DNA of 64,000 nt from Candidatus Saccharimonadales bacterium. GTDB lineage: Bacteria; Patescibacteriota; Saccharimonadia; Saccharimonadales; 2-12-FULL-41-12. The position numbers and the translations under genes are program-made. This document shows positions 1 to 64,000 of the stretch, one piece after another; within the stretch, counting starts at the first letter, position 1; the number at the start of each line of letters is the position of its first letter. Location: the NCBI GenBank assembly GCA_025451045.1, contig JANWLD010000001.1, positions 5,812-69,811 on the forward strand, read 5' to 3'. The notes under the pieces were generated by a model. It did no database searches and was not told the DNA's origin. It saw only the letters and a list, made by a program, of their open reading frames with translations.

Positions 1-184
1 CATGGTGTATCCTGGCGCCACCGTCCCGAGGAGCATTGTAATCATTGGAGTAAGTAGCCTTCCCTATCACCGGAAAAACAATAAAACGAGCCGCCTGAAC
101 CCGGATTGTCAGACTAACACTATCTACTACCAAGCAACCGATGAAAATTAACAGGAATAGGGTCGTTTTTATTGTTTTTGTCAT
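1..184 (-). CDS. M23/LytM-like peptidase, N-terminal fragment (gene continues beyond left edge)
   Basis: Edge-truncated, not in ORF track. Minus-strand ATG at 184-182. Translation is MTKTIKTTLFLLIFIGCLVVDS (signal/TM-like), then FPVIGKATYSNDYNAPRDGGARIHH, which resembles the segment leading into the HxxxD zinc motif of M23 peptidases. Confidence 0.4.
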   Translation of the reverse strand, partial: MTKTIKTTLFLLIFIGCLVVDSVSLTIRVQAARFIVFPVIGKATYSNDYNAPRDGGARIHH

Positions 185-214
185 GATTTTTTTGTTTTTG
201 CTATAAGCTTTTTT

Positions 215-223
215 ATTGTATCA
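215..223 (-). promoter_or_regulatory. extended -10 box TGATACAAT (candidate promoter of the edge gene)
   Basis: Minus-strand TGATACAAT about 30 nt upstream of ATG 184. Part of the recurring motif ATTRTGCTTATGATAYAAT, also at 18958-18980 and 36449-36475. Confidence 0.4.
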
Positions 224-236
224 TAAGCACAATCAG

Positions 237-265
237 TTGATAAAATTACGTCTTTGTTGTATTAT
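237..265 (+). promoter_or_regulatory. sigma70-like promoter TTGATA-17-TATTAT
   Basis: TTGATA 237-242, 17-nt spacer, TATTAT 260-265. Only 8 nt precede ATG 274 and there is no Shine-Dalgarno, so the transcript may be nearly leaderless. Confidence 0.4.
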
Positions 266-273
266 ATATTAAT

Positions 274-714
274 ATGAACAATCCAGATACTCCTGGGATT
301 CCCTCGGCGGAGTCAAAATCAGACAAACAGCAGTTCAATTTTAGGGTTAGCGAAGACCAGTATGAAACGTTGAGAGCTTGGGGTTATATTGATGGTTTCG
401 GCCCTAAAAACGTAGGCAATCTATCAAAATTTCTGGTAGAAGAAGCTCTGTCGGAGCCGGAAGAAGATCTGCTTGAGAGGATTCCTGCAGAAAGAGTAAG
501 TGATGAAAATCTGGAACACCAGGTCAATATAAGATTAGATAAGAAGCCTGCAAAATTCTTGGTCAGGCTAGCGGCACAGCAAACTTTAAAGGCCGAACGC
601 ACAATAATTCCTACGCAAATAATCCGGCATATAGTTTTGGGATCTATGGAAGAAGCTGTAGCTAACACGCCTCAGATTCTCCAAGCCAAAAAAGCCGCCA
701 AAGAAAACGGTTAA
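274..714 (+). CDS. hypothetical protein, possible tandem ribbon-helix-helix-like DNA binder
   Basis: 146-aa ORF. Two internal strand+helix repeats (FNFRVSEDQYETLRAW; VNIRLDKKPAKFLVRLAAQ) are reminiscent of RHH folds. No family recognised with certainty. Confidence 0.5.
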   Translation: MNNPDTPGIPSAESKSDKQQFNFRVSEDQYETLRAWGYIDGFGPKNVGNLSKFLVEEALSEPEEDLLERIPAERVSDENLEHQVNIRLDKKPAKFLVRLAAQQTLKAERTIIPTQIIRHIVLGSMEEAVANTPQILQAKKAAKENG

Positions 715-723
715 AATATATCT

Positions 724-969
724 ATGGCCGAGAAATCGCCGAAGGATAATGAAGGAGTAGCTGAAAGAGGAAGTAGGTTCTTTAGGAACCTAAATGCTGT
801 TGGCGCTGTTGCCCTATTCGGTGTCGGCATCGCCGTACCAGCCGGAGCGGTAGCTTTCAACACTCTGGCCGCCATCAATGCGGTTCAGGCCGGCGGATTT
901 GAAGCGGCCCGGCGTCATTTTCAGAAAAAACGCCAACAAAAAGCTATTTTCAAGCCAAAAAAGAGTTAA
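724..969 (+). CDS. small membrane protein, hypothetical
   Basis: 81-aa ORF 10 nt after the previous stop. Central hydrophobic stretch AVGAVALFGVGIAVPAGAVAF, basic C-terminus. Confidence 0.4.
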   Translation: MAEKSPKDNEGVAERGSRFFRNLNAVGAVALFGVGIAVPAGAVAFNTLAAINAVQAGGFEAARRHFQKKRQQKAIFKPKKS

Positions 970-1047
970 AGATTGTATTTGCATAAGCATTATTAAATAA
1001 ATTCGGCAAAAATATACCATAAATGACATGTGAAGTATAATTAAGCC

Positions 1048-1602
1048 GTGATTTTAGTCATCGATAACTACGATTCATTTACTTATAACCTCGTCCAGCA
1101 GATTGAAGCGCTAGGCAAGGCCTGTGAAGTTCATTTTAATGACAAAATCACGGTGGCCGATATAAACCGGATGAATCCTGAGAAAATAATCATTTCCCCC
1201 GGCCCCGGCACCCCTGATGATGCCGGCGTTTCAAACGAAGTTATTAAAAAGTTTTATAAATCCACACCAATACTTGGTGTCTGTCTGGGGCACCAGTGTA
1301 TTGGTGTAGTTTTCGGCGCGAAATTGGCCCATGCCAAAACCGTAATGCACGGCAAGACTTCGACTATAAGCCATGATTCTGATGGAATCTTTAAAAATAC
1401 CAGCCGGAAAATAATAGCCGCCCGATACCACTCACTGGCTTTAGAGCAAATAAAAAGCCCGCTTAAAATAACTGCACGGGCTGAAGACGATACGGTTATG
1501 GCCTTGCAACATGAGGACTTCCCTGTTTACGGAGTTCAATTTCACCCTGAATCATTCTTAACAAAAGACGGCCAAACGATGGTAAGAAACTTTTTGCAAT
1601 GA
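1048..1602 (+). CDS. pabA: glutamine amidotransferase component II of aminodeoxychorismate/anthranilate synthase
   Basis: 184 aa. Class-I GATase motifs GPGTPDDAG, LGVCLGHQCIG (Cys nucleophile), VQFHPES. GTG start, ATGA overlap with the downstream chorismate-binding gene. PabA and TrpG cannot be separated by eye. Confidence 0.85.
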   Translation: MILVIDNYDSFTYNLVQQIEALGKACEVHFNDKITVADINRMNPEKIIISPGPGTPDDAGVSNEVIKKFYKSTPILGVCLGHQCIGVVFGAKLAHAKTVMHGKTSTISHDSDGIFKNTSRKIIAARYHSLALEQIKSPLKITARAEDDTVMALQHEDFPVYGVQFHPESFLTKDGQTMVRNFLQ

Positions 1603-2840
1603 AAAAAGTTGTTAATGTCACATCAGATTTTGAAGCCTTATTGCTTCATCTTGGACCTAAGGCCAAGAATGTCTGCCTGCTGGGCAGCAGCTGGACGGAA
1701 AAATTAGCTTGGAACCCAGTAAAGTGCCTTATCATCAATAACGCAGAAGCTTTCAATGAGGTAAAGCTTCATCAGTTTATCTTAGATGCCCAGAATAAGA
1801 AGCATTTGGTTACCGGGTTTTTAAGCTACGAACTGGGACATATACTGCATGGACTGCCAAGAAACAAAAAACAGGGCTCAAAGCTACCTTTGGCAGTCTT
1901 CCTCGCTTATGACAATTATCTGGAAAAAGCCGGCAATAAAATTTACGCTCATTTTGAAAGAGATGATTTTTTGGAAGAACTCAAAAAATTAGATAAATCT
2001 TCACCAAGCAAGCCCGGCCAACAGCCACAACTATCTTATAAAACACTCTGGGACAAAGAATCATACAACAAGGCTTTTTCCAAAATTAAGAATTATATCT
2101 ATGACGGAGTAATCTATCAGATTAACCTGACCCAGGAAATGCAAGCATCTTATAGCGGTGATCCGCGGACTTTGTTCGCCGAACTGTCAGCGGGAAACAC
2201 CGCTAAAATGAAAACTTACTTTGAGGCAGAAGATTTCGAGCTTTTAAGCTTTTCTCCCGAACGGTTTGTGCGAACACAAAGCAGAACTATAGAAACAACT
2301 CCGATAAAAGGTACCCGACCGCGCGGTGAAAATAAAATTCAAGACAAGAAAAACGAGCAGGATTTGCTGGATGATGACAAAGAAAAAGCCGAGCTGAACA
2401 TGATAACCGATTTGTTACGCAACGATTTGGGCAAAGTTTGCGCCGTCGGCAGCGTTAAGCTAAAAAGCCAGCGCCAAATCGAAAGATTAACCTCGGTAAT
2501 TCACACTTTCTCGCACATAGAAGGCCGACTCAAGCCGGAAATTACGCCATTTACCGCCTTGCTGTCGATGTTCCCCGGCGGTTCGATTACTGGCTGTCCA
2601 AAACGAAAAGCTATGGAGATAATCGACGAACTGGAAATGTCAGCCCGCGGTGCCTACTGCGGCAGCATGGTTACTATCGACAGATACGGCAACCTTGATT
2701 CCAACATTCTCATCCGCACCGTCATTAAAAGCGGCGAGCGGCTGTCTTTGTCAACCGGCAGCGGCATAGTATATGACTCGGCTCGGGAAAAAGAGTACCA
2801 AGAGACCTTGGATAAGGTCAGGCCAATTATTCAAGCTTAA
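1599..2840 (+). CDS. pabB: aminodeoxychorismate synthase component I-like chorismate-binding enzyme
   Basis: 413 aa. Motifs SPERFV, FPGGSITGCPK, ARGAYCGS, ILIRT typical of chorismate-utilising enzymes. Could alternatively be anthranilate synthase I. Confidence 0.8.
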   Translation: MKKVVNVTSDFEALLLHLGPKAKNVCLLGSSWTEKLAWNPVKCLIINNAEAFNEVKLHQFILDAQNKKHLVTGFLSYELGHILHGLPRNKKQGSKLPLAVFLAYDNYLEKAGNKIYAHFERDDFLEELKKLDKSSPSKPGQQPQLSYKTLWDKESYNKAFSKIKNYIYDGVIYQINLTQEMQASYSGDPRTLFAELSAGNTAKMKTYFEAEDFELLSFSPERFVRTQSRTIETTPIKGTRPRGENKIQDKKNEQDLLDDDKEKAELNMITDLLRNDLGKVCAVGSVKLKSQRQIERLTSVIHTFSHIEGRLKPEITPFTALLSMFPGGSITGCPKRKAMEIIDELEMSARGAYCGSMVTIDRYGNLDSNILIRTVIKSGERLSLSTGSGIVYDSAREKEYQETLDKVRPIIQA

Positions 2841-3913
2841 AAACTGACGTAGGTTCGGGCTTTTTTCTGGTCTTTTATCGGTCCAAGGTAATCATTTATG
2901 TCTTTGAAGTTGAAAATGATATGCGCGGCTTTTATACTGCCGTCTTTTTGGGATAGATTTTTGACTATTTCCAGCCCGTAGCCGACATTAATAATGCCAG
3001 AGGTCTGGCCGGGTTTCAGTTTAAACAGCGCGTCTACTGTCGCCGGGGAGATATCGCGGTTGTTTTTGTTGATATTAAAGCCGAACTCACCGCCGGAATT
3101 TTTGGTCGAGGGGTCTTCGGAGACTTTTTTAGCAACGACCGCGAAATCTTTGCCACTGTTAATGTCGGCCAGCGCTTTTTGAGCCTTGTCAGTCGCCTCG
3201 CTATCTAATGCGGCTTTGACTTTCTCTTCCAGAATTTGCTGTTTCAAACTTCGTTTGAAGTCATTGACCGACCAGTTCCAAAATTCACGCAGCACGTCCT
3301 GAAATTCCTTGTCAGAACTGCCTATCCGGTTTTGGCTTTTTATCAGGGTAATTCGGTCATTTACTTCTTTGTCGGAAACGTTGATACCCTTTTCACTGGC
3401 TATTTCTTTGACGTAGGCATCATTAATAACTTGTTGCACGGCGCGTTTTTTAAACTGTTCCAGCTGGCGTTTGCCTGACTCGCTATTAAAATCAACGCTC
3501 TGCTGTGTCCGGTAGTAATGTTCATAGTGGTTAATCTCAAAAAGATAACTCTCGTATGAAACGAAGTCCGAGCCGATTCTTGCCAACGGAAATGGAATGA
3601 CTTTAGCCACCTGATAAAGAAAGGGGGAGGAAGTTTTAACCCTATAAAGAGCTGCCGTGCAATAAACAAAAAAACCAACAATAGCGGCAATGGCTATTAT
3701 CAAGGATATTTTGACCAGCCGGTGTTTGGGTTGTCGCAGAGGATATTTGTATTTACGCGCGCTATCCAGCACTTCTTCGCGGTGATCGGCCAGATTTTCA
3801 TTGGTAATCCGGTTATCCAACGGTGTTTTATCGGCGGGTTTGCGGTTTATTTTGAGTTTGTTTAAGACTTTTTTATGCTTCTTCATTTTTCCCTTCGTCA
3901 TCATCCGCCTCAC
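2837..3913 (-). CDS. membrane-anchored parvulin-type peptidyl-prolyl isomerase (PrsA/SurA-like)
   Basis: 358 aa. N-terminal TM anchor LIIAIAAIVGFFVYC, helical SurA-N-like region, C-terminal PpiC motif SGGEFGF...GYGLEIVK. Stop codons of this gene and pabB share the palindrome TTAA at 2837-2840. Confidence 0.75.
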   Translation of the reverse strand: MRRMMTKGKMKKHKKVLNKLKINRKPADKTPLDNRITNENLADHREEVLDSARKYKYPLRQPKHRLVKISLIIAIAAIVGFFVYCTAALYRVKTSSPFLYQVAKVIPFPLARIGSDFVSYESYLFEINHYEHYYRTQQSVDFNSESGKRQLEQFKKRAVQQVINDAYVKEIASEKGINVSDKEVNDRITLIKSQNRIGSSDKEFQDVLREFWNWSVNDFKRSLKQQILEEKVKAALDSEATDKAQKALADINSGKDFAVVAKKVSEDPSTKNSGGEFGFNINKNNRDISPATVDALFKLKPGQTSGIINVGYGLEIVKNLSQKDGSIKAAHIIFNFKDINDYLGPIKDQKKARTYVSF

Positions 3914-4427
3914 GCGATTGCGGCGGCGGGTTTGTTACGATTCCTTTGTCCCTTAGTACTTTTAGTATCTTTTGCTGAATCTTTTCAGGATGGTGCACTT
4001 CATGAATCACCAAATCACCTACGAAAGTCTGCATCATTATTGTACCAAATCCAAGCACAGTCTGATTGAAGCCGGCGACTTCATAATTAACCATCTGTAC
4101 TTGGTTCAAACCGATATCAACAACGCTTCTGGTCCATAGGCCTTTTTGGGTAATCTGGAGCAAGCGCTGGTCGGTAACAATATAGATACTAAAATACCAG
4201 CTAATGTATGAAGGTATAAAAAACAGCAGGCCAATCACCATACCGATTAGCAGACCGCCAAACAGATAGCTGTACTCGGGTTTGATAAGCGACGGGACAG
4301 TTCCTAAAAGTAATGCTATCAGGCCAATGAGCAAGCCTTTGCGCATAACAATCGGGTGCTTTCTAAAGACAAATAGCAGTTCTTCGTCTTCTAACTGGTC
4401 AGGAAAATGTTTATCTTTACTAGACAT
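3873..4427 (-). CDS. membrane protein with bacterial PH-like (YdbS/YdbT-type) domain
   Basis: The ORF track starts at TTG 4457; ATG 4427 (MSSKDKHF) is preferred. Two TM helices, then a PH-like pattern (YIVTDQRLL...), acidic tail. Confidence 0.5.
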   Translation of the reverse strand: MSSKDKHFPDQLEDEELLFVFRKHPIVMRKGLLIGLIALLLGTVPSLIKPEYSYLFGGLLIGMVIGLLFFIPSYISWYFSIYIVTDQRLLQITQKGLWTRSVVDIGLNQVQMVNYEVAGFNQTVLGFGTIMMQTFVGDLVIHEVHHPEKIQQKILKVLRDKGIVTNPPPQSREADDDEGKNEEA

Positions 4428-4475
4428 ATACAAACAGTTTACTCTAGTGGCTTTCAACCGTAAATAACTAGGGGT

Positions 4476-4569
4476 CCCCGCAAAATGAGGAATATTTTGC
4501 GGGGTGAGGAGAAACGACGCTAGACCCCGCTAAATTTTGGCCACTGGATTGTTAAAATTCAAGCGGGGT
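4476..4569. other. two tandem GC-clamped stem-loops sharing CCCCGC/GCGGGG
   Basis: Hairpin 1 is 4476-4504: CCCCGCAAAAT / ATTTTGCGGGG, 11 bp, 7-nt loop. Hairpin 2 is 4524-4569: ACCCCGCT/AGCGGGGT plus a 6-bp AT extension, 15-nt loop. No U-tract on either strand. Confidence 0.6.
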
Positions 4570-4586
4570 TGAAGTTAGTTTTGACG

Positions 4587-4661
4587 TGGCGCCCTTGTCT
4601 GGACTCGAACCAGAATCTAATCCTTAGGAGGGACTTGTTCTATCCGTTGAACTACAAGGGC
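4587..4661 (-). tRNA. tRNA-Arg (anticodon CCT)
   Basis: 75-nt cloverleaf: acceptor GCCCTTG/CAAGGGC, D stem GTTC/GAAC, anticodon stem AGTCC/GGATT with loop CTCCTAA, T stem TCTGG/CCAGA with loop TTCGAGT, discriminator G, encoded CCA. Confidence 0.9.
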
Positions 4662-4686
4662 ACATGGCATTACTAGCCTAATAATG

Positions 4687-5151
4687 CTAGTTCCGCTCGC
4701 TAGATTCGTAAATATGCCTGTATTCGGATTTGTCATATTCAAACAGCTCACTAGCATCAAAGAACATCTTCACCTCTTCTTTGCCGCGTTGTTTACTGTC
4801 AGAAGCGTGTATCAGGTTGCGGCCGGTACCGATGGCCATATCGCCCCTGATAGTCCCGGCTTCAGCTTCGCGCGGGTTAGTCGCGCCAACGATGATTCGG
4901 ACTGAATTCACGCACTCAAAGCCTTCCCACGCCATTACTACCACTGGTGAGCTCTTCATGAACTCTTCCAAACCAGTGTAAAAGTCTTTTTCAAGGTGTT
5001 CTTTGTAATGTTCCTGCAACAGCTCGCTTGATAAGCTCAGCATTTTTATACCGATGAGCTTCAGCCCTTTTTGTTCCAACCTTCGGATAATTTCACCAAC
5101 TAGTCCTCTCTGCAGAGCGTCGGGCTTGGCGATAATCAATGTTTTTTCCAA
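4687..5151 (-). CDS. ndk: nucleoside diphosphate kinase
   Basis: 154 aa. IIAKPDA and active-site NLIHASDS motifs. TTG start preceded by AAGGA. Confidence 0.9.
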   Translation of the reverse strand: MEKTLIIAKPDALQRGLVGEIIRRLEQKGLKLIGIKMLSLSSELLQEHYKEHLEKDFYTGLEEFMKSSPVVVMAWEGFECVNSVRIIVGATNPREAEAGTIRGDMAIGTGRNLIHASDSKQRGKEEVKMFFDASELFEYDKSEYRHIYESSERN

Positions 5152-5210
5152 ATTTATTTTCCTTGTTTAATTACTGGCAATAATTATAACAGATACAAAA
5201 AAGCGCATGA

Positions 5211-5238
5211 GGTATGATGTATTAGGTATAAGGCAAAA
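5211..5238. repeat. heptad array, GGTA flavour
   Basis: GGTATGA TGTATTA GGTATAA GGCAAAA, in phase, directly upstream of xerC ATG 5241. Confidence 0.6.
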
Positions 5239-5240
5239 AT

Positions 5241-6158
5241 ATGAAGTTTACAAAATTAAAAACGGATTTTTTAGAATATCTGGAAATCGAACAGAACCGT
5301 TCGCAAAACACGATTGCTAACTATGACCACTATCTAACGCGATTAAGTGACTTTGCCGGCGATATCAGCGTATCTGACATTAATGAAGAACTGGTACGCA
5401 AATGGCGGCTGTGGTTGAATCGGCTGGGTACAAACACGTCTGACGAACTACAGAAAACCACTCAAAATTATCACTTGATTGCACTGCGAAGCTTTTTAAA
5501 ATTTTGTGCCAAAAGAGGCATTGACGCTTTAGCGGCGGATAAGATAGAGCTGTCCCGGACCAAAAGAAGCCAGGTTACTTTCCTAAATGAGGCAGAAATG
5601 GAGCGTTTGCTCGGCGAGCCGGACACTACTAAAGAAAGCGGCCTGCGCGACAGGGCAATACTGGAATTGCTTTACTCCAGCGGACTAAGGGTTTCCGAGT
5701 TAGTTGCGCTTAATAAAGACCATATAAATTTAGCTCGCCGGGAATTCATGGTAAGAGGTAAGGGCCAAAAAGACCGGCCGATATTCGTAAGCCCTGAAGC
5801 TACCAACTGGATAGAAAAATATCTTGAAAGACGCACTGATAATTCTACGCCTTTATTTATAAGGCTGGGCGGCAGCAAGAATATTGACCGATCCGGCAAC
5901 CATCTGCGTTTGACGGCCAGAAGCATTCAAAGAATGGTGGCAAGGTATGCCCTTTTAGCCGGTATTACCAAGCATGTCAGCCCGCACACTCTCAGGCATA
6001 GTTTCGCTACGGATCTATTGATGAACGGCGCGGATTTGCGCTCAGTCCAGGCAATGCTCGGCCATAGCAATATCTCGACAACCCAGATTTACACCCACGT
6101 CACCGATCCGCATCTTAAAAATGTCCATGAAAAGTTCCACAGGCGCAAAAATCAATAA
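5241..6158 (+). CDS. xerC: tyrosine site-specific recombinase XerC/XerD family
   Basis: 305 aa. N-terminal SAM-like domain and catalytic region LRHSFATDLL...GHSNISTTQIYTHV (R-H-R-Y set). Confidence 0.85.
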   Translation: MKFTKLKTDFLEYLEIEQNRSQNTIANYDHYLTRLSDFAGDISVSDINEELVRKWRLWLNRLGTNTSDELQKTTQNYHLIALRSFLKFCAKRGIDALAADKIELSRTKRSQVTFLNEAEMERLLGEPDTTKESGLRDRAILELLYSSGLRVSELVALNKDHINLARREFMVRGKGQKDRPIFVSPEATNWIEKYLERRTDNSTPLFIRLGGSKNIDRSGNHLRLTARSIQRMVARYALLAGITKHVSPHTLRHSFATDLLMNGADLRSVQAMLGHSNISTTQIYTHVTDPHLKNVHEKFHRRKNQ

Positions 6159-7226
6159 TTAATTACAGGCTGGGTCGGAAGTACTTTGGGCATCTGCGAA
6201 GCCCGAAGGGATAATTTGCAGTAATTTGCAAATAGCATCAGATGTCTGGATGGAAAATTCCGGATAAACCCCATTGCCGTATTGGTTCAAAGGAATCCTT
6301 ACCTGAAGACGTTTTAATATATCATTGGCCCTGCCGGTTGAATCTATCATCATCTGCCCGCCTTTAAAACTTATCGGGTCGCCGGCGGAATTAACGCCTG
6401 TAATTTCAACCTCATTATTCTTATAAACCGAACGCAGATGTAACAATAACTTACTGCGGTTTATGTTATCTATCTTTATAGTGCAAATACCACTGGCCGC
6501 ACTACACCCGCCGGTCCACTTTACGCCTTGCTTTGACGGACCGGTGATTCCATCCGTATAATGCTTGGTCGGTATTGCTGCCTGGCGGGGAGAAACAAAA
6601 GCCACGAAGTCTTTTTTTATCAAATCATCTCTTGTGGTCGCCGTTGGGTCAATCAGTTCGATTCTCAGCACGCCGGCATCACAATTATCAAGGCTCGGGG
6701 GGAAATTCGTTCCGGTGCAACCCGAAAAATCATAGGCTGTATTATTTGGCACTTTCCAGGTAAAGGTTAGGGTTGAGATAGGATTGCTGCTGTCATCTTC
6801 GAGCGGCATTAAAACCGAAGAGTCAACCCCTACGTCCGAGAAAATTATTGAATCCGGCGTAGCATCGTAAAGTACGCAGGAATATGAATTGACATCCTGG
6901 CCGACAATACTTGAATATCCGGGAAATTGGTTTCCGGTTTCAGCGCCGGTTATGCCGTTGCAGTTGGTTTTGCTTTCCGGGGCCCGATTAGCGGCTACTG
7001 GGTCGTTGGCGTACTTCGTATAGTAGTCTTTCGCGTCGTTTACGCCGGATTCAGCCGCATAAAACGCCTGGCTGTTAAGCTGCCTATCCAGCGCCTGCCT
7101 TTGTTCCCTGTTGGCATTTTTGGTCATAGATATGACGATTAAAGACAACAATGTCATTATCAGTATGACTATAACCATAGAGGCTATGCCCTTTTGGTTT
7201 TTGATTATTGTTTCTTTTTTCTGCAT
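6159..7226 (-). CDS. PilX-N-like pilus-associated protein (minor pilin/tip candidate)
   Basis: 355 aa. N-terminus KGIASMVIVILIMTLLSLIVISM followed by ...YAAESG, typical of PilX_N-type proteins. First (3'-most) gene of the minor-pilin run; Cys-rich C-terminal domain. Confidence 0.55.
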   Translation of the reverse strand: MQKKETIIKNQKGIASMVIVILIMTLLSLIVISMTKNANREQRQALDRQLNSQAFYAAESGVNDAKDYYTKYANDPVAANRAPESKTNCNGITGAETGNQFPGYSSIVGQDVNSYSCVLYDATPDSIIFSDVGVDSSVLMPLEDDSSNPISTLTFTWKVPNNTAYDFSGCTGTNFPPSLDNCDAGVLRIELIDPTATTRDDLIKKDFVAFVSPRQAAIPTKHYTDGITGPSKQGVKWTGGCSAASGICTIKIDNINRSKLLLHLRSVYKNNEVEITGVNSAGDPISFKGGQMMIDSTGRANDILKRLQVRIPLNQYGNGVYPEFSIQTSDAICKLLQIIPSGFADAQSTSDPACN

Positions 7227-7248
7227 TTTAAATAGTCAACACTTATGG

Positions 7249-7887
7249 TTATTCTACACGACCAGTTAGCGTAGTTTCAAGCTCTGACACCGCGCAGAAG
7301 CTGCTTCCTGCTATTCCAGATTTGCAAAGCGCGGCGGCGGGATCGACGCTAGGTAGTAGATTACCTCCGTTGTCATAAGTAGTAAGCAGGTCATTGTCGC
7401 CGTATGCAACCTTTATTTTGATATTAAAAGGATCAGCGTTGGAAACATCAAACCGCAACAAGCGCATATTTTGGCCCAGCATCTCAGAACCGCCTGTAAA
7501 ATCACCCGGGCTGCAACTGCTCTGTGAAGGACGTTTATCGCGGTACAAAGCCTGGTTGCTACCGCTAACCTGCTGGTTAAGAACATAAGTATACCTATCA
7601 GGGCCGAAACAACGGGTTTTTATAGTTGCTTCGCTTCCATCGGATTCTGTTAGGTAACTGTTGACCGAATCCGCCGTAGAAAATTGCAAAGAACGCGACA
7701 CATCCTCCATGACCGACCTAGCGGTCTCGTGTACGCGGTTGGAAGTCAGGCTTTTGTAATAAGCCCGTCCTATAGCTATTATCCCCGCACTGGCTACCAA
7801 AAGCACTACGCTGAAAACCACTGTAGTAATCATCAATTCAACGATAGTAAAGCCCTCTTTACTCGGTTTTTTTAAATTCAACTTCAT
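7249..7887 (-). CDS. type IV minor pilin (prepilin-type N-terminal cleavage/methylation domain)
   Basis: Leader MKLNLKKPSKEG|FTIVELMITTVVFSVVLL. ATG 7887 is preferred over the ORF-track start 7911, which overlaps the upstream gene by 20 nt. Confidence 0.7.
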   Translation of the reverse strand: MKLNLKKPSKEGFTIVELMITTVVFSVVLLVASAGIIAIGRAYYKSLTSNRVHETARSVMEDVSRSLQFSTADSVNSYLTESDGSEATIKTRCFGPDRYTYVLNQQVSGSNQALYRDKRPSQSSCSPGDFTGGSEMLGQNMRLLRFDVSNADPFNIKIKVAYGDNDLLTTYDNGGNLLPSVDPAAALCKSGIAGSSFCAVSELETTLTGRVE

Positions 7888-7891
7888 AGGC

Positions 7892-9106
7892 TTAAGGGGA
7901 CGTACCTTCATAGACTATCGATTGCAATCCGAAATTAACGTCATTAACACCGGGTCTCCAGTAGTCGTTATCCCAGGTTATCTTCAGCGTAGAAGTAGGC
8001 TGGTTAGCGAACTGCAAGTCCGAAAACGTATATGTATGAAGCGTCTTGCAGTTATCGGTCGAATAAGAAGGCATGTCCGCGGTTGTTGAGCCGCCCGGGT
8101 AATCAATCTTTATATGATAACTATACCCCGGCGGCGGCGGGAAACAGGTACCCCCCGCCGGCGCATTGAAATAGTTTAAGGTAATGTTATAGGTACCAGA
8201 AGTAGGGATTAATGAATAGGTAACATTTGCCGGGTTTCCGGGCGGTGTTACCCCATTACCGGGTACCGTAGTGTCGGCACCGCCGGAAAGCCAGAAGACT
8301 TCGTTAGTAAAATCCGGGTCTGTTTTAAAGCAGTCGCCAACGCAGTTCAGATAAGCCTGTGCGCTTCCGGTAATACTAATACTGCAGGTAAGCGCATCAG
8401 GGGGTCCAGCCGGAGCGCTAAATAATGCCGGGCAATGTATGCAGGTATTAGTTGATATGTCCAGGTATCTATTAGCAGCGCAATTCGGCGGTGGATCGGC
8501 TTCGGAACCATACCCGGCGTCATATGAATCATCGTTACTGGCATCGCCGTCGCTCGGATGACAGCCCGGGTCATCTATATCTACCTTACTGTCGCCATCA
8601 TTATCCACGTCGTCGGCACAGACCGGATCAGTGCCAATAGTAGCCAAAGACGCCGCCGGAAGCTTATAGGACAAAGCTAGCGTCTGCTGTGGCGCGCTAG
8701 TAAGCGAGCTCCACGTGGTAGTAACGGTATAAGTATTGGTCGTAGTGTCGTACACTATGGCCGTTTTATAACGTCCCTGCCCGTTGTCCTTTGTGCCTTT
8801 GTTGCATTTAGTAGCGAGTGTTGTGGGCTTAGGCGGAATACCGCTAGCCGGGGTGCCGTCATCAAAACATTTATAGTGCGAGCCTTCCCAGTCCGTTGTA
8901 GGCTGTAAATAATTGCGGAGGAGTTCCAGTTGTTGTTCGCTTATTTTTTGTGCCTCTCCGCGCTCCTGAGACTGCTGGATGTATTGGCTGCTTCGGTTAG
9001 ACAGCGAATATGAAATGGTCAAAACCAAGCTTATAATAGCAATGGAAATCAAAACCTCGACTATCGTGTCGCCTTCTGAATTTTTTAGCAGTTTTTTTAT
9101 GGACAT
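7892..9106 (-). CDS. large type IV minor pilin with Asp-rich Ca-binding-like insert
   Basis: ATG 9106 gives MSIKKLLKNSEGD|TIVEVLISIAIISLVL (pilin-like N-terminus). The ORF-track start 9199 lies inside the upstream gene. Contains DDVDNDGDSKVDIDD. Confidence 0.7.
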   Translation of the reverse strand: MSIKKLLKNSEGDTIVEVLISIAIISLVLTISYSLSNRSSQYIQQSQERGEAQKISEQQLELLRNYLQPTTDWEGSHYKCFDDGTPASGIPPKPTTLATKCNKGTKDNGQGRYKTAIVYDTTTNTYTVTTTWSSLTSAPQQTLALSYKLPAASLATIGTDPVCADDVDNDGDSKVDIDDPGCHPSDGDASNDDSYDAGYGSEADPPPNCAANRYLDISTNTCIHCPALFSAPAGPPDALTCSISITGSAQAYLNCVGDCFKTDPDFTNEVFWLSGGADTTVPGNGVTPPGNPANVTYSLIPTSGTYNITLNYFNAPAGGTCFPPPPGYSYHIKIDYPGGSTTADMPSYSTDNCKTLHTYTFSDLQFANQPTSTLKITWDNDYWRPGVNDVNFGLQSIVYEGTSP

Positions 9107-9921
9107 GGCGTATCTATCTTTACATTTACTATAGTCTGGCTGCTGCCAGTTGCCAATTCGATTACCGCTTCGCGGTTTGAACCTTGCTCTTGCAAGCAAA
9201 TCCGTATGCCCTTGCTTGCTCTGGTTACACTGGTGGCATTTAATGCCGCGACCCTGTTAATAAAAGTAGCGCTTGAGGTATTTGTGGTGTTGCCTGTTAC
9301 AACCGCCAAGCTTGCCCGGCTGTTTAGCCCCGTGTTGATTGCCGAGCCGCCGGACACAGTAGATACTATGGCTAGCCCGGATATATTGCCGTTAGTGTCA
9401 GCACGCTTGACAGCATTAATTTGAACCCCTGAAACCAAAGAAGCATGTTCAATCAAATTACTAAGCTCGCTTAGAGCGTGCGGTTGCGCTTCTGTTATGC
9501 TGGTTACCGGCTGGTCTGATCCGGCTACGGCGCGGCGGCCGACTACCGTGTAGATATCCATTTTTGACTTATTGGCAGCGCTTGATGAGGCGTTCGGAGC
9601 GAACTGGATGGCCCGGCCGACGAAAATACAATCCGTGTTGGTTCCCTGGTTGGCAGAAACAGTTGTATTTATTGTAGGTGCCCCAGTGCCGCTAACCGAA
9701 CAGGAAAAGCCGTTAGTAGTCGGATAAAACCCTGTCTCTACATCATTTAATACATCTTGGATGTTTTGGGCGAAGGTGTTGACGCTTTCAGTAAATTGTG
9801 TCCGGCGGTTTTGCTGGTTATAAGTTACCAATGCGCTGATAAACAATGCGGAGCTGACAGTTAGGACAATAATCACTTCTATAATCGTATAACCGCCTCT
9901 AGTGTGGCGATAGTGGTTCAT
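9097..9921 (-). CDS. type IV minor pilin
   Basis: 274 aa. MNHYRHTRGG|YTIIEVIIVLTVSSALF prepilin signature. Confidence 0.7.
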   Translation of the reverse strand: MNHYRHTRGGYTIIEVIIVLTVSSALFISALVTYNQQNRRTQFTESVNTFAQNIQDVLNDVETGFYPTTNGFSCSVSGTGAPTINTTVSANQGTNTDCIFVGRAIQFAPNASSSAANKSKMDIYTVVGRRAVAGSDQPVTSITEAQPHALSELSNLIEHASLVSGVQINAVKRADTNGNISGLAIVSTVSGGSAINTGLNSRASLAVVTGNTTNTSSATFINRVAALNATSVTRASKGIRICLQEQGSNREAVIELATGSSQTIVNVKIDTPCP

Positions 9922-9928
9922 AAGCCAA

Positions 9929-9937
9929 ATTATAGCA
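9929..9937 (-). promoter_or_regulatory. extended -10 box TGCTATAAT upstream of the minor-pilin genes
   Basis: Minus-strand TGCTATAAT ends 7 nt before ATG 9921 and there is no SD. This implies a leaderless or near-leaderless start. Confidence 0.35.
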
Positions 9938-9951
9938 TAAGGGTAATAGAT

Positions 9952-9979
9952 GTATGGGGTATAAAGTATTAGGTATGAA
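9952..9979. repeat. heptad array, GGTA flavour
   Basis: GTATGGG GTATAAA GTATTAG GTATGAA: GTA at 9952, 9959, 9966, 9973. Confidence 0.6.
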
Positions 9980-9981
9980 GC

Positions 9982-9998
9982 CAGCGGCTTCGCCGCTG
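9982..9998. other. GC-rich hairpin downstream of pilD
   Basis: CAGCGGC-TTC-GCCGCTG, 7-bp stem. No U-tract on the pilD strand. Confidence 0.4.
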
Positions 9999-10025
9999 TT
10001 CTTCTGTCGTTTCATACTATATACG

Positions 10026-10862
10026 TCATACGTTATACAAGCTCAGGTAGTGGTTAATTATTGAAGTGCCGAATAATTGGACGATTATTGCGGCCATTAT
10101 CAGAAACGGCCCGAAAGGAATCCGTGATTTAGGACCGATTTTTTTGGTAAACATCATTGGCAGGGAGTAAACCGTTCCCAGCAGTGACGCCAAAAACAGC
10201 ATCAACAGGGCCGGCCAGGGGCCGCCGACGAGCAACCCGAGCAAAAAGCCAAGCTTAACATCGCCGCCGCCTATCCAAGAGCCTTTTGAGACCTGAAATA
10301 GCACATAAAACAGCCCGCCGCCTATCAACATCCCAATGATACTACTCTTTATAATATCGGTGTCCTGAGCGGCTAACGCACTGATGACTACACCTAGTAT
10401 CGCAATAAATATTAGAGGAAAAATTACCTTATTCGGTAATATCATATATTTTATATCATATATGGTTAGTATCATGAAGCCAGCTACAAACACCAGCCAA
10501 AGGGCAAAAGCAGCTGCATTTTGGCCCGATGACAGGTCATACGGCCAAAACAAGTAGGAAAACACGAACAGTAGCACCGTAGAGGCCTCTACCAGCGGAT
10601 ATTGCGGACTGATAGGCTGATTACAATACCGGCATTTTCCGGCTAGTATCAGCCAGCTAAATAGCGGTATCAGGTCTTTGGCGCCCAACATATGGCCGCA
10701 GTGCGGACAAAGGCTTCGGCCGCTTCTGATGGAATATTTAGCCCTTTCGCTGTTAGCCGCCTTGGGATGTTCTTCCCGCCAGTGCAAACGATACACAAAA
10801 GCATTTATAAAACTTCCCAGGCACAAACCAAGAATAACCAAGCCGATTATTATCATTAGCAA
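10026..10862 (-). CDS. pilD: prepilin peptidase / N-methyltransferase (A24 family)
   Basis: 278 aa polytopic membrane protein. Zn-finger CPHCGH...CRYC and catalytic-Asp motif GGGDVKL. Confidence 0.9.
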   Translation of the reverse strand: MLMIIIGLVILGLCLGSFINAFVYRLHWREEHPKAANSERAKYSIRSGRSLCPHCGHMLGAKDLIPLFSWLILAGKCRYCNQPISPQYPLVEASTVLLFVFSYLFWPYDLSSGQNAAAFALWLVFVAGFMILTIYDIKYMILPNKVIFPLIFIAILGVVISALAAQDTDIIKSSIIGMLIGGGLFYVLFQVSKGSWIGGGDVKLGFLLGLLVGGPWPALLMLFLASLLGTVYSLPMMFTKKIGPKSRIPFGPFLIMAAIIVQLFGTSIINHYLSLYNV

Positions 10863-10874
10863 TATGGTATCACA

Positions 10875-10907
10875 CCAAAAGAAAACGGGGCTTATTGCCC
10901 CGCTTTT
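10875..10907 (-). terminator. intrinsic terminator/attenuator after pilA
   Basis: Minus strand reads AAAGCGGGGC-AATAA-GCCCCGTTT followed by TTTTCTTTT. Located between the pilA stop (10925) and the pilD start (10862). Confidence 0.6.
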
Positions 10908-10924
10908 CTAAGAAACCGTAGATG

Positions 10925-11377
10925 TTAACCCTGCTGGCAAGTCGATGTGAAAGTACCTGCACCAGTTTCAGTTCCATAGACCACTACTACAGCTCTTGCC
11001 GGACCTCCTTGTGCCACGGTACCGTTACAAGTCGCCCCCGTGTAAACTTGGGCGTGGTCGGTAGTTTCTGCAGTTGTAGCCATAGCAGCTAAGTTCCAGT
11101 TACCGGCTCCTGCCGCTGGTGCATTGGCATAGTATCCAACGTTAGTAACTGCATCAAGCTGGGCTGCTGTAGGTAAAGTCCCGTTGTTATTTGAAGCATA
11201 CTCAGCCACCCCTCCTAGCAAAGATGATATATCATTCTTCCTTTGCGTGTTACGGCTGTTTCTTTGAAGCGCCGGTACCGCTAAGAATACTATAAGCAAG
11301 ATAAGCCCTGCTATTGCTAACACAATCAAGACTTCGATGATTGTGAAGCCTTTTTGTTGTTTTTGTAATTTTTTCAT
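10925..11377 (-). CDS. pilA: major type IV pilin
   Basis: 150 aa. MKKLQKQQKG|FTIIEVLIVLAIAGLILLIVFLAVPALQ. Strong promoter and RBS (GGTGAGGA) upstream, terminator downstream. Confidence 0.85.
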   Translation of the reverse strand: MKKLQKQQKGFTIIEVLIVLAIAGLILLIVFLAVPALQRNSRNTQRKNDISSLLGGVAEYASNNNGTLPTAAQLDAVTNVGYYANAPAAGAGNWNLAAMATTAETTDHAQVYTGATCNGTVAQGGPARAVVVVYGTETGAGTFTSTCQQG

Positions 11378-11418
11378 TATTTCCTCACCCTTTATACATT
11401 TAACTTCTTATGCTTTGA

Positions 11419-11447
11419 ATATTACTGCATGAAAATACTAAATGCAA
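11419..11447 (-). promoter_or_regulatory. sigma70-like promoter TTGCAT-17-TAATAT (pilA)
   Basis: -35 TTGCAT at 11447-11442, 17-nt spacer, -10 TAATAT at 11424-11419. The same hexamer pair occurs upstream of two MPEQ-family genes. Confidence 0.55.
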
Positions 11448-11455
11448 GCTTTTTT

Positions 11456-12676
11456 TTATTTAACTATGGTCTGGCCTGCCAAACCGTAGATTGGCAGAAG
11501 TACGGCCGCTACTACAATAAACGCGACTACACCTAATATAACCATCAGAACCGGCTCGATTATCGTTGAAATCGCCTTTATCTGGTTATCGACCTCTTTT
11601 TCGTAATAATCGGCAGTTTTTTCCAGCATATCTTCCAAAGCGCCCGATTCCTCCCCTATTCTAAGCATATTAGGTACCAGTACTAAAAAGTTCGGGTCGC
11701 CTTCCAGCGCAGTGGCCAGGGATTTGCCGCCCTTTACTTTCTCGATAGCGTTTTTAATCGACCTCTCTATATGCACATTGTTAATGGCCCGGCTGACCAC
11801 TTCCAGCATCTTGATAAGCGGTATTCCGCTGGAAACCAGCGTTGAACCGGTGCGCGCAAAACGAGCCATATAAACTTTCATAAACAACGGTCCAATCGGC
11901 GGGACGGTCATCTTGAGCTTGTCGATAACCTGTTTGCCCGGACCGGTACGGGCATAACGGGTAGTCGCGATAACAGCAATAATTATGAGTATTAATACCA
12001 CCCACCAGTACTTCGTGACAAAATGTGAAACACCTAAAAGAGCTTTGGTTATAAAAGGTAGGTTAGCGCCAGGGATGTCCTTGTAGATTACTTCCACTTG
12101 CGGCATGACTTTTACCACCATGAAGCCCACGACTCCGCCCATTACCAAAAGTACTATCGCCGGATAAGCCATAGCGCCGCGGATTTTACCGGCAATTTCG
12201 GCGTCCTTTTCCTGTTGGTTGGCGATGCGCTCCAAGGCGTTATCTAAAGTTCCAGACACTTCTCCAGCGGCAACCATGTTGATGTAAACATCATTAAAAA
12301 CCCTTGGATGCTGAGATAAAGCTTCAGACAAGGCTTTCCCGCCTTCTACATCGGTAATAATCTGGTTGATTACTACTTTGAACGCTTTGTTCTCGGTTTG
12401 GCTTACTACGTTGCGCAGGCTTTGGACCAAAGGCAGGCCGGCATTAATCAGCGTTGACATCTGGCGTGAAAAAATCACCTTGTCTTTGGTCGCAATACGG
12501 TTTCTGAATTTGGAAATAGGGTTAGAAGAAGGGCCAGTAAGCGGTTTTATCTCAAGAGGCGCCAAGCCTTCTTTGCGGATAAGTTTGGCGGCGGCGGCTT
12601 CGTTGTCGGCTTGTACTTCTGCTTTTATTTTTTGGCCGGTTGCCGGATCCCGCGCCGTATATGAAAAAGTTAACAC
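11456..12676 (-). CDS. pilC: type IV pilus platform protein (T2SS F family)
   Basis: 406 aa, duplicated GspF domains, 3 TM segments. GTG start with GGAGG RBS. Confidence 0.9.
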   Translation of the reverse strand: MLTFSYTARDPATGQKIKAEVQADNEAAAAKLIRKEGLAPLEIKPLTGPSSNPISKFRNRIATKDKVIFSRQMSTLINAGLPLVQSLRNVVSQTENKAFKVVINQIITDVEGGKALSEALSQHPRVFNDVYINMVAAGEVSGTLDNALERIANQQEKDAEIAGKIRGAMAYPAIVLLVMGGVVGFMVVKVMPQVEVIYKDIPGANLPFITKALLGVSHFVTKYWWVVLILIIIAVIATTRYARTGPGKQVIDKLKMTVPPIGPLFMKVYMARFARTGSTLVSSGIPLIKMLEVVSRAINNVHIERSIKNAIEKVKGGKSLATALEGDPNFLVLVPNMLRIGEESGALEDMLEKTADYYEKEVDNQIKAISTIIEPVLMVILGVVAFIVVAAVLLPIYGLAGQTIVK

Positions 12677-12695
12677 GTCGCAACCTCCGGTTGCT

Positions 12696-12768
12696 TAGGT
12701 TCTAGCGAATAGGGACTAGTGAATAGGCCAAACCCTAAAACCTCTAACCTATGACCTATGACCTTATG
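12696..12768. repeat. inverted pair of heptad arrays (TAG x5, then CCT x5)
   Basis: TAG at 12696, 12703, 12710, 12717, 12724. CCT at 12734, 12741, 12748, 12755, 12762. Followed by hairpin ATGATGT/ACATCAT at 12766-12792. Confidence 0.75.
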
Positions 12769-12793
12769 ATGTTGAGTAAAGCGAGACATCATT

Positions 12794-13876
12794 TTAGCTT
12801 CTCATTAACCTGTCTAATTCTTCTATATCTATGGCAAAGTTACGGGCTTCGTCATAAGTAATGGTACCGGCATGTATCAGGCTGACTAAAGTTTTGTCCA
12901 TGGATTGCATTCCATGTTCCGCGCCGGTTTGGATTACCGCGTCAAGCTGGTGGCTTTTGCCTTCTCGAACTATATTTCTTACGGCCGGAGTAGCTATCAG
13001 CACTTCTGCCGCCGCTATTCTGCCGCCGCCAATGGTAGGTACAAGCCGCTGGGCGCAAATGGCCATTAATATATTACTGAGCTGGGCTCGTATTTGCGGT
13101 TGCTGGTGGGGCGGGAACACGTCTATCATACGGTCAATACTCTGAGACGCGCTGTTAGTATGAAGCGTCGCGAACACAAGGTGCCCTGTTTCAGCGATAG
13201 TTATAGCCGCCGCGATAGTTTCCAAATCGCGCATTTCACCGATAAGAACCACATCGGGGTCCTGGCGCAGACTGCTACGAAGCGCGGCTGAAAACGAATA
13301 AGTGTCATAATGGACTTCACGCTGGACAACTACAGCTTTCTTGCTTTTGTGGGTGTATTCTATGGGGTCTTCAATCGTTACTATATGCGAAGGCCGCTCA
13401 CTGTTAATCTGGTCCACCAAAGCCGCCAAAGTCGTGGACTTGCCAGAGCCGGTTGGGCCGGTAACCAATACCAGTCCCCGTGGATATTCGGAAAACTTTT
13501 CTATGGTTTTGGGCAATCCCAGTTGGGCAATTGTACGGATTTCATTAGGAATTAACCTTAAAGCCGCCGCGAGGTTGCCGCGCTCATGGAAGGCATTGAC
13601 CCTGAATCGTCCAAGGTCGCCAAAAGCAAAGCTGAAATCAAATTCCTTGTCTTTGAGCAAAATCTGCTTTTGCTCATCGTCTAAAATAGCAAATATCAAC
13701 GTTTCGACGGACTCTTCTGTCAGCGCCGGCGCGCCATGGACGGCTATCAGACTGCCGTCGATCCGAAGCATTGGCGGCAAACCGACTTGAATATGCAAGT
13801 CCGAGGCGTTCTTTTTGATTACGTCTTCCAACAGTATTTCTATTTTCAGATCAGCTCCAGCCATGTTATATCCCAT
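12794..13876 (-). CDS. pilT: twitching-motility retraction ATPase
   Basis: 360 aa. Walker A GPTGSGKST, Asp box, His box ATLHTNSA, PilT-type length. Confidence 0.9.
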   Translation of the reverse strand: MGYNMAGADLKIEILLEDVIKKNASDLHIQVGLPPMLRIDGSLIAVHGAPALTEESVETLIFAILDDEQKQILLKDKEFDFSFAFGDLGRFRVNAFHERGNLAAALRLIPNEIRTIAQLGLPKTIEKFSEYPRGLVLVTGPTGSGKSTTLAALVDQINSERPSHIVTIEDPIEYTHKSKKAVVVQREVHYDTYSFSAALRSSLRQDPDVVLIGEMRDLETIAAAITIAETGHLVFATLHTNSASQSIDRMIDVFPPHQQPQIRAQLSNILMAICAQRLVPTIGGGRIAAAEVLIATPAVRNIVREGKSHQLDAVIQTGAEHGMQSMDKTLVSLIHAGTITYDEARNFAIDIEELDRLMRS

Positions 13877-13883
13877 CCTTCAT

Positions 13884-15680
13884 TTACGCGTTATCCTCCG
13901 CCGCCACGCGGTTAACTTCGGCTATTGAGGTATATCCGGCCAGTGCCTTAAGGTAACCGTCTTCTCTCATAGTTACCATGCCATTAGCTACCGCCGCTTT
14001 TTGTATTTCGGTGCTTGTGGAGTGTTTGAGTATCAGTTGTTGAATCATCTCATCCACCTGAAAGACCTCGTATAACCCCATGCGACCTTTGTACCCCCCT
14101 GGTGTCTCCGGGCTATCTTTACCCTTGAACAAAGTATAACCGTTTTGGCTGGCCAGAGGCAAGTCCGGGAAACCGAGATCTTCAATGACAGCTTTTCTTG
14201 AAGCCTCGTCCTTTGGTAGCAAGCGGCCGATACTTTTTTGTACGGCTTCCGTTTCGATAACATCGGACTGATATTTTTCCTTGCTGTCAGCTAGCCGGCG
14301 TACCAGCCGCTGGCCGATGACAGTATGCACGGTCGAGGCTATCAAAAACGGCTCTATCCCCATATCGAGCAACCGCGGCAAGATGCCCGCAGCCGAATTG
14401 GTATGAAGAGTAGAAAATACCAAGTGGCCGGTCAATGCGGCCTGTACAGCCAACGTAGCGGTTTCTTTGTCGCGGATTTCTCCAATCATTACCACATCGG
14501 GGTCCTGGCGCAGGATTGATCTTAGGCCAGACGCAAAGGTCAAGCCAACTTCCGGATTAACTTGTATCTGGTTAATCCCGTCCATTTTATATTCCACAGG
14601 GTCTTCAAGCGTAACGATATTTATAGTGTCATTTTTTATTTCCTGGATAAGCGCGTACAACGAAGTTGACTTGCCCGAGCCGGTCGGGCCGGATGTAAGT
14701 ATCATTCCGTTTGGTCTTTTAATACTTCTTCTAATGGTCCGAAGCGCGCGGCCATGATAGCCCATGTCTTCAAGCTTTAGGCTGGTGCCGGTCTTGTCCA
14801 GCAACCTGATAACAACTTGCTCCCCCCATACGACTGGCGATATAGCGATACGCAAATCAATAGCAGTATCCTGATCGATTGCCACAGTAAATCCGCCGTC
14901 TTGAGGTATTCTGTGTTCATCAATTTTTAGATTGCTCAAGATTTTTATTCGGGAAATCAATGGCGGTTCTGTGGATTTTGGAAGTTTCATTATTTCGCGC
15001 AAAACGCCGTCTATCCGACAGCGGATTTTTAGTTCATGTTCCAGCGGTTCAATATGGACGTCACTAGCGCGGTGCTTGGCGGCATATTCCAAAATAGTGG
15101 AAAGTGCCTTGCTGATTGGAGAATCTTCTACGATGGTTTTTATTTGGGTTTCAGCTTTGGTTTTGGTTTTGTCAACTAGCAGTTGCTGGACATCTATGGA
15201 GTCGCTCATTGCCTTGGCCACGTCTGCTTCTACATCGTCGGCATATTGGCGCAAGACTTGTCTTATACCTTGCTCGCTGGCTGTGTAAACTTTAATCGGG
15301 CGGTTTATCCTCTTCGCCAGATAATCCACGGCCTGGACGTTGTCCGCGTCCAACATGGCTACTACCAGCCTGCCCTTTATTTGTCCAAGCGGTACGGCCA
15401 TGTATCTTTCAGCTATTTCCTTTGGTATTACCCTTAGTAATCTTTTATCAATACGCGCGTCCATCAGGTTTACATACGGTATATGATTGACTTTCGCGAT
15501 AATCTTGGTCAAGGCTTCGTTGGGTAAATGGCCTTCCTTTACCAAAAATCCGAAAAAGGGCGTAGATGAAGTCTTGGCTTTTTCTTTAAGAACAGCCAAT
15601 TTAGCATCTGTAAGATACCCCTCTTTGACCAAGTTTTCTTCTACCATTTTCTGGCTAGCTACTGATAAAACACTACTCAT
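13884..15680 (-). CDS. pilB: type IV pilus assembly ATPase (GspE/PilB family)
   Basis: 598 aa. N-terminal GSPII-like domains, Walker A GPTGSGKST, STLHTNSAAG. ATG overlaps the stop of the upstream four-helix-bundle ORF (ATGA). Confidence 0.9.
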   Translation of the reverse strand: MSSVLSVASQKMVEENLVKEGYLTDAKLAVLKEKAKTSSTPFFGFLVKEGHLPNEALTKIIAKVNHIPYVNLMDARIDKRLLRVIPKEIAERYMAVPLGQIKGRLVVAMLDADNVQAVDYLAKRINRPIKVYTASEQGIRQVLRQYADDVEADVAKAMSDSIDVQQLLVDKTKTKAETQIKTIVEDSPISKALSTILEYAAKHRASDVHIEPLEHELKIRCRIDGVLREIMKLPKSTEPPLISRIKILSNLKIDEHRIPQDGGFTVAIDQDTAIDLRIAISPVVWGEQVVIRLLDKTGTSLKLEDMGYHGRALRTIRRSIKRPNGMILTSGPTGSGKSTSLYALIQEIKNDTINIVTLEDPVEYKMDGINQIQVNPEVGLTFASGLRSILRQDPDVVMIGEIRDKETATLAVQAALTGHLVFSTLHTNSAAGILPRLLDMGIEPFLIASTVHTVIGQRLVRRLADSKEKYQSDVIETEAVQKSIGRLLPKDEASRKAVIEDLGFPDLPLASQNGYTLFKGKDSPETPGGYKGRMGLYEVFQVDEMIQQLILKHSTSTEIQKAAVANGMVTMREDGYLKALAGYTSIAEVNRVAAEDNA

Positions 15681-16072
15681 TTGTTTTGACCTCCGTCAAA
15701 ACTAGGTTCTAGGTCATAGGTTTTAGGTTCTAGATTCTTATATAAGGAAAAAAGCATTTTCTGAATTTCCGTTAAACTGCCTATTAAATTACCGACTTCT
15801 CGCTTGTAAACATCTTGTGCAATCAATAGCTGGGTCTCGAGTTCTCCAGCTGAGCCGCGGGCTATATTTAAAAATTGCCTATACTCTTTTCTGCTATTCC
15901 TTTGATTTCCTTCGGCTATATTACTGGGTATTGAAACTGCGCATCGTTGCAATTGGCTTGATAGACCAAATTGCTCTGTTTTGGGTAGTTTGGCGGTAAA
16001 TTTATAGACATCCTTGGACAATTGAAAAGATTTCTGCCAAACAATTAAGTCTTTGTAAGAAGAAATAACCAT
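15677..16072 (-). CDS. four-helix-bundle protein (S23p / 23S rRNA intervening-sequence protein family, Avd-like)
   Basis: 131 aa. Family hallmarks LIVWQKS, SQLQRCAVSIPSNIAEG, ARGSAGELETQL. The C-terminal 15-18 aa (NLEPKTYDLEPSFDGGQNK) are read from the heptad array at 15703-15737. Confidence 0.85.
   Translation of the reverse strand: MVISSYKDLIVWQKSFQLSKDVYKFTAKLPKTEQFGLSSQLQRCAVSIPSNIAEGNQRNSRKEYRQFLNIARGSAGELETQLLIAQDVYKREVGNLIGSLTEIQKMLFSLYKNLEPKTYDLEPSFDGGQNK
15703..15737. repeat. heptad array, TAGG flavour (left bracket of the four-helix-bundle gene)
   Basis: TAG at 15703, 15710, 15717, 15724, 15731. Contains TAGGTTTTA at 15717-15725. Confidence 0.8.
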
Positions 16073-16114
16073 TAGTATTAACTATAACCTACCGTTAGCG
16101 TTGTATCCATAAAA

Positions 16115-16149
16115 CCTAACCCCTGTCCCCTACAACCTACTCCCTATTC
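16115..16149. repeat. heptad array, CCTA flavour (right bracket, inverted polarity)
   Basis: CCT at 16115, 16122, 16129, 16136, 16143. TAAAACCTA at 16110-16118 is the exact reverse complement of 15717-15725. Confidence 0.8.
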
Positions 16150-16150
16150 T

Positions 16151-16387
16151 TTAAAATGGTTGCGGATTAGTTGTGTCGCCTATCTGTATAAGCTTGGTCG
16201 GGTCTATGGCATTGTTGTTAAATACTGCCGGGTCAGGTGTTTGAAAATCCGCGTTTATTGGTTGGACAGTTTCAGCTGTAAGGTTACGTTGGCTAGCGGA
16301 AGTAAAGAATATTTTTGAAATCACCACAGAGAACACCGCCGCGAACACAGCAACTATGACAATTACCATGATGTCTTTGCGTCGCAT
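16151..16387 (-). CDS. small single-pass membrane protein (PilP position)
   Basis: 78 aa, TM IMVIVIVAVFAAVFSVVISKIFF. Start overlaps the upstream stop. The functional label comes from position only. Confidence 0.4.
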   Translation of the reverse strand: MRRKDIMVIVIVAVFAAVFSVVISKIFFTSASQRNLTAETVQPINADFQTPDPAVFNNNAIDPTKLIQIGDTTNPQPF

Positions 16388-17055
16388 TATTTCACTACCT
16401 CGCTTTTGACATTAAGGTTTTTTTCCGGCTGGAAGAAAGTTTTGGCTGTAATTGTAACTTTCAATTGCCCGCCCTGGCTTGTTAATGCAAGCTGATGTAT
16501 TTGCATCGGCCTGATTGAGCGCTCAAATAACTGCATCAATTCTTTTACTCGCTGGTCTCCGGTTGCAACTTCCACGCTGAAAGGCATTTCAACGGGTTTT
16601 GGCTCTTCCGAGGTACCTTTGGCGGATTGGCTCACTTCATCGTCATTACCGGTAATCGAAGTTATGCTGTAGTCGTGGTCTTTAAGAAGTTTTTCTATGC
16701 TGGTTGTTAGGGCCGGAAAGTCATATTTGCTTGGCAACGCATCTAGTATTATGCGCGGGTTATCCCCGTCCTTGTCGGCATCACCCTGTGGATTTCCTCC
16801 AAGTACATTGGTGGTTTCATTAGAAAACGCTTCGTAAGATGTAACTAGCTGGTCGGAAGCTGCCAAGTTATCCTTGAGGGTGTGGAGGGCTTTTTCCTTC
16901 TGCGATGAAACTTTGCTTTGGTATCTCATCTGCGAATAAAGCGCTTTGGAAGCTACTAGCGAAAATACCGCCAGAAAAGTAGCTATACCGATAGCCAAAA
17001 TTATCGTGGCATAAGCTTTGTCTATGGCCAGTTTCTTGGTTGAGAACTGCGGCAT
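16387..17055 (-). CDS. pilO: PilO-like pilus assembly protein
   Basis: 222 aa, N-terminal TM plus coiled-coil plus C-terminal domain. Contiguous with pilN/pilM (ATGA-type junctions). Confidence 0.5.
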   Translation of the reverse strand: MPQFSTKKLAIDKAYATIILAIGIATFLAVFSLVASKALYSQMRYQSKVSSQKEKALHTLKDNLAASDQLVTSYEAFSNETTNVLGGNPQGDADKDGDNPRIILDALPSKYDFPALTTSIEKLLKDHDYSITSITGNDDEVSQSAKGTSEEPKPVEMPFSVEVATGDQRVKELMQLFERSIRPMQIHQLALTSQGGQLKVTITAKTFFQPEKNLNVKSEVVK

Positions 17056-17792
17056 TAGTTACCTCCCCCTTGGTCAGGTTGTGGAACAAACAGGTTGCTA
17101 GGTTTTTCCGTTTCCGATCGGGTGGTGATTTTCTTTGGTATATTCAATTTTACTGCTTTGCCTTCGCTGTCGCCTTGCGCCAGGTTCTTTACGTTTGAGA
17201 AAATAGCCGGGTCAAAGGAAAACTGAAGTTCGTAGGTTATATCGCCCTGTCCTTGCTGGCTACCGACAGAGTTAACAGCAAATGACTGTAAGACGACGTT
17301 GCTGAACGCCTTGCCCTCGCTCGGGTTGTCGCCGGATACCTGGAAATCAGTAAACTTCAAAGTGTCGGCAAATTTATTAACCGTGCTAAGCGCGTCAGCA
17401 TTGCCCTTAATAACTATAGTGTTCGCATCAAAATCAACGTCAACATCGGAAATAGTCGCTTGCGAAGGAGTAGTTTGGACTAGATAATCAAACAGCCTGG
17501 AGCTAATCACCTTGTGTTCATGGAGCTCCGGCAAGCTGTTAAGTTGGTTTTGTATCGTCAATATTTTGTCCAAATCCTGTTTTTGTTTAAGCTCTTCCGT
17601 AGCCGACGCGATATCTTTGGTCAGTGCCGTAACATAATGCTTCTGTGAAAACCGCACATAGATAAACAGCGCGATAAAGATTACCAAAAAGAAAGCCGAG
17701 ATGATAGCCGAAAGCCCTATCATTAGGCGTTTTTGCCGCTTGGCGCGAATATAGTGAAGTTTTACGTCCGGCAGTAAGTTTAATTGCGCCAT
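17055..17792 (-). CDS. pilN: PilN-like pilus assembly protein
   Basis: 245 aa. The conserved N-terminal INLLP-type motif is present as LNLLPD, followed by a TM helix. Confidence 0.6.
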   Translation of the reverse strand: MAQLNLLPDVKLHYIRAKRQKRLMIGLSAIISAFFLVIFIALFIYVRFSQKHYVTALTKDIASATEELKQKQDLDKILTIQNQLNSLPELHEHKVISSRLFDYLVQTTPSQATISDVDVDFDANTIVIKGNADALSTVNKFADTLKFTDFQVSGDNPSEGKAFSNVVLQSFAVNSVGSQQGQGDITYELQFSFDPAIFSNVKNLAQGDSEGKAVKLNIPKKITTRSETEKPSNLFVPQPDQGGGN

Positions 17793-18832
17793 TATTCGTT
17801 TCTCTCCGCCAGTCCAACCGCTACGCTAAATGTATTTGATACGGCCATAAGTTCGTTTTGTTTCTGCTGGGGATAAGCAACCCCAGCCCACGCATTGCCG
17901 ATTTCCACCTCTATGCCAAATTTGTTAGCAATATACAGGGGAAACTCGGGCAAAGTCGAGGCCGCTCCGGACAAGACAATCCGTTCCATTTTGGCGTCCT
18001 GATACCGGCTTTGGAAGAACTTGATTGACTTGCTTATATCCGTAACCAGCAAATCAACCGTGTTGATAATCCCTTGGTAAATTTGTCCTTCTAGTTTTTC
18101 TTGGCTTAGTCCGAATTTGTAAACAAAATCTTTGGCTTGAACTTCATCTATATTAAGATTCTGGCTGGCCGCCCGGATAAAAGCTTCCGAGCCAGTTGGT
18201 ATGGAACGTGTAAGCCGGGGAATACCTTTCATAGTAATTACTATGTCGGTAGCTGTCTCCCCTACATCAACTAATAGATGGGGCGCTGTAGTTCCGGGAC
18301 GTATCAAAGACCGTGCCAAAGCCAAATTATCCGGCTCAAAGGCTATAACATTAAGGCCGATCCCTTCCAATATATCCAATCTCTTTTCAGCGAAGTCGTT
18401 CGATACGCTGGTTATTAGCACTTCAACCTTGTTAGCATCCACCGGCGAATCGCCCAAAAGGGCCCAGTCTATCTTGGACTCGGCAGGCGGCGTAGGTATA
18501 ATCGAATCCGCTTGATATTCAATAGTCTTTCCTAGCTCCGCCGGAGCCAGACGTTCAATATCAATAATGGAAGTAAAAACCCTTGATGATGGCAAGCCTA
18601 CGGCAACATCCTTGGCATGGATACCGGTAGTAGACAGAAGTTGTTTGATTGCTTGTGCGAGTTTCTGCTGGTCTGCTTTTGAGTCACTTTCGGAAGCTTT
18701 GCGTTCTATCGGGGCAGAGCCATAACGAAGAAGCTGTTTATTGCTCGGGGTGTTAGATAGTTGAACTACCCTAATACCGGTAGTACCAATATCAAGGCCA
18801 AAAAACTCATTTACCCCGCTCAATAAACTCAT
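17792..18832 (-). CDS. pilM: type IV pilus assembly ATPase-fold protein PilM
   Basis: 346 aa. Actin/FtsA-like fold start FGLDIGTTGIRVVQL. First gene of the pilMNO block. Confidence 0.85.
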   Translation of the reverse strand: MSLLSGVNEFFGLDIGTTGIRVVQLSNTPSNKQLLRYGSAPIERKASESDSKADQQKLAQAIKQLLSTTGIHAKDVAVGLPSSRVFTSIIDIERLAPAELGKTIEYQADSIIPTPPAESKIDWALLGDSPVDANKVEVLITSVSNDFAEKRLDILEGIGLNVIAFEPDNLALARSLIRPGTTAPHLLVDVGETATDIVITMKGIPRLTRSIPTGSEAFIRAASQNLNIDEVQAKDFVYKFGLSQEKLEGQIYQGIINTVDLLVTDISKSIKFFQSRYQDAKMERIVLSGAASTLPEFPLYIANKFGIEVEIGNAWAGVAYPQQKQNELMAVSNTFSVAVGLAERNE

Positions 18833-18854
18833 AGAGCAAGCCCCCTTTGCTGAG

Positions 18855-18889
18855 GTATGAAGTATGGATTATTTTGTATGCTGTGCTTA
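18855..18889. repeat. heptad array, GGTA flavour (degenerate)
   Basis: GTA/TTA/GTG at 18855, 18862, 18869, 18876, 18883, in the pilM 5' leader. Confidence 0.5.
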
Positions 18890-18957
18890 TTTTGTTTTTT
18901 TTGACTTATCATCGTAGCCCACCCTCTCTCGGCGAGAGGTTCTAACAATACCTCCGA

Positions 18958-18966
18958 ATTATATCA
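18958..18966 (-). promoter_or_regulatory. extended -10 box TGATATAAT (candidate pilM operon promoter)
   Basis: Minus-strand TGATATAAT within the conserved ATTATGCTTATGATATAAT, about 125 nt upstream of pilM. Confidence 0.4.
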
Positions 18967-18977
18967 TAAGCATAATA

Positions 18978-19012
18978 AGCTACAAGCTCAAAGCTAAGAG
19001 CTGAGAGCTGAA
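18978..19012. repeat. heptad array, AGCT flavour (left bracket of the four-helix-bundle pseudogene)
   Basis: AGCT at 18978, 18985, 18992, 18999, 19006. Confidence 0.75.
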
Positions 19013-19028
19013 ATGATAAAATGTCCGG

Positions 19029-19373
19029 ATGGTTACCCAATCGTTCAAAGATCTAATCGTCTGGGAAAAATCAAATAAGCTGGCCGTGGATATTTATAAA
19101 ACCTTTTCTAGTTGCAAGGACTTTAGTTTTCGAGACCAAATACAACGAGCGTCTGTATCTATTATGAATAACATTGCCGAAGGTTATGCCCGAAGGAGTG
19201 ATGCCGCTTTCAAGAATTTTTTAAAAATTGCCAAAGGCTCAGCGGCATAAGTTGAGTCTATGCTTTTTCTAGCAGAAGAATTAGAATACATCAACAAGCT
19301 ATCCCAAGAAAAACTAACTGAGCAAACAGAAGAGGTGTCAAAACTGCTTTCCGGATTCATAAAAAAGCTCTAG
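19029..19373 (+). pseudogene. four-helix-bundle protein gene interrupted by a single in-frame TAA
   Basis: The 73-aa ORF (LIVWEKS, ASVSIMNNIAEG, AKGSAA) stops at TAA 19248-19250, exactly where the family and the intact paralog have Glu (GSAGELETQL). The same frame continues VESMLFLAEELEYINKL...KKL to TAG 19371-19373. Confidence 0.75.
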
Positions 19374-19406
19374 CTCTGGACTCTTAGCTCTCAGCTTTTA
19401 GCTAAA
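19372..19406. repeat. heptad array, AGCT flavour (right bracket, pyrimidine-rich version)
   Basis: AGCT at 19372, 19386, 19393, 19400, with GACT at 19379. Shares AGCTGAGAGCT (as reverse complement) with 18978-19012. Confidence 0.7.
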
Positions 19407-22353
19407 GTACTGGTGGCAAAGTGGTTATGTACTGATAAGGCTGTCCGGTTGAAGCATCATTAAATATCGGGGTATATAGATATAGCTCGGGGCTAAAGTT
19501 GAAAATTTCTGCGGCATTTGTACCGGTTCCGGCTGAAAAATCACTAGGCACTTCCTTAGACGTTGATTCCCGCAAAGAATGGGCTACTCTTGAGAATTTA
19601 ACATTCTTTGCCACGAACGCGCCGTTTATAACCAGCTGGTTACGGCAGTTGGCGTAAAATGTATCAATGTTGGTGTACGGCGTACCATTGTTCTGCGTAC
19701 AGGTGTAGATTACTCCGCCGGTAGCAGCATCCTTAGGCTGGGCTACATACAGCCCATCCAAACGGGTTACAGTATTTTTAATTCTGATATCGCCTTGGGC
19801 GATAATCGCTAGATAACTGCCGGGCTGAAACGTGATATTACCCCTTATAGTTACATTGCCTTTTACGAATATCGTAGCCTGCTTGGTAAACTCTCCGCCT
19901 GCCGTAATCACCAAGTTACCATTTTTTAAGAACTGCGTCGGTTTGCCAGCGTTAAGAGCATCAACCAGATTATTCAACTTGGCAATAGTATTAGAGCCGG
20001 CGGCGGCTTTTTTATAGCCCGTTTTTAGGGTGGAATAAAAATCCTTCGTACAGACAGCTTGGCCCGCGTAGAACCCGCCATCGTTTGGTTGGTCGCTGCC
20101 TCCGCCGCCATTGGCAAGAGTATTGGCAAACGTCAGGCCCGTCGGCCAGGTTGGTGAACTTGTCCTTGTGCTGGCGCTGCCAAAGCCTGATATCTGGTCC
20201 AGGGCAATCGCCGCGAACTGCACGCCCGAGCCGCCTTTGGTGGATTCTGTTGACCTGTAAGCGCTTATCTTCTGGGCATTGCCGGTCGTATCACACGTAT
20301 CTCCGGTTCTGAAGTTACTGCCGCTTACTACATCCGCGCCATAAGCTTTCAGATACGGCCGGTCATATATATACTGCTGGGCTTTTTGGGCACAGTTACC
20401 TTGTGTATCAGCCGAGAAGTTATTGCCTGGCCCTATCCAGCCAAAAGTCTGGCCGACACAAAAGTCATTGTCGTCCATAAAGTATTTATCGCCAGCATGG
20501 TTAGGCCGCGGATCGGTACTCCACTGATAAACAACAGGAGTAGAGTTGCGTCCGGACTGGCTGTTAATTATCTGATTAACGCCTCCGTAAAGTTTCTTTC
20601 TCGCTTTGGCGGTATAATCAACCGATATATTCCCATTGTATGGAGGATCCGAAGGTATTCCAAAGAAGGGTCCGGGGGCAGCCCTACCACTGTAAGTTAC
20701 ATTATTAGGGTCTTCGGCCGTAGGTGATAAGTCTACAGAAGTAGAAAGGCTAAGGTCAAATCGTTTGTATACATCATAAGAAGTAGGGGTGCAATCAGCC
20801 ACTACCAGATCGCTACCTTGTACTCCTGGATTGGGATCAAAGTCATAATACAGCTTAGCTCCGACTCCATAATTGCCTATATTCCACCCTGGTTCAACAA
20901 TGCCATCTGAGCCGTCCCATGTGTTCCACTCGTCTGGGTCACCTTTAGGAATTCCGTCTGGAGCGGCCGGATTGTACCAGAAACCAACCGGACTACCCGG
21001 ATTGCTTGAAAGTATTAGAGGTCTGCCGTCAACTTTTGCCGGAAGTGGATCCACTCCTTCTGGAGTACCGTTATTATGAACATGGGCCGTGACACCAAAT
21101 CCACTGCGTGATTGCACTCCATTAGGCCTGCCCGATACATTTCCCTGCACACTTAAATCACAACTTGCGTTATAACAAGTGTATGTATGAGTATTATTTG
21201 ATGGATCATAACCATTATCTATACCCGTTGGTTCATACCAGAAGTAGCTGGTGCCATTACGTTTATGCCATTTTCTAATTACTTGAGTAGTTATAGTTTT
21301 AGTATGGGGTTTATAGAACCAGGTTTTGTCCTGATTATAACCAGGCCCTCCGTTCAACACAGCATAATCCCCGCTAGCAGTTTTAGCGTCGCCGGGTTGA
21401 GGGACTAATACATTTCCATTTGCGTCTGTTACTCTTACATATGTCTCAGTATCTCTCCATCTTGGAGAGCCGTTAGGTGTGCCGGCACCTGTATCATATG
21501 CTCCCCACCCGTTTACATATAGTTTTTCACAACGACCAACCGTGATCGGAGGGGTAGGATTATGTGCATTAGGATGCCAAGTCAGATTAATCAATACAGT
21601 AGCGCCATTTGTTGTTTTAAAATGCCTATTTATGTCTGATCCTTGATATATTGTAGTCCCCCTATCTATTATCTGAATCGTCCAATTGCCTCCATATCTG
21701 CCTTCCTCGCCGGGTGGATTATTAATAGACGATATCCAAAAATCTGTTGCTTTGAAACTATTTGAGCTAATGTCCCACTCCTCGCAGTCTAAAACCCAGC
21801 CATTTCCAAATTGGGCAATCTTCCCGTTTGGCCGCATACAGGGTACGGCATTTTCGGCGGCAGGTGGGCAATCAGCAGTATTGCCCGGGCCAAGGACACT
21901 CCAACCATCACAGCCATAACTTACATAGCCTGATTGGTAGCCACCTAAACTCCCATCCCAACCTATTCTCTCCCCTGTCTTAAACCAATGCTGGCTGTCG
22001 CGTCCTTTTGTACCCACCGGCCATTCAAAAATTCTGGCATCTCGATTATAAGTACTCGGGTCAACATCACTGGGAACCCCGTAGTTACCCGCAGGAAGTT
22101 TAGATTTTAACTCATAGCCAACATTTATAGGGTCCCCTTTAGTATTGACGGCATGTACTCTAAGCCCGGCCATGCCATGTGCGCTCTGCCCGGAAGCAAT
22201 ACCCCAATACTGACTGGGGTTATCTTGGGCGGAACCGTTTTCCGGGGCCCATGGACTACAATCAAGTGCGGAAACCTTCCCGCTGGGCATCAATAAAAAC
22301 ATACCGGTAAAGGCTACTATCGCGACAATTATTTTAGTTTTCAGACTAAACAT
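19402..22353 (-). CDS. 983-aa secreted/surface protein, no recognisable family
   Basis: ATG 22353 gives MFSLKTKIIVAIVAFTGMFLLMPSGKVSALD (signal peptide). The ORF-track GTG 22431 lies inside the upstream gene. Rich in G/N/T/W/Y/P with many Cys. The C-terminal third has beta-helix-like repeats (VKGNVTIRGNITF, IIAQGDIRIKN, LVINGAFVAKNVKF). Confidence 0.7.
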   Translation of the reverse strand: MFSLKTKIIVAIVAFTGMFLLMPSGKVSALDCSPWAPENGSAQDNPSQYWGIASGQSAHGMAGLRVHAVNTKGDPINVGYELKSKLPAGNYGVPSDVDPSTYNRDARIFEWPVGTKGRDSQHWFKTGERIGWDGSLGGYQSGYVSYGCDGWSVLGPGNTADCPPAAENAVPCMRPNGKIAQFGNGWVLDCEEWDISSNSFKATDFWISSINNPPGEEGRYGGNWTIQIIDRGTTIYQGSDINRHFKTTNGATVLINLTWHPNAHNPTPPITVGRCEKLYVNGWGAYDTGAGTPNGSPRWRDTETYVRVTDANGNVLVPQPGDAKTASGDYAVLNGGPGYNQDKTWFYKPHTKTITTQVIRKWHKRNGTSYFWYEPTGIDNGYDPSNNTHTYTCYNASCDLSVQGNVSGRPNGVQSRSGFGVTAHVHNNGTPEGVDPLPAKVDGRPLILSSNPGSPVGFWYNPAAPDGIPKGDPDEWNTWDGSDGIVEPGWNIGNYGVGAKLYYDFDPNPGVQGSDLVVADCTPTSYDVYKRFDLSLSTSVDLSPTAEDPNNVTYSGRAAPGPFFGIPSDPPYNGNISVDYTAKARKKLYGGVNQIINSQSGRNSTPVVYQWSTDPRPNHAGDKYFMDDNDFCVGQTFGWIGPGNNFSADTQGNCAQKAQQYIYDRPYLKAYGADVVSGSNFRTGDTCDTTGNAQKISAYRSTESTKGGSGVQFAAIALDQISGFGSASTRTSSPTWPTGLTFANTLANGGGGSDQPNDGGFYAGQAVCTKDFYSTLKTGYKKAAAGSNTIAKLNNLVDALNAGKPTQFLKNGNLVITAGGEFTKQATIFVKGNVTIRGNITFQPGSYLAIIAQGDIRIKNTVTRLDGLYVAQPKDAATGGVIYTCTQNNGTPYTNIDTFYANCRNQLVINGAFVAKNVKFSRVAHSLRESTSKEVPSDFSAGTGTNAAEIFNFSPELYLYTPIFNDASTGQPYQYITTLPPVL

Positions 22354-23293
22354 AGACGTTATACTCCAGACGTTTTTTGGCCTCTTCAATATATTGTTTG
22401 AAGCCCGTCTTAGCACCACCGCCAGATGCACTGTCTAAATTAATGATTACAAAATAGGATTCAGCCGTACTGTCGCCATTTTCGGAATCTGACGCCCTGA
22501 CTATAAAAGGTCCGCTCGTTTGCCCTGTTTGCAAGAGCTTGCCGTTTTGCCGGATAGAATTTATATCAATAAGCTCAAATGGCTCTGAAGCAGTATCAAA
22601 CATGCCGGAATGGCCCAGCGTGGGATAAACTTTTTTGCCGACTATCGGATCATTCTGTTCAATTTTCATTGCCTGTTCAAAAGTAATTTTACCGGAGTTT
22701 ATATTATCACGTAGTCGAGTTATCAGATCCTGCGCGTATTTTTTGTCTTTGGCGATAGCCAACGAGTTGCCTAATTTAGGGTCGGCGGCCTTTTCTTCTG
22801 GCAATAATGCGGATTTATAAGGTACATGTCGGCTAAAATGAGCTACTAAAAACTTTCCTTTATAAATACCCCTGTTATTAGCAGTTAATTTATTAAAGTA
22901 AGCTTGGTTGACCTTGTTCTGGTAGGCATATTTATTTTCGATCTTTTGTTTTTCAATCCCTTTGCCCCATTGTGCTTCAATTTCTTGGTCGCTGACTGTA
23001 ATATTCTGCTCTTTTGCCAATTCTTCCGATAGATATTTATCGGCTAGTACTCCAGCTGCATCATGGTTACTTATCTCTTGGTTATTGCCTTTTAAATCCC
23101 GTACTTCGTCTTCATATATCTTGTGTCCGGCGGCTTGGGCATAGATTTTGCTATTAGACTTGTTTACTTTGTCGCCAAAAATCATCCAGCCAACGCCGAC
23201 TAAAACAGCAAGAACCACTATAGTTAAGCCGATGATTCTCTTATTTTTGAAGTTCGGCTTTTTTATAGATGCCGGGAGTTTTAGTTTTGACAT
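22346..23293 (-). CDS. membrane-anchored SurA-N/parvulin-like chaperone candidate
   Basis: 315 aa, TM IIGLTIVVLAVLVGVGWMIF. Overall pattern is similar to the PPIase at 2837-3913 but with a degenerate parvulin region. An 8-nt overlap (ATGTTTAG) with the 983-aa gene suggests translational coupling. Confidence 0.45.
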   Translation of the reverse strand: MSKLKLPASIKKPNFKNKRIIGLTIVVLAVLVGVGWMIFGDKVNKSNSKIYAQAAGHKIYEDEVRDLKGNNQEISNHDAAGVLADKYLSEELAKEQNITVSDQEIEAQWGKGIEKQKIENKYAYQNKVNQAYFNKLTANNRGIYKGKFLVAHFSRHVPYKSALLPEEKAADPKLGNSLAIAKDKKYAQDLITRLRDNINSGKITFEQAMKIEQNDPIVGKKVYPTLGHSGMFDTASEPFELIDINSIRQNGKLLQTGQTSGPFIVRASDSENGDSTAESYFVIINLDSASGGGAKTGFKQYIEEAKKRLEYNVYV

Positions 23294-23322
23294 GCTTTAT
23301 TCTAATGCTTACTCTAGCATTT

Positions 23323-23350
23323 AATATAGCACGTATCGAGAGGTATTCAA
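23323..23350 (-). promoter_or_regulatory. promoter TTGAAT-16-TGcTATATT
   Basis: -35 at 23350-23345, extended -10 at 23331-23323, upstream of ATG 23293. Confidence 0.4.
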
Positions 23351-23362
23351 TTAAATCAACGG

Positions 23363-23941
23363 CTATTTATATTTTTTAGCTGTCTTTGCAAATATTTTCT
23401 CAGCTAGAACTTTGCCGCTTCTTAATACTTTTTGCTTTATTAAAACTCTTGCCTTGCCTTTTATATAAAAGTCGGAGTTTTTTGGCTCGTGAATACTTGG
23501 CAAATCCGCCGTGCCGGCTTCGCCTCCGGCATTTTCTACATAAATATTTACCCAATAACCAGTCGAGCTTACCCACTTACCGCCTTTGCGGCCTTCAAAT
23601 TGTGAAAAACCTGCGCGTACAAAACCAGCATCCACACATACTTGCGAATATGGCTCATAAAAAGCATGTAGTAGATTTATCTGCCTCATATATTTACCAG
23701 CGTGCAAGATTTTTGCCGCTCGTATTTCCGGCCGGATCAAGCCTTCTTCTAAGCATCCTTCTTTAAGGCTGGAGATTGTGGCTTCCGGTACATCTGCTGC
23801 TTGGACTGGTTCGGGGTTGGCTTGTTCATTAGCCGCTATTGCACCACCGACAAGACCAATGGTGCCAATTAAGCCAATGGCTAACTTTTCTTTCGTAGTT
23901 TGCTTTAGGGTTTCAAATCGTGATGGGTCTTGCTCGGGCAT
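23363..23941 (-). CDS. MPEQDPSRFE-family membrane-anchored protein, paralog A
   Basis: 192 aa. MPEQDPSRFETLKQ, a TM helix, EQANPEP, then a Cys-containing C-domain. Clearly alignable with 24802-25581 (EATISSLK.ECL.EGL.RPEI...LPSIHEP). Confidence 0.65.
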   Translation of the reverse strand: MPEQDPSRFETLKQTTKEKLAIGLIGTIGLVGGAIAANEQANPEPVQAADVPEATISSLKEGCLEEGLIRPEIRAAKILHAGKYMRQINLLHAFYEPYSQVCVDAGFVRAGFSQFEGRKGGKWVSSTGYWVNIYVENAGGEAGTADLPSIHEPKNSDFYIKGKARVLIKQKVLRSGKVLAEKIFAKTAKKYK

Positions 23942-23964
23942 ATAAAAACTCCGTTACTTCTAAT

Positions 23965-23993
23965 ATATTACCAGAATTAACAAAAATATGCAA
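23965..23993 (-). promoter_or_regulatory. promoter TTGCAT-17-TAATAT
   Basis: -35 at 23993-23988, -10 at 23970-23965. The 5' UTR (..AACGGAGTTTTT..ATG) is conserved with the copy at 25608-25636. Confidence 0.5.
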
Positions 23994-24055
23994 ACCTTAT
24001 TTCAGGCTTGTATTCTTTTATCCTCTTTTCTTCCTGCAAATATGATCTAATAAGG

Positions 24056-24169
24056 TTAGCGGCTTGGTTGTTGTCGCCAAGATTTTTGTACTGATGTATA
24101 GGTTAGGGTTCGACTTTCCTTCGTGCTTTGCTTGATAATTTCGAATTTGGAGGAATCTTGTTCGGGCAT
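24056..24169 (-). pseudogene. truncated remnant of an MPEQ-family gene
   Basis: ATG 24169 gives MPEQDSSKFEIIKQSTKES, matching the family N-terminus. It then diverges and stops after 37 aa, with no TM or C-domain. Confidence 0.6.
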
Positions 24170-24182
24170 TGGTTAAAAGCGA

Positions 24183-24782
24183 TTAACAGTAGTCGGACTT
24201 AGAGCCAACTCTTATTGTTTTACTAGTTTGAGCAAGTATATGTCTGTTTTTTGTAACCTTATTGATAAAAGTAACAGTCCTAGAACTTTTTTTATCCCCT
24301 GGGACACAGACACTTACCCCCGGGTATCCTTCGTTTGAGTAAACTCTTGCATCTTTTTTCTGAGCTTCTAATCCATCAGCTATCCCTGTATCGGCAGTGG
24401 TTTTACGTACTAGCGGGAAACATTTATTTCTATAAATTCCATGACATGCCACAATTTTAACTTTTACTCTGGCATTAAACGCAACGCTATTGGCTTCAAG
24501 AATTTCAGTGCACTCACCGGAGGCACCCGGATAATTGCCTTCTACTTCAATAACCATGCTTTTACCGCTTAAGCCGATGCGTTCAGCTTTAGTCCCGGTC
24601 GGCGGCTTTGCCAATTGCTCGGCGCAATCTTGAAGGGTTGGGGTTGCTTCGGCGGCAATGGCTGGTTCGGGGTTGGCTTGTTCAGTTACGGCTACTCCGC
24701 CGGCTAGGCTGACTATGCTTAAGCCAATGGCTAATTTTTCTGTGGCTGTGTGCCTTAGGGCTTCGAATCGGGATTCGGGCAT
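24183..24782 (-). CDS. MPEQ-family membrane-anchored protein, paralog B (divergent C-domain)
   Basis: 199 aa. MPESRFEALRH, TM, EQANPEP. The C-domain differs from A and C. Confidence 0.6.
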   Translation of the reverse strand: MPESRFEALRHTATEKLAIGLSIVSLAGGVAVTEQANPEPAIAAEATPTLQDCAEQLAKPPTGTKAERIGLSGKSMVIEVEGNYPGASGECTEILEANSVAFNARVKVKIVACHGIYRNKCFPLVRKTTADTGIADGLEAQKKDARVYSNEGYPGVSVCVPGDKKSSRTVTFINKVTKNRHILAQTSKTIRVGSKSDYC

Positions 24783-24801
24783 TTGTGCTACCTAAATTAA
24801 C

Positions 24802-25581
24802 TTAAATAACTATATGGCCTTTTTTGTGCGAAATTTTGGCCTTTATTGCAAATGTCTTTTCAGCTACGACTTTGCCGTTTTTATTTACTACTCTGCTTTT
24901 TTCCAATACTCTGGCACGCTCTCCGTGTTTTACATAGTAGTCGGCGTCTCTAGGTTCGTGAATACTTGGTAATTCAGTAAAGCCTGCTACGTGAGTATTG
25001 ATATTATTTATAGTCACCCAATCCCCAGATAAACTTCTCCATTTACTATCTCCGGAACCTTTGGCTTGAAACATGCCTACGGCACTAAGTTCAAATTTAC
25101 CGTCGCATTTTTCAGACAAAGGTTTAAAATCTTCCTTCAATACGTTTACTTGCCTTAAGTACTTTCCTGCTCGAAATACAGTAGCTTCTTCTATTTCCGG
25201 GCGGGTCAATCCTTCTTTTATACATTCCTGCTTCAAGCTTGAGATTGTGGCTTCCGGGTTTTCGTCATTAGCAAGTCGTCCTTCTGTTGAGGAGACACCG
25301 CCTGTTTTGTGCTTGCTTGAATGTTTCGAGCTAACACCGCCCATGGCAGCCGTATTTCGACCGGTATTCTTATTGTGATGTGTGGTTTTAATAGATGGTC
25401 CAAGCCCACCGGACAGAGCCTCTTGGTTATGTCCGCCGTACGCAACTGGTTGTTCCGCGTCAGCTACTGCCACCAGCCCCAAGGTTGCGCCAAGGCCCAA
25501 AGCTGTGATTTCGCCAATAGCTTTTAGCCTATTAATATTTTGTTTTAACGATTCAAATCGTGATGGGTCCTGTTCAGGCAT
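24802..25581 (-). CDS. MPEQDPSRFE-family membrane-anchored protein, paralog C
   Basis: 259 aa. Same N-terminus and C-domain as paralog A, with an extra Gly/His/Ser-rich linker. Confidence 0.65.
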   Translation of the reverse strand: MPEQDPSRFESLKQNINRLKAIGEITALGLGATLGLVAVADAEQPVAYGGHNQEALSGGLGPSIKTTHHNKNTGRNTAAMGGVSSKHSSKHKTGGVSSTEGRLANDENPEATISSLKQECIKEGLTRPEIEEATVFRAGKYLRQVNVLKEDFKPLSEKCDGKFELSAVGMFQAKGSGDSKWRSLSGDWVTINNINTHVAGFTELPSIHEPRDADYYVKHGERARVLEKSRVVNKNGKVVAEKTFAIKAKISHKKGHIVI

Positions 25582-25607
25582 CGGTAAAAACTCCGTTTAT
25601 TAACGAT

Positions 25608-25636
25608 ATATTACCAGATTTAATAAGTTTATGCAA
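25608..25636 (-). promoter_or_regulatory. promoter TTGCAT-17-TAATAT
   Basis: -35 at 25636-25631, -10 at 25613-25608. Confidence 0.5.
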
Positions 25637-25651
25637 GATTTTAAATAATGG

Positions 25652-25698
25652 TTGACTTAAAGTTATAACTAAAGGTATACTTATAGAGTAACTTTAAG
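25652..25698 (+). promoter_or_regulatory. TA-operon promoter with operator-like inverted repeats
   Basis: TTGACT 25652-25657, 18-nt spacer, TATACT 25676-25681. Perfect palindrome AGTTATAACT at 25661-25670. CTTAAAGTTA at 25656-25665 is inverted at 25689-25698. Confidence 0.5.
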
Positions 25699-25706
25699 GA
25701 TATATC

Positions 25707-25916
25707 ATGACAATAATAGGTTTAAAAGAACTGCGACAAAACGCCAGCGAAATAGCCGAGCGAGCTCAAAAAGGTGAAAGGTTTACCGTGGTAAAACGCA
25801 CTAAACCGGTTTTTACCATAATTCCCCCGCAGGAAGATGACTCAGAACTGAATGAGTGGTTGGACGAATATATTAACAAAAATCGGGAACTCCTAGAGTC
25901 GCTTGCGGATAAATGA
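25707..25916 (+). CDS. phd: Phd/YefM-type antitoxin
   Basis: 69 aa. The N-terminus IIGLKELRQNASEIAERAQKGERFTVVKRTKPVFTIIP matches the Phd/YefM pattern. ATGA overlap with doc. Confidence 0.8.
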   Translation: MTIIGLKELRQNASEIAERAQKGERFTVVKRTKPVFTIIPPQEDDSELNEWLDEYINKNRELLESLADK

Positions 25917-26302
25917 TCTTTCTAACAGTAAAAGAAATTGTTCTACTTCATGACAGAGTGGTGAATGAAACCGGCGGTAGCTTAGGGATAAGAGAACCTG
26001 GGTTACTGAGCGCAATCGCGGAAAAACCACAAGCAAGCTTTGGCGGAAAGGAACTCTACCCTACTGTCTTTGATAAATCTGCTGCTATATTCGAAGCTTT
26101 GTGTAACTACCATGTATTTATAGATGGGAACAAGCGCACAGCTATAACAATTCTGGAATATTTTTTATATAGAAACGGCTTGGTATTGGACGCAGACAAA
26201 GACCAAAAAGAAAAATTTACGCTTAACACAGCTGCAAACAATCCTGACTTGGCAGATGTCGCGCGGTGGATAAAAAAACACAGTAAAAAGGCCAAAAAAT
26301 GA
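25913..26302 (+). CDS. doc: Doc (death-on-curing) Fic-fold toxin
   Basis: 129 aa. Fic/Doc motif HVFIDGNKRTA. Confidence 0.85.
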   Translation: MIFLTVKEIVLLHDRVVNETGGSLGIREPGLLSAIAEKPQASFGGKELYPTVFDKSAAIFEALCNYHVFIDGNKRTAITILEYFLYRNGLVLDADKDQKEKFTLNTAANNPDLADVARWIKKHSKKAKK

Positions 26303-27384
26303 GTCTATCGATTGGGATTGTGGGATTGCCAAATGTCGGCAAATCCACGCTTTTTAACTCCTTAACTGGCAATATGATACTAGCCGCCAATTACCCATTT
26401 GCCACGATTGAGCCGAATACCGGCATAGTGCCGGTTCCCGACCCGCGCCTGGAAAAACTGGCCGAAATGTATAGTTCAAAAAAAGTTGTTCCTGCAGCAG
26501 TCACCTTCGTAGATATAGCCGGCCTAGTAGCCGGCGCAAGCGAGGGCGAAGGCCTCGGTAATCAGTTTCTTGGTCATATCAGAAGCTGCGCGGCTATCTG
26601 CCATGTCGTCAGGGCTTTTGAAGATAGCAACGTCCAGCATGTCGACAGCGTACATAGCCCTAAAAAAGACATTGAAACTATAAATACTGAACTAGTCCTC
26701 GCCGATTTACAAACTATTGATAAAAGATTGGCAAAAATTGAAAAGGAAGCCAAAGCGAACCCAAAAATCCGGCCGTTTGTTGAAGAAATCAAAAAAGCAA
26801 AGGGCGTATTGGACGAAGGCACGCCACTTTTTGCCAGCTCTTTGCTCTCTGCTTTTAGCTCCGAGCTCCTGGCTGACTTGCAGCTTATAACAATGAAACC
26901 TGTAATCTACTTATTTAACGTGGATGAAACTACTCTAGCGGACGAGAAAAAACAGGCTGAATTGAAAGCTTTGGTCGGTAATGCCAAAGCTGTATTTGTC
27001 TGCGCCAAACTGGAGGAAGAACTTAAAGGCCTGTCCGACGACGAAGCACAAGAGTTACTTCAAACCTACGGCGTCAACGAACGCGGCCTGGACAAAGTCA
27101 TCCATAGCGCTTACGAAGCGCTGGGTTTGCAAAGCTTTTTAACTGCCGGGGAGAAGGAAGTCCGTGCCTGGACAGTTAAAAAAGATGCGACCGCGCCGCA
27201 AGCCGCCGGCGTAATCCATACCGATTTCCAGCGCGGCTTTATCGCCGCCCAAGTGATAAATTATGATGACTTGGTATCGAGCGGCTCGGAAAGCGCGGCC
27301 AAAGCCGGCGGGAAAGTCGCAACCGTTGGCAAAGACTACATAATGCAACCCAACGACGTAGTGGAGTTCAGATTTAATGTGTAA
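26299..27384 (+). CDS. ychF: ribosome-binding ATPase YchF
   Basis: 361 aa. G1 GIVGLPNVGKSTLFN and a C-terminal TGS-like domain. ATGA overlap with the doc stop. Confidence 0.9.
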   Translation: MSLSIGIVGLPNVGKSTLFNSLTGNMILAANYPFATIEPNTGIVPVPDPRLEKLAEMYSSKKVVPAAVTFVDIAGLVAGASEGEGLGNQFLGHIRSCAAICHVVRAFEDSNVQHVDSVHSPKKDIETINTELVLADLQTIDKRLAKIEKEAKANPKIRPFVEEIKKAKGVLDEGTPLFASSLLSAFSSELLADLQLITMKPVIYLFNVDETTLADEKKQAELKALVGNAKAVFVCAKLEEELKGLSDDEAQELLQTYGVNERGLDKVIHSAYEALGLQSFLTAGEKEVRAWTVKKDATAPQAAGVIHTDFQRGFIAAQVINYDDLVSSGSESAAKAGGKVATVGKDYIMQPNDVVEFRFNV

Positions 27385-27391
27385 GACTTTG

Positions 27392-27419
27392 AGCTCTAAG
27401 CTTTTAGCTGTAAGCTAGG
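27392..27419. repeat. heptad array, AGCT flavour
   Basis: AGCT at 27392, 27399, 27406, 27413, between the ychF stop and ABC ATPase ATG 27427. Confidence 0.65.
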
Positions 27420-27426
27420 ATAAGAC

Positions 27427-28197
27427 ATGGATGCGCTTGATATTGTCGGTCTGGAAAAGACCTATGACAGTGGTACCAAGGCACTTCGCGGAATCGACCT
27501 AAAGATTCCCGAGGGGTCGTTTTTCGGTCTGCTTGGACCGAATGGAGCCGGTAAATCCACGCTTATCCACTGCCTGATGGGTTTGGCCATCCCGACCAAG
27601 GGACAGGCCAGCATCTTCGGCCATGACGTGGTAACGGATGCTAGGCAGGCCCGCAGCAAAGTCGGCCTAGCGCCCCAAGAAGTCAACCTGGATTGGTTTT
27701 TGAACGTTGAAGACACGCTGGATTTTCACGGCGGCTACTTTTCTATGCGTAAAAAAGACCGCAAAAAGCGCATTGAACAGCTTTTAAAAGACTTTTCCCT
27801 GACTGATAAGCGAAAAGACCGGACGATGTTTTTATCCGGCGGCATGAAGCGCCGGGTATTGCTGGCGCGGGCACTGATGCACCGGCCAAAATTTTTAATC
27901 TTGGATGAGCCTACCGCTGGCGTGGATGTAGAGCTTCGCCTGCAGCTATGGAAATACATGCGGGAGGTCAACAAAGCCGGCACGACCATTTTGCTGACTA
28001 CGCATTATATCGAGGAAGCCGAACAGTTGTGCGACAATATAGCGCTGATTAACAAGGGTAAGATTATCAGGACCGGCACCAGCGATGAGCTGAAAAAAAG
28101 CTACAAACAAAAGACCCTGGAGGATGTATATCTGAAAGTTGTCGGACGCAGTGAACTGGCGCGGACTACTTTGGACCAAAGCGAGGTCAGCAAATAA
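27427..28197 (+). CDS. ABC transporter ATP-binding protein
   Basis: 256 aa. Walker A GPNGAGKST, signature LSGGMKRR, Walker B LILDEPT. Confidence 0.9.
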   Translation: MDALDIVGLEKTYDSGTKALRGIDLKIPEGSFFGLLGPNGAGKSTLIHCLMGLAIPTKGQASIFGHDVVTDARQARSKVGLAPQEVNLDWFLNVEDTLDFHGGYFSMRKKDRKKRIEQLLKDFSLTDKRKDRTMFLSGGMKRRVLLARALMHRPKFLILDEPTAGVDVELRLQLWKYMREVNKAGTTILLTTHYIEEAEQLCDNIALINKGKIIRTGTSDELKKSYKQKTLEDVYLKVVGRSELARTTLDQSEVSK

Positions 28198-28976
28198 TGG
28201 AAGGGCTGGTTTATCGCTGGCTGCCGTTTTGGACGGTTCTGCGGCGCGAATTGGCGCGTTTTTGGGGAATCAAACGCCAGACTATTTTTGGGCCGCTGCT
28301 CGAAACTTATCTGTATATCAGCATTTTTGGCGCCGCGCTGGGCAGCCGGATAAATCAACTGGACGGATACAGCTACATTGTCTTTATTATTCCCGGACTT
28401 TTGATGATGAGCTTTTCGATGAATATATTTATCAACAATTCGTTTTCTATCCTGCAGCAGAAACTCCAGCGGGCAATTGATGATCAGCTGGCTTCGCCGG
28501 TGTCCAATACCGAACTGCTGGCCGCTTTCGGGCTGGGCGGTTTCTTCCGGGCATCGATAATCTCGGCAATAACCTTTATAACGGCGAAAGTGTTGATACC
28601 GGATTTGCCGGTGGTTCATCCTTTGATGTTTGTGTTAAGTTTTATTTTTATCGGTTTGTTCTTCGCCATGGCCGGAGTATTGGTTGGCCTGCGTTCTGAA
28701 AAATTCGATGATGTTAGCTTTTATCAAAGTTTCATTCTGCAGCCGCTTATTTTTCTTGGCGGGGTGTTTTATTCGGCCAGCTTGTTGCCGCCTCTTTTTG
28801 AAACTTTAACCCGCTTTAACCCGATATATTACATGATTAACACCTTGCGCTACTCAATGCTCGGCACTGCCGACATTAATCCCGAACTTAGTCTGCTGGC
28901 GATTGCCGTGGCTGGCCTGATACTTTTAGCTATCAATTACCGGCTGTTTAAACGCGGTTATAAACTGCGCTCTTAA
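28197..28976 (+). CDS. ABC-2 type transporter permease
   Basis: 259 aa, about 6 TM helices. Start overlaps the ATPase stop. Confidence 0.8.
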   Translation: MEGLVYRWLPFWTVLRRELARFWGIKRQTIFGPLLETYLYISIFGAALGSRINQLDGYSYIVFIIPGLLMMSFSMNIFINNSFSILQQKLQRAIDDQLASPVSNTELLAAFGLGGFFRASIISAITFITAKVLIPDLPVVHPLMFVLSFIFIGLFFAMAGVLVGLRSEKFDDVSFYQSFILQPLIFLGGVFYSASLLPPLFETLTRFNPIYYMINTLRYSMLGTADINPELSLLAIAVAGLILLAINYRLFKRGYKLRS

Positions 28977-28990
28977 TGGACTTGTCTGCC

Positions 28991-29938
28991 TTACTGGTTT
29001 TCTATCATCTTGGTAAGTTCGGTAATTTGTTTTAAACTGCCGCCTTCGCTCATGATAACCAACGCGTAGCTTCGGCTGCCATGGGTAATGATACCGGCAT
29101 CATTGGCCACGCCATTCATCTCGCCTATTTTGTCGGCTACTCGGCAGTCTTTACAGCCTTTGCTTATACCCTCATTGTTTATCTGCTGGTAAAGCGTATC
29201 AAAAACAAAGCGGCGGGCATTGTCGCTAAGTATTTGGCCCTTTTGTAGCCGTATTAACAGTTCTCCCACGTCCGAAACGGTCGTGACCCGGCCGTCTGTG
29301 CCTGAAATGCTGGTATGGACAAAGCCGTTCTTGCGGTTTAATCCGTTGACTACGCCCCAGCCAATATAGTTGCTTAGGGTTTCAGCGCACGGACTATCTG
29401 ATTTTTGCAGCATCTCCTCCACGCACTGGCTTATATTGGTCCAGTCCGACGTCCAAGTATAAGCCCATTTATCATACGGAAGTTTGCTTTCCAGGGCTTC
29501 TAGCAAGAATAATTTGTATAAGCTGGCCGCTGGCAATACCATGTTCGGATTAATCTCCACAGAGTTGCCGTCTTTAAAATCATACAAAAACACCGACCAT
29601 TTCTGATCTTTAGGAAAATCATCCAACTTCTCTCTTATCAGTTCAGTCAGGGCTTCATTATTCTGTTCGCCGACAGCCGGTAGTTCATCCTGTTTGGGTT
29701 CGGGGGCGGCCAGTGCCGATTGGCTGATTGCCACGGGGTGTTTCTTTTGAAGCTCAAGGAGGTGGTTAAATGCCGGCACCACGAAGTACGCAAACATGAA
29801 AAAAACACCGCCGATGGTAAGCATGGTACTTAGATACAATGCTGCCCGTTTGGAGCGTCTATTCACATAGACGACACCATGGCGATGATGAAAATATTTA
29901 GTCCGTCCAAAATCCGAAAATTTTTGTATGTGTTTCAC
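28991..29938 (-). CDS. membrane-anchored class-A beta-lactamase-like serine hydrolase
   Basis: 315 aa. TM anchor, SxxK as SLYK, SDS (SDN-like), KIG (KTG-like). GTG start without a clear SD. Confidence 0.55.
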   Translation of the reverse strand: MKHIQKFSDFGRTKYFHHRHGVVYVNRRSKRAALYLSTMLTIGGVFFMFAYFVVPAFNHLLELQKKHPVAISQSALAAPEPKQDELPAVGEQNNEALTELIREKLDDFPKDQKWSVFLYDFKDGNSVEINPNMVLPAASLYKLFLLEALESKLPYDKWAYTWTSDWTNISQCVEEMLQKSDSPCAETLSNYIGWGVVNGLNRKNGFVHTSISGTDGRVTTVSDVGELLIRLQKGQILSDNARRFVFDTLYQQINNEGISKGCKDCRVADKIGEMNGVANDAGIITHGSRSYALVIMSEGGSLKQITELTKMIENQ

Positions 29939-30282
29939 TTGAGCGAATCGTTTTTATTTAAGAGAGCCCGCAGAAAAATCTTAACTCGATTGAGTTGAAT
30001 ATTTCCCTGCTAGGCTCCCAGTTTTTGTTGTTTTAGCGTTTTGTTTCGCTTTTCCAGCAACCAAAGTTGCCTGCGACTAAATTACCACAGTAAGAAATCG
30101 GCGCAAGGTCATTTTTTTGTGCACGAAATTCGGGCGCGTGAACAATTATTTTTTATCTTTGTTAACTACTCTTTACAGGTATAAATATGTCCTCTATTAA
30201 CCGCAGTTAAGACAGATACCGGCTTGTGGATAACTTTTCCCTCTTTAGACCGTGTGTAAATAATTTATTCGCGGATGGCTTA

Positions 30283-30942
30283 TCACCAGCTGAGAGTGAT
30301 GTTTTTCATTGTTTCAACGATAGTTTGGTGATCAGGCAGTTGGTTATCTTCATAATAATGATCGGTATCCATATAGGATTCTACTACGCTAAGACAGCAT
30401 ATCTCGTCCGTTAAAAGATGCATCTTGTCCACTGCGGCCACACTGGCTACCGGAGTAACTGCTAGAATTCTTTTGGTTTTTATCGGCTTTAAAAAATCAA
30501 TCGCTACATCGAGCGACAAGGCGTTTCTCAAACCATCAGAGACTAAAATAACCGTATGGTTTTTAAGCAAGCTTTTAGGAATATTTGCCTCTTCCTCGTC
30601 TATTCTGTTCAGTTTTTGAAAAGTCATCATTCGCTTTTCCTCAATAATAGAACGATAGTCAGCATTAAGAACTTCCAGCTCCCCGGTGGAATATTCTCTG
30701 TTATAGGTAAACGTCCCGGCAGCGCTCATAGTGGCTATGGGTTTTTGTTCCCCGGGAAGTTCTACCTCTTCCATCACTAACAAAAATAGCGATGTGTGCA
30801 GCCTTTGAGCAATCTCAGCCCCGACAACTACTCCGCCTTCACTCAAGCTGATAATAACGCAATTTTGTTTCCTATACGCGCCGAGTTTATCAGCAATTAG
30901 TTTTCCTGCCTCTTGGCGATTAGTGAAATACCTCATATTCAA
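30283..30942 (-). CDS. phosphoribosyltransferase-family protein
   Basis: 219 aa. Type-I PRT-like core (VILVSDGLRNALS region), similar to the 'putative phosphoribosyl transferase' family. Confidence 0.55.
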   Translation of the reverse strand: MNMRYFTNRQEAGKLIADKLGAYRKQNCVIISLSEGGVVVGAEIAQRLHTSLFLLVMEEVELPGEQKPIATMSAAGTFTYNREYSTGELEVLNADYRSIIEEKRMMTFQKLNRIDEEEANIPKSLLKNHTVILVSDGLRNALSLDVAIDFLKPIKTKRILAVTPVASVAAVDKMHLLTDEICCLSVVESYMDTDHYYEDNQLPDHQTIVETMKNITLSW

Positions 30943-30985
30943 ACGCTAGTTTACCATGCTAACGCTTATAAGATTACAAAATTAA

Positions 30986-31708
30986 TCAAAGCGTCTTGAG
31001 CAAATAGAATCTTTCAACGTTGCCTTTTGGCCCGGCAACTTTTGAATCTGCCTTATTAACTACCTTATAGGTTTTGGCTGACCAATTTTCAAAGTCTTTT
31101 AATATTTTTCGGCGGATAGTCTCATTCTTAATTACTCCCTTGTGCTTGTATCCTTCCGCTTCCGCTTCAAATTGCGGCTTTACCATAGCGACTATCAAAG
31201 AGTCCGGGGTTAGCAGTTTTAAGAGATGATCTAATACCAATCTTATACTTATAAAAGATACGTCAATAAGGCAATAATCAACTTTTGTACTCAGCTTACT
31301 TATATTTCTGATGTCGGTTCTCTCATGCAGTTCAACAATCGGACTCAGCCTTAGGCGGGCGTCCATCTGCTGTTTGCCGACATCCACGGCAATAATTTTA
31401 GTGGCTCCGTGTTGAAGCGCGAAGTCTGTGAACCCACCAGTACTGCTGCCTACGTCAAGTACTGCCTTCCCGCGAAAATCAAGTTCGAAGCTGCTAGCAA
31501 CCGACTCAAGCTTCAAAGCGGCCCGTGAAACGTATTTAATTTCAGATGTTAGTTTAACAACATCATTTTTTGCAATATTTGAATTTGATTTCTTAATTAT
31601 CTTTCCGTTTATGGTTACATGTCCTAGTTTTATATAGTTCTCTGCCTGACTTCTAGTTGCAGCTAAACCCTTTGCTACAAGATAATTATCCAGCCTTATA
31701 CGATTCAT
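30986..31708 (-). CDS. tlyA: TlyA-family rRNA 2'-O-methyltransferase
   Basis: 240 aa. N-terminal S4 domain (RLDNYLV...SRSQAENYIKLGHVTINGK) and SAM motif DVGSSTGGFTD. Confidence 0.85.
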   Translation of the reverse strand: MNRIRLDNYLVAKGLAATRSQAENYIKLGHVTINGKIIKKSNSNIAKNDVVKLTSEIKYVSRAALKLESVASSFELDFRGKAVLDVGSSTGGFTDFALQHGATKIIAVDVGKQQMDARLRLSPIVELHERTDIRNISKLSTKVDYCLIDVSFISIRLVLDHLLKLLTPDSLIVAMVKPQFEAEAEGYKHKGVIKNETIRRKILKDFENWSAKTYKVVNKADSKVAGPKGNVERFYLLKTL

Positions 31709-31710
31709 GC

Positions 31711-32277
31711 TTAAGCTTTTTTTCGTTCGCGATAATTGCCCGTTGTGGTATCCACACTGACGATATCACCCGTTTTGATGAAAGCCGGAACTTTGATATT
31801 TACCCCGGTTTCAAGCCTTGCGCCCTTAGTCAGTGCTGAGCTGGTGTCACCTCGTACCGCGTCTTCGGCATATTCTACCGTTAAGTATACGTTTTTCGGT
31901 ACTTCAACGTTTATCACTTTTGCGTTAAAGCTTTGGGCGATAACCTCCTGCCCTTCCTTCAAGTACTGGCCCTGTTCGCCTATCACCGGCTTTGGCACTT
32001 CAAAAGTTTCATACGAGTCATTGTCCATGAAATACAAATTGTTACCGTCTGCATACAAAAACTGGGCATTTGAATTTTTAATTTCGGCGTCAGTGACAGA
32101 ATCATTACCCTTGAAGGTTTTGTCTAGTACCTTGCCGTCCGACAAGCTCTTAATTTTCACATTGACTATTGAGCCGCCTCGACCCATAACCTTCTGGCTG
32201 TATTCCACGACTTTATAAGGAACACCATCCAACTGGAAAATCGTACCTTTCTTTAAATCAGTTATAGATAAACTCAT
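31711..32277 (-). CDS. efp: elongation factor P
   Basis: 188 aa. KKGTIFQLDGVPYKVVEY with three-domain length. The loop tip reads MGRGG (Arg33) instead of PGKG. Confidence 0.9.
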   Translation of the reverse strand: MSLSITDLKKGTIFQLDGVPYKVVEYSQKVMGRGGSIVNVKIKSLSDGKVLDKTFKGNDSVTDAEIKNSNAQFLYADGNNLYFMDNDSYETFEVPKPVIGEQGQYLKEGQEVIAQSFNAKVINVEVPKNVYLTVEYAEDAVRGDTSSALTKGARLETGVNIKVPAFIKTGDIVSVDTTTGNYRERKKA

Positions 32278-32305
32278 TTTCGCTCCTTTTCAGTCGCTTA
32301 GTTTA

Positions 32306-32369
32306 TAGGGGTTAGGTTTTAGGGGTTAGGTAGTTTGCTAGAACCTAGTCCCTAGCACCTTTAACCTAC
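32306..32369. repeat. inverted pair of heptad arrays (rpsR|efp junction)
   Basis: TAG at 32306, 32313, 32320, 32327. CCT at 32344, 32351, 32358, 32365. 32325-32367 is identical to 32625-32667. Confidence 0.8.
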
Positions 32370-32370
32370 T

Positions 32371-32574
32371 TTAACCATTTTGGACAAATGGAAGCAAAGC
32401 GATATGCCGAGCGCGTTTGATGGCAACAGCCAGTCTTCTTTGCTGGCTTTCTGATAGCCCTGTTTTTTTGCGAGGTTCTATCTGTCCGTATTGATTAACG
32501 TAGCGCTGCAAAGTCTTGAAATCTTTGTAGTCAAAAAATGCTACGTCTGTTCTGTGTTTAAAAATCTTCGCCAC
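32371..32574 (-). CDS. rpsR: 30S ribosomal protein S18
   Basis: 67 aa, [21 protein letters not shown] start after AAGGAGAAC. Confidence 0.9.
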
Positions 32575-32598
32575 TTATGTTCTCCTTTCAGTTGAACT

Positions 32599-32669
32599 TA
32601 GTTATTAGTTGCTAGTTGTTAGTCGTTAGGTAGTTTGCTAGAACCTAGTCCCTAGCACCTTTAACCTGT
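32599..32669. repeat. inverted pair of heptad arrays (ssb|rpsR junction)
   Basis: TAG at 32599, 32606, 32613, 32620, 32627. CCT at 32644, 32651, 32658, 32665. Confidence 0.8.
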
Positions 32670-33140
32670 TTAGAATGGGATGTCGTCGAGATTGATAGGC
32701 TCATCATCAACATCCTCAATCTTTACTTCTTTATCACTTTTTTTAGAAGCAGGCTTCTTTGGTGTCGGTTCACTGTCGTTTGACGGTTCATGTCCGCCAC
32801 CGCCTTCACCACGTCCGCCAAGAAAAGTAACGTCTTGGGCAATCACTTCAAGCTTGCTGCGTTTTTGGCCATCTTGTTCCCAACTGCGGCTTTGCAAGCG
32901 TCCGCTGACCAGCACCGGCCGGCCTTTGGTTATATATTGTGCGACCCTCTCTCCAAGTGCGGCCCATGCCACTACGTCTACAAAGTCAGTCGCTTCTTTC
33001 CATTCGCCATCTTGCCCTTTATAACTTCTGTTAAGGGCCAAACTAAAACTGCAAACACTCTGCCCGCTTGGGATTTGCCGCAGTTCAGGGTCGCGGGTTA
33101 GGTTGCCCATCAAAATTACTTGGTTAAAACTCCGTGCCAC
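32670..33140 (-). CDS. ssb: single-stranded DNA-binding protein
   Basis: 156 aa. OB fold start NQVILMGNLTRDPELR, Gly-rich linker, acidic tip DLDDIPF. GTG start. Confidence 0.9.
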   Translation of the reverse strand: MARSFNQVILMGNLTRDPELRQIPSGQSVCSFSLALNRSYKGQDGEWKEATDFVDVVAWAALGERVAQYITKGRPVLVSGRLQSRSWEQDGQKRSKLEVIAQDVTFLGGRGEGGGGHEPSNDSEPTPKKPASKKSDKEVKIEDVDDEPINLDDIPF

Positions 33141-33164
33141 TTTGTTCTCCTTTCAGTCGAACTT

Positions 33165-33241
33165 AGGTTATAGCTGCCAGGTTCTAGGTTAGAGTTGTCT
33201 TCTTTTACTATAACCTATCCACTCGAACCTGTAACCTCGAT
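33165..33241. repeat. inverted pair of heptad arrays (rpsF|ssb junction)
   Basis: AG at 33165, 33172, 33179, 33186, 33193 (AGGTT x3). AACCT at 33212, 33226, 33233. A 13-nt T-rich centre. Confidence 0.75.
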
Positions 33242-33243
33242 TA

Positions 33244-33627
33244 CTATTCTTGTTTTTCGTCTTCTTCAGCTTCTTCGGTCTCGCCGCGTTCAGCCGCTTT
33301 CTTGGCTTTTTCAGCTTTGGCTTCTTCGGCTTTGGCAATTGCTTTAAGGTCAGGACGAGTTATGAGGTAACGAATTACTTCATCGGTAATGTTCAGCGTT
33401 GATTCTACTTTAGCCACACCCTCTGCCGGCATCTCAACTGTATAAAATACATAGACGGCGTGATCCTGCTTATTGATTTTATAAGCAAGTTTTTTCTTGC
33501 CCCAATTATCGGCTTTTATAACCTTGCCTTTGCTTTCGGAGATGATTTTTTCAATCTTAGCCATTGGTTTGCTAAGATCTATCTCCAGTTGCGGATCGAA
33601 TAGAACTGCTACTTCGTATTGAATCAA
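33244..33627 (-). CDS. rpsF: 30S ribosomal protein S6
   Basis: 127 aa, MIQYEVAVLFDP..., acidic C-tail. Double stop TAG TAA. Confidence 0.9.
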   Translation of the reverse strand: MIQYEVAVLFDPQLEIDLSKPMAKIEKIISESKGKVIKADNWGKKKLAYKINKQDHAVYVFYTVEMPAEGVAKVESTLNITDEVIRYLITRPDLKAIAKAEEAKAEKAKKAAERGETEEAEEDEKQE

Positions 33628-33690
33628 AGATTCCTCCTTCGGTTAACGCCTACACGCATACAAGCTGTAAGCTGAGTTAATTGTCAAAGA

Positions 33691-33719
33691 ATTGTAACAG
33701 AGTCACCCCTGTTAGTCAA
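33691..33719 (-). promoter_or_regulatory. promoter TTGACT-17-TACAAT (rpsF operon)
   Basis: -35 at 33719-33714 abuts the upstream stop codon. -10 at 33696-33691. GGAGG RBS before ATG 33627. Confidence 0.55.
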
Positions 33720-34148
33720 CTATGCCCTTCTGGCTTGTCTGGCTTGTCGATTATTTTTAAATCTTCTACTGTGCCGGCTTAATACAGCATCAGCCTGTCT
33801 TCTTTCTTTAGCAGTGATTCTACGCGGCATCCGAGGGAAACCAGACTCAGTTGTTTCGCTTTCAGTTGTTTCGCTTTCAGTTGTTTCGCTTAATGATACT
33901 GGGGTGTCCCTATTAGCCCTTACGATTCTTCTACTATTTAATCGACGCTTAGTTCTAGCTATTTCAGCCCCTCTCTTGCGAAGAAAATTTATAAGTTTTC
34001 CTTCATCCCATTCCAGTTCTACAGTCTTTGATTCAGAGACTTCGCCGGTCTCAGCATTAACCGTTATCCCCCCTGTAATTTCACTTAAATTAAGGATTTC
34101 ATGGGTTTCGCCAGATGGCGCCCCACCGTTATTATTTCCTAAACTCAT
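33720..34148 (-). CDS. hypothetical basic protein with ETTES x3 repeat
   Basis: 142-aa ORF with Arg/Lys-rich halves separated by SETTESETTESETTES. Confidence 0.45.
   Translation of the reverse strand: MSLGNNNGGAPSGETHEILNLSEITGGITVNAETGEVSESKTVELEWDEGKLINFLRKRGAEIARTKRRLNSRRIVRANRDTPVSLSETTESETTESETTESGFPRMPRRITAKERRQADAVLSRHSRRFKNNRQARQARRA
33847..33891. repeat. perfect 15-nt tandem repeat x3
   Basis: TCAGTTGTTTCGCTT at 33847, 33862, 33877. It encodes the ETTES repeat. Confidence 0.9.
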
Positions 34149-34218
34149 CTTTTTTGCCTCTTTTTATAAAATTAAATGTCCGTTAAAACAAATACCATAA
34201 AGCAAATCATAAGTCCAG

Positions 34219-36420
34219 TTACTTCAGTGGGTCTTCGGGCTCGTCTGGCATATCGTCATAAACATCGCCGTCGGAGCTAGTGCCGCCGAATACTTCGTCC
34301 ATACTGCTAACCAATACCTCGCGGGGCCGTGAACCATCGGCATGGCCTACTATTCCCTGCTCTTCCATAGCTTCAATCAAACGCGCGGCTCTAGCATAAC
34401 CAACTCGCAGGCGGCGCTGCAGTAGACTGGTACTGGCTTTTCGGCCTTCAATCACTACCTGTACAGCGTCGTGCCAGAGATCATCATCGGCATCCTGTCC
34501 GCCAAAGTCGGAAACCACCCCGCCTTTGCCAATTTGGACTGGCTGGCTAACAACTTCTTCGTCATATTGCGGCGGCCTTTGTTGGCGCAGAAAATCATTA
34601 ACTTTTATCGTTTCCCCGTCAGATATATGTGCGGCTTGTACGCGTTTAGGTTTTGGCATATTCGCTGTCATCAGTAACATATCGCCTTGTCCGAGCAATT
34701 TTTCAGCGCCGGCGCCATCAATAATCGTCTTGGAATCAACCTGGCTGGTAGTCGTAAAGGCAATTCTGGCCGGTACATTTGCTTTAATCAATCCGGTTAT
34801 CACGTCTACGCTCGGCCGCTGGGTGGCCAAAATCAGATGGATTCCGGCGGCGCGGGCTTTTTGGGCAATACGGGCTATCAATGACTCTACGTCGCGGGCG
34901 GCCATCATCATCAAATCCGACAATTCATCGATAACAATTACCACGTAAGGCATGCCCTCTTCTTTTTTAAGGTTATTGTACTCAACTATATTGCGTTTGC
35001 CAGCTTCAGCCATTGTCCGAAGCCGCCGTTCCATTTCAGCTACTGCCCATTTGAGCGCGCTGATACATTTTTCCGGCTCGTGGATTACCGGGCTTAACAG
35101 ATGAGGAATGTCATTATAAGGAGTAAGTTCGACTTGTTTCGGGTCCACCATTATTAGCTTAAGGTCCGACGGGCTGTACCGATACAGCATACTGGTCAAA
35201 ATCGTGTTTATCATGACTGATTTTCCGGAACCGGTTTGTCCGGCTATAAGAACATGGGGCATTTTGGCCAAATCTGCGATAATCGGGTGGCCGGCAATAT
35301 CTTTGCCGATTACGAAGTTCAAATTTCCTTTTTCCTTCTGCCATTTGTCAGACGTGAGGACGCCGCTCAGACGTACCGTGGATGCTTTGACGTTTGGTAC
35401 TTCGATACCAACCAGACGCTTGCCCGGAATCGGCGCTTCTATCCTGATTGATGTCGCGGCCAAATCCAGCGCCAAGTTGTTATCCAGTGCCGTGATTTTT
35501 TGTAGTTTGGTGCCGGGCGGCGGCTTCAGAGTAAATTGGGTAACCCGCGGACCGATGTTAGCCCCTTCCATCTCAACGTTTATATTGAAGTTATTCAGCG
35601 TCTCACGGATAATTTCGGCATTGGTTTGCACGTCACCGGCGTCGGCCTTGTCCTGTTTTTGGTTAAGCAAATCAATCGGCGGGAATTTCCAATCAATGTC
35701 ACTTGAAGTCGTTAAAGCCTCGTGGTTTTCACTGTCCGACAGCTTCTTGGCGGTGTTCTTCAAGCTGGACAAACGCGGCTTTTCCTCGGCATCGGAAGAG
35801 TGCTCGGTGGGTACGCCTTCGTTCAGTTTCAAACCGCCCTGCTTGGCCTTGAGCTCAGACAAATCGGTATCTTGTTCTTTCTTTTGGGTAAAGGGTTTGA
35901 ACAGAAGCAATAATTTTTTGAGCGAGATATCAAATGCCAAGAAGAAGAAAAGTATAGAAACTACCAGCATGGCAATACCGGCCGGGATTTTGTCCAGCGC
36001 CAACAGCATCGCGTTGCCAATGACTTCTCCGACATAGCCGCCATTGCCGCCAGTAACATCTCCTGTAACAGAGTCCTTGGTTGCAAATAACGTATGGCAG
36101 GCTATTGATAAAGTCACGATGAAACCAATCATGCTGGCAAATTTTATCAGCGGAATTCGCCGGTCTTCGCTTTTGAATTTATGTACACCGAAAAATATCA
36201 AAGCCAAAGGCGTAAGATAAGCTACCCAGCCAAGGGCGTTATACACTTGTTCGAACATCCCGACCGGTAAACTGCCCCCTGTACCAAAGCCCCCTAGAAG
36301 CAAAAAGAAGGCAAAAACAAACATCAAGATGGCAAAAGATAATTGCCAAAAGCCGTTATCAGCCGGCTTGGAGTCGGTTTTCTTAACCGGTTTTTTTGCG
36401 CGTTTTTTCTTTTTGGCCAT
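34219..36420 (-). CDS. ftsK: DNA translocase FtsK/SpoIIIE
   Basis: 733 aa. N-terminal TM helices, linker, motor with Walker A GQTGSGKSV, C-terminal gamma (winged-helix) domain. Confidence 0.9.
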   Translation of the reverse strand: MAKKKKRAKKPVKKTDSKPADNGFWQLSFAILMFVFAFFLLLGGFGTGGSLPVGMFEQVYNALGWVAYLTPLALIFFGVHKFKSEDRRIPLIKFASMIGFIVTLSIACHTLFATKDSVTGDVTGGNGGYVGEVIGNAMLLALDKIPAGIAMLVVSILFFFLAFDISLKKLLLLFKPFTQKKEQDTDLSELKAKQGGLKLNEGVPTEHSSDAEEKPRLSSLKNTAKKLSDSENHEALTTSSDIDWKFPPIDLLNQKQDKADAGDVQTNAEIIRETLNNFNINVEMEGANIGPRVTQFTLKPPPGTKLQKITALDNNLALDLAATSIRIEAPIPGKRLVGIEVPNVKASTVRLSGVLTSDKWQKEKGNLNFVIGKDIAGHPIIADLAKMPHVLIAGQTGSGKSVMINTILTSMLYRYSPSDLKLIMVDPKQVELTPYNDIPHLLSPVIHEPEKCISALKWAVAEMERRLRTMAEAGKRNIVEYNNLKKEEGMPYVVIVIDELSDLMMMAARDVESLIARIAQKARAAGIHLILATQRPSVDVITGLIKANVPARIAFTTTSQVDSKTIIDGAGAEKLLGQGDMLLMTANMPKPKRVQAAHISDGETIKVNDFLRQQRPPQYDEEVVSQPVQIGKGGVVSDFGGQDADDDLWHDAVQVVIEGRKASTSLLQRRLRVGYARAARLIEAMEEQGIVGHADGSRPREVLVSSMDEVFGGTSSDGDVYDDMPDEPEDPLK

Positions 36421-36448
36421 ATATTCCTAGAGGTTTATATCAGAGATA

Positions 36449-36457
36449 ATTGTATCA
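36449..36457 (-). promoter_or_regulatory. extended -10 box TGATACAAT (ftsK)
   Basis: Minus-strand TGATACAAT 28 nt upstream of ATG 36420, within ATTATGCTTATAAATGATACAAT. Confidence 0.4.
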
Positions 36458-36548
36458 TTTATAAGCATAATCAAGCTATTGGCATATTATAGCAAAAATT
36501 ACTACAAAAGTCAAGGCTACGCTTAAGCTTTTCCGGGAGAATCTTAAA

Positions 36549-38600
36549 TCAGTCGATTCGGGCGTCTTGGTTGAGTAGCTTGGAGCGCATCTCAGCGAAG
36601 CGTTTCTGCAAAGCTTCGGCTTCTTGTTGAGGATTTTTTTGGTCCGGTTGTTTAGACTGTTGGCCGTTTTTTGGCGCCGGTCGACGTTGGCCACCAATAA
36701 CATTTACCACTGGTATGACTATCGGGCTTCGCCCTGTTTGGTCATATAGAAAATGGGTCACGTGCTCTTTAAGTTCTATCTTAAACCTATCTAAATCTAC
36801 TCTTTTAAAACGCTGGGCAACTGCCCTTTTCAGCTCTATTCTAAAGGCGTTCATCAGCTCTTCTTCATTCTTCATATAGATGAAGCCGCGGCTGATGATG
36901 TCCGGGCTGGTCATTAACTGGCCAGTTTTCTTATCAACCGTCAGGATGACTGCAACTAAGCCCTCACTGCTGAGCATCAGACGGTCTTTGACGACCACGC
37001 TGCTGACTATCGCGCCGGTTTGGTCGACCAGTACGGTACCATGCGGCACTTTCTCGGCCAGTTCCATTGTGTCCTTGCTGAAAGCAATTACATCCCCATT
37101 GTCGACGTTCAAACAGTTTTTACGAGGTATGCCATGCTCTATAGCCAGTTCTATGTGATATTTCTTAGCGGTATAATCACCATAAATCGGCACGAAGAAC
37201 TTCGGGTTTATCATATCTATCATATCGCCATATTCTTCACGGCTAGCGTGACCGGATACATGAAGCGGGCCGCAACCATCAACATCGCGGCTTTCATGAC
37301 GGAAGATATGGACGTTTTTCTTATACATATCATCTACCATTGTCCTTACCGAAGCATCATTACCGGAATACGGTATCGGGGTACTGGACAGAACTACGGT
37401 ATCTTGTTCCTTCAGTTTAATATGTTTATGATCGCCGGTAGCCATTCGTTGCAAGGCCGAATTCGGTTCGCCCTGCGAACCTGTACAGACAACCACTACT
37501 TCACCATCTTTTAGGTTAGGTACGCTGGCAATCGGCACGAATGTGCCTTTCGGCACTTTGACAAAACCGTTTCTAATAGCCATTTCAAGCGTACTTATCA
37601 TGCTACGCCCGTCCATTGTTACTTTTTTATTATGGTGTACGGCTGCATTTATCAGCATCTGAACCCGGTTCATATTGGTTGAGAACAAGCTGATGAAAAT
37701 TCGGCCTGGCGCCTGCTCCATGATATCTTTGAAGCTTTGCTCAATTGTACTTTCCGATGGTGTTCGACCCGGACGGTCAGAAGTAGTGCTTTCACTCAGT
37801 AGTGCTAAAACACCTTCATTACCGAGCTGTTTAAGACGTTCAACGTCTGTTTTCTCATGGTCCAGCGGATTTGGGTCTAACCGGAAATCACCGGTGTTAA
37901 TAAGCCTGCCGACCGGTGTATCTAGCACGATGCAGGTACTACCCGGTATGGAATGGGTTATCCGGACCAATTCAACAAAGAATTCACCGATTTTCAGCCG
38001 TTCGTTATTATTCTCATTCATCACTACGGTCTTTAGTTCAAAACCTTCCGGCATTGGAAGACCGAAATTCTCAAAGATTTCCTCAACCCGACCAATGGTG
38101 AACCGGCTACCATAGACCGGTGCCGGGTATTTTGGCAAAATATGCGGCAGGCCGCCGATGTGATCCAGGTGGCCGTGGGTGATGATATAAGCCTTAAGTT
38201 TGTGTTTAATAGTTTCTAGATAGGCCGTATCGGCTATGCCATAGTTAATGCCCGGCAAATCCACGCCTAGGTCACTTCCACAGTCCATAATTACAGCGTC
38301 ATTCTTGTATTCGACTAGCAGCGTGTTCTTTGAGCCGCCGCCATTCATACCGCCAAGTCCGACAAATTTCAGTTTGGGACTATCGTCGATAAAATTAGCA
38401 CGCGGCCGCGGACTGGCCTTATTATTCCCTGCTTTGTTTTCAGCCGTCAGATACTGGCTGGCTATTCGGTGGGCATCCTCATTCGCCCTTTTTTGGGCGC
38501 GTATAGCCGCCCCTCGGCTGGACGGCCTACGGCCGTTACCATTAGCTTGTGGTTTGTTCCCCGGGTTCTTTGGCCGGGGCGTTTTTGAATTTTTTTCCAT
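36549..38600 (-). CDS. rnj: ribonuclease J
   Basis: 683 aa. Basic low-complexity N-extension, metallo-beta-lactamase motif HGHLDHIGG, beta-CASP and C-terminal domains. Confidence 0.9.
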   Translation of the reverse strand: MEKNSKTPRPKNPGNKPQANGNGRRPSSRGAAIRAQKRANEDAHRIASQYLTAENKAGNNKASPRPRANFIDDSPKLKFVGLGGMNGGGSKNTLLVEYKNDAVIMDCGSDLGVDLPGINYGIADTAYLETIKHKLKAYIITHGHLDHIGGLPHILPKYPAPVYGSRFTIGRVEEIFENFGLPMPEGFELKTVVMNENNNERLKIGEFFVELVRITHSIPGSTCIVLDTPVGRLINTGDFRLDPNPLDHEKTDVERLKQLGNEGVLALLSESTTSDRPGRTPSESTIEQSFKDIMEQAPGRIFISLFSTNMNRVQMLINAAVHHNKKVTMDGRSMISTLEMAIRNGFVKVPKGTFVPIASVPNLKDGEVVVVCTGSQGEPNSALQRMATGDHKHIKLKEQDTVVLSSTPIPYSGNDASVRTMVDDMYKKNVHIFRHESRDVDGCGPLHVSGHASREEYGDMIDMINPKFFVPIYGDYTAKKYHIELAIEHGIPRKNCLNVDNGDVIAFSKDTMELAEKVPHGTVLVDQTGAIVSSVVVKDRLMLSSEGLVAVILTVDKKTGQLMTSPDIISRGFIYMKNEEELMNAFRIELKRAVAQRFKRVDLDRFKIELKEHVTHFLYDQTGRSPIVIPVVNVIGGQRRPAPKNGQQSKQPDQKNPQQEAEALQKRFAEMRSKLLNQDARID

Positions 38601-38614
38601 TTATTTAATATTCC

Positions 38615-39223
38615 TTACTTATTTTCATTATTAATTAGTTCAATTATCTCTGGCACTGTTTCAAAATCACTTATGAGTGTTTCGCGCATCGCGCCGTTAT
38701 ACAGGGCCGCCGCCGGATGAAACAGGGGCAGGATAACCACCCTGTCGTTTCCTAACCTGATGCGTTTCGGCTGGCCATGTACCGTGCTTATTTTCATCTC
38801 CGGCAGAAAATATTCCATACTGTGCCGGCCTAATGTCGCGATGATTTTCGGCCTGATAATATTAATCTCCTGAAGCAGATACGGCCAAAAAGCTTTCTTT
38901 TCATCTGGTAATGGATCACGGTTGTTCGGCGGACGGTATTTGACGATATTACTTATATAAACGTCTTTCCGCTCCATGCCGACTAAAGCCAGCATTTCAT
39001 CCAAGAATTTGCCAGCGGCACCGACGAACGGTTCACCCTGTAAATCTTCGTTCTTGCCCGGCGCTTCGCCGATGAACATTACTTCCGCATTGGGATTACC
39101 GACTCCCATGACAAGGTTCGTGGCATTCTCAGCCAAATCCGCGCAGATATTTTTAGCCTTGATATCTGCCTTAAGCTGGCTGAGAAGTGTTGCTTTATCG
39201 TTCTTTTGCTTTACCTTTTGCAT
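38615..39223 (-). CDS. uracil-DNA glycosylase, family 4-like
   Basis: 202 aa. GEAPG.NED and PFVGAAG motifs. Only one Cys in the whole protein, so the 4Fe-4S ligands typical of family 4 are absent. Confidence 0.75.
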   Translation of the reverse strand: MQKVKQKNDKATLLSQLKADIKAKNICADLAENATNLVMGVGNPNAEVMFIGEAPGKNEDLQGEPFVGAAGKFLDEMLALVGMERKDVYISNIVKYRPPNNRDPLPDEKKAFWPYLLQEINIIRPKIIATLGRHSMEYFLPEMKISTVHGQPKRIRLGNDRVVILPLFHPAAALYNGAMRETLISDFETVPEIIELINNENK

Positions 39224-39431
39224 CTGTTTTCACCTGACGGTACGCTATCCGCACCAAATTGTTCAACCCGCCGATAAAAAGCAGCAGGCCTGCTAACCAT
39301 TGCCACAGGCTACCGGTGTCAATGGCCTGTGAAATCACTATATATGCCAAAGCTATCTCAATCGCGGCAAATGTCAGTTTACCGCTTCTTGTCTGATGGA
39401 ATTTATCAATTTTGGCAATTGTTTTATGCAT
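39195..39431 (-). CDS. small two-TM membrane protein, hypothetical
   Basis: 78-aa ORF with two hydrophobic helices. Overlaps the UDG start by 29 nt. Confidence 0.4.
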   Translation of the reverse strand: MHKTIAKIDKFHQTRSGKLTFAAIEIALAYIVISQAIDTGSLWQWLAGLLLFIGGLNNLVRIAYRQVKTDAKGKAKER

Positions 39432-39440
39432 ATCAACCTC

Positions 39441-41570
39441 TTATTTAGCGCCCTTGGCCGCTTTCATGCTGAGTTGTAGTCTACCTCGATCATCGATTGC
39501 AAGCAGTTTAACATCGACACGATCGCCTTCTTTCACAACATCACCCGGGCTTTTTACGCGCTCATCGCTCATTTCAGACACGTGTACCAAGCCTTCTTTG
39601 CCCGGCAGTATTTCAACAAAAGCGCCGAAGTCCAGCACGCTAACTACCCGGCAATCTTTGTAAACTTTTCCGACTTCCGGCTCGGCTATGATGGTCTGTA
39701 TGAACTGGATAGCGCCGTCAATGCTCTTTTTGTCCGGACTGGCAATCATCACTGTTCCATCATCTTTTATGTCGATTTCCGCCCCTGTTTCGGCAATAAT
39801 CTTATTAATTGTTTCGCCGCCTTTGCCGATAACTTCGCGGATTTTTTCCGGATTAATTTTAATGCTTTCGACTTGCGGAGCGTATTTGCTGATTGCTTTT
39901 CTTGGCCGCTCAATGGTATCTAGCATGTGTTTCATAATATGAGCCCGGCCTTTTTTAGATTGGGCTAAGGCTTGCTTCAAAATATCTACCGGCAGGCCAT
40001 GGACTTTCATGTCCATTTGTAGCGCCGTAATGCCTTTTGGCGTCCCGGCTACCTTGAAGTCCATGTCTCCGGCAAAGTCTTCTGCATCGGCAATGTCGCT
40101 CAAAATAAAGGGTTTACCGTCTTTACTTAGCATCAGTCCCATGGCAATTCCGCTAACCGGGGCCGTAATTGGCACACCGGCGTCCATCAACGCCAAACAG
40201 CTGGAGCAAGTCGCCGCCATCGACGTACTGCCGTTTTGACTCATTATCTCAGTTACCGAGCGAATAGTGTAGGGAAAATCAGCTTCGGCAGGTAGAACCG
40301 GAAGTAACGCCCTTTCTGCCAGGTAGCCGTGTCCGATTTCCCGTCTCCCCGGCCCCATTAGTCTTTTCACTTCACCGACGGTATATCCTGGAGCGTTATA
40401 GTGGTGCAAATACCTTCTCTCGTCATCTCGCTCCATGGTATCGACAATCTGCGCATAGCTAAGCGGTGCCAGCGTGACGATGTTCAAAGCCTGAGTTACG
40501 CCTCTGGTGAAGATACTTGAGCCATGCGTACGAGGCAGTAGGCCTACTTCGCTGGATAATGTGCGAATTTCATCCATTGTCCGGCCGTCAGGACGGATAT
40601 TGAACTCGGTAATCTCTTTGCGCACATCTTTGTGAAGCGCCAGTGTGAACGCATCGTCATATTCCCGGCGTAATTCGGCAAAAGTTTCCTCGCCAAGTTC
40701 TTCAGCGAATCGCTCTTCCATTTGGTCGCGCAAATCACGGACCATTTGGTTGCGTTCGGGGTACGGCATGCGTAAGTTCTTGCCCAATTTGCCTTCCAGC
40801 CAGCTTTCTACCTCTGTTTGAATCTTTTCATCGGGTAATGACAGGTTATATTCCTGCTTGGTAACACTTATTTTTTCAATTAGTTCATTCTGCAATTTTA
40901 TTGCTGGCTGGAGTTGTTTATGAGCAAACTCCATTGCCCCGATTACGTCTTCCTCAGAGGCTTCATTAGCGCCGGCTTCTACCATCATGATGCCGCTTTT
41001 TGTACCGGCTACAACCAAGTCAAGCGGACCTTCGTTGAGCTCTTTGCTGGTAGCAAAAGCTTTATATTTACCGTCGACCATGCCGACACGAAGGCCTGCT
41101 ACCGGACCTTCAAAAGGCGCTCCAGACAGCATAAAAGCCGCGCTCATGGCAATCATTGCTATGGCATCTGGCCGGAAGTCCGGATCCATACTCAGAACCG
41201 TCGCAACTCCTTGGGCTTCATGGCGATAGCCTTTGGGCCACAGTGGCCGAATTGGCCGGTCAATCAGCCGGCCGATAAGTATAGCGTCGTCGCTGGGGCG
41301 GCCTTCCCTTTTGATAAACCGGCTGCCGCTGATTTTGCCAGCCGCATACATTTTTTCCTCATAATCAATACTAAGCGGGAAATAATCAAAGCCTTGCAAC
41401 GGTTTGTCACCGACCATGGCCGTACCAAGCACGACAGTGTCACCATATCTGGCAATAACCGAAGCGCTGGAACGGAAACCGACCCGGCCTACCTCGAGGG
41501 TTAGTTCTTTACCACAGAAGTCAGTACTTACTTTTATAATCTTCTTACCATATGGATTAATAGTACTCAT
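39441..41570 (-). CDS. pnp: polyribonucleotide nucleotidyltransferase (PNPase)
   Basis: 709 aa. Two RNase PH domains, KH (GKGGETINKI) and S1 (GKVYKDCRVVSVLDFGAFVEI) domains. Confidence 0.95.
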   Translation of the reverse strand: MSTINPYGKKIIKVSTDFCGKELTLEVGRVGFRSSASVIARYGDTVVLGTAMVGDKPLQGFDYFPLSIDYEEKMYAAGKISGSRFIKREGRPSDDAILIGRLIDRPIRPLWPKGYRHEAQGVATVLSMDPDFRPDAIAMIAMSAAFMLSGAPFEGPVAGLRVGMVDGKYKAFATSKELNEGPLDLVVAGTKSGIMMVEAGANEASEEDVIGAMEFAHKQLQPAIKLQNELIEKISVTKQEYNLSLPDEKIQTEVESWLEGKLGKNLRMPYPERNQMVRDLRDQMEERFAEELGEETFAELRREYDDAFTLALHKDVRKEITEFNIRPDGRTMDEIRTLSSEVGLLPRTHGSSIFTRGVTQALNIVTLAPLSYAQIVDTMERDDERRYLHHYNAPGYTVGEVKRLMGPGRREIGHGYLAERALLPVLPAEADFPYTIRSVTEIMSQNGSTSMAATCSSCLALMDAGVPITAPVSGIAMGLMLSKDGKPFILSDIADAEDFAGDMDFKVAGTPKGITALQMDMKVHGLPVDILKQALAQSKKGRAHIMKHMLDTIERPRKAISKYAPQVESIKINPEKIREVIGKGGETINKIIAETGAEIDIKDDGTVMIASPDKKSIDGAIQFIQTIIAEPEVGKVYKDCRVVSVLDFGAFVEILPGKEGLVHVSEMSDERVKSPGDVVKEGDRVDVKLLAIDDRGRLQLSMKAAKGAK

Positions 41571-41895
41571 ACAACCAATATCCTTTCTGCTCCGACAAAT
41601 TCTGAATAGCTACAATCTACATGCCGCTCCTCTTCGTATCCATTGGATACGATTCCTTCGCCTGATGTAGCTTGAAATCTACTCAGAGATTTATCTCGCA
41701 CTTGAAAAATATTGTTCGCATGAGTACTTGTGCTCATATTGGTTATGTAATCCTTCCTGGAGTAACAGGGTTCAATGGTACTCTGCTAAAGCTACGAACC
41801 ACTGTGCTCTATCACTCCGGTTGTTATTTGTCATTTACAATTTACAGCTCACATTTTTATTCAAATGTGAAATGATAACTCTAAATTTAAAGGTG
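41571..41895 (-). promoter_or_regulatory. long structured rpsO-pnp intergenic leader
   Basis: 325 nt with no credible ORF. Nested hairpins at 41608-41672 (AGCTACA/TGTAGCT enclosing GTATCCA/TGGATAC) and 41759-41818 (GGAGTAACA/TATCACTCC enclosing CAATGGT/ACCACTG). AT hairpin TCACATTT/AAATGTGA lies just after rpsO. Confidence 0.5.
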
Positions 41896-42162
41896 CTATT
41901 TACGAATGCCCAGCTTCTTGATAAGTTCAAGATACTTTTTTGGCTCATTTTCAGCTAAGTATTTAAGCAGTCTTTTTCGTTTGCCTACCATCTGAAGCAG
42001 TCCCCTTCGGGCGGCGAAATCTTTTTTATTAACCTTTAAATGCTCGGTTAGCTCAGTAATGCGCGCAGTCAATATACCGACTTGGGCTTCAGGTGAGCCG
42101 CTATCTTTCTTGTCCTTAGCCAAATCAGCGATTATAGCCTGTTTTTTCTCAGTAGAAATCAT
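41896..42162 (-). CDS. rpsO: 30S ribosomal protein S15
   Basis: 88 aa, GSPEAQVGILTARITELTEHLK...GLLQMVGKRKRLLKYL. Confidence 0.9.
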   Translation of the reverse strand: MISTEKKQAIIADLAKDKKDSGSPEAQVGILTARITELTEHLKVNKKDFAARRGLLQMVGKRKRLLKYLAENEPKKYLELIKKLGIRK

Positions 42163-42208
42163 TCGTTATCTGTTACTCTAGCACACTCTTATCTGTTTTT
42201 CAACAATT

Positions 42209-42523
42209 CTATATAGGAAGGTCGGGATTAGGCCCTGTGTCACGCATGTGCCGTGCTTGTTCTTCTATTTTTGCCTGGACTTCCGCGGATTCAGGGTTAA
42301 TCATCCCTGGTGGTTCAGACACTTCTTGTACAATCTTGTCCAGTGCTGACAGGTGCATAATTTTAGGTTCTTCTCCCGGGTAACGTGGTTTTATAAACCG
42401 TGGCCTGTCTACTTTTTCTAACTCTAATTGAGCTTTAAGTCTTCGTGATAAACGACCGTCTGGCTCGCATTGCTCCGGCATGGATTCATATTTTGTTTTA
42501 ATTTTTATAGGTCTATGACTCAT
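42209..42523 (-). CDS. hypothetical protein
   Basis: ATG 42523 (MSHRPIKIK) is preferred over the ORF-track TTG 42559, which overlaps truB. No recognisable family. Confidence 0.4.
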   Translation of the reverse strand: MSHRPIKIKTKYESMPEQCEPDGRLSRRLKAQLELEKVDRPRFIKPRYPGEEPKIMHLSALDKIVQEVSEPPGMINPESAEVQAKIEEQARHMRDTGPNPDLPI

Positions 42524-42536
42524 AACTGCAAGTATA

Positions 42537-43205
42537 TCAAGTTTGGGTGATTTTGTCAATAGCCACCTCTGTTGGAGAAATGGCTTTTTCTATAGAAAAT
42601 TGCCCTATTTCTGTCCTTCTCAGCTCTGTTAAATACGCTGCTGTGCCTAGTTTTTGGCCAATATCTTCGGCAAGCGAGCGTATGTAAGTGCCTGAAGAGA
42701 CTTTAACAGTGAATGAAACCAGCGGATAATCATAAACTACATCTGTTATTTCATAGATTTTGACTGTCCGGGGCTCTATTTTGACCTCTTTTCCCTCTCT
42801 TGCCAATTTATAGGCTCGTTTTCCATCTACTTTTACGGCTGAATAGGCCGGCGGCATCTGTTCGTACGTATCCATAAAATACGCGATAGCGTTTTTAATC
42901 GACGTTTCATCGGGTTTTTTAACCGAAACTTTAGTTATTTCACCTTCGGAATCTCCGGTAGAGCTGGTCTCACCCAGTTTTATTACCGCTTCATAAGTTT
43001 TATCCAATTTGCTGAACTCAGCTGCCCTCTTGGTATAATTACCTGCCACCAAGACTAATAAACCGGTTGCCATCGGATCAAGTGTGCCGGTGTGGCCGAT
43101 TTTTATCTTCTGTCCAGCTTCTTTTTTCAGGATGTTGCGGACCTTAGCCACGACATCATGCGACGTCCAGCCCTTTGGTTTATTAACAAGTATTATTCCA
43201 TTCAC
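42537..43205 (-). CDS. truB: tRNA pseudouridine-55 synthase (short form, no PUA domain)
   Basis: 222 aa, catalytic motif [14 protein letters not shown]. Confidence 0.9.
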
Positions 43206-43250
43206 TTTAAAATCTTAGCAAATTCCTAAACTTATACCGCGTTGGCAGTG

Positions 43251-43269
43251 TTCCGGACTTTGTCCGGAA
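43251..43269. other. perfect 8-bp hairpin between the DHH-like gene and truB
   Basis: TTCCGGAC-TTT-GTCCGGAA. No U-tract. Confidence 0.5.
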
Positions 43270-43290
43270 GCAGGTCAATGCGGCATAAGG

Positions 43291-44796
43291 CTAGGAACTA
43301 GGGGGCAAGTATGGGGGTGGCGTAGGCGGCGGCGGGTTATCGTTGCTGTTAAGATTAGAGTCAAGTTCGGTTGAACCGATGTTTTCCCGTGGTTCGGGCC
43401 GCGGATTTTCGGTTTCAGCCGTCTCTTCAGCTTGGAGTACCGCGTCGCGGACAGCATCCAAGTCAGAATCACCAGAGCTGGCTGGTGTTGTAGAGCCAAC
43501 GACTGTGCTGTCATCTAAATGCGGGCTGGCTACGGCTTTTTCGATTTCGATAAGCGTTTGGCTGTCATCAACATCGGGCAATCCGGCAGATTTGGCCGCA
43601 TCGTCGTCTTCAGATTCGGGAATCAGCGTATCCGGCGAAGAAGAACTATCATTATCGTCTTCGCGGCTTAGTAGAGGTGTTTCCGGCAGATTGCTGAGTG
43701 GATCGGTACTACCGGCATAGTGTTTGTCCTCGGATTCCGAATTGGCCGTTAGCTGGCCGGTAAACTCCGGCGGTTTATGCATAATCCGCGGTTTATTGTC
43801 CGGCGGGGATTCGTCGTCAACAACAGATTCATCCAGGACAGCCTGAGCCTCGTCATCTGATAGTGGTTCAGGCGGCGGGGGTGGCGGTAAATCTTCAGTT
43901 TCAATTTTTTCGGCAATCGGCTCTTCAGGTTTTTTCTCAACCGATTCATGCTCAATTTCCAGTAACCCGCCTTCGGCTTCCTCGTCATTTTTCAGACTAT
44001 CGGAAGTCTGATTACCTGCCCCTTCTTCCAACTGCGTACTGACCAGCTGGGTACTGGCACCCGCAGACATTAACAGTCCGGCGACTGACATGGTGTGCGG
44101 CGCGGCTTTGTCGTTGCTGTATCTGTCGGTTTCGGCGACTATTCCGGTCAAAAGCGCAGTGGAGTTCTGCTCATCAAAGATTTTGTTGTCCAGTTCCATC
44201 GCGACATCGGCTACCATTTCACACAGGCTGCTGGCCCGATTGTCAGTCCAGTTGATAGAACCGATTCGGCTTTTTTTATCAATATTAATTGAAACAACGG
44301 CCGCGTCATGGAGTATCCGGCCATGGGCTAAAATAGCTTGATCGATATGGCTCTTGTCCTGCACCCCGAGTGCAACGATGGCGTCAACATTAAAGTCGCC
44401 TTGGCTGAATTTCAAATCTTTTTCGTCAATACTGGTTTTATAAGGCGTAATAAATATCTTTACGATGTCTTCCTCTATTTTGTAACGGAGTTTGTCGGCT
44501 TTGGCCTTGTCGAGCGCGATTATAAAGTCCCGCAGGCTGTCAGTGTCTTTTTCTAGTGTTTTTTCCGGTTTTAAGAAGTCAATGGTCGAAGGCACCTTGC
44601 CGCTGAATACCGCGTTGGCGTGTTTATTCAGTTTGTTCAAAATCAAAGTCAGGCCGATACAGGCGGCAAATTGGTCAACTGTCGGGTCAGTGCTGACGGT
44701 TACTAATATACTGCTTGATGACTTTAGTTTTTCTACGACCTGTTCAAACTCGTCCTTGGCCGGAGCATCGTCTGTTGCATTGTCTGAAGGTTTCAT
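43291..44796 (-). CDS. DHH-family (NrnA-like) protein with degenerate catalytic motifs and a long acidic/Pro-rich tail
   Basis: 501 aa. The N-terminal ~250 aa follow the DHH/DHHA1 pattern, but motif I reads STDPTVD and motif III reads INIDKK instead of DHH. The C-terminal half is low-complexity (PPPPPPEP, NPPPPTPPPYLPP). Confidence 0.6.
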   Translation of the reverse strand: MKPSDNATDDAPAKDEFEQVVEKLKSSSSILVTVSTDPTVDQFAACIGLTLILNKLNKHANAVFSGKVPSTIDFLKPEKTLEKDTDSLRDFIIALDKAKADKLRYKIEEDIVKIFITPYKTSIDEKDLKFSQGDFNVDAIVALGVQDKSHIDQAILAHGRILHDAAVVSINIDKKSRIGSINWTDNRASSLCEMVADVAMELDNKIFDEQNSTALLTGIVAETDRYSNDKAAPHTMSVAGLLMSAGASTQLVSTQLEEGAGNQTSDSLKNDEEAEGGLLEIEHESVEKKPEEPIAEKIETEDLPPPPPPEPLSDDEAQAVLDESVVDDESPPDNKPRIMHKPPEFTGQLTANSESEDKHYAGSTDPLSNLPETPLLSREDDNDSSSSPDTLIPESEDDDAAKSAGLPDVDDSQTLIEIEKAVASPHLDDSTVVGSTTPASSGDSDLDAVRDAVLQAEETAETENPRPEPRENIGSTELDSNLNSNDNPPPPTPPPYLPPSS

Positions 44797-44939
44797 CTTT
44801 TTATTTTACTTTTTTTGTTTATGCTTAACTAGGGCTCACTATACAACCGATGAAGAATTCTGTCTAGCGTATTTTTGGATTTTTTGTTAAAGTGGTGGTA
44901 AAGTATAAAATTTAAACTAATAAGGAAGCTACAAATCAT

Positions 44940-45311
44940 ATGCCTATTATCAAGTCGGCTCAAAAACGGGTCAGAAGCGCTAAAAAAGCCACCATCCGGA
45001 ATTTGCGGACCAAACGCCAGCTTAAATCGGCCATAAAAAATGTTCGAAAAGCCGTTGATACCGGTAAGAAATCTACTGAGAGAGAGTTAAACGAGGCCAT
45101 CAGCGCAATTGACAAGGCTGTCAAAAAAGGCGTCATTCATAAAAACAAGGCCGCCCGCCAAAAAAGTCGTCTGGTTGCCGCTTTTAAAAAATCCGGCGGC
45201 AAAATTACCGGCTCCGCAGGCAAAAAGACTACCGTTAAAAAAACCGTTCCTAAGAAAACGTCAGCCAAACCTAAAAAAGCTTCCCCTATCAAAAAGTCTT
45301 CTAAGAAATAG
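44940..45311 (+). CDS. rpsT: 30S ribosomal protein S20 with Lys-rich C-terminal extension
   Basis: 123 aa, MPIIKSAQKRVRSAKKATIRN. About 35 extra K/T/S-rich residues. Confidence 0.9.
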   Translation: MPIIKSAQKRVRSAKKATIRNLRTKRQLKSAIKNVRKAVDTGKKSTERELNEAISAIDKAVKKGVIHKNKAARQKSRLVAAFKKSGGKITGSAGKKTTVKKTVPKKTSAKPKKASPIKKSSKK

Positions 45312-46260
45312 ATATCAGCAGGTTTTTGAGAGCATCGTCGGCATCAATCGAGCTGGTTTTTAGCTGCCTATCCAGCTCGACCAGTTTAGCTAACGTGTTT
45401 CGTATTTGTTCGCGGCCCATACGCTGAGCGATAGAGTGGGTCTTGTTAAGCGTAAACGGCTTTAATCCGCTAGTTTTCATGATTTCCGCGTCACTGCGGC
45501 TACTGGCAGCATCAATCATCGCAACCAAATGCATTTGCCAAACTATCAGGCCAAAGATTTTCAGCGGTTCCTCGCCCTGGATTCGTTGCTGTTCATATAT
45601 ATGCATGGCCTTTCTGCTGTTTCCACCAAAGGCCGCGTCTAGTAAGTTAAAAATGGTAGTCTGCGGGCTGGCTTCGGTCAATAATTCGATGTTTGCTCTT
45701 GAGATATCTTTATCATAATCGATAAGTTTCTTAAGCTCGTTGGCCGCTAGTTCTTGACCAATCCCAACTCTTTGCACCAAATAATACGCATCGGCAAAGC
45801 TTAATTTTGCACCCATTTTTTTTGCCTCGTTTGTCAGCCAGTTGGCCAGCTCGCGTTCATCCGGTTCGTTGAATTCTGTCAAATCAGCCTGTTTTTTCAG
45901 ATATTTATAATAAGTGCCTCGTTTGTCGATTTTCGGCTCAACAATTATCAGTTCATTGCCGGTTTCAGCTTTATCTATCAATCCTTCAATGTTCTCATTA
46001 GCTTCTTTAATCGTACCCAGCTCATATACAACCACCAGTTTTTTCTCAGCCAAAAACGGTACTGACTCTATAGCTGCGACTATTTGGTTGTATTCAGCCT
46101 CTTCGCCGTCTATTATCTCAACGCTCAGTTCGCCGTATTGTTTTGCGAACTCGGCTTTTGAATCTCTGATAGCCCGCTTGAGCGCAAAGCTGTTCTGTCC
46201 TATGAAAACTCTCGTCATGTAATTAGAATAACAGATTAAAGTTTCTGGCAGCGAGGGCAA
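45301..46260 (-). CDS. holA: DNA polymerase III delta subunit
   Basis: 319 aa. Length, position and pattern (…FLAEKKLVVV…, helical C-domain) fit HolA. Convergent 11-nt overlap with rpsT. Confidence 0.7.
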   Translation of the reverse strand: MPSLPETLICYSNYMTRVFIGQNSFALKRAIRDSKAEFAKQYGELSVEIIDGEEAEYNQIVAAIESVPFLAEKKLVVVYELGTIKEANENIEGLIDKAETGNELIIVEPKIDKRGTYYKYLKKQADLTEFNEPDERELANWLTNEAKKMGAKLSFADAYYLVQRVGIGQELAANELKKLIDYDKDISRANIELLTEASPQTTIFNLLDAAFGGNSRKAMHIYEQQRIQGEEPLKIFGLIVWQMHLVAMIDAASSRSDAEIMKTSGLKPFTLNKTHSIAQRMGREQIRNTLAKLVELDRQLKTSSIDADDALKNLLISIS

Positions 46261-47102
46261 AGGTGCGTGCCGCGGCCGACCACGCGTATTTTAATGATGG
46301 CCGTTCCACAGCGCGGACATGGCTGGTTCTCCCGCCGAAAAACCCGGGCAAATTTCATGTAACTGCCTTTTTTGCCCTCGGCGTCAACGTAATTTTTATC
46401 CGTTGAGCCGCCTTTTTTGATAGAAAGTTTGAGCACATAGATAAGTTCTTTATACAGCTCGTCCAGTTTCTTGTCCGATACGTCGCGAACACGTTTTTCC
46501 GGATGGATTCTCGCTCCCCATAGCGCCTCATCGGCGTAGATATTGCCCACCCCAGCGATTATTGTCTGATCCATCAGCACCGGTTTTATCCGGCTGTTTG
46601 GACGCTTTTTTAGTCGTTCTTTGAACTGTTTGGCAGTAAAATCGGCGGATAATGGCTCTGGCCCGAGTTTTTTGAAAAAGTCGGTGTTCTCTACCTCGAC
46701 CGTTGGCACTAATCTGGCCCAGCCAAATTTCCTCTGGTCGTTGAAAAACAGCTTAGCCAAGCCCAGATTGAATATCACCCTCGTGGATTTATCCGGCAAC
46801 TTACCGACCAGTGAATCTGATGGATGGCCAGCGCTGAATACAGCGGATTCGGAGCGAAAAACCAGCTGTCCGGTCATCTTCAAGTGGATAATCAAACTAT
46901 ACTCAGTAGATAAGTCGATTATCAGGACTTTTGCCCGGCGCCGGACTTGAGTAATACTAGCGCCTACCAGGAATTTATCCGTATCATTTTTTGCATTCGG
47001 AAACGACTTGGACCAATCGAACTTTACCGACTTGACCGTCAATCCGGGCAATAACTTAGACAATCCTGACCGTACAGTTTCAACCTCAGGTAATTCCGGC
47101 AT
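46236..47102 (-). CDS. mutM: formamidopyrimidine-DNA glycosylase
   Basis: 288 aa. N-terminal MPELPEVE, H2TH, C-terminal zinc finger CPRCGT...CPRCQ. Confidence 0.9.
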   Translation of the reverse strand: MPELPEVETVRSGLSKLLPGLTVKSVKFDWSKSFPNAKNDTDKFLVGASITQVRRRAKVLIIDLSTEYSLIIHLKMTGQLVFRSESAVFSAGHPSDSLVGKLPDKSTRVIFNLGLAKLFFNDQRKFGWARLVPTVEVENTDFFKKLGPEPLSADFTAKQFKERLKKRPNSRIKPVLMDQTIIAGVGNIYADEALWGARIHPEKRVRDVSDKKLDELYKELIYVLKLSIKKGGSTDKNYVDAEGKKGSYMKFARVFRRENQPCPRCGTAIIKIRVVGRGTHLCPRCQKL

Positions 47103-47125
47103 AGGTGTTATTATAAGACCAAACC

Positions 47126-47362
47126 ATGGATTCTATAAAAGATGTACTCAAAGACAAGGATTTTGAGCAACCCGACGAAATCCAACAGATTAAAGATTTT
47201 GTAAAATCCAAATTTGACGAAGAACCAGCCGTCAAAATTACTAAAAACAGCATCATCATTTCTGTCAGCAGTGCATCATTAGCCGGTGCATTGAGGATGC
47301 ATCTCCACCACCTCAGCAAACAGCTTCAGACCGACAAAAAACTGCTTTTAAGAATCAACTAG
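47126..47362 (+). CDS. small hypothetical protein (weak DUF721/DciA-like resemblance)
   Basis: 78-aa ORF. The segment IIISVSSASLAGALRMHLHHL resembles the DUF721 core. Not certain. Confidence 0.35.
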   Translation: MDSIKDVLKDKDFEQPDEIQQIKDFVKSKFDEEPAVKITKNSIIISVSSASLAGALRMHLHHLSKQLQTDKKLLLRIN

Positions 47363-47377
47363 CGGCCAAGCGGCTTC

Positions 47378-47617
47378 CTAAACTTCAAATTTTTCTATGT
47401 GGTCAGTTAAGTTTTTTAAGAATTCTTTCGCCTGTGCTCTCGTGAGCGCAATCCGGCTGACAATATTTTGCTGTTCAGCTCCCGGCATAGCCTGTGAGAA
47501 GTTCAATGTAACGACGTTCTCGTTCGAACCGATAAGATATCCGTCCGCATAAAGAACCGGTACTTTGTTTACATCCACATTAAAATTCACCTTTTTCTGG
47601 TCTTTATCATTAGCCAT
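47378..47617 (-). CDS. DUF3467-like small protein
   Basis: 79 aa. Pattern YADGYLIGSNENVVTLNFSQ...VSRIALTRAQAKEFLKNL fits DUF3467. Confidence 0.5.
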   Translation of the reverse strand: MANDKDQKKVNFNVDVNKVPVLYADGYLIGSNENVVTLNFSQAMPGAEQQNIVSRIALTRAQAKEFLKNLTDHIEKFEV

Positions 47618-47682
47618 AGTTACTCCTTTCCGTAAGCTCTATTATCGCAAATTTAAAAATAAAAATCTCAGATTATGCTCAT

Positions 47683-47766
47683 GCTTGCCTCGTAGTGAGC
47701 CTTCGAGCCTATTTGCCTTTGGCAAATACTATGCGTAGCAACTCGAAGATCTACTACGGGGCTTGC
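47683..47766. repeat. hairpin element copy 1 (MITE-like or structured-RNA candidate)
   Basis: Outer stem 47691-47707 / 47742-47758. Inner perfect hairpin ATTTGCC-TTT-GGCAAAT at 47711-47727. GCTTGC occurs at both ends (47683, 47761). Confidence 0.6.
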
Positions 47767-47793
47767 AAAAGTGAACTATAAATTGTAGAGTTT

Positions 47794-48423
47794 TTGGTAA
47801 TGAATCTTGTTGCTACTGCTGAAAGGGAGCGGGCTAAAGCTGCTCCAGAATCTGCTGAGTCTTTATTTAGACTAGCAAAAGGCAACCGCTTGCTTGCTAT
47901 GTTTAAAAAGTTGGAAGAATTAGATAGGAAGTTCAAAGGCGTGATAATCCCTACCGACAAAGACCGTGCGGCAAGTCCTCGCTTCGTAATAGTTAAAGGC
48001 AAGGAACTACGCCATCAGGCCAGGCATCTTCGTAAAGCTGAACTGGGCGACGAAAACTTTTATGAGAATCTAACCGCTAAAATTCCAAAACTGGCTAAGC
48101 CCAAAAATATCGTCATAGACCATACGGATATAACCCCGAGTGGGAGAGGCCATCATTTATCTATAGGCTTTGACGAAGACAGTACTCAAGCCCTAGACGA
48201 AGAACGATGTGAGGTGCTTACGGCACTGGAAGAAATGGCTGACGTTCCAGACGATGGAGGATTAGATTGGCATCTGTATAATCCTGATATGTTGGCTATG
48301 TTTGTAAGATCTTCCGTACCGAAAAAAGAATCAGCTATCGAAACCGTTGCGAATTATATACAAGCCCATTTACCTATGAAAATTGTACTTGAACCTATAT
48401 ATAACCCCGTGGACCAAGTGTAA
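47794..48423 (+). CDS. hypothetical protein
   Basis: 209-aa ORF, no family recognised. Convergent with polA. Confidence 0.45.
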   Translation: MVMNLVATAERERAKAAPESAESLFRLAKGNRLLAMFKKLEELDRKFKGVIIPTDKDRAASPRFVIVKGKELRHQARHLRKAELGDENFYENLTAKIPKLAKPKNIVIDHTDITPSGRGHHLSIGFDEDSTQALDEERCEVLTALEEMADVPDDGGLDWHLYNPDMLAMFVRSSVPKKESAIETVANYIQAHLPMKIVLEPIYNPVDQV

Positions 48424-48424
48424 T

Positions 48425-51043
48425 TTAAAGCTCTCCCCAATTCTTACCGATAGCAGTGTCTACAGTTAGTTTGATCGGCAATTTATAGACATTTTCCATG
48501 ATATCTTTTAGCTCATGAGCCAGTTTGTCGGCTTGGTTTTGGGGTGTTTCAACCAATATGGAGTCATGGATTTGCAGGAGCATTTCGCTGTCTTTGTATT
48601 TTTCCAAGTGATCTTGAGCTTTGACCATAGCTAGTTTCATGATATCCGCGCAGGTGCCTTGCAGGGGCATGTTTATTGCCGCGCGCTCAGCCGCGGCTCG
48701 AACGGCAAAATTGGAGGATTTGATATCAGGCGTCGGGCGGCGGCGGCCGAATAGCGTTTCAACGTAACCTTGAGCATTAGCCTGCTTCTTAATCTTGTTC
48801 ATGTAGTCCAAAATCGGGGCTCTTAACTCAAAATATTTGTCGATAAACTCTTTAGCGGCTGCAAACGTCATACCGGTTGCTACGGAAAGGCCATGCGGAC
48901 TCATTCCATATAAAATCCCAAAATTAATGACCTTGGCATCGCGGCGCATGTTTTTGGTTACATCCTCCGGTTCGCGGCCATAAACTTGTGAAGCCGTTGC
49001 CGTGTGCACATCCACATCACGGTTAAACATATCAATCAGTTCTTTGTCTTTGGCCAGAAGTGCCGCCATTCGCAGCTCGAACTGACTGTAGTCGGCACTA
49101 ATTAGCGCCTTGCCCGGGTCAGTTACAAAAGCCGTTCGGATTTTGCGGCCCAAATCCGTGCGTACAGGAATATTTTGCAAATTGGGATCACTGCTGGAAA
49201 GTCGCCCAGTCGGCGCTGTTGTTAGGCTGAAAGTTGTATGCAGGCGGCTGTTTTCATCGACCATCTCCGGCAAGGGTTCGACATATGTGTTCATCAGTTT
49301 GGTAACTTCGCGGTATTTGGTTATCAAATCGATTATCGGATGCGCGCTGCGTAGTTTGTCCAACTCGTTGGCGGCTGTCGAATAAGTCGTCTTGCCCTTT
49401 TTGATGCCCTCGGTCGGGAGATTCAATTTATGGAACAAAATATCCGAAAGCTGGGCCGGGCTGGAAATATTGAACTCCTGATTGGCATGTCCGTAAATCT
49501 GTTGCTCTATATCGCTGATGGTGTCTTTGAGCTGTTCGGCGAATTTACGCAGATAATCAACATCCAGCGTGATGCCGATATATTCCATCTCGGCTAATAC
49601 CGGGATTATCGGCCATTCGATTTTTTTAGCGAAACCGGCAATCTTCTGTAAATCTTTGAAGTCTTTTTGCTGATGCTCATATAGTTTGCGAATAACAGAG
49701 ATTTCTTCGTTATTCGTGCCATCCATTCCCTGCAAATGTACGTCCAGCTCAGTTTCGGCTAACTCGCTAAGGCTTTGCTCGCGGCGCAAAGGGTTTATCA
49801 AAAATGCCCCAATGAGCGTGTCATGCTTTATCTTTTTCGGATGAATTCCTAAGGTTCTGAGTATCTGAAGTGTCGCCTTCAGGTTATGGCCGACCAAGTC
49901 CGCGCTTTCGATGTAACTTCCCAGCTTTTTTTGCACGCTTTGCGCGCTTAATGCCGTCAAGTTCAAAGTATATGATTGCTTTTCACCGGGTGAAATCGTC
50001 AGGGCCAGCGGCTCTTTGCCATGCGGTTTCTCGCTGACACCGTAGGCTATCAACTCACTCGTCTTAGGCAGAGTCAAAGCCTCCAGCTCCTGCTCGGTAG
50101 TAATTTGGTTCGCATCGGGCAGTGTGACTTGCTTTGATTTTTTCACCTCCTGCTTTTCGGGTAAATGCATATACTCCGGCAGCTGGCGGGCCAGCGTGCG
50201 GAATTCCAGTTTCTGCAACACTTCCTGTACTTTTTTAGGGTCGCATTTGCTACCGTCAACTTCAGCCAAGTTCAATTTAATCGGCGCGTCCGTCCAGATA
50301 GCCGCCAGCTTTTTACTCAAATAAGACGACTCTTTGCCAATCTCCAGTTTTTTGGCCAGTGTATCTTTAAGCAGGCCGATATTTTCATAAACTCCGTCGA
50401 GTGTTTTATGGTCATTCAACAGCTGTTTAGCTGCCACCGGACCAACGCCCGGCACACCCGGAATATTATCGGAACTGTCGCCAACCAGTGCTTTATAATC
50501 CAAAAATTGTTCGACTTTTATGCCATATTTGGTTTCAAAAGTTTCCGGGCTATAAAGATGTATCTCACTAAAGCCTCTCTTTAGCGCGTAGACTTTGGTG
50601 TGATCATTGACTACCTGCAATAAATCTAAATCAGAGGTAATAAGCAGACTGTTTATGCCCTTTTTGCCTGCCTGTGCCGCCAAAGTGCCCATTATGTCAT
50701 CGGCTTCGTAATCATCAAGCTCATAAAGCGGCCAGCCGAAAGCCTCCAGCAGCTCGTGAAGCAGTGGAACCTGCTCATAAAAGTCAGCCGGCGCGGGTTT
50801 GCGCCCGGCTTTGTATGCCGGATAGAGTTCAAGCCTTTTTCGAATATTGGTTTTTGGCTTATCCCAAGCCACGCATACATAATCAGGATCTAAGCGTTTG
50901 ATGACTTCCAGTGCCATGGCCGCGAAACCATAAACTCCTCCGGTCGGCGTACCATCGTTCGTCGAAAGGTTCGGCATCGCGTAATAACCACGGTAAAAAA
51001 CACTCTTCCCATCAATAATCGCGAATTTCTTGGCCTCCGCCAT
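48425..51043 (-). CDS. polA: DNA polymerase I
   Basis: 872 aa. 5'-nuclease domain, 3'-5' exo-like domain, and polymerase motifs DYSQFELRMAA, RRDAKVINFGILYG, QIHDS. Confidence 0.95.
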   Translation of the reverse strand: MAEAKKFAIIDGKSVFYRGYYAMPNLSTNDGTPTGGVYGFAAMALEVIKRLDPDYVCVAWDKPKTNIRKRLELYPAYKAGRKPAPADFYEQVPLLHELLEAFGWPLYELDDYEADDIMGTLAAQAGKKGINSLLITSDLDLLQVVNDHTKVYALKRGFSEIHLYSPETFETKYGIKVEQFLDYKALVGDSSDNIPGVPGVGPVAAKQLLNDHKTLDGVYENIGLLKDTLAKKLEIGKESSYLSKKLAAIWTDAPIKLNLAEVDGSKCDPKKVQEVLQKLEFRTLARQLPEYMHLPEKQEVKKSKQVTLPDANQITTEQELEALTLPKTSELIAYGVSEKPHGKEPLALTISPGEKQSYTLNLTALSAQSVQKKLGSYIESADLVGHNLKATLQILRTLGIHPKKIKHDTLIGAFLINPLRREQSLSELAETELDVHLQGMDGTNNEEISVIRKLYEHQQKDFKDLQKIAGFAKKIEWPIIPVLAEMEYIGITLDVDYLRKFAEQLKDTISDIEQQIYGHANQEFNISSPAQLSDILFHKLNLPTEGIKKGKTTYSTAANELDKLRSAHPIIDLITKYREVTKLMNTYVEPLPEMVDENSRLHTTFSLTTAPTGRLSSSDPNLQNIPVRTDLGRKIRTAFVTDPGKALISADYSQFELRMAALLAKDKELIDMFNRDVDVHTATASQVYGREPEDVTKNMRRDAKVINFGILYGMSPHGLSVATGMTFAAAKEFIDKYFELRAPILDYMNKIKKQANAQGYVETLFGRRRPTPDIKSSNFAVRAAAERAAINMPLQGTCADIMKLAMVKAQDHLEKYKDSEMLLQIHDSILVETPQNQADKLAHELKDIMENVYKLPIKLTVDTAIGKNWGEL

Positions 51044-51071
51044 AAGGCTAATTATACAGGGGTTTTAAGAT

Positions 51072-52013
51072 TTAAGCAGTTGCGGCTTCGTGTAGTAATT
51101 TTGCCGTCAACACAGCTTGGCGCAAACCCGTATATGGATTCTGAAAGTTGGTTGAATCTGCTTTTTGTTCTTCTGTTTTGGCAATCGGGAAACTATCTGT
51201 TCGTATAAATACATCGGGGGCCTCTTCTGAATCGAATTTTGGACTCACATTTGCCTTTATTGCTTGTCTGAACTGAACAGCTAATTGAATTCCGGCGTTG
51301 GCCACCCGTGCGAAAGTTACCGGTATATCTGGTTCAAATAGTTTTTCATAACTTACTTCGTGATCTTCTTCGCTTAATTTAATGCTACGGCTAAAACTAT
51401 CTGCAAGTTTTTCACCGCTATCAGTGTCATAAGAGGTCAAAATTGCTTGAGCTCCGGCTTCGTTTAAAACAGGCAGTACATATCTTGTAGCAAATTCGCT
51501 TTCAGTAGGATATCTGCCATGTTCTACATAAAATTTTTCAACGTTCAGATTAACTTGTTCTGATTTAATTTTGCCCATGACTCTATTACCGGTAACCACA
51601 CGAACCTCCGGCCCAAGGGTGCCTTCGCCGATAGCTTCAGCTACAAGTTTAGTTGTTCGGTCCTGCCAGTTGGCGACCGCGCCGGTTATGACCGTAAATG
51701 CAGGGCCCGGGCCCAAATCACCTATTTTCAAATCCGGCGTCCACAGGCTTCTATCCAAAGGTTTTTGTACGCCGGATCTATCAAGCAAATCAGCTGCTGT
51801 TTCAAGGTCTATAGCATCAACTTCTTCGTTAGCCCCAAGAACTTTATTCTTGCCTAGAACACCTACTAACTTATACATTTCCTGAGGGTCAGGAGCATTA
51901 TCAAGCTCGAAGTTCAACCGTTCGGCAATTTCAGGTATAAGACCGCCGGCCAGCTCATAGACGTTGTCGCCTAGCTCAAAAGTACTAAAGTCTCTCTCTG
52001 CAACTTCACTCAT
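51072..52013 (-). CDS. hypothetical protein
   Basis: 313-aa ORF, acidic, no family recognised. Confidence 0.45.
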   Translation of the reverse strand: MSEVAERDFSTFELGDNVYELAGGLIPEIAERLNFELDNAPDPQEMYKLVGVLGKNKVLGANEEVDAIDLETAADLLDRSGVQKPLDRSLWTPDLKIGDLGPGPAFTVITGAVANWQDRTTKLVAEAIGEGTLGPEVRVVTGNRVMGKIKSEQVNLNVEKFYVEHGRYPTESEFATRYVLPVLNEAGAQAILTSYDTDSGEKLADSFSRSIKLSEEDHEVSYEKLFEPDIPVTFARVANAGIQLAVQFRQAIKANVSPKFDSEEAPDVFIRTDSFPIAKTEEQKADSTNFQNPYTGLRQAVLTAKLLHEAATA

Positions 52014-52061
52014 TTAAGTAAATTATACCTGCGAAGTCCAAACCATAAAATTGCTTATGCT

Positions 52062-52631
52062 TTATAAGTACTGCCTAAGGTCTTGTTCGATAGTCAATTT
52101 AAGTTTTTCTTTATCGTTGGAATTGTTTTCGATAAACTCGTCGCATAACTTTTTTACCTCGCCCACTGCCAAAGTTGCTTCATCACCGTACACATTCATT
52201 TCATCCTGTTCTTCGCGCAAGAATTCCTCGTAAGTTTTGCTGTCTTCTGCGCTTCGGTTGCGACTGGTTATTCTCTTATACCTAATTTCCGGCTCAGCAT
52301 CTACCCAGACCATCACTCCGCCAAGCCGATGTATTTGTTCAACTTCGCCAATATTGCGAATGCTTGAAATAACAAGGCCTTTGTATTTTTGTGCTTCTGA
52401 ATTGAAAATCTCAATTGCTTTATCAACCAATACGGCCAATCCGAATTCGCGCCGCCATTGGTCGCCAAGCTCACGCATGTTTTCACGTTTTATCGGTTTG
52501 TTTCGTTTTTTTAGCTCATCGCGCAGGATATCAGTAACTGAAACGAACAAGTATCCCCAGTCTTCCTGCAAAATCTGGCCGACCGTATCTTTTCCGCTGC
52601 CGTTCGTCCCGGCAATCCCAATAATCTTCAT
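52062..52631 (-). CDS. P-loop nucleotide/nucleoside kinase-like protein
   Basis: 189 aa. Walker A GIAGTNGSGKDT and the overall size of the dephospho-CoA / dNMP kinase-like folds. Substrate unknown. Confidence 0.55.
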   Translation of the reverse strand: MKIIGIAGTNGSGKDTVGQILQEDWGYLFVSVTDILRDELKKRNKPIKRENMRELGDQWRREFGLAVLVDKAIEIFNSEAQKYKGLVISSIRNIGEVEQIHRLGGVMVWVDAEPEIRYKRITSRNRSAEDSKTYEEFLREEQDEMNVYGDEATLAVGEVKKLCDEFIENNSNDKEKLKLTIEQDLRQYL

Positions 52632-52656
52632 CTGTTATATTCTAACAGTAATAGCT

Positions 52657-52680
52657 TTATTTGATGTAGTCGTGGAGTTT
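52657..52680 (-). repeat. displaced duplicate of the rpoD 3' end
   Basis: Minus strand AAACTCCACGACTACATCAAATAA (KLHDYIK*) versus the real rpoD end AAACTCCACGACTATATAAAATAA (52804-52781). 22/24 identical, and both differences are synonymous. Confidence 0.75.
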
Positions 52681-52776
52681 GCCCAGTAGTGAGCTTTCGT
52701 GGATATCTCCGCCAAGTGGCGGGGATACTTGGCTTTGCACTTGCAAAGCCGCACGAAAGTCTACTACTGGGTTTGC
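52677..52776. repeat. hairpin element copy 2
   Basis: Outer stem 52682-52701 / 52752-52771. Two inner hairpins at 52705-52726 and 52731-52750. GTTTGC at both ends (52677, 52771). Confidence 0.6.
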
Positions 52777-52780
52777 AGGC

Positions 52781-53875
52781 TTATTTTATATAGTCGTGGA
52801 GTTTTTTGGCATCTTTGTGTTTTCTGAGCTTGGCTAACGCTTTGGCTTCAATCTGTCTTATACGCTCGCGGGTAACTGAAAATTCCTGGCCGACTTCTTC
52901 CAGCGTATGGCTTTTGCCATCTTCCAACCCGAAACGCAGCTTCAAAATCTTCTGTTCGCGTTCGGTCAGGCCAGAAAGCATGTCTTTAACATGTTCTTTG
53001 AGCAAACTGCCGGTTGCTGACTCTTCGGGGCTGACGGTGTCCTCGTCCTCGATGAAATCACCCAGCACACTGTCTTCTTCATCATCGCGCACACTGGCAT
53101 CCAGCGAGTGGATATCCTGCTTAATCTTCATGATGTGCTCAACCTTGGCAACATCCATTTCCATCGCTGTAGCGATTTCTTCGTTGGTCGGTTCGCGGTT
53201 AAGTTCTTGGGTCAGTCGCCTCTGAGTCCTGAGCAGTTTATTAATCGTTTCAAACATATGCACCGGAATTCGGATTACCCTAGCCTGATCGGCAATTGCG
53301 CGGGTAATCGCCTGTCTAATCCACCAAGTCGCATAAGTAGAAAATTTAAATCCTTTGTCCGGGTCAAACTTCTCTACTGCGCGAAGTAATCCCGTATTGC
53401 CTTCTTGGATAAGGTCCAAAAGATCCAATCCGCGGCCAACGTAGCGCTTGGCGATACTGACAACTAAGCGCATATTGGCTTCGGCCATCTGGTCTTTTGC
53501 CCGCTTATCACCCGCGACAACTTTTTGAGCTAGGGCCAGTTCTTCATCGGGTTTAAGCAGCGGAATCTTACCGATTTCGCGAAGGTACAAACGAACCGAA
53601 TCATCAGCGATATCATCCATGTATACCTTGTCGTCAAGCTCTAACTCTTCGCCGTCATCACCGGTCCAGTCATCGCTCATACTAACCGCGCTGCCGGTAA
53701 CCTGTATGTTCAAATCCGCGAGTTCGGAATAAAGTGAATCCAAAATTTCGGCGTTTTCCGGAGTTTCCGGAATCTTCTCAAAGATGACGTCCTGGTCAAT
53801 CTTACGGTCTTTTTTAGCTTTTTTAAGTAGTTCCTTTTTAGCTTCTTCCAGCTGTTGCTTCTTGTCTTCCGTCAT
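52781..53875 (-). CDS. rpoD: RNA polymerase primary sigma factor
   Basis: 364 aa. Regions 1.2-4.2 including [19 protein letters not shown] and the region 4 HTH. Confidence 0.95.
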
Positions 53876-53883
53876 ATAAATCC

Positions 53884-55641
53884 TTACGTTTCTTTTGTCT
53901 GATTAAGTAATTTGTCCAAATCACGAACACGGGCCAAAATTTGTTCATGTTTTGCTTCGTCGGTACTGGCAAGCAGCGCCGATAATTTCTTTTTTTGGTC
54001 TTTTACAAAATATTCAATGATTTTTGCTCTCAAGCGCGCCGCTTCGTATTGAAGCTCCAGCGTATCCACTTTGGCGTAAAGTTCTTCGAACTGTAATACC
54101 AATATTTTAACATAATCGCTGATGTTCTCCAACTTAGAGAGTTTATCCGTGTCGCTGTTGAAATCCGGGTTTGCCTTCAGAAAATCCAATATTTTTACCT
54201 GTTCTGGCTTAACTAGCATATGCTCTGACAAAATATCCAGATAATTGCGTACAGTTGGCACCATCAGGCTTAGGCATAGCAACCTGTCAATCACGCGGGC
54301 CTTATCATGCTCCTCTTTGGAAATAACGTTTGAGGCCATGCTGGGTTTTTTCAATCTCTGAACAAAGTTATCTTTGGTCCCGGCCAGCTTACTGCGAAAA
54401 GCCGCGGCATCAATCCCGGACATCTCTGACACCAGTTGGACATAATGGTCTTGTTCTACCGGATCTTCAATATCTTTTATTACCGCCGTTAATTTGCCGG
54501 TAAATTTCTTCTTTCCCTGCGCGGTTTTAATATCAAACTCATCTTTGTATACATTTATCAGCCAATCGACCGCGTATTCCGCGTCAGAAATCGCCTTTTC
54601 CCATAATTTCGGGTCTTTCTTTATTAGCTCGTCAGGGTCTTTGCCCTCCGGGATACTGATGATGCTCAAATCCACGCCGGCTTTTGAGGCTACCGGTATG
54701 GCCCGCTCTGCCGCTTCCAAGCCAGCCCTGTCCTGGTCAAATGCCAGTCGGACATTGGGCGAAAATCTCGACAGTGTTTTCAGTTGGTATTCGGTCATAG
54801 CCGTCCCGGCGCTGGCTACCACTTGCTTGTACCCAGCCTGATGCGACGCGATTACATCCAAATTGCCCTCGGCAACTACTCCATAATCTTTGTCACGAAT
54901 TGCCTGTTTGGCCAGATGAAGCCCATACAAGTGCCGGCTCTTGTCATACAGCGGCGTGCTAGGCGTGTTGATATATTTCGGCGCGTTATTGTCTTCAGCC
55001 AACAATCGCGCCGTAAAGCCTATCGGATTGCCCACAGAGTCGCATAGCGGCACCATGATTCGCCCGCGAAACATATCAAACGACCGGCCGCCCCGCTTGC
55101 TACTAAGACCAGCCAGCTTCAGTTCATTCTCGCTGTAGCCTTTTTTGCGCAGGAAATTGGTTAGCGCGCTGCCATTATCAGGACTGTAGCCTAGTTGAAA
55201 ATCAAGCATTGTCTGCTTGGAAAAACCGCGTTTCTTTCTAATATACTCCAGCGCTTCTGAGTTTTGGACTAAGTGTTTTTGGTAAAATTTGACCGCTGAG
55301 CTTATGGCTCCCTGGAGTTTTTGTTTATCCACTCCGGGCTTGCCTGATGAACCGCTTTTGAACTGTTCCAAGTCCACGCCGGCCTTGCGAGCCAGCAGTT
55401 CCAACGCGCCCCTGAAATCTAATCCTTCAACCTCTTGGATAAAAGTAAACATATCGCCGCCCCTGCTGGAAGAAAAATCATGCCATATCTGCTTCTCCGG
55501 ACTAACTATAAAACTCGGCGTTTTCTCATTAGTAAACGGACTTAGCCCCTTGAAGTTGCGGCCGGTGCGTTTTAACTTCACATATTCGCTGACTACGTCC
55601 TCGATACCCAGCCGGGCCTTTACCTCACTCACCGCATCCAT
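53884..55641 (-). CDS. dnaG: DNA primase (zinc ligands of the N-terminal domain all substituted)
   Basis: 585 aa. Has NEKTPSF, the RNA-polymerase core and TOPRIM (EGNLDVIA). The zinc-ribbon positions read S34, T37, D55, S58. Confidence 0.9.
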
Positions 55642-55648
55642 ACCTCTA

Positions 55649-55690
55649 AGGTTATAGGTTATAGGTTATAGGTTCAAGAATAAGAATTAA
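55649..55690. repeat. tandem heptad array AGGTTAT
   Basis: AGGTTAT x3 (55649-55669), then AGGTTCA, then degenerate AGAATAA GAATTAA. Starts 8 nt upstream of the dnaG ATG. Confidence 0.85.
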
Positions 55691-55732
55691 CGAGTTTCAC
55701 TTAGGCTGTACGCTTATGGTTTAATTAAAACC

Positions 55733-56713
55733 ATGGTAAAAGCATCGGAATCAGCCAAGCATGCCTATACTTACATACCGCCTTCCGTACAAAAGTCGAT
55801 GACTGAACATATGGAAAGAAACATGCCGGGGCACCTCAAAAAGTACCAGCAAGGACAAGGCCACATACCGGAGCATGTTCAAAATACCATGGCCCAGCAT
55901 CTGAACAGGAATATGCCCGGGCACATGAAGCAATATGTAAACCCTTATTTGGACCAGCAAGTGGTAAATCCTCGTGCAGGCAATAGTGTATCACCGGTGG
56001 CATCTTCTCCTTCGCGACCGGCCGTGCACCCCGCCAAAGCCCGGAGTTCCACTCGTCAAGACGATAACTTATTCGCGCCGGATCATCCTGTTACCCAGCC
56101 GCAAGAGCCTAATTCAGCCGACCAGCTGCCTGAAGCGGACAACAATCCCTATGGTTTTATTATGAATCCCCAGAAACCGCCGCGCCGTTCGTTTTCTTTC
56201 GGCGGTGGAAACAATATGGTACAGAAAATCGCAGTTATAGGCGGCGGTTTGATAGCCTTGATAATAATTTTTTCGGTGGCGTCCAGTTTCTTAAATGGCG
56301 CCGACAATGCCCAGAAAGATAAACTAATCAGCCTGGCAAATGTTCAAGCGGAAATCATCCGAATGGTAGATACCGCCAGCGAAAATCTAAGTGACCAAAG
56401 CCTTTTATATAAAGCTTCGACGGTCAAAATAAGCGTAGAATCGTCGCAAAAAGAAGTTCTTTCCGCCCTCACCGACCGTGGCAAAAAAGTAAAAGACGAA
56501 GATATAGCCGTACAGAATCCGGCAAACGACGCGGCGTTGAGTGAAGGCCAACAAAACAGCCGCTATGATGAAGCCTACAGCCAGCTTTTAGACGAACAAC
56601 TAGCCGATTACCGCCAACAGTTACAAGCCGTCTATGACTCCGGCAATCCAAACGAACAGGAAATGGCCGTTTCAGCGAACGAACAGTTAAAACTTTTGGT
56701 TACTCAAAAGTAG
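55733..56713 (+). CDS. hypothetical single-pass membrane protein with His/Met-rich N-terminal repeats
   Basis: 326 aa. Repeats EHMERNMPGHLKKY / QHLNRNMPGHMKQY, a Pro-rich linker, TM IAVIGGGLIALIIIFSVA, and a helical ectodomain. Confidence 0.5.
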   Translation: MVKASESAKHAYTYIPPSVQKSMTEHMERNMPGHLKKYQQGQGHIPEHVQNTMAQHLNRNMPGHMKQYVNPYLDQQVVNPRAGNSVSPVASSPSRPAVHPAKARSSTRQDDNLFAPDHPVTQPQEPNSADQLPEADNNPYGFIMNPQKPPRRSFSFGGGNNMVQKIAVIGGGLIALIIIFSVASSFLNGADNAQKDKLISLANVQAEIIRMVDTASENLSDQSLLYKASTVKISVESSQKEVLSALTDRGKKVKDEDIAVQNPANDAALSEGQQNSRYDEAYSQLLDEQLADYRQQLQAVYDSGNPNEQEMAVSANEQLKLLVTQK

Positions 56714-57044
56714 GCACCGAACCTTCCACTTTAGCTACTAAATTATAACTGTGCAGAATAAGCCCTTTTATGTCCTCCCACGGCAACTGGCCGGATAGAA
56801 CAATCGTATTCCAATGTTTTTTGCTCAAATGGTACCCCGGCATCACAGTTTCGTATTTGTCGCGCAAAATCTCAGAAAGTTTAGGGTCGCATTTCAGGCT
56901 TATCCGGACAGGATTCGATTTTTCCGGAATTAGGGCAAACATTTTGTCGCCGGTTTTATACACCGCGACATCCTCGCCAAATGGATAATCAAGCCTCGCA
57001 TTCGGCATCGAAAGCACATATTGTTCAACGCTTTTATGATCCAT
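56700..57044 (-). CDS. MmcQ/YjbR-family protein
   Basis: 114 aa. The pattern YPFGEDVAVYKTGDKMFAL...HLSKKHWNTIVL fits the YjbR family. Confidence 0.65.
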   Translation of the reverse strand: MDHKSVEQYVLSMPNARLDYPFGEDVAVYKTGDKMFALIPEKSNPVRISLKCDPKLSEILRDKYETVMPGYHLSKKHWNTIVLSGQLPWEDIKGLILHSYNLVAKVEGSVPTFE

Positions 57045-57095
57045 AGTCTTGGGATATTATATAGATAAATAGCAAATATATTAAACACAAGCTTG

Positions 57096-57124
57096 TTGAC
57101 AAAAAAGGTACTTTGTGCTAGACT
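57096..57124 (+). promoter_or_regulatory. promoter TTGACA-17-TGcTAGACT
   Basis: TTGACA 57096-57101, 17-nt spacer, TAGACT 57119-57124 with TG at -15/-14. Confidence 0.45.
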
Positions 57125-57158
57125 TTAGCTCAGAAAGGTCAAAATAAAAAATACAAAA

Positions 57159-57650
57159 ATGACTAGGCCAATTCAACCAGAAAACGGAAACGGTATTACT
57201 CCGGCAAACGAACCAATGCTTGCGCCGGATGTAAATTCCGAAACAGATTACACCAGATACCTCCACGGAGAAGGCGTTGTCCCTGGCTCCGAAGCCGAAC
57301 GACATATACTGGCCGGGCGCCAGCTTCATATGGATGCCAAGGCACGGGAACAAGAATTTAAAACCGGATCAAATGTTGCGGTAGCAGATGCGCCTGTAGA
57401 TATTCCGGCGGAAGAAGAGTCGTTGCTGGGCAACAGTGGCGACAGGACAGAAGCCGGACGGATTCGCAGTGCCCGCAAGGATGAACTAGCCGCTTTACCG
57501 GAAGAAAAGTTGTTTATAAAGCCAGCAGAAGCCCGAGACTTAGGCTCAAGGGCTGTCCAAAGGGCCAAAGAAGCACCGGCGGGCTCGGAAATTACTGTTA
57601 GAAAAGTAGACAAAGACTCGTCTGTATTAGACTCTAATCCAATTTTTTAA
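57159..57650 (+). CDS. hypothetical protein
   Basis: 163-aa ORF, charged and probably disordered, no family recognised. Confidence 0.4.
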   Translation: MTRPIQPENGNGITPANEPMLAPDVNSETDYTRYLHGEGVVPGSEAERHILAGRQLHMDAKAREQEFKTGSNVAVADAPVDIPAEEESLLGNSGDRTEAGRIRSARKDELAALPEEKLFIKPAEARDLGSRAVQRAKEAPAGSEITVRKVDKDSSVLDSNPIF

Positions 57651-58182
57651 GCGCTTCGATGTAATATTGCAATTCGGCTATTGAGGCTTGGATGTCGTCA
57701 AATGCCCTATGTACTTCCTTTTTGGCAAAGTTGACACTATATTTGGATTGCATCAGGATTTTAAAACTGGTTACATCCAGCATCCGGTAATGCAGAAGGT
57801 TTTCGACTTCCGGCCAGTGAGATTTGATAAAAGCCCGGTCGTTATGGATTGAATTGCCGGCTAAAATAGCCGGCTCGCGGCCAAATTGGGCTTTGATAAA
57901 GCCGACCAGTTCGTGCACTATTTCCTTCTCGTCCCTGCCCTCGTTTTTTATCCGGTCAACCAAGCCGCTAGCTTTATGCTGGGCTTTGGACCAGTCGTTC
58001 ATATTTTCTAATGATTCATTGGATTGAGCGATTGTCGACTCGTAAGAAGCCAGTGTTTTAAAATCAAAATCAGTCACCTCGCAAGCGACTTCAATAATCT
58101 TATCTTTGGCCGAATCAAGGCCGGTCATTTCCAGATCAATCCAGAGCAGTTTGGTTGGCACCAGATGCTTATCTATTTTCAT
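57634..58182 (-). CDS. orn: oligoribonuclease
   Basis: 182 aa. DEDDh exonuclease motifs LLWIDLEMTGLD and GNSIHNDRAF. Confidence 0.9.
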   Translation of the reverse strand: MKIDKHLVPTKLLWIDLEMTGLDSAKDKIIEVACEVTDFDFKTLASYESTIAQSNESLENMNDWSKAQHKASGLVDRIKNEGRDEKEIVHELVGFIKAQFGREPAILAGNSIHNDRAFIKSHWPEVENLLHYRMLDVTSFKILMQSKYSVNFAKKEVHRAFDDIQASIAELQYYIEALKKLD

Positions 58183-58214
58183 TGGGTTTAATTATAACCT
58201 GCTATGATTTATTT

Positions 58215-58931
58215 ATGCACCGGAAACTTCTTGTTGCTTCGATATTGCTTATGCTACTCGGCGGTTATTTGATCTTTTTCCGGTCGGATAGCAAAGTAGC
58301 CGCGCCGCCGCCAAACGCAGCCAGTGGCAAAACCGGTTCTATAAAACTTGGCGGCGATGAAACCGGCAAATACACCATTGATAATCAAAACAGCGTTTAT
58401 TTCATCGTTAATAAACAACGCGGACTGGATAGTAGCTTTATACCAAAAAATCTGGCAGCCATAGGTGGCAACCAGTTGCGCTCGGATGCGGCTAACGCGA
58501 TGAGCCAGTTAATCACAGCGGCCAACGTAGACAATATAAACTTCAAGATTATCAGCGGTTACCGCTCATACAATGACCAAGCCGGGGTTTATGGCGCCTA
58601 CGTTAAAAAGGACGGGGTGGCCAAGGCCGACACCTACAGCGCCCGGCCGGGCCATAGTGAACACCAGCTTGGCCTGGCCACCGACCTAGGTACTGGTACT
58701 TGCGACCTGCAAACCTGTTTTGGCGATACCGCCGGCGGTAAATGGCTACTTAAAAATTCTGCTAAATACGGCTTTATAGTCCGCTACCAAAAGGGGAAAG
58801 AAAACCTGACCGGCTACCAATACGAGCCTTGGCACATCCGTTATCTTGGTATCGGCTTGGCGACAAAAGTACACAAATCCGGCTTGACCTTAGAGCAATT
58901 CTTCGGCCTGTCGCCAGCTATTTCTTACTAG
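58215..58931 (+). CDS. D-alanyl-D-alanine carboxypeptidase (VanY/M15B family)
   Basis: ATG 58215 ([15 protein letters not shown] signal anchor) is preferred over ORF-track 58155. Motifs SGYRSY and [10 protein letters not shown]. Confidence 0.8.
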
Positions 58932-59325
58932 ATTCTTTGGGATCAAAAGCCAGACAAGCAGAATTGATGCAGTAGCGTTTACCGGTTGTATTTTTCGGGC
59001 CGTCATCAAAGACATGGCCAAGATGGCTGCCGCAATTGGCGCAAGTTACCTCAACGCGCTGTATCCCCAACGAATCATCGTCGTGCAACTTTACGGCGTC
59101 GGATTTGGCTATATCATAAAAGCTCGGCCAGCCGGAACCTGACTCAAACTTGTGGTCACTGGAAAAAAGTTCCGCTCCGCAGGCCGCGCATTTGAACATG
59201 CCTGCTCGTTTTTCATTCAAAAGTTCGCCGGTAAATGGCGTTTCAGTCCCGGATTGGCGCAAAATCCGGTACTGCTCGGGAGTCAACCGTTTCTTCCATT
59301 CTTCTTCACTCAACTGCATCGCCAT
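58918..59325 (-). CDS. msrB: peptide-methionine (R)-S-oxide reductase
   Basis: 135 aa. CxxC...CxxC zinc site and catalytic region [10 protein letters not shown]...RYCINS. Confidence 0.9.
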
Positions 59326-59349
59326 AACTTATATTATGACAGGTCTGCT

Positions 59350-60723
59350 TTAGAAAGGTGCGTCTTCAGGATGACGCTCAATGGTTATAGGTTTATTAGC
59401 CGCCCAAGTTACGGCATTGGGGATTTGATGCCCGTACATATTTTTACAGAAGACCGTCCATTCCCGGCCGTCCGGCCCTTCAACATGGTGTGTTTCATCG
59501 GCGAAGCTTTCATATTTGTTCATAAATACGGCCTCCGGAGCAGCTCGCCAGAAGAACCCTCCGCTAGCCTCAGTGTCGCTGGCAATCAGCTCTAAAATCT
59601 GGTCGGCAATGCCGCGGCCTTGTTCGCCGGGAGTAACTGCCAATTTATCCATATAATGCGCATTGAAGCCGTCCACTTCTCTAACGATGCCAATACCGTC
59701 ATACCTTTGCGGAGTTATATAAATACTGTGTCCATCCAGTTCTAGTCGACTAAAATAATCTTCCCTCAAATGGCCGCCGAAAGCATCTTCAATCAGCTCT
59801 TGTGTTCTTTTCAAGTCCAGGCCGTTCATATTATCTGATCGACTGATAGCTATATCCCGGGTTATCAGCGTGCCAGCGCCTTCGTGGGTAAAAAGCTCTG
59901 GGATAATGAAACTCGGATGAGTAATAACACCGTCTTCCCTAACACCGTTCTCTCCCATAAGAGCCAACACTGCGCTTACTTTCTTTTCCATGCCGCCTTT
60001 AATGATGTTACTTTTTATCAACTCATCTGCTTTTTTCGCAGTAAGGTTAGGAATAATCCTGCCTGAGTCATCCATTACGCCACCGGGTTTAGTCAGGGTG
60101 ATAAATTTCTCCGGTTCCAAGATTTCAACAAGTTTAGCCGCCGCATCGTCGCCGTTAATGTTGGCGCTTTTAAGCTGGCCGCCGACCATAACCTCTCCCA
60201 AACAGGCTATTATCGGAATCTTGCCGTCTCTTACAATCCGCGCGATTCTTTCAATATCTATATCGGTAGGTGTACCTACCATACCCAATTTTTGTTCATC
60301 TTTGAGCTCCGCTTTAAAAGGCCGGCTCATAGTTGTTCCTAGTATGTTCTGGCTGGCTAAACTATTTTTTATTTCAGAGCTTACCCCCTTAAGCGCGCTT
60401 TCCACCCCTTCCATTGCAGCTGCTGAAGTTATCCTATCGCCGTCGATTCTTTCCTCAGGAATATTCCGTTCATTAAGTATTCTGTTAATTTGTGGACCGC
60501 CCCCGTGTACCAGAACCGGCAGATAGCCTAATCTGCTCAAATGTGCAACTGACCCGCTGAGCTGGTCTAAATAATCGCCTTGGGCCATTTCGCCGCCGAC
60601 TTTAATCACGGCGAATCTTTCCGGGCTGCCTTCAATAGCACCGTCTATCTGATCTAAATATTCTCCGGCTTCAGGGCCTATGGATCGTTTAAGATCGTCC
60701 CTAAACACATTTCCTGTTGACAT
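59350..60723 (-). CDS. amino-acid-kinase + GNAT fusion (N-acetylglutamate kinase/synthase-like)
   Basis: 457 aa. N-terminal AAK domain (VIKVGGE, VLVHGGGPQI) and a C-terminal acetyltransferase-like domain (QGRGIADQIL). Confidence 0.65.
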   Translation of the reverse strand: MSTGNVFRDDLKRSIGPEAGEYLDQIDGAIEGSPERFAVIKVGGEMAQGDYLDQLSGSVAHLSRLGYLPVLVHGGGPQINRILNERNIPEERIDGDRITSAAAMEGVESALKGVSSEIKNSLASQNILGTTMSRPFKAELKDEQKLGMVGTPTDIDIERIARIVRDGKIPIIACLGEVMVGGQLKSANINGDDAAAKLVEILEPEKFITLTKPGGVMDDSGRIIPNLTAKKADELIKSNIIKGGMEKKVSAVLALMGENGVREDGVITHPSFIIPELFTHEGAGTLITRDIAISRSDNMNGLDLKRTQELIEDAFGGHLREDYFSRLELDGHSIYITPQRYDGIGIVREVDGFNAHYMDKLAVTPGEQGRGIADQILELIASDTEASGGFFWRAAPEAVFMNKYESFADETHHVEGPDGREWTVFCKNMYGHQIPNAVTWAANKPITIERHPEDAPF

Positions 60724-60778
60724 ATACTAAATTATAGCACAAAAATACATTTTTGTAAATACCTTTTACTGGGGTGGG

Positions 60779-61168
60779 TCAGGTCTTTTTATCCAGTTTT
60801 TCCAGCTTTAGGGCTTTGACCGCGAAATACACAAGCGCGGCGACGGTTATGAAGCTTATCATCACAGATATAAATGCTCCGTAGGCAAATACTGCTTCTT
60901 TGGCGCCGACTGTCAGGGAAAAAGACTTTTCATTCAAATTACCACTGCCCGGAAGCACCAGTCCCAATATCGGGTTGATAAAGCTGGCTATGGTCTGGTC
61001 GACCACGGCTTTTACCTGAACACCGAGCACCAGTCCGATAGCTAGGCCGACAACTCCTTGTTTGCGGATAAAATTCATAAAGCCGTCTAATTGTGATTTG
61101 GCTTTGACGTTAACTTTTTTAGCTTTTGATTTAGCCTTGGCAGCGGCCGGTTTTAATTCTTCGGGCAT
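60779..61168 (-). CDS. mscL: large-conductance mechanosensitive channel
   Basis: 129 aa. Core FMNFIRKQGVVGLAIGLVLG...FINPILG with two TM helices and a Lys-rich N-extension. Confidence 0.8.
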   Translation of the reverse strand: MPEELKPAAAKAKSKAKKVNVKAKSQLDGFMNFIRKQGVVGLAIGLVLGVQVKAVVDQTIASFINPILGLVLPGSGNLNEKSFSLTVGAKEAVFAYGAFISVMISFITVAALVYFAVKALKLEKLDKKT

Positions 61169-61197
61169 CTTTACTCCTGATTTCTCCCACCGATTAC

Positions 61198-61827
61198 TTA
61201 TCTATTATATATAAACTTGGTGATGTCGTCCGGTTTTTTAGCGATATAGTCCGGCTTTGCCTTCTCTATGCCGGCTTTGCTTTGCAGCCCCCACGTCACG
61301 CCGATAGTATTCATTCCGGCCTTTTTGCCGGCCTCAATATCGCGTATTTCATCGCCTATCATCCACGAATCCCCAGCGGCATATTTAGACTTGAGCAATT
61401 TTTTTAAAGCGTTGGCCTTGCCGAATATCGGCGAACCCTGGAGTATCGTTACCCGGGTATTAAAACCGTTGTTTTTCAAAATTTTCGCCACTGTTTCCCG
61501 GTCATTGGAGCTGAGGATATAAATATCATTTTTTTCTGATAGTTTAGTTATGGCTTCCGGCATCCCGGCAAAAAGCTTGATGTCCGCGGCATGTTTCTTG
61601 TACTCATCCCGGCCGAGCCTGAGCAGTTTTGGCAATTGCCAGATTTTTATCTCTGCCCAGCGCATAATTTCGCGCGGACTGCTTTTTTTAAGTCGAAAAT
61701 AGTCTTTGCGGGTCAACTTTGGCCAATTATACTGTTCGGCTAGCGGCTTGTATATTTCCAGCATCACATCTTCCGCATCGGCTATGGTGCCGTCAAAGTC
61801 CAGCACTATTGCTACTTTATATTTCAT
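61198..61827 (-). CDS. HAD-superfamily hydrolase (phosphoglycolate phosphatase-like)
   Basis: 209 aa. Motif I VLDFDGTIADA and motif IV MIGDEIRD. Confidence 0.75.
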   Translation of the reverse strand: MKYKVAIVLDFDGTIADAEDVMLEIYKPLAEQYNWPKLTRKDYFRLKKSSPREIMRWAEIKIWQLPKLLRLGRDEYKKHAADIKLFAGMPEAITKLSEKNDIYILSSNDRETVAKILKNNGFNTRVTILQGSPIFGKANALKKLLKSKYAAGDSWMIGDEIRDIEAGKKAGMNTIGVTWGLQSKAGIEKAKPDYIAKKPDDITKFIYNR

Positions 61828-61829
61828 TG

Positions 61830-63500
61830 CTACATCTTTTCTGGTATTACAATGCCGAGTAGTCTTAAGCCACTGCTTAGTACGTCTGCATAGCTCCTTA
61901 CAAGTTGCAGTCGTAAGTCCGCGCGCGGATCATCTATAACCCGATTGGTCTCATAAAAGCGATTAAAGGTTTGGGACAGTTCATAAAGATAAGTACAGAT
62001 ATGGTGTGGTGACAGTTCTTCCAAAGCCAGAGTAAGCACTTCCGGATACATCGAGATTTTCCGCGCCAACGAGCGTTCTTTTGGTTCTAAATCCAAGCTC
62101 TGGGCTCTGGGCTCTGGGCTCTGGACTTTGTCTAATATGCTTTTTGCCCGAACATAGGCATATTGCAAATATGGCCCGCTGTTGCCTTCCAGACTGGCTG
62201 ACTGTTTTGCATCAAATATTACGTCACTGCCAAGGCCTGATTTTAGGAATGAATATTTGACCGCAGCCAACACTATTTCGGGCGTAACCGCCGGGTTTAC
62301 CTCTTTGGATGAGTTTTCGGCCAAGTCCAATATATCGACGGCTTTGATGATATTACCTTGGCGGCTGCTCATCTTTTGCGCTCCCGGCAGTTTGACCATG
62401 CCATGGGTTAGATGGGTAGTTTTAGAGGCCAGCTCCGGCGCGAATTTTTTGATACTTGCCAATACAACCTGCATGTACTGGCTTATCTCGTTGGCGGTTA
62501 TTACTATTGAGCGATCAAAAGCGTAATCTTTTTCTTTTTGCAGGATTAGTCCGACTTCTTTGGCTTCATAAGTCGGCAACCCTTCTTTGGTTATGAACAC
62601 GCGGGTATGCAGGCCGTCTTTTTCGCCCTCGTAGACTACCGCGCCGTCAGACTCCGAATAGATTTTCGGGGTGTTTTCTTTGACTTTCGCCTGCCCTAGC
62701 TCAGCAACGGTACTTTCCGGATAATATTTTTCAAACTTTATGCTGACCCGAGCATAGAACTTATCAAAATAATCATAGCTCCAAGCTCGGGTTGTCCAAT
62801 AAATATTACCTAGCGGCGAATCTTCGTCTTTTTTAGTCGCTACCTCATATATTCTTTTGTTTAATTCGGCGATTTCGCTTTTGGCTTGTTCGCTTTCCTC
62901 ATATGCCTTATTGCCTTTGGTGTAACATTCGCCCAGCCAATCGGCTCGTTTATCTTCATTAATCTTGTCCAGCTCATCTGGTTTTTCGCCGTCCAGCTCC
63001 TTGATTACCGTCCAGAGGCTTTTGGCGACATGAAGCCCCACGTCGCCGCCGTAATTTACCCGGTGCACCTGCGCGCCAGCCGCTTCAAAGAGATTGGAAA
63101 TAGCATCACCGACGACTGAGGTATAAAGATGACCAGCGTGCAGGACCTTAAATGGATTCGGGTCGGAATACTCGGTCACGACTTTTTTACCGGACAGACT
63201 TTTGGCCGGTTTATGCGCGTTTTTGATTGAGGTGAACAAAACCGAATCCTTGAGAGTAATATTAATAAAGCCAGGCCCGGCTACGCTGACCTCGGCTATC
63301 TGTTCGTTTTTCTTTAGTTCCAAGGTGATTTGCCGGGCAATTTCAACAGGGCTTTTACTTAGTTCTTTGCTTAATTTCAAAGCCACGTTCGAAGAAAAAT
63401 CCCCGAACTTCTCCTCCGGCCGACTTAGCTCAACTTCAACATTACTATTAAACAGTTCCGAACAAACTGTTCTTATTTGTTTTTTTAACTCCTGCACCAT
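61830..63500 (-). CDS. argS: arginine--tRNA ligase
   Basis: 556 aa. HIGH-type HAGHLY, KMSKS-type KMSSRQG, and a DALR anticodon-binding domain. Contains an in-frame heptad array. Confidence 0.95.
   Translation of the reverse strand: MVQELKKQIRTVCSELFNSNVEVELSRPEEKFGDFSSNVALKLSKELSKSPVEIARQITLELKKNEQIAEVSVAGPGFINITLKDSVLFTSIKNAHKPAKSLSGKKVVTEYSDPNPFKVLHAGHLYTSVVGDAISNLFEAAGAQVHRVNYGGDVGLHVAKSLWTVIKELDGEKPDELDKINEDKRADWLGECYTKGNKAYEESEQAKSEIAELNKRIYEVATKKDEDSPLGNIYWTTRAWSYDYFDKFYARVSIKFEKYYPESTVAELGQAKVKENTPKIYSESDGAVVYEGEKDGLHTRVFITKEGLPTYEAKEVGLILQKEKDYAFDRSIVITANEISQYMQVVLASIKKFAPELASKTTHLTHGMVKLPGAQKMSSRQGNIIKAVDILDLAENSSKEVNPAVTPEIVLAAVKYSFLKSGLGSDVIFDAKQSASLEGNSGPYLQYAYVRAKSILDKVQSPEPRAQSLDLEPKERSLARKISMYPEVLTLALEELSPHHICTYLYELSQTFNRFYETNRVIDDPRADLRLQLVRSYADVLSSGLRLLGIVIPEKM
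62096..62130. repeat. heptad array, AGCT/GGCT flavour, inside the argS CDS
   Basis: AGCTCTG GGCTCTG GGCTCTG GGCTCTG GACTTTG. Encodes KVQSPEPRAQSL on the minus strand. Confidence 0.8.
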
Positions 63501-63515
63501 CTGTAGAAAAGTATA

Positions 63516-64000
63516 TCAGTCTTTAGCCTCAAGGTTGGCTTTGACTTGGCCATAAGCGTCCCGAAAAGCTATGCCGGAAGCCACAAGTTCATAAACTTGT
63601 TTGGTTGCGAATAAATCTTCAGTCATTGATTCTTTCAGCTTATCTTCGTTGACTTTAATTTTTGGAACAACTTCAATAAGCAACTTAAGAGTTGAGGTAG
63701 TTATTTCTACCGACTTTATAAGCGGTTCCTTGCCCAGCTGCAAATCCCTATGAAACCCGCTGGAGAGTCCCGTTAATAGCAGCTGTAGTTGACTCTGATA
63801 ACCGGTTACCAAGGCTCCATTGCCTCGCATGATTTCAAATAAATCATAGTTATTTTTGTTGGGCATTATTGACGAACCGGTAGTATATTCTTTCGGTAAA
63901 GAAAAATAACTGAATTCTTGAGTTGTAAAAAGCATCATATCACTGGCAAACTTACTCGCTAAAAGTGAAATCTGGCCCATCTGCGCAACCGTTGAAAGCT
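63516..64000 (-). CDS. argH: argininosuccinate lyase, C-terminal part (gene continues beyond right edge)
   Basis: Signature GSSIMPNKNNYD (GSSxMPxKxN). The frame stays open upstream of the ORF-track Met through to position 64000. Confidence 0.85.
   Translation of the reverse strand, partial: LSTVAQMGQISLLASKFASDMMLFTTQEFSYFSLPKEYTTGSSIMPNKNNYDLFEIMRGNGALVTGYQSQLQLLLTGLSSGFHRDLQLGKEPLIKSVEITTSTLKLLIEVVPKIKVNEDKLKESMTEDLFATKQVYELVASGIAFRDAYGQVKANLEAKD

Follow-up and report, generated by a model that had tools for sequence, protein, structure and literature searches.

Inverted heptanucleotide arrays at the gene junctions of a Saccharibacteria ribosomal-protein operon: probable ORF-less copies of an IVS-like insertion element

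The genes rpsF, ssb, rpsR and efp follow one another on the minus strand of a Saccharibacteria (TM7) genome, within the 64-kb stretch of DNA analysed here, called the window below. At each of the three junctions, the gap from stop codon to start codon is filled by a spacer made of two inverted, complementary arrays, each with 3 or more 7-nt units in phase, the G-rich arm being placed 5′. The loop between the arrays is 11 to 17 nt long and holds no PF05635/TIGR02436 gene. Coordinates of these and related features are collected in Table 1. In the rpsF/ssb spacer, the units are AGGTTnn in the 5′ arm and nnAACCT in the 3′ arm. The 7-nt phasing and the inverted polarity of the two arrays, pointed out in the initial annotation, were confirmed in all three spacers, and each of the phase positions listed there was rechecked and carries the expected word: TAG at 32599/606/613/620/627 (ssb/rpsR) and 32306/313/320/327 (rpsR/efp), AGG or AG at 33165/172/179/186/193 (rpsF/ssb), CCT at 32644/651/658/665 (ssb/rpsR) and 32344/351/358/365 (rpsR/efp), and AACCT at 33212/226/233 (rpsF/ssb). 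That the arms are partly complementary was borne out as well. Stop codons in all six frames, which had been described as saturating the cassettes, are present in the three spacers and exceed composition-matched shuffles in two only: there, the minimum of 3 stops per frame was reached by 0 of 2000 shuffles, whereas the minimum of 1 stop per frame in the rpsF/ssb spacer was reached by 40% of them, so that this spacer is not stop-enriched.

The 43-nt identity reported between 32325-32367 and 32625-32667 is exact, and is part of a wider match of 71 nt at 87%. Judged from sequence, it indicates a recent duplication or gene conversion of neighbouring cassettes, and these two neighbours are the only dispersed cassettes to share sequence in this way. 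The three cassettes of the ribosomal-protein operon probably spread locally. They also share a leader, as had been noted (TAAGTTCGACTGAAAGGAGAACAAAGTG, TAAGTTCAACTGAAAGGAGAACATAAGTG and TAAGCGACTGAAAAGGAGCGAAAATG), which is absent from cassettes elsewhere in the window and may be part of a pattern specific to the rpsF-ssb-rpsR-efp operon.

Period-7 arrays are strongly enriched across the window, as expected of the dispersed repeat family that had been proposed, rather than of a local oddity. With an array defined as a 4-mer repeated in phase 3 times or more, 18 arrays were found at period 7 in the 64 kb, against 0, 2, 1 and 1 at the control periods 5, 8, 10 and 11. Self-match runs numbered 9 at lag 7, 0 to 1 at lags 5, 6, 8, 9, 10, 11 and 13, and 3 at lag 14, the double of lag 7. 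TRF and phase scans detected head-to-tail intergenic 7-nt units in many copies, as in heptameric SSRs or STRRs, the units here being degenerate and imperfect. The core of the unit is conserved within an array, with 2-3 positions varying freely, and differs from locus to locus (AGGT, AGCT or GTAT). An array of (GCTCTGG)x4 lies inside an ORF at 62097.

Table 1. Position of the genes, cassettes, arrays and predicted hairpins in the window
Feature	Position	Strand	Description
rpsF	33627-33244	minus	
ssb	33140-32670	minus	
rpsR	32574-32371	minus	
efp	32277-31711	minus	
rpsF/ssb spacer	33141..33243	minus	103 nt; ORF-less heptad cassette and leader
SD hairpin, upstream of ssb	33144..33162	minus	small hairpin holding the SD; MFE fold and covariation
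ssb/rpsR spacer	32575..32669	minus	95 nt; ORF-less heptad cassette and leader; 3′ arm decayed to CTAnnnn units
SD hairpin, ssb/rpsR spacer	32597-32579	minus	small; MFE fold
rpsR/efp spacer	32278..32370	minus	93 nt; ORF-less heptad cassette and leader
SD hairpin, rpsR/efp spacer	32297-32282	minus	small; MFE fold
Cassette of third unit class	9922..10038	minus	GTATnnn x4 / ATACnnn x4 around GC-rich hairpin
pilT-like/pilC-like junction cassette	12677..12793	minus	ORF-less; TAGGTnn / CCTAnnn units
SD hairpin after pilT-like/pilC-like cassette	12694-12680	minus	predicted fold
Full-size sibling element	15680..16150	minus	PF05635/TIGR02436 four-helix-bundle gene and two inverted arrays
5′ array of sibling	about 16146-16085	minus	TAGGnnn units
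PF05635/TIGR02436 gene of sibling	16072-15680	minus	Pfam E = 1.5e-37; TIGR02436 E = 1.2e-36
3′ array of sibling	15741-15699	minus	AACCTAn units
SD hairpin of sibling, ahead of pilB	15702-15683	minus	predicted fold
Second full-size element, decaying	18977..19403	plus	arrays and PF05635 pseudogene
Arrays of second element	18977-19009; 19366-19403	plus	AAGCTnn; AGCT
PF05635 pseudogene	19029-19250	plus	nonsense codon; homology continues past it
Array in ychF/next-gene gap	27392..27416	plus	AGCT-core heptads; no partner array
Array upstream of dnaG	55649..55674	plus	perfect (AGGTTAT) x3.7; no partner array

Two full-size elements in the window carry a PF05635 gene between their arrays, intact in one (with an ORF that reads through its own 3′ array) and decaying in the other. 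The two genes are bracketed by AGGT/ACCT and AGCT arrays, which are the unit classes of the ORF-less cassettes. The first gene and the operon spacers even have a word in common: the window has just three copies of TAGGTTTTA, one at 32313 and one in each of the two brackets of the gene, at 15717 and (as the reverse complement) at 16110. The link to these brackets, drawn in the initial annotation, proved to be the key one, as the same inverted arrays enclose PF05635 genes. A cassette of a third unit class, GTAT/ATAC, separates a prepilin peptidase gene from the gene next to it, and its last heptads overlap the 3′-terminal part of the peptidase reading frame (10026-10862). The four-helix-bundle protein had no match among PADLOC defence models, and we know of no catalytic activity for it. 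Its identification as the Avd protein of a diversity-generating retroelement was rejected (24 bits, for a cut-off of 80).

Since the same inverted arrays bracket a PF05635 gene in the full-size form, the spacers appear as ORF-less members of an IVS-like selfish element, and that each of them is an ORF-less copy of such an insertion element is the reading we favour, with some reserve. Among the roles first suggested, the footprint of a small mobile cassette is nearest to the evidence. IVSs with a PF05635 gene have inverted-repeat borders, giving a stem that is cut by RNase III, and an ORF that is found decaying (PMC4990558); 23S_rRNA_IVP genes are also present in rRNA insertions of CPR bacteria (PMC11270868) and between cas genes (PMC3936711). 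The IVSs of Leptospira and Coxiella 23S rRNA, with their S23p/PF05635 ORF, have the same cargo family as the sibling element (Pfam E = 1.5e-37), have inverted repeats at their borders which pair as a stem (here, predicted MFE hairpins), exist in ORF-less and ORF-decaying versions, and are tolerated inside essential transcripts, where RNase III cuts the stem in rRNA (PMC4990558). They differ in that the host transcript here is the mRNA of rpsF-ssb-rpsR-efp rather than an rRNA: insertion into helix 9, 25 or 45 of 23S rRNA does not apply, Rfam finding no rRNA in the window. Moreover, mismatches recur in phase along the arms here, which are tandem heptamer arrays, whereas Coxiella has a stem of 28 bp that is a nearly perfect helix; the three spacers are devoid of ORF, and their processing is putative.

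We searched 80 Saccharibacteria loci for the same junctions (1.33 Mb together with the window). The spacers had been called abnormal for such an operon, and rightly so: most relatives have contiguous genes at these junctions (about 40% of them) or other inserts. Relatives without cassettes have tight junctions of the coupling type, for instance TAA-GGAGAATT-ATG. Cassettes of the same architecture made of different units sit at the same junctions in L026, L079, L039, L066, L035 and L053, and cassettes from different genomes are not alignable. The lineages that bear them are scattered on a four-protein tree and junction lengths are bimodal, on which grounds an orthologous conserved regulator was rejected. 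The cassettes are thus patchily gained and lost among relatives. A specific tie to the ribosomal-protein operon was not supported either, as arrays are also found at other places, the type IV pilus operon among them, and relatives mostly lack them.

The association of PF05635 genes with inverted heptads extends well beyond this genome. A tblastn search of the window and the 80 loci (1.33 Mb) returned only three PF05635 genes besides the two of the window, all three at junctions of the same operon and all bracketed by inverted heptads, of GATT/AATC (L036), TAGA/TCTA (L021) and TTGGCTA.../...CAGCCAA (L069) units; brackets are therefore present for 5 of 5 Saccharibacteria genes. On cyanobacterial and Bacteroidota (Riemerella) plasmids, 8-9 of 10 sampled genes have such arrays, for example (GTAGGGA)x8/(TCCCTAC)x4 between nrdB and nrdA, or (GGTGACA)/(TGTCACC) between cas6 and cas4. 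In a metagenome and viral sample of 102 PF05635 loci with full flanks, a period-7 array was found upstream of 67 (66%) and downstream of 45 (44%), for a background of about 3%, and control periods 5, 6, 9, 10 and 11 gave 0 to 4. Arrays were on both sides at 36 of the 102 loci, and were inverted complements in 35 of these 36 pairs. They hug the gene: among 117 loci, the 100 nt nearest the gene held 75 arrays on the upstream side and 51 on the downstream side, and further out about 1-4 were counted per 100 nt, so that the adjacent 100 nt holds an array in 64% of loci versus about 3% further out at the same loci. The median distance from stop codon to array is 6 nt in the wider family. By the criteria used, about a third of PF05635 genes have no array. 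We found no paper linking PF05635 genes to heptamer repeats in a literature search covering few subscription journals, and there may be an earlier description.

The arrays may be a binding track for a ring-shaped protein, namely the element's own homopentameric PF05635 product, each subunit taking one heptad of RNA or single-stranded DNA and ORF-less cassettes being acted on in trans; we hold this to be rather unlikely. Avd, a related protein, binds nucleic acid jointly with a reverse transcriptase. A pentamer is suggested by the closest solved homologues, 2GSC and 2RLD, which have 5 chains each, and by the reported homopentameric state of XCC0516 (PMC4990558). A typical arm contains about 4.3-4.4 units, with a wide range from 3 to more than 8. 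A conserved core with 2-3 free positions is what one expects of a recognition site, AG being present in 45 of 58 upstream consensus units and TAG in 22 of 58, and the unit classes of the ORF-less cassettes match those around the two PF05635 genes of the window, but the GTAT/ATAC class has no cognate gene there. The similarity of units falls to background below about 70% protein identity, a decay with divergence that descent alone predicts too and which does not by itself separate recognition from common descent.

It is improbable, in our view, that the arrays are a neutral and functionless by-product of slippage in intergenic DNA, found near PF05635 genes merely where slack DNA exists. Perfect, evidently young arrays such as (AGGTTAT)x3.7 at 55649 and (GCTCTGG)x4 at 62097, the fast turnover of units and the patchy distribution among relatives are what slippage would give, and a general excess of heptamer SSRs has been published together with a slippage hypothesis (PMC4692102). 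Slippage nevertheless leaves unexplained the obligatory inverted partner (35 of 36 two-sided cases complementary), the fixed polarity (G-rich arm invariably 5′), the conserved-core, variable-spacer pattern, and the tight hugging of one gene family.

RNAfold predictions on the coding strand gave a long hairpin in each spacer: 33237-33165 in rpsF/ssb (MFE -25.5 kcal/mol, z = -2.9), 32369-32305 in rpsR/efp (-27.6 kcal/mol, z = -3.1), and a weak one, 32666-32600, in ssb/rpsR (-17.6 kcal/mol, z = -1.4). The rpsR/efp hairpin is a ladder, whose helices of 5, 4, 5 and 5 bp alternate with internal loops of 4x4, 2x2 and 2x2, and ladder folds with z of -2.1 to -4.2 were obtained for 6 of 8 cassettes of relatives. 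In the ssb/rpsR spacer the 7-nt phase of CTA persists where pairing is lost, and periodicity is therefore not explained by pairing alone. Each long hairpin is followed by a small one, predicted to be GUUC-GA-CU-GAA-AG-GA-GAAC ahead of ssb, which holds the Shine-Dalgarno (SD) sequence. Its outer stem covaries: over 13 leaders, 42 of 52 cells are paired, versus 33.7 +/- 2.0 when partners are shuffled, and the observed pairing was reached by 0 of 5000 shuffles. Ten of the 13 CGAC-N0-2-GAAAGGAG leaders found in the 1.33 Mb are directly 3′ of a cassette.

Such a private SD hairpin, behind TAG/TAA stops of the 5′ arm that fall in every frame, as 7 mod 3 = 1, and behind a long hairpin, could make of each cassette a translational insulator that resets initiation and lets rpsF, ssb, rpsR and efp be expressed independently of one another, a role proposed initially and supported by the six-frame stops of two spacers and by the coupling-type junctions of cassette-free relatives. 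We find it quite doubtful: the genes ahead of the cassettes have proper stop codons of their own, stop-free units (ACAGT, GTAT, AGGG, CATTTA) make up many cassettes, the rpsF/ssb spacer is not stop-enriched, and arrays flank PF05635 genes in either orientation with respect to the host operon (L081 and L085, for example). Least probable is that the spacers act as a cis-regulatory RNA conserved in the S6-SSB-S18 operon, for instance an autoregulatory leader to which S6:S18 or SSB would bind. This reading fits the location in a ribosomal-protein operon and the recurrence of the CGAC-GAAAGGAG leader at ssb and rpsR starts in scattered relatives, but is largely refuted by the comparative data (most relatives having no cassette or unrelated inserts, cassettes being unalignable between genomes, the same cassettes being present in the pilus operon and around PF05635 genes) and finds no relevant match among Rfam covariance models in the window, at gathering threshold or up to E = 10.

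Other known systems resemble the cassettes in part. The phased TAG recalls HutP and TRAP tracks, made of NAG triplets at fixed spacing (UAG every 7 nt in HutP sites), for which a homo-oligomeric ring protein is a plausible reader. An attenuator of this type is not supported: unit cores vary from locus to locus, the track has a complementary array as its partner, the arrays lie between cistrons and not in a leader, no terminator or antiterminator context lies 3′ of the arrays, and no HutP or TRAP gene was identified. Scans of the spacers detected no terminator in any of them, and one weak sigma-70 promoter-like site in rpsF/ssb that was no better than in shuffles. Like phage T7 intercistronic RNase III sites, the cassettes are irregular hairpins with internal loops at successive mRNA cistron junctions, with downstream genes keeping their own ribosome-binding sites; the T7 sites are individually conserved and their cleavage is demonstrated, whereas here the arms are repetitive, and the structures are predicted and come and go between relatives. 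REP/BIME sequences and MITEs are likewise dispersed, imperfectly palindromic and extragenic, occur inside operons, can stabilise upstream mRNA, and include non-autonomous ORF-less copies beside gene-carrying ones. In contrast, the units here differ by locus, leaving no family-wide consensus, and neither a RAYT or transposase nor, by inspection, a terminal inverted repeat with target-site duplication was seen.

Known heptamer repeats include the cyanobacterial STRR, GGGAATC of Xanthomonas (70-75 convergent pairs) and TAACTGA of Beggiatoaceae, cyanobacteria and Bacteroidetes (PMC4692102, PMC4679880). They too are tandem 7-mers of intergenic DNA, frequently placed right ahead of a start codon or in the gaps of an operon, with a lineage-specific unit, convergent inverted pairs in Xanthomonas, and host phyla that are also rich in four-helix-bundle genes (PMC4692102, PMC4679880). 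In those reports they are treated as SSRs, G-quadruplexes or binding sites, unconnected to PF05635. Units here are by contrast degenerate (a core and 2-3 free positions) and arrays short (4-5 units).

Returning to the IVS-like insertion, the element is built of two inverted arrays, usually with 4-5 heptanucleotide units apiece, with a 5′ arm that is G-rich on either strand, often nTAGnnn, and a 3′ arm that is its complement, and in this genome it has colonised at least the rpsF-ssb-rpsR-efp and type IV pilus operons. On the mRNA, the arms would anneal as a long hairpin, a ladder of helices of about 5 bp interrupted by small internal loops; a small second hairpin immediately 3′ would carry the SD sequence of the next gene, which would therefore still be independently translatable. 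By analogy with the RNase III-cut terminal stems of 23S rRNA IVSs, we infer that the long hairpin may be a processing or stabilising site which lets essential operons tolerate the insert. The RNase III (rnc) signature motif was absent from the window and the 80 loci, a small part of each genome. ORF-less copies presumably descend from gene-carrying ones by ORF decay, but the order could be the reverse, the ORF-less hairpin being primary and the gene inserted later. As to how the element moves, neither a transposase nor a clear target-site duplication was apparent on inspection.

PF05635/TIGR02436 is a very abundant family of unassigned function, present inside rRNA genes and cas operons, and here also inside housekeeping operons. 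Heptamer tandem repeats (STRR) have reportedly been known since 1990, a 2007 study is said to have found heptamers to be the over-represented SSR class in many bacteria, and to our knowledge they have no accepted origin or function. The link between gene and arrays may account for the abundance of 7-base repeats in bacterial genomes. We tentatively put forward, as a speculation, that PF05635 genes and inverted heptad arrays form a single unrecognised class of elements across phyla; that the pentamer reads the repeats or takes part in producing them, with one unit for each subunit; that ORF-less remnants make up much of the heptamer excess, including cyanobacterial STRRs, Xanthomonas GGGAATC pairs and TAACTGA arrays; and that the same logic lies behind the IVSs that fragment 23S rRNA. 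Heptamer repeats and PF05635 genes taken as one physical unit join two long-standing loose ends, and both gain a model open to test, in which the repeat arms of an IVS-like element form the stem and the pentamer that it encodes is the candidate reader. For Saccharibacteria, it shows that an element in active turnover is carried within essential operons even by genomes of ~1 Mb, with consequences for operon annotation and for the reading of intergenic "regulatory" motifs.

The heptad feature of the rpsF-ssb-rpsR-efp spacers is real. The initial annotation had described phased words, a 43-nt identity and a common leader: the words are present at every one of its phase coordinates, the identity (32325-32367 against 32625-32667) is exact and lies within a wider match of 71 nt (87%), and the leaders read TAAGTTCGACTGAAAGGAGAAC..GTG, TAAGTTCAACTGAAAGGAGAAC..GTG and TAAGCGACTGAAAAGGAGCG..ATG. 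The 43-nt identity suggests local spread, or gene conversion, from one junction to the next. TAGGTTTTA, said to recur beside a four-helix-bundle gene, occurs in the window at 32313, at 15717 and, as its reverse complement, at 16110, and nowhere else. Period 7 goes beyond chance, with nine long self-match runs in the window at lag 7, 3 at lag 14 and 0-1 at lags 5, 6, 8, 9, 10, 11 and 13. Likewise, 18 period-7 arrays (a 4-mer present in phase three or more times) were found, and 0, 2, 1 and 1 at periods 5, 8, 10 and 11. Stop codons in all six frames do occur in each spacer; their excess over shuffled sequences held for two of them and not for rpsF-ssb.

On the coding strand, the stop codon is followed in each spacer by (U)AGGnnn units as the 5′ arm, an 11-17-nt loop, nnnCCUA or CUAnnnn units as the 3′ arm and a short leader that runs to the next start codon. 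RNAfold predicts long hairpins, their 4-5-bp helices separated by symmetric internal loops. The rpsR-efp ladder is the clearest (helices of 5, 4, 5 and 5 bp; loops 4x4, 2x2 and 2x2; −27.6 kcal/mol, z = −3.1); rpsF-ssb follows with z = −2.9, and the decay of its 3′ arm to CUAnnnn limits ssb-rpsR to z = −1.4. Antisense folds of the three spacers are slightly poorer (z = −2.0, −0.8 and −1.1), so that a structure acting at the RNA level on the sense transcript is weakly favoured by these predictions.

Directly 3′ of every long hairpin, a small predicted hairpin encloses the Shine-Dalgarno (SD) sequence, as in GUUC-GA-CU-GAA-AG-GA-GAAC. Its outer stem takes compensatory forms (GUUC/GAAC, AUUC/GAAU, UCUC/GAGA, CUC/GAG, ACUC/GAGU, GC/GC), and in 13 leaders from the window and its relatives 42 of 52 outer-stem cells were paired, against 33.7 +/− 2.0 after shuffling the 3′ partners among sequences. 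The observed pairing was reached in 0 of 5000 shuffles, which, for a small sample with some related sequences, makes the covariation supportive rather than conclusive. Of the 13 occurrences of the leader CGAC-N0-2-GAAAGGAG in 1.33 Mb, 10 lie directly 3′ of a cassette.

Upstream of rpsF, the promoter scan of the window gave a good match (TTGACT-17-TACAAT); the terminator scan found no terminator-like site in the three spacers, and a TlyA-like methyltransferase gene follows the operon. The top matches of SSB are uncultured Saccharibacteria (at most 83% identity), which places the window in a TM7/Patescibacteria genome; its G+C content is 45%. Just upstream of rpsF, a 142-aa ORF (33720-34148), whose product has no Pfam match, contains a perfect 15-nt x3 repeat (33847-33891) encoding SETTE x3.

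Heptad cassettes also occur elsewhere in the window (see table), and there the SD-containing hairpin is present where a gene start comes next. The heptad cassette is bound neither to the ribosomal-protein operon nor to one sequence. A second operon with cassettes at its junctions is the type IV pilus cluster (9097-18832), with pilM-like, prepilin peptidase and pilin-like genes, two T2SSE ATPases and a T2SSF platform protein. A perfect (GCTCTGG)x4 at 62097-62124, inside ORF 61830-63500 (−), encodes ..QSPEPRAQS...; this in-frame expansion, whose three extra units make 21 nt, suggests ongoing heptamer expansion in this Saccharimonadales genome.

Features of the window, of related Saccharibacteria loci (L handles) and of plasmids
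Feature	Position	Repeat units	Context
rpsF	33627-33244		(−) strand
ssb	33140-32670		(−) strand
rpsR	32574-32371		(−) strand
efp	32277-31711		(−) strand
Spacer	33141-33243		rpsF-ssb, (−) strand
Spacer	32575-32669		ssb-rpsR, (−) strand
Spacer	32278-32370		rpsR-efp, (−) strand
Bracket arrays of PF05635 gene	~16146-16085; 15741-15699	TAGGnnn; AACCTAn	gene at 16072-15680
Second PF05635 copy, nonsense-interrupted	19029-19250
Bracket arrays of second copy	18977-19009; 19366-19403	AGCT core
Cassette	12677-12793		pilT-like/pilC-like junction
Cassette	9922-10038	GTATnnn/ATACnnn	between prepilin-peptidase gene and next gene
Partnerless arrays	55649, 27392, 33663, 5212	AGGTTAT or AGCT core
Cassette, L026		AGGTT/AACCT
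Cassette, L079		ACAGT/ACTGT and TAGAAT/ATTCTA
Cassette, L039		CATTTA/TAAATG
Cassette, L066		AGGG/CCCT
Cassette, L035		AGGT/ACCT
Cassette, L053
GGAAAAGAGCAGCCGG...GATGAGAAAAACCGTAGGTTTGTCTCAT element	L015 1572, L017 2595, L028 10759, L055 10560, L067 1201, L077 11890
Same, reverse-complement-like			spacers of L004, L014, L030, L069
GGCTGCACATTCTGGGC..TTTGTGCTCGG element	L015, L032, L045, L046, L073, L080		start of ssb-rpsR or ssb-efp spacer
Nostoc edaphicum		(GTAGGGA)x8 / (TCCCTAC)x4	nrdB-nrdA junction
Anabaena 90		GGTGACA / TGTCACC	cas6-cas4 junction
Calothrix		GGGTGTA / TACACCC
Picosynechococcus		GGAGATA / TATCTCC	cas10-cmr3 junction
Geminocystis		AAGGGAA / TTCCCTT
Stanieria		GGCAGAA / CCTTCTG
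Riemerella		CAAGGTT / AACCTTG

The lengths of the three junctions are bimodal among 80 Saccharibacteria loci: about 40% are contiguous (at most 37 nt, e.g. TAA-GGAGAATT-ATG), and the others measure about 40 to 1200 nt, many long spacers being filled with unrelated inserts (a promoter-like element, dispersed structured elements, small genes). Cassettes architecturally identical to those of the window, built of other units, were found in scattered lineages, and 6 of 8 show the ladder fold (RNAfold, z −2.1 to −4.2). None occurs in L001-L005, L016 or L038, the loci most closely related to the window, which indicates that the cassette is gained and lost, not conserved.

Other inserts recur at these junctions. 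About 80-100 nt before ssb, the rpsF-ssb spacers of L008, L011, L013, L030, L032, L046, L063 and others carry a promoter-like sequence, CTTGACG...TAC(A)AT, followed by a GGACATAGTTCC-type hairpin, whose stem covaries among relatives, and next by AAGGAGG; this element, absent from the window, may be an internal ssb promoter with a leader hairpin. A dispersed element of ~70-110 nt, GGAAAAGAGCAGCCGG...GATGAGAAAAACCGTAGGTTTGTCTCAT, lies in either orientation at operon junctions of several Saccharibacteria and resembles structured RNA or a small mobile element. Another structured-looking element, GGCTGCACATTCTGGGC..GCCTGCGTCAAAA..CACTGTAT..ATACAGCTCAAA..TTTGTGCTCGG, has a 13-nt core present in 33 of 81 sequences (80 loci and the window), a count that so short a core may inflate. 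In at least 17 relatives (e.g. L026, L027, L031, L075), rpsR and efp are separated by inserted small genes (~110 aa) of one family, sometimes as tandem paralogues (up to three copies in L018, L046, L051 and L064); the window has no such gene.

The four-helix-bundle gene at 16072-15680 belongs to PF05635 (23S_rRNA_IVP, E = 1.5e-37) and to TIGR02436, the family of 23S rRNA intervening-sequence (IVS) proteins; the nearest solved homologues of its product are 2GSC and 2RLD, with five chains deposited in each. Its resemblance to DGR Avd was weak and sub-threshold, and that assignment was rejected. The ORF lacks the usual stop around residue 115-120 (window 15677-15745) and continues across its own 3′ heptad array (..NLEPKTYDLEPSFDGGQNK); its end overlaps the beginning of the pilB-like gene. 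The unit classes that bracket the two PF05635 genes thus coincide with the two unit classes of the ORF-less cassettes in the window. Searching the 80 relatives by tblastn gave three further PF05635 genes (L036, L069 and a pseudogene in L021), all within the ssb-rpsR or rpsR-efp spacer and all three enclosed by inverted heptad arrays. Judged from their anatomy and from comparison, the three spacers are ORF-less members of a PF05635-associated element family.

The link extends to other phyla. A tblastn search of PLSDB gave 32 records, mostly cyanobacteria and Riemerella; in 8-9 of the ten plasmids inspected, inverted heptamer arrays closely adjoin the PF05635 gene. The gene may run with the host operon or against it, as a symmetric element would predict. 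Among 121 further metagenome and viral loci (L091-L211), 102 had full 200-nt flanks. Period-7 arrays lay upstream in 67 of these, downstream in 45 and on both sides in 36, with inverted complements in 35 of the 36; periods 5, 6, 9, 10 and 11 gave 0-4, and period-8 inverted arrays form a minority (about 5-10 of the L091-L211 loci; both sides in 5/102). The nearest 100 nt to the gene hold 75 arrays upstream and 51 downstream (117 loci), against 11 and 4 in the next bin and ~1-4 per 100 nt further out; a median of 6 nt separates the stop codon from the downstream array. The upstream arm is rich in G and poor in C, its consensus units containing AG in 45/58 cases and TAG in 22/58 (commonly TAGGTTG, TAGGGTT or TAGTGGT). 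Units are identical when the proteins share at least 90% identity, and fall to background below ~70%. ORF-less inverted-heptad hairpins adjoin some PF05635 genes (e.g. L103, L107). In IMG/VR, 41 viral contigs (L171-L211) encode PF05635 relatives, many with matching flanking arrays (e.g. TAGGTTG in L173-L175), which places the element in phage genomes also.

A candidate reader of the arrays is the encoded pentamer, which would bind one heptad per subunit. This fits the ~4.3-4.4 units per arm of PF05635-flanking arrays and the pattern of core and spacer within units, a 4-5-nt core being kept and 2-3 positions varying. Pure slippage, as the origin of the arrays, does not explain the obligatory complementary partner, the constant polarity (the G-rich arm is always 5′ in PF05635-associated inverted heptad elements) or the association with a single gene family. 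A regulator of ribosomal-protein genes was rejected, since the architecture recurs outside the operon and the closest relatives lack cassettes.

IVSs with a PF05635-family gene in 23S rRNA have inverted-repeat borders, the stem being cut by RNase III, and a decaying ORF (PMC4990558); the gene is also contained in CPR rRNA insertions (PMC11270868) and found between cas genes (PMC3936711). Heptameric SSRs are reported to be over-represented in many bacteria, with 70-75 convergent pairs of GGGAATC arrays in Xanthomonas (PMC4692102), and in Beggiatoaceae, cyanobacteria and Bacteroidetes TAACTGA arrays are found just before start codons, some of these in ribosomal-protein operons (PMC4679880). A nine-unit TAACTnA array at L039 15636-15696 is close to the latter. 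Neither heptamer-repeat paper mentions the four-helix-bundle gene, and a literature search, with most subscription journals outside it, returned no paper that mentions both the PF05635 family and heptamer repeats; the association is apparently unreported. The spacers are a new form of two kinds already described, the IVS-like element and the array of heptamer repeats.

On the model of the RNase III-cut IVS stem, the heptad stem of these ORF-less elements could act in mRNA as a processing or stabilising hairpin separating the cistrons, and the private SD hairpin would leave translation of the downstream gene possible; the two together would account for the tolerance of essential operons to the insert. 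With the cross-phylum association of PF05635 and arrays, the heptamer-repeat puzzle and the function of PF05635 both become open to direct tests.

Follow-up and report, generated by a model that had tools for sequence, protein, structure and literature searches.

What are the two similar hairpins present in a 64,000-nt stretch of a Candidatus Saccharimonadales genome (contig JANWLD010000001.1; the whole of this stretch is referred to here as the window), and how did they come to be there? The original prediction, made from the letters of the DNA alone, had left the choice between a structured RNA or DNA element and a MITE-like mobile hairpin. We regard both as ORF-less, non-autonomous, MITE-like copies of a small palindromic mobile family, and this reading, including the link to a GIY-YIG nuclease described below, is the best explanation of the whole, to which we assign a probability of roughly 0.7.

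The two hairpins and their surroundings

The arms of the hairpins were found where they had been placed (47691-47707 with 47742-47758 in copy 1; 52682-52701 with 52752-52771 in copy 2), and the two compensatory differences claimed for the inner stem (C:G to T:A and A:T to T:A) were confirmed, together with the interior hairpins, namely one strong hairpin and one of 3 bp in copy 1 and two hairpins in copy 2. The block AGTAGTGAGC, described as shared by the copies, had to be corrected; the common block is GTAGTGAGC (9 nt), with copy 1 having CGTAGTGAGC. The element ends are CCTC...GGGG in copy 1 and CCCA...TGGG in copy 2, and base pairing between the termini CCCN-GTAGTGAGC and TCTACTAC-NGGG is seen in the two copies as well as in about 90 relatives. 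Copy 1 showed an RNA folding energy of -38.1 kcal/mol (z of -5.4 as RNA and -6.5 as ssDNA) and copy 2 of -60.9 kcal/mol (z of -8.7 and -9.2, respectively), and none of 200 shuffles of each copy, folded as RNA or as ssDNA, matched the native fold. Scored with the covariance model R1, copy 1 reached 64.7 bits on the plus strand and 36.7 bits on the minus strand, while copy 2 reached 71.6 and 41.2 bits, respectively. No third copy was detected in the 64-kb window by the full covariance model with filters off, and a weak match at 4476-4504 was rejected as an unrelated simple hairpin. The coordinates of all features are given in Table 1.

Table 1. Positions, within the window, of the two hairpin copies, their parts and the neighbouring genes
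Feature	Position	Strand	Remarks
Copy 1, element proper	47688-47761	+	74 bp, ORF-free; aligned with 90 other family members
Copy 1, outer stem	47688-47698 with 47750-47761	+	
Copy 1, inner stem	47701-47707 with 47742-47748	+	
Copy 1, hairpin and small hairpin	47710-47728; 47732-47740	+	
Copy 1, left TSD	47684-47687		CTTG, 4 bp
Copy 1, right TSD	47762-47765		CTTG, 4 bp, then C
DUF3467 gene	47378-47617	-	Start 70 nt from copy 1, transcribed away
207-aa ORF, no Pfam family	47800-48423	+	ATG 38 nt past the end of copy 1, same orientation
Copy 2, element proper	52682-52771	+	90 bp, ORF-free; registered as an inverted repeat
Copy 2, outer stem	52682-52691 with 52762-52771	+	
Copy 2, inner stem	52693-52701 with 52752-52760	+	
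Copy 2, two hairpins	52704-52727; 52730-52751	+	Three-way junction
Copy 2, left TSD	52678-52681		TTTG, 4 bp
Copy 2, right TSD	52772-52775		TTTG, 4 bp
AAA_18/AAA_17 P-loop kinase gene	52062-52631	-	Start 50 nt from copy 2, which lies upstream
rpoD, primary sigma factor	52781-53875	-	Copy 2 lies 9 nt beyond the stop codon
Functional last 10 rpoD codons	52781-52810	-	GCC AAA AAA CTC CAC GAC TAT ATA AAA TAA; one member of the 30-bp repeat bracketing copy 2
Non-functional second rpoD 3' end, main part	52657-52681	-	CAAA CTC CAC GAC TAC ATC AAA TAA (..KLHDYIK, stop)
First 9 nt of the rpoD pseudo-end	52772-52780		GCCTGCAAA on the minus strand; across the element from the main part

Short direct repeats, GCTTGC (at 47683 and 47761) and GTTTGC (at 52677 and 52771), had been reported to bound the copies. 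The hexamers are present, but they do not represent a 6-bp duplication; the actual target site duplication (TSD) is 4 bp. Of the G and C in excess, one side belongs to the terminal bases of the element, and the other is a base favoured in the flank. The insertion site of copy 1 fits the target preference of the family, YNNR preceded by G and followed by C (written here G-YNNR-C), with a C after the right TSD.

Presence/absence differences, a check proposed with the original prediction, were observed at both loci. The copy 2 site at rpoD is empty in 89 relatives (9 close and 80 more distant), and the copy 1 site is absent from the closest relative (L001), of which the polA-DUF3467 junction lacks both copy 1 and the 207-aa ORF. 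A 13-nt match in L001 (TGCAAGCATGAGC) was considered as the empty site of copy 1 and rejected, as the flanking ORFs are non-homologous and the E value is 0.88. BLAST with both window copies detected no copies in nine orthologous loci, and no relatives of the 207-aa neighbour protein were found in a metagenome scan. An exact look-up of the RpoD sequence of the window returned no recorded entry. Copy 2 is antisense to both of its neighbours, rpoD and the kinase gene.

Copy 2 is also surrounded by a direct repeat of 24-30 nt, missed in the original prediction, in which the last rpoD codons occur a second time. Its direct-repeat score was 18, compared with a control maximum of 11. Two of the five differences within the 30-bp repeat fall in the shared KLHDYIK and stop codon and are synonymous, while the other three turn AKK into ACK. 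This duplication of the rpoD 3' end was absent in 73 relatives, and none of those without the element had it. The 5' end of mutM is likewise duplicated at two other loci of the family (L020 and L060), at which all differences between the copies are synonymous.

A dispersed family with target site duplications

Searching the GTDB species genomes for the pattern GTAGTGAGC-N35-65-TCTACTACNGGG yielded 105 stretches in about 57 genomes, almost all of them from Saccharibacteria or other Patescibacteria, with up to at least 10 copies per genome; as 20 bases were fixed by the pattern, their seemingly strict conservation is to some extent a product of the search. As far as this search reaches, the family is restricted to Patescibacteria (CPR) and chiefly to Saccharibacteria, and no viral contig matched the pattern. 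The absence of any further copies had been named as an outcome that would speak against the original prediction; with roughly 105 loci, the two hairpins do not stand alone.

About 90 copies have the same architecture, in which an outer stem is followed by an inner stem that covaries and then by one or two hairpins that vary; the inner stem and the interior hairpins were not demanded by the pattern. The left terminus reads CCCN-GTAGTGAGC and the right one (G/A)TCTACTAC-NGGG; they are paired with each other except at a conserved asymmetric block, TGAG opposite TCTA. The outer stem itself shows compensatory changes (GAAG/CTTC, GTGG/CCAC and GCAG/CTGC) in which the TGAG/TCTA block is kept. The inner stem is 7-9 bp long and its sequence covaries between copies, whereas the interior consists of one or two hairpins of free sequence, folding with a mean z of -3.9. 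The suggestion that structure is preserved while sequence drifts holds for the whole family: 98% of stem cells are paired, compared with 87.5% in shuffles, and double-change cells number 152, compared with 37.5, a level reached by none of 500 shuffles; sliding the pairing register lowered the paired fraction to 38-51%. In a mobile family, covariation may also partly mirror subfamily descent rather than selection on pairing.

An exact repeat flanks the element in 60 of 106 copies (4 bp in 51 and 5 bp in 9), when about 5 would be expected from shuffled pairing of left and right flanks. The target profile, in which the duplicated bases Y-N-N-R stand between G and C, is partly palindromic, and among 50 TSDs, TCAA/TTGA occurred 14 times and CAAG/CTTG 12 times, with 0.4 expected for each. 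No TSD was found at the short hairpins of the non-Saccharibacteria CPR lineages. Many flanks read TTGAC, CTTGCA or TATAAT, which raised the idea of promoter targeting; this was dropped, and such flanks are attributed mainly to the G-YNNR-C target preference. Scans for promoter-like or terminator-like signals at both window copies gave chance levels.

Three loci (L058, L068 and L099) hold nested copies, and in two comparisons (L054 with L051, and L089 with L077) a filled site could be set against an empty orthologous site holding a single copy of the duplicated bases. Four of the features by which MITEs are recognised are present, namely a small size without a transposase ORF, terminal inverted repeats, a TSD of fixed length and a dispersed family that is present or absent among relatives. 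The mobile alternative of the original prediction is thereby supported by the large family, the fixed-length TSD, the nested insertions, the empty orthologous sites and the lack of the window sites in relatives.

Full-length relatives and the possible source of mobility

Relatives of about 313 bp have the same termini, and their sole content is an ORF of 96-104 aa for a GIY-YIG nuclease, an enzyme not recognised as a transposase. In one of them (L077, 5065-5377), the TSD is TATG and the interior ORF matches Pfam PF01541 with an E value of 2.4e-16. No ORF, and so no intact GIY-YIG domain, is present in the window copies, and no GIY-YIG homologue was detected in the 64-kb window by tblastn. In total, 614 homologues of the nuclease were found, and over 100 protein clusters exist. 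Among 120 listed homologues, 95 start with MPSSELS, which is the translated left arm, and 73 end with QKVYY, also a translated arm; in over 90 protein clusters, the reading frame spans the two arms. The catalytic residues (Y, Y, YxG, R, H/N and E) are invariant, and the protein consists of the catalytic domain only, without a DNA-binding domain. Its nearest solved relatives are UPF0213 (YhbQ-like; PDB 1zg2 and 1ywl) and Slx1 (PDB 6seh, 7cq2-4 and 4xlg), with profile E values from 1.9e-7 to 6e-3 and a fold probability of 1.0, while NCBIfam gave just a sub-threshold match to a group I intron endonuclease.

All eight ORF-bearing copies examined are inserted exactly on the start codon of the host gene, in eight different host genes. 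The TSD is TATG in six of the eight, (T)ATG being the only common feature; the left copy of ATG can start the ORF of the element, and the host gene's own ATG comes 2 nt after the element's stop codon or overlaps it as ATGA. The two forms occur together in two genomes (JBEKOJ and PFEG), and a 124-bp copy, which retains remnants of the 5' end of the ORF, looks like a deletion intermediate. Most ORF-less interiors share just about 18 nt per end with the ORF-bearing forms. The TSD of ORF-bearing copies is almost always TATG, which is rare among ORF-less ones (1 of 50), and this differing TSD use may mean that the two forms do not share one insertion process or that they are filtered differently by selection.

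Could the hairpins instead be ordinary MITEs, moved by a conventional DDE transposase that was not seen, with the GIY-YIG ORF as a passenger or an invading homing-endonuclease gene? The combination of terminal inverted repeats and a 4-bp duplication typically results from DDE transposition and, along with the partly palindromic target, makes up its classic signature; candidates would be IS1380/piggyBac-like, IS701-like and IS5-like elements, whose ends are CC(C)...GG(G) and whose insertions duplicate 4-5 bp. The lack of a GIY-YIG gene in the window and the different duplicated sequences of ORF-less and ORF-bearing copies also agree with this explanation. However, no DDE-bearing form and no interior of transposase size was found in about 0.8 Mb around the 105 copies, which is weak evidence as the DNA was taken in 8-kb slices. 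No locus had matching ends 0.5-5 kb apart, and the longest interval, 313 bp, was the GIY-YIG form. Moreover, the ORF exactly fills the space between the termini and its frame runs through both arms, which argues for long co-evolution and not for a chance cargo. We consider a DDE origin unlikely, while still the most serious competitor.

Far less probable is that the hairpins work as a structured RNA, be it an sRNA or an element for cis-regulation, processing or stabilisation, with flank repeats that are incidental. The strong stem covariation would be in line with it, and so would the better folding of the plus strand in 67 of 87 copies (mean advantage 2.6 kcal/mol), the larger number of copies upstream of a codirectional gene (50 versus 25) and the tolerance of copies inside rnpB, the RNase P RNA gene. 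Nevertheless, the copies in rnpB occupy the same position in both orientations, and in general copies occur in both orientations to the neighbour genes, in all four neighbour arrangements and in unrelated contexts. In the window, Rfam at its gathering score identified only a tRNA-Arg, and even at E <= 10 just miRNA/sRNA noise of 12-15 bits was added. The duplicated flanks, the nesting of copies, the empty sites at orthologous positions, the absence of the window sites from 80-plus relatives and the chance-level promoter and terminator scans of both window copies point in the same direction, and the dedicated structured-RNA gene allowed for in the original prediction is not upheld. Individual copies may have been co-opted for a secondary RNA role.

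Returning to the mobile-element reading, we infer that the GIY-YIG nuclease is the mobilising enzyme, with recognition directed at a folded strand, and that it moved the window copies in trans. The termini would fold into a hairpin or cruciform, in which the distorted TGAG/TCTA block could be what the Slx1-like nuclease encoded by the element recognises; this enzyme would cut the base of the hairpin and make a 4-nt staggered cut in the target, and host repair and ligation would complete the insertion. The substrates of Slx1 are branched DNAs, among them flaps, stem-loops and junctions, and this fits an enzyme acting on a hairpin or cruciform. Known GIY-YIG enzymes leave overhangs of 1-2 nt, not 4 nt, and there is no known precedent for a 96-aa GIY-YIG catalytic domain without a DNA-binding domain serving as a transposase. 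The ORF-bearing form would land at the start codons of host genes that appear to be leaderless and make use of their initiation signals, the host gene staying translationally coupled, and it would shed hairpin-only derivatives into intergenic DNA and even into the RNase P RNA. Such ORF-less copies, among them perhaps both window hairpins, would depend for their movement in trans on a full-length copy at another place in the genome. The element also seems to pass from genome to genome along with a fragment of the end of a neighbouring gene, and under this proposal the rpoD 3' end is duplicated at copy 2 because such a fragment was carried.

Perhaps, then, these elements represent a class of prokaryotic DNA transposon that had not been recognised before, the only enzyme of which is a Slx1/UPF0213-like GIY-YIG nuclease of about 96 aa that acts on the hairpin or cruciform of its own ends and lands on host start codons, with the window hairpins as derivatives; we put this forward tentatively, at somewhat less than even odds. 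If the nuclease does move the element, it would be a new enzyme class beside DDE, HUH, tyrosine/serine recombinases and Cas1, the autonomous form of about 313 bp would rank with the smallest known elements able to mobilise themselves, and an enzyme of about 96 aa with ends of about 20 bp would be attractive as a minimal DNA-insertion tool. Placement on start codons illustrates how a parasite can exploit the expression signals of its host and still leave the host gene alive. The very small, streamlined genomes of CPR bacteria are generally regarded as poor in mobile elements; the hairpin family adds up to a dozen copies to genomes of 0.8 Mb, at promoters, between essential genes and inside the RNase P RNA. 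The covariance model and the census can be used for repeat masking in CPR assemblies, and the family also flags contigs that are probably mis-binned.

Comparison with known systems

No published description of the hairpin family was found in the literature searched. The bacterial MITEs, such as Correia/CREE of Neisseria, RUP of Streptococcus pneumoniae, ERIC and MITEAba12, resemble it in being small, mostly intergenic and without a transposase ORF, in having terminal inverted repeats able to form a long hairpin and a TSD of fixed length, and in occurring as several dispersed copies per genome that nest and are present or absent among relatives. In contrast to them, the larger element with the same termini encodes here a GIY-YIG nuclease of 96-104 aa rather than a DDE transposase, a covarying stem with variable hairpins (a three-way junction) makes up the interior in place of decayed IS sequence, the termini contain a conserved non-complementary block, and the family is, by this search, confined to CPR.

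Free-standing GIY-YIG homing endonuclease genes include Seg and Mob of phage T4, and fungal mitochondrial GIY-YIG ORFs bring a duplicate host gene end. Like these, the ORF-bearing form is a selfish unit with a GIY-YIG nuclease as its sole gene, which inserts beside or within host genes and does not destroy them, and host gene termini are duplicated with differences that are mostly or only synonymous (the 3' end of rpoD, and the 5' end of mutM at L020 and L060). It differs from them by its catalytic domain standing alone, its terminal inverted repeats and 4-bp TSD, its eight host genes instead of one cognate homing site, and its abundant ORF-less derivatives at unrelated sites. UPF0213 and Slx1 are cellular repair enzymes, not known as mobile or framed by inverted repeats, and the CPR protein resembles them in profile and fold.

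REP/REPIN hairpins, moved single-stranded by a single-copy RAYT (Y1 HUH) transposase, are likewise short and imperfectly palindromic, GTAG stands close to their 5' end (here on both strands), and the conserved mismatch block, the hairpin-only versions of 29-32 nt and the folding asymmetry between strands recall them, but such an origin is the least probable of all, as the fixed TSD is present in 60 of 106 copies, no Y1 gene was seen between or beside the copies in the 8-kb slices and the 64-kb window, and the gene between the arms is a GIY-YIG gene, not a Y1 HUH gene flanked by REPs. REP/REPIN insertion is not known to leave a fixed target duplication. A low-copy protein partner recognising the folded strand is likely in both systems. 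An IS200/IS605 element, of which subterminal hairpins, the lack of a target duplication and a Y1 TnpA are characteristic, was also rejected, with a TSD present and no TnpA between the ends.

Integron attC sites similarly conserve structure over sequence, with imperfect hairpins, conserved unpaired features and a variable, sometimes branched terminal structure. Their core sites are R'' (RYYYAAC) and R' (GTTRRRY), and neither consensus fits the ends of the window copies (TTGCC-CCAGTAG / CTACTGG-GTTTGCA and GCTTGCC-TCGTAG / CTACGGG-GCTTGCA). As there are also no cassette arrays and no nearby integrase, and 4-bp TSDs flank the copies, an attC identity was discarded.

Finally, the rRNA genes of CPR bacteria contain non-intron insertions, many of which are short (<200 bp) and ORF-less (Tsurumaki et al., bioRxiv 10.1101/2024.02.27.582315); that report makes no mention of inverted repeats, hairpins or direct repeats. 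The hairpin element likewise lies inside a structured RNA gene, rnpB, and the hairpin family may explain the non-intron insertions of CPR rRNA genes.

Sequence, fold and spread of the hairpins

Both hairpins of the original prediction were located where it had placed them, and the two compensatory inner-stem differences between them are real. The + strand reads CTTG/CCTC-GTAGTGAGC-CTTCGAG...CTCGAAG-A-TCTACTAC-GGGG/CTTG in copy 1 and TTTG/CCCA-GTAGTGAGC-TTTCGTG...CACGAAA-G-TCTACTAC-TGGG/TTTG in copy 2 (slashes mark the element ends). Folded as RNA, copy 1 reached -38.1 kcal/mol (z = -5.4) and copy 2 -60.9 kcal/mol (z = -8.7), with z of -6.5 and -9.2 as single-stranded DNA, and no shuffled sequence folded as well as either in either form. 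No Rfam family matched the hairpins, even at E <= 10, and unfiltered scoring with a covariance model found only these two members in the 64-kb window. The surrounding genes are pnp, rpsO, truB, rpsT, holA, mutM, polA, rpoD and dnaG, and the window RpoD shares 84-95% identity with proteins of Candidatus Saccharibacteria.

The proposed search beyond the window did yield further copies with the pairing kept. A single scan of GTDB species genomes with the pattern GTAGTGAGC, 35-65 nt, TCTACTACNGGG matched 105 stretches, drawn from about 57 genomes and almost all with a Saccharibacteria or other Patescibacteria label; copy numbers reach 10 or more per genome. IMG/VR viral contigs gave no match. About 90 matches share CCC/GGG ends, an inner stem of 7-9 bp and 1-2 interior hairpins, which the pattern did not demand. 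When 91 copies were aligned with MAFFT, pairing was seen in 98% of stem cells, versus 87.5% with partners shuffled and 38-51% with the register slid, and 152 stem cells were double-changed versus 37.5 in shuffles, a value attained by 0 of 500. The model also recovered compensatory outer-stem variants (GAAG/CTTC, GTGG/CCAC and GCAG/CTGC), in which the non-complementary block TGAG opposite TCTA is retained. Interiors are unconserved in sequence, yet fold with a mean z of -3.9, the + strand folding better in 67 of 87 copies.

Minimal hairpins of 29-32 nt with the same arms, CCCN-GTAGTGAGC-TTTG-CTCTACTAC-NGGG, occur in non-Saccharibacteria CPR lineages, where they are nested, paired in inverted orientation or part of a 43-bp tandem array, and lack target duplications. 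Typical members were also found in contigs labelled Candidatus Binatia (L037) and Robiginitalea (L069), which are probably CPR contigs placed in the wrong MAGs; the L037 flanks are common to the Patescibacteria loci L073 and L101. The copies in L037, L073 and L101 occupy one orthologous site (cagcgTAAA...TAAAataaaacc) and differ by a compensatory inner-stem change and by whole interior hairpins gained, lost or replaced, which suggests modular exchange, not point drift.

Target duplications, insertion sites and neighbouring genes

In 51 of 106 distinct copies the 4 nt preceding CCCN are repeated directly after NGGG, and 9 more show a 5-nt match, whereas random pairing of left and right flanks gives about 5 matches. 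The duplicated bases are variable and follow Y-N-N-R, with TCAA/TTGA and CAAG/CTTG enriched 30-fold. The repeats predicted at the hairpin ends are thus present, but as duplications of 4 bp rather than hexamers: GCTTGC is G + CTTG + C, since G is preferred before the duplication and C after it. Copies nested within copies were identified in three loci (L058, L068 and L099), and in two orthologous pairs a filled site is matched by an empty one that has the duplicated bases just once. These features identify the family as mobile DNA and bear out the MITE-like mobile hairpin first proposed. Most copies are intergenic, in all four neighbour-gene arrangements, divergent (27) exceeding convergent (8).

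Four Saccharibacteria genomes carry the element within the RNase P RNA gene (Rfam RF00010, 260-266 bits), two in sense and two in antisense orientation, and all without flanking duplication; we read the insertion point as the P12 position. Elsewhere the GGG that ends the element overlaps the 5'-most bases of a tRNA gene, or the element and a downstream promoter-like flank, CTTATGCTTGCA, are repeated together 731 bp apart upstream of two adjacent genes (L113), the same flank recurring in L110 and L067.

The last ten rpoD codons are tandemly repeated (30 bp) around copy 2. Of the two repeat units, the one downstream reads ACKLHDYIK*; within the shared KLHDYIK* the two differ at two synonymous sites only, and three further upstream differences change AKK to ACK. 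No second rpoD end was found in 73 relatives without the element. The same phenomenon is seen at mutM in L020 and L060, at which the element separates the promoter and a pseudo-start (MPELPEV) from a second complete mutM start, every difference between the two starts being synonymous. As the differences are mainly at synonymous sites, the simplest explanation is that the two duplicates diverged in separate lineages, each as functional coding sequence, and we therefore infer that the element can arrive by recombination along with a piece of the neighbouring gene. Such arrival has been described for endonuclease genes in fungal mitochondria.

In three contigs with 92%-identical RpoD, the rpoD-kinase gap is only 15 bp; in other relatives this junction is occupied by a different multi-hairpin spacer, by one extra gene or by three. 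The spacer of a relative with 94%-identical RpoD (L002, also L003) has an outer stem AAGGAGGG...CCTCCCTT and two inner hairpins, unrelated in sequence to the family. In the closest relative, the DUF3467 gene directly follows polA, and both copy 1 and the 207-aa ORF are missing. Among 80 further metagenome rpoD loci (635 kb), the model detected a lone element, and that one was not at the rpoD 3' end. Among close relatives, the rpoD-kinase-polA-mutM stretch forms a hotspot at which genes are gained and lost.

Coordinates of the elements and neighbouring features
Locus	Position	Strand	Feature
Window	4476-4504		Perfect 11-bp hairpin CCCCGCAAAAT...ATTTTGCGGGG, ~85 nt from tRNA-Arg (4587-4661); unrelated to the family
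Window	47378-47617	-	DUF3467 gene, left of copy 1, divergent from 207-aa ORF
Window	47688-47761		Copy 1
Window	47800-48423	+	207-aa ORF, no family, right of copy 1; hotspot content
Window	51072-52013		313-aa ORF, no family; hotspot content
Window	52631		P-loop kinase gene start
Window	52657-52681 + 52772-52780		rpoD end, non-functional, split by element
Window	52682-52771		Copy 2, between rpoD and kinase gene, antisense to both
Window	52781		rpoD stop
Window	52781-52810		rpoD end, functional
L001	1413-3852		Hotspot: M15 peptidase, two unknown ORFs
L007	11091-11603		Hotspot: 170-aa ORF
L002	11100-11190		Multi-hairpin element, rpoD-kinase junction
L020	1620-1760	-	Element between mutM starts
L060	3055-3200	+	Element between mutM starts
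L042	443-518		Element in RNase P RNA gene
L070	4658-4735		Element in RNase P RNA gene
L056	2299-2380		Element in RNase P RNA gene
L084	1760-1842		Element in RNase P RNA gene
L016	3177-3260		Element abutting tRNA 5' end
L106	7737-7800		Element abutting tRNA 5' end
L113	4339-4452, 5070-5183		Repeated 114-nt segment
L037	4164-4236		Copy at shared orthologous site
L073	5032-5115		Copy at shared orthologous site
L101	2603-2672		Copy at shared orthologous site
L088	4538-4650	-	Minimal hairpins
L096	2116-2180		Minimal hairpins
L069	4696-4758		Minimal hairpins
L066	5994-6123		Minimal hairpins
L043	5307-5438		Minimal hairpins
L218	1170-1500		ORF-bearing copy

ORF-bearing members and their GIY-YIG nuclease

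A scan for unpaired ends revealed a 313-bp member in L077 (duplication TATG), with its interior taken up by an ORF that encodes a GIY-YIG domain (Pfam E = 2.4e-16). Its protein has 614 homologues at E <= 1e-5; among the 120 homologue clusters listed, 70 are exactly 104 aa, 95 have an N-terminal MPSSELS and 73 a C-terminal QKVYY. These ends are the translated arms, left (ATG CCN AGT AGT GAG CTT TC.) and right (CAG AAA GTC TAC TAC TAG). An internal GTG or ATG start is also possible, since V or M immediately precedes the conserved FCYVY in 106 of 116 proteins. The catalytic residues are invariant, and AlphaFold models residues 11-90 with confidence and the arm-encoded ends poorly. The closest solved structures, by profile and by fold, are UPF0213 proteins and Slx1, far nearer than UvrC.

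Eight ORF-bearing copies were examined, at eight different host genes (fur-like, 181-aa ORF, HAD hydrolase, tig, 381-aa ORF, xerC-like, ftsA-like and methyltransferase-like), and in all eight the host ATG is within the right-hand duplication. This duplication is TATG in 6 of 7 Saccharibacteria ORF-bearing copies versus 1 of 50 ORF-less copies. The left ATG and the element's ORF share a reading frame, and the ORF's stop codon, in the right terminus, either precedes the host ATG by 2 nt or overlaps it as ATGA. Reading by eye, we noted a -10-like hexamer 6-10 nt ahead of the left ATG, as would be expected for leaderless genes. In L218, from another Patescibacteria lineage, the duplication is TGAA and overlaps with the host start codon, the host ATG and the GIY-YIG stop overlap as ATGA, and the asymmetric arms have the opposite orientation, relative to the ORF, to those of Saccharibacteria copies. 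ORF-bearing and ORF-less copies occur together in two genomes, and a 124-bp copy retains 25 of 30 bases of the ORF 5' region, as a deletion intermediate would.

Possible mobilisation and relation to known elements

The family to which the hairpins belong thus consists of inverted-repeat elements flanked by 4-bp duplications; in its larger members, the sole gene is that of an Slx1-like GIY-YIG nuclease. The element ends could fold into a hairpin or cruciform, with the conserved distorted block flagging the folded ends for the nuclease, which would cut at the base of the structure and make 4-nt staggered cuts in G/YNNR/C; ORF-less copies would be mobilised in trans. The main alternative is a MITE moved by a conventional DDE transposase, in which the nuclease is a passenger. 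The 64-kb window has no GIY-YIG gene. Both window copies show four of five MITE features, the remaining one being a parent element with a recognised transposase, which was not found as such. In their defining features the window copies do not fit REP/REPIN, attC or IS200/IS605 elements.

That this nuclease-encoding family is a categorically new transposon class is possible, if somewhat doubtful. No description of it was found in the literature searched. A survey of CPR rRNA insertions (bioRxiv 10.1101/2024.02.27.582315) reports non-intron insertions that contain GIY-YIG ORFs, as well as short insertions lacking an ORF; unlike the family described here, these come with no mention of repeats. 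The CPR rRNA non-intron insertions and the present elements may be the same family.

Follow-up and report, generated by a model that had tools for sequence, protein, structure and literature searches.

A MITE-like palindromic element of Patescibacteria between two copies of the rpoD 3' end

How did the 3' end of rpoD come to be present twice, on either side of a stable hairpin, in the short interval between rpoD and a kinase-like gene? The genomes of Saccharibacteria and other Patescibacteria are tiny and tightly packed. We followed up this question in a 64,000-nt stretch of a Candidatus Saccharimonadales contig (the window), for which a first-pass annotation had proposed that the hairpin integrated while supplying or regenerating a functional rpoD end, as integrative elements do at tRNA or gene ends.

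The rpoD–kinase junction

The junction comprises the following features, all on the minus strand and listed from rpoD downstream.

52781–53875, minus: rpoD, primary sigma factor, 364 aa, ending ...KKLHDYIK* by translation
52781–52804, minus: tail copy A, AAACTCCACGACTATATAAAATAA, the functional last 7 rpoD codons and stop
52771–52776, minus: left target hexamer GCAAAC, 4 nt (GCCT) 3' of the rpoD stop, the left half of the element's target-site duplication
52683–52770, minus: core of the element, here called E2, 88 nt, CCAGTAGTAGACTTTCGTG–hairpin–hairpin–CACGAAAGCTCACTACTGG, a three-way junction
52677–52682, minus: right target hexamer GCAAAC, a perfect repeat of 52771–52776
52657–52680, minus: tail copy B, AAACTCCACGACTACATCAAATAA, displaced and non-coding, matching the rpoD end in tail A at 22/24 positions
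52632–52656, minus: spacer, 25 nt, AGCTATTACTGTTAGAATATAACAG, from tail B to the kinase start codon
52062–52631, minus: P-loop kinase-like gene, 189 aa, AAA_18/AAA_17

The duplication around the hairpin was confirmed. The 24-mer AAACTCCACGACTAYATMAAATAA matches two minus-strand sites, the true rpoD end (52804–52781) and the displaced copy (52680–52657), and no others; the chance expectation was zero in 100 shuffles, even with 3 mismatches. As first described, the two differences between the tails (TAT/TAC and ATA/ATC) are both synonymous, but the displaced sequence read as GGC AAA CTC... starts at 52683 and not at 52686. Tail B ends 25 nt before the ATG of the kinase-like gene, again as described, and its offset of 124 nt from tail A puts it out of frame with rpoD. 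Codon usage did not discriminate between the two tails. The one-Lys-codon indel reported just upstream (GCC AAA AAA versus GGC AAA) had to be abandoned: GGGCAAAC is made up of the last G–C pairs of the element's stem plus the target hexamer, not of rpoD homology, and the same position reads GGGCAAGC in most other copies of the element. The last four bases (AAAC) of the right hexamer double as the first four of tail B.

The upstream rpoD end had been taken to be functional, and the protein family bears this out. The window RpoD is matched at 82–95% identity by 120 Saccharibacteria RpoD proteins, with the domains Sigma70 r1_2/r2/r3/r4, and its C-terminus KLHDYIK is common to most of them. Its closing codons are AAA AAA CTC CAC GAC TAT ATA AAA TAA, and tail A is identical to the tails of relatives L002/L003 and L105, the stop codon excepted. 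The rpoD stop is followed in turn by GCCT, GCAAAC, the 88-nt hairpin, GCAAAC and TCCACGACTACATCAAATAA; the sequences 3' of the two stop codons are unlike each other (GCCTGCAAAC versus AGCTATTACTG). Relatives L004/5 and L007/9 carry G[CT]AAGC 2 nt past the rpoD stop. Within the 25-nt spacer, TGTTAGAAT looks like an extended -10 promoter element when read by eye; it was not reported by the promoter scan, and the scan for promoters and terminators around the E2 site gave results at chance level.

Empty rpoD sites in relatives, which had been suggested as a check, were found throughout: in each of the 89 related rpoD loci, neither the element nor a second tail lies downstream of the gene. JGI metagenomes, scanned with a pattern that joins an rpoD tail to the element behind it, yielded 0 matches. 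The kinase gene begins 0–30 nt past rpoD in many of the 89 loci (where its start is visible), and the nearest relatives are ~80% identical in rpoD DNA. These comparisons indicate that the arrangement with element and second tail is derived, and unique to the window genome among the loci compared. The spacer behind tail B had no significant homologue among the 89 related junctions; at a score of 10 against a null maximum of 9.6, a second spacer type there was dropped as a candidate. A second tail-like 24-mer in the relative contig L001 (18/24) is at chance level, with ~0.5 expected by a rough estimate.

A family of palindromic elements and its insertion site

The hairpin belongs to a family of small palindromic elements, non-coding and MITE-like, that occurs in Saccharibacteria as well as other Patescibacteria and has remained undescribed; we found no description in the literature searched on MITEs and repeat elements in Saccharibacteria. 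E2 has a very stable fold (-53.9 kcal/mol, z = -8.1), with 20-nt terminal arms, CCCAGTAGTAGACTTTCGTG and CACGAAAGCTCACTACTGGG, that are inverted and 85% complementary, and it scores 81 bits against the family covariance model. We counted 19 full copies, all from Patescibacteria and mostly from Saccharibacteria; one copy in inverted form and several shorter variants come on top of these. The cores of the full copies measure 73–91 nt and are non-coding, too short for any gene. There are two copies in the 64-kb window and two in each of four other assemblies.

The outer stem, CCnGTAGTAGAC...GCTCACTACnGG, is nearly invariant across copies and is conserved even in a Nealsonbacteria genome. Written as RNA it is CCnGUAGUAG-A-CUUUCGAG / CUCGAAAG-CU-C-ACUACnGG, with two fixed unpaired bases; 99.1% of its cells pair, and 5 pairs show compensatory changes. 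The covariation score was 0.185 compared with 0.061 in shuffles, and was reached by 0/500 of them. The segment that it encloses folds into exactly two hairpins in 18/18 aligned copies (mean z = -4.3). These inner sequences differ in nearly every copy and are merely 53% identical on average, yet they always pair. G–U pairs are few on either strand, and neither their counts nor folding energy pointed clearly to one strand.

A 22-base pattern run across the genome collection returned 16 loci, all in Patescibacteria, with ~2 estimated by chance; this pattern demanded GGCAA at the 3' side, so hexamer statistics drawn from it are partly biased. With Rfam 15, nothing over the element reached the gathering threshold (best RT-18, 14 bits against 41.3, E = 7.8); the whole window gave a tRNA alone, and nine related loci gave nothing. 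All 59 pattern matches in viral contigs were chance matches lacking the stem, with no real copy among them. In the window, GCTAACTACCCGGCAA at 39639, considered as a further copy, lies inside the PNPase gene and is a chance match.

The second copy in the window, E1, is laid out as follows.

47683–47766, minus: E1, core 47689–47760, with GCAAGC at 47761–47766 and 47683–47688; 79 bits against the family model

E1 lies between an orphan 207-aa gene (47800–48423, plus) and a DUF3467 gene (47378–47617, minus). The closest relative contig (L001 and L165) has neither E1 nor E2; there, in L165, polA is followed 19 nt on by DUF3467, and the orphan gene is missing along with E1. The DUF3467 loci L166 and L167 yielded no empty E1 site, the genes upstream being unrelated there. 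We considered whether the orphan gene and E1 form an integron-like cassette and rejected this, as no second core is present at the polA side. The similarity to the rpoD tail that had been suspected in the E1 flank (47775–47800) amounts to 15/30 and is due to chance: all pairwise flanks average 11.2 (sd 2.2), with a maximum of 19.

Insertion targets a hexamer resembling GCAAGC, in many cases a few bases past a stop codon, and duplicates about 4–6 bp of it. Nearly every copy is flanked by GCAAGC or a variant, and the window copy at rpoD sits in a GCAAAC hexamer 4 nt past the stop. An unoccupied target is also present in the window, in the spacer between pilC and a pilin gene.

11444–11449, minus: unoccupied target site, a single GCTTGC, 6 nt past the pilC stop

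The filled orthologues of this spacer, L022 and L025, carry GCTTGC–element–GCTTGC, and their right flanks align with it. The hexamer is single in the window and double in the orthologues; the element therefore behaves like a MITE, the target duplication and its length of 5–6 bp, within an outer range of 4–6 bp, being read from this one empty/filled comparison. In the near-identical paralogues L020a and L020b the flanks are GCAACG twice and GCAAGC twice, respectively. The hexamer of these paralogues thus changes with the target, which makes it a genuine duplication rather than a cleavage site encoded by the element. These observations uphold the earlier view of the hairpin as an inserted, mobile-type element. 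GCAAGC is not over-represented in the window (20 occurrences, mean 15.6 per hexamer), and thus is not an uptake-sequence-like motif.

Copies often lie 10–30 nt 3' of stop codons, in both orientations relative to neighbouring genes, and also in divergent intergenic regions. Two lie in frame within coding regions (L056 and L017), and at L018 an element and an inverted element have one hexamer in common. The related locus L082 is too divergent from L056 to define an empty site for that copy. Orthologous copies are retained across species in L011/L016/L024 and in L022/L025. A larger element with the same hairpin and a transposase, for which a search had been suggested, did not emerge: no transposase-sized unit bounded by element arms was found in 781 kb of Patescibacteria sequence, in which close arm matches pair only 43–70 nt apart. 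Among the 40 window ORFs scanned, there was no transposase domain, and no integrase or transposase adjoins either copy; the only candidate is an Xer-like tyrosine recombinase gene at 5241–6158, 46 kb from E2.

Origin of the second rpoD tail

When the element and one GCAAAC are removed, the sequence reads rpoD–TAA–GCCT–GCAAAC–TCCACGACTACATCAAATAA–25 nt–kinase. Both tails remain, so the repeated tail does not represent a target duplication made by the element itself. In the 17 element copies tested, the tail repeat was the sole long flanking repeat not attributable to an adjacent repeat element, and its score was reached in none of the shuffles; no long flanking repeat of unique sequence surrounds the 17 other copies tested. 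The long flanking repeat at L015 consists of neighbouring mini-hairpins. The layout suggests that the second rpoD tail is a one-off by-product, neither part of the element nor made by its normal insertion. The idea that the element supplies or regenerates gene ends in the way of integrative elements does not agree with the usual footprint, a hexamer duplication of about 4–6 bp, nor with the count of gene-end repeats at other copies (0/17).

We tentatively favour an account in two parts, to which, taken together, we give slightly less than an even chance: a MITE-like family that inserts at hexamers, and an rpoD tail repeat that arose from a separate illegitimate join. The most likely origin of the repeat would be a single such join at a 4–5 nt microhomology, (C)AAAC. 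One partner would have been an rpoD–kinase junction with GCAAAC past its stop, whether or not the element was present, and the other a second junction allele broken within its own rpoD tail (...AAAAAAC / TCCACG..., the slash marking the break). The setting may have been DNA uptake in a naturally competent cell, with homology holding the incoming molecule at just one of its sides; Saccharibacteria are naturally competent (PMC10633639). The product would retain a complete rpoD upstream and the original stop-to-kinase junction downstream, and a junction this compact would probably tolerate no other kind of product. Consistent with a join, tail B shares its first 4 nt with the right hexamer, the A side is similar to what close relatives natively carry past the stop (TAA/TAG + CGG[CT]AAGC), and the post-stop sequences of tails A and B differ. 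Both differences between the tails are synonymous, as two functional alleles would give; for two random substitutions under neutral drift, p is about 0.03 for this outcome, rising to about 0.1 at most when transitions alone are considered. The first-pass proposal that one copy came from a different allele is thus plausible, with weak statistical backing. Against the join, no allele of either postulated parental type was found, and AAAC is a very short microhomology whose position at the join could be coincidental.

The main alternative is that the repeat preceded the element, a reading that we consider a less likely but serious one. The last 30 nt of rpoD (GCCAAAAAAC TCCACGAC...TAA) would have been doubled in tandem in one lineage, and the non-coding unit would then have drifted (AAA to TGC, creating GCAAAC, and two third-position changes) before the element entered the new GCAAAC with its usual 6-bp duplication, the relic being the only dispensable DNA in a tight junction. 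Without the element and one hexamer there are indeed two 30-nt units that are 25/30 identical, the GCC past the first TAA agrees with the start of the unit, one lineage suffices, and the perfect 6/6 hexamer repeat suits normal insertion into an existing site. However, the required boundaries, GAT/GCC and TAA/AGC, have no microhomology, three adjacent substitutions are needed in the relic, and a drifting relic should gain mostly changes of the non-synonymous type, whereas both changes in the 24-nt tail are synonymous; moreover, the G[CT]AAGC already present past the rpoD stop in close relatives means that the A-side GCAAAC need not come from AAAAAAC. An integrative unit carrying its own rpoD 3' end and recombining site-specifically within the 24-nt identity, like islands that target tRNA genes, would account for the form of the locus, in which repeat, element, repeat and an intact upstream gene end resemble attL/attR, and the window does encode the Xer-like recombinase. 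This we regard as very improbable, and as a family property it is largely refuted: a repeat of the adjacent gene end flanks 0/17 other copies, the usual footprint is the short target duplication, the hexamer boundaries and the 24-nt repeat do not coincide (the edge of the repeat falls within the right hexamer), four non-family bases (GCCT) separate tail A from the left hexamer, the recombinase is distant with no integrase or transposase beside either copy, and no junction of rpoD tail plus element occurs in the JGI metagenome scan or the 89 related loci. That the second tail is an assembly artefact, a chimeric join of two strain variants, seems more improbable still. The window sequence probably comes from a metagenome-assembled or co-culture genome, and strain mixtures are common, but the sequence shared at the putative chimeric junction is 4–5 nt (AAAC), far under any assembler k-mer, a 22/24 repeat would be too short and too divergent to collapse or expand, and the flanking genes are intact and in conserved order.

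The mobility part of our preferred account has its own competitors, since compensatory changes and conserved orthologues (L011/L016/L024) also fit a function selected by the host. The hairpin might chiefly be a structured RNA or DNA signal, perhaps a domesticated repeat, such as a site for RNase III-type processing, a hairpin between cistrons that stabilises or terminates mRNA, or a binding site for a protein, with the tail duplication incidental. Strong compensatory variation in all three helices, the invariant bulged A and C, the orthologues kept across species (including L022/L025), the frequent position 10–30 nt past stop codons and the conservation of the outer stem as far as Nealsonbacteria all speak for this. 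We nevertheless consider it improbable as the chief explanation, given that copies face either way relative to genes and also occupy divergent intergenic regions, that the scarcity of G–U pairs on either strand may point to pairing at the DNA level or independent of strand, and that insertion is marked by polymorphism for presence, by duplicated hexamers, by copies in frame within genes and by tandem or inverted copies; it also leaves the tail repeat unexplained, and is compatible with our preferred account rather than exclusive of it. A further, rather unlikely scenario is that the element is no mere decaying MITE but a structure-specific site under selection across Patescibacteria, either a single-stranded DNA that is recombined in folded form, like attC or IS200/IS605 ends, or a three-way-junction RNA that has been domesticated. 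A lineage-specific protein would read the bulged A and C, and the hairpin, or cleavage at the GCAAGC hexamer, might actively promote microhomology joins of the kind that leave essential genes, rpoD among them, with a duplicated end.

Comparison with known repeat systems

We compared the element with known families by their general features. Bacterial MITEs and palindromic repeats include Correia elements of Neisseria, ERIC/IRU, RUP/BOX and the Rickettsia palindromic elements. Like MITEs, the element is ~100 nt or less and non-coding, with long terminal inverted repeats and a stable hairpin; it occurs in several copies per genome, is polymorphic for presence among relatives, and lies beside gene ends at a preferred site whose short duplication is single when the site is empty. 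Its in-frame copies at L056 and L017 recall the Rickettsia palindromic elements. Unlike MITEs, its body is a three-way junction in which the inner hairpins vary by compensatory change, its 20-bp outer stem is near-invariant across genera, the opposite of simple decay from a master copy, and an autonomous partner with the same inverted repeats and a transposase was not found in the 781 kb or the 40 window ORFs.

REPs are single imperfect hairpins of 20–40 nt with an unpaired GTAG, are associated with RAYTs and make no target duplication. The element shares with REP/RAYT (TnpA-REP) and IS200/IS605-derived elements a conserved GTAG/CTAC at the hairpin foot. Its strict Watson–Crick pairing, consistent with recognition as folded single-stranded DNA, and its position just 3' of genes in either orientation are also REP-like, and its tandem and inverted pairs (L018) resemble BIMEs. 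By contrast, its GTAGT is paired with ACTAC, it is a ~90-nt structure of three helices, and its hexamer is duplicated. The 40 window ORFs scanned included no Y1/HUH transposase gene. Integron attC sites, which are associated with gene cassettes and IntI, likewise combine conserved ends of the stem and unpaired bases at fixed places with a terminal structure that varies; unlike these, the element has no RYYYAAC/GTTRRRY cores and ends in CCnGTAG...CTACnGG with a direct GCAAGC repeat.

Islands and prophages that restore tRNA or tmRNA gene ends resemble the rpoD case in having the gene end on both sides with a functional upstream copy, whereas here no integrase adjoins, the repeat occurs at one copy only and off the element boundaries, and the target duplication is short. 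Homology-facilitated illegitimate recombination in natural transformation has been described in Acinetobacter and Streptococcus. It is mentioned in PMC6382021. Like the proposed join, it combines a one-sided homologous anchor with a joint at 3–10 nt of microhomology and may duplicate or delete recipient sequence; unlike the Acinetobacter and Streptococcus cases, the join proposed for Saccharibacteria is deduced from sequence, and no parental allele was observed.

The family is thus a defined, searchable element with an invariant stem, a GCAAGC target and a duplication of about 4–6 bp. It marks insertion hot spots and may affect expression between cistrons. The rpoD locus suggests that an essential gene can survive rearrangement of its junction with almost no spare DNA, only products with a full coding end persisting; it is a useful curiosity that might serve as a strain marker, and not a new mechanism of gene-end restoration. 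The element can also lie in frame in genes, and in one lineage it does so in the N-terminus of RpoD.

Organization of the rpoD–kinase junction

Between rpoD and a P-loop kinase-like gene lies an intergenic insert, in the gene order dnaG, rpoD, insert, kinase-like gene.

Features of the rpoD–kinase locus
53884-55641, minus strand: dnaG, first in the gene order
52781-53875, minus strand: rpoD
52683-52770, minus strand: hairpin, 88 nt, with GCAAAC on each side
52062-52631, minus strand: P-loop kinase-like gene, after the insert

Of the 120 close homologues of RpoD, the few with a named source are labelled Candidatus Saccharibacteria or Patescibacteria, which places the window in a Saccharibacterium. 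The gene ends in ...AAA AAA CTC CAC GAC TAT ATA AAA TAA, and past this stop codon come GCCT, GCAAAC, the 88-nt hairpin, GCAAAC, TCCACGACTACATCAAATAA, a 25-nt spacer and the kinase ATG. Confirming the first-pass annotation, which had described a duplicated rpoD end around a hairpin, the 24-mer AAACTCCACGACTAYATMAAATAA occurs exactly twice in the 64 kb, where none is expected. The true rpoD end (tail A, 52781-52804) and the displaced copy (tail B, 52657-52680) are identical at 22 of 24 positions, and both differences (TAT/TAC and ATA/ATC) are synonymous. The two tails start 124 nt apart, so tail B is out of frame with rpoD. Because KLHDYIK is the C terminus of most Saccharibacteria RpoD proteins in the homologue set, both copies stem from a genuine rpoD end.

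We compared this junction with 89 others: the nine whose RpoD proteins are closest (91-95% identity) and 80 from JGI. None of these 89 loci carried the element downstream of rpoD or, in the 4 kb downstream and with up to six mismatches allowed, a second rpoD tail; in many, the kinase gene starts 0-30 nt past the rpoD stop. The element and tail repeat at rpoD are thus a derived, unique arrangement, as expected from the earlier proposal of an inserted element with empty sites elsewhere. In close relatives, the junction is an insertion hot spot.

Inserts at the rpoD–kinase junction of close relatives
L002/3 (L002:4099-4333): 235 nt, hairpin-rich
L009: 173 nt, hairpin-rich
L006/8 (L006:4099-4635): 537 nt, carrying a 170-aa antisense gene that overlaps the rpoD stop
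L001:1398-3953: 2.5 kb, three genes, one Peptidase_M15_4

A different two-hairpin motif, for example ATGAGAGAACCGGGATAGGTTCTCTCATCGCGCGGGCAAAATGGAATACATTTTGTCCGG, recurs just past the rpoD stop in many lineages of Saccharibacteria (L009:1409-1560; also L027, L034, L063, L089, L096 and L102), starting directly after CGGCAAGC in L007/L009. It may be a conserved 3'UTR/leader structure or a second repeat family.

A palindromic element family in Patescibacteria

The element at rpoD folds into a three-way junction (-53.9 kcal/mol, z = -8.1), and a diverged second copy lies at 47683-47766. An Rfam search with the element returned no family match. Scanning a genome collection (one genome per species) for GTAGTAGA-N40-70-GCTCACTACNNGGCAA gave 16 loci, with about two estimated by chance; all were Patescibacteria and nearly all Saccharibacteria. 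A search of 739 kb of related loci by regular expression and covariance model found several extra copies.

Extra copies in related loci
L056: between dnaG and rpoD
L018: inverted, abutting another element
L017: mini-version within an ORF
L015: mini-hairpin array

The outer stem is nearly invariant in all 18 aligned copies (CCnGTAGTAG-A-CTTTCGAG...CTCGAAAG-CT-C-ACTACnGG), each of which retains the unpaired A and the unpaired C. Its few variable positions change in a compensatory manner (99.1% of cells paired, double changes in five pairs), giving a covariation score of 0.185 versus 0.061 in shuffles, a value reached by none of 500. The interior forms exactly two hairpins in 18 of 18 copies (mean z = -4.3), with a mean sequence identity between copies of only 53%; even the near-identical L020 paralogues show a C-G to T-A double change in one hairpin. 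G-U pairs are few, consistent strand bias is absent, and copies adjoin genes in either orientation, frequently 10-30 nt past a stop codon; divergent intergenic regions hold copies as well. The family therefore fits better as a DNA-level or strand-independent palindromic element than as a one-strand RNA gene.

Two copies lie within coding sequence: one in frame in the rpoD N-terminal coding region (L056:4806-4905, ...KPGSRLSSRS...) and a 51-nt mini-version, likewise in frame, close to the beginning of a 207-aa ORF (L017:2009-2059). The two share the reading frame CCn GGT AGT AGA, reminiscent of Rickettsia palindromic elements. On a Patescibacteria contig (L015:2475-2710), tandem mini-hairpins of about 45 nt (CCCCAGTAGTACAAATCCTTCGGATTTGACTACGGGG) are interleaved with one larger family member and may represent a minimal version of the family.

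Among known kinds, the family comes closest to the MITEs and palindromic repeats of bacteria, such as Correia, ERIC and Rickettsia palindromic elements, the last on account of the L056 and L017 copies that lie in frame in coding sequence. The family resembles REP/BIME in its GTAG motif and inverted pairs, and attC in its conserved stem ends, fixed unpaired bases and variable terminal structure. Checks for the features that define REP/RAYT, attC and integrative att sites gave a negative result for all three. The literature searched contained no description of such elements in Saccharibacteria.

Insertion and the origin of the tail repeat

GCAAGC or a variant flanks nearly every copy on both sides, and non-consensus flanks match left and right (GCAAAC twice at rpoD, GCAAAGC twice in L016, GCAACG twice in L020a, GCAAGG twice in L024). 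The elements of L020a and L020b are near-identical and their hexamers differ, so the hexamer derives from the target rather than the element. The window's pilC–pilin spacer has a single GCTTGC (11444-11449, 6 nt past the pilC stop), the orthologous spacers in L022 and L025 read GCTTGC-element-GCTTGC, and the right-hand sequence aligns in all three. We regard this empty/filled comparison as the decisive case for target duplication. Together with the matching hexamers, it shows that the family acts as a MITE would, duplicating 5-6 bp of its target at a favoured GCAAGC-like site. L018 holds a pair of oppositely oriented elements with one hexamer in common (GCAAGC-E-GCAAGC-E(inverted)-GCAAGC).

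No transposase-sized unit bounded by element arms was found in 781 kb of Patescibacteria sequence. Among the 40 window ORFs scanned, the sole recombinase is an Xer-like tyrosine recombinase (5241-6158, plus strand; Phage_integrase and SAM-like N-terminal domains), about 580 nt from tRNA-Arg(CCT) (4587-4661, minus strand) and adjoining the cluster of type IV pilus genes at about 6159-18832. The gene may be the housekeeping Xer, or it may mark the border of an integrated element.

Without the element and one hexamer, the rpoD site reads TAA-GCCT-GCAAAC-TCCACGACTACATCAAATAA-AGCTATT...ATG. Since both tails remain, the element's own target duplication does not account for the tail repeat. The family boundaries also do not match the limits of the 24-nt repeat: tail A and the left hexamer have the unrelated bases GCCT between them, and the right hexamer shares AAAC with the first four bases of tail B. 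Among 17 copies tested, only that at rpoD is flanked by a long repeat of unique sequence. From the integrative interpretation proposed at first pass, the insertion, the empty sites and the intact gene end hold, but the element supplying the rpoD end as an integrative element would does not; for the family at large, an att-site or integrase model is disfavoured. The similarity to the rpoD tail suspected beside the second copy amounts to 15/30, within the spread of all flank pairs (mean 11.2, s.d. 2.2, maximum 19).

We tentatively attribute the repeat, from its sequence, to an illegitimate join at (C)AAAC microhomology, a possible rather than a probable origin. A junction with the post-stop GCAAAC would have joined a second allele broken in the rpoD tail between ...AAAAAAC and TCCACG. 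Such a join is favoured by the close relatives L004/5 and L007/9, in which G[CT]AAGC two bases past the rpoD stop makes the A side look native; by the unrelated sequences past the two stop codons; and by the synonymous-only differences (p of about 0.03 for two random substitutions), as expected if both tails were once coding ends. Natural competence is known in Saccharibacteria (PMC10633639), so homologous integration on one side, with a joint at a microhomology, is a plausible route. An initial 30-nt tandem duplication (GCCAAAAAAC...TAA / GCCTGCAAAC...TAA, 25/30), with later element insertion into the relic, would need a single lineage only; we consider it less likely than the join, as its boundaries lack microhomology, three adjacent substitutions are required and the synonymous-only differences fit poorly. 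In rpoD DNA, identity to the nearest relatives is only about 80%, and no parental junction allele was found, an rpoD-tail-plus-element pattern scan of JGI metagenomes giving no match; neither the join nor the tandem duplication is therefore provable here. An assembly artefact is an unlikely source of the second tail because only 4-5 nt are shared at the joint.

Other repeats and genes in the window

The 12-mer GCAAGCATGAGC occurs eight times, plus one ATGAAC variant, in 781 kb (about 0.09 estimated by chance): at 47677-47688 (minus strand) in the window, L001:3916, L010:4757 and 5178, L018, L019:4355, L034 and L166:2261. Four lie 3' of an element copy and five are solitary in intergenic DNA, one of these in L001 in the divergent intergenic region immediately ahead of the kinase gene, past the 2.5-kb insert. 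The 12-mer may represent a favoured target context or act as a regulatory motif.

Adjoining the second copy, a 207-aa orphan gene (47800-48423, plus strand) has a single, identical database match, on a 538-kb NCBI contig. In the closest relative contig, polA is followed directly by DUF3467 without this gene, which looks like a recent insertion.

Short TAGG-rich repeats, such as TAGGTTATAGGTTATAGG and CTTAGTT.TAGG..TAGG, recur at intergenic spots including just upstream of dnaG (12694-12764, 15703-15727, 32297-32367, 32597-32667, 33143-33188 and 55648-55672), and a related AACTAGG repeat lies just after rpoD in L040. Three adjoining genes at 23363-25636 (192, 199 and 259 aa) have no Pfam match and have in common stretches of 53-113 nt with 66-84% identity (repeat families D3, D4, D7, D8 and D20); judged by this similarity, they are a small tandem paralogue family with no assigned role.
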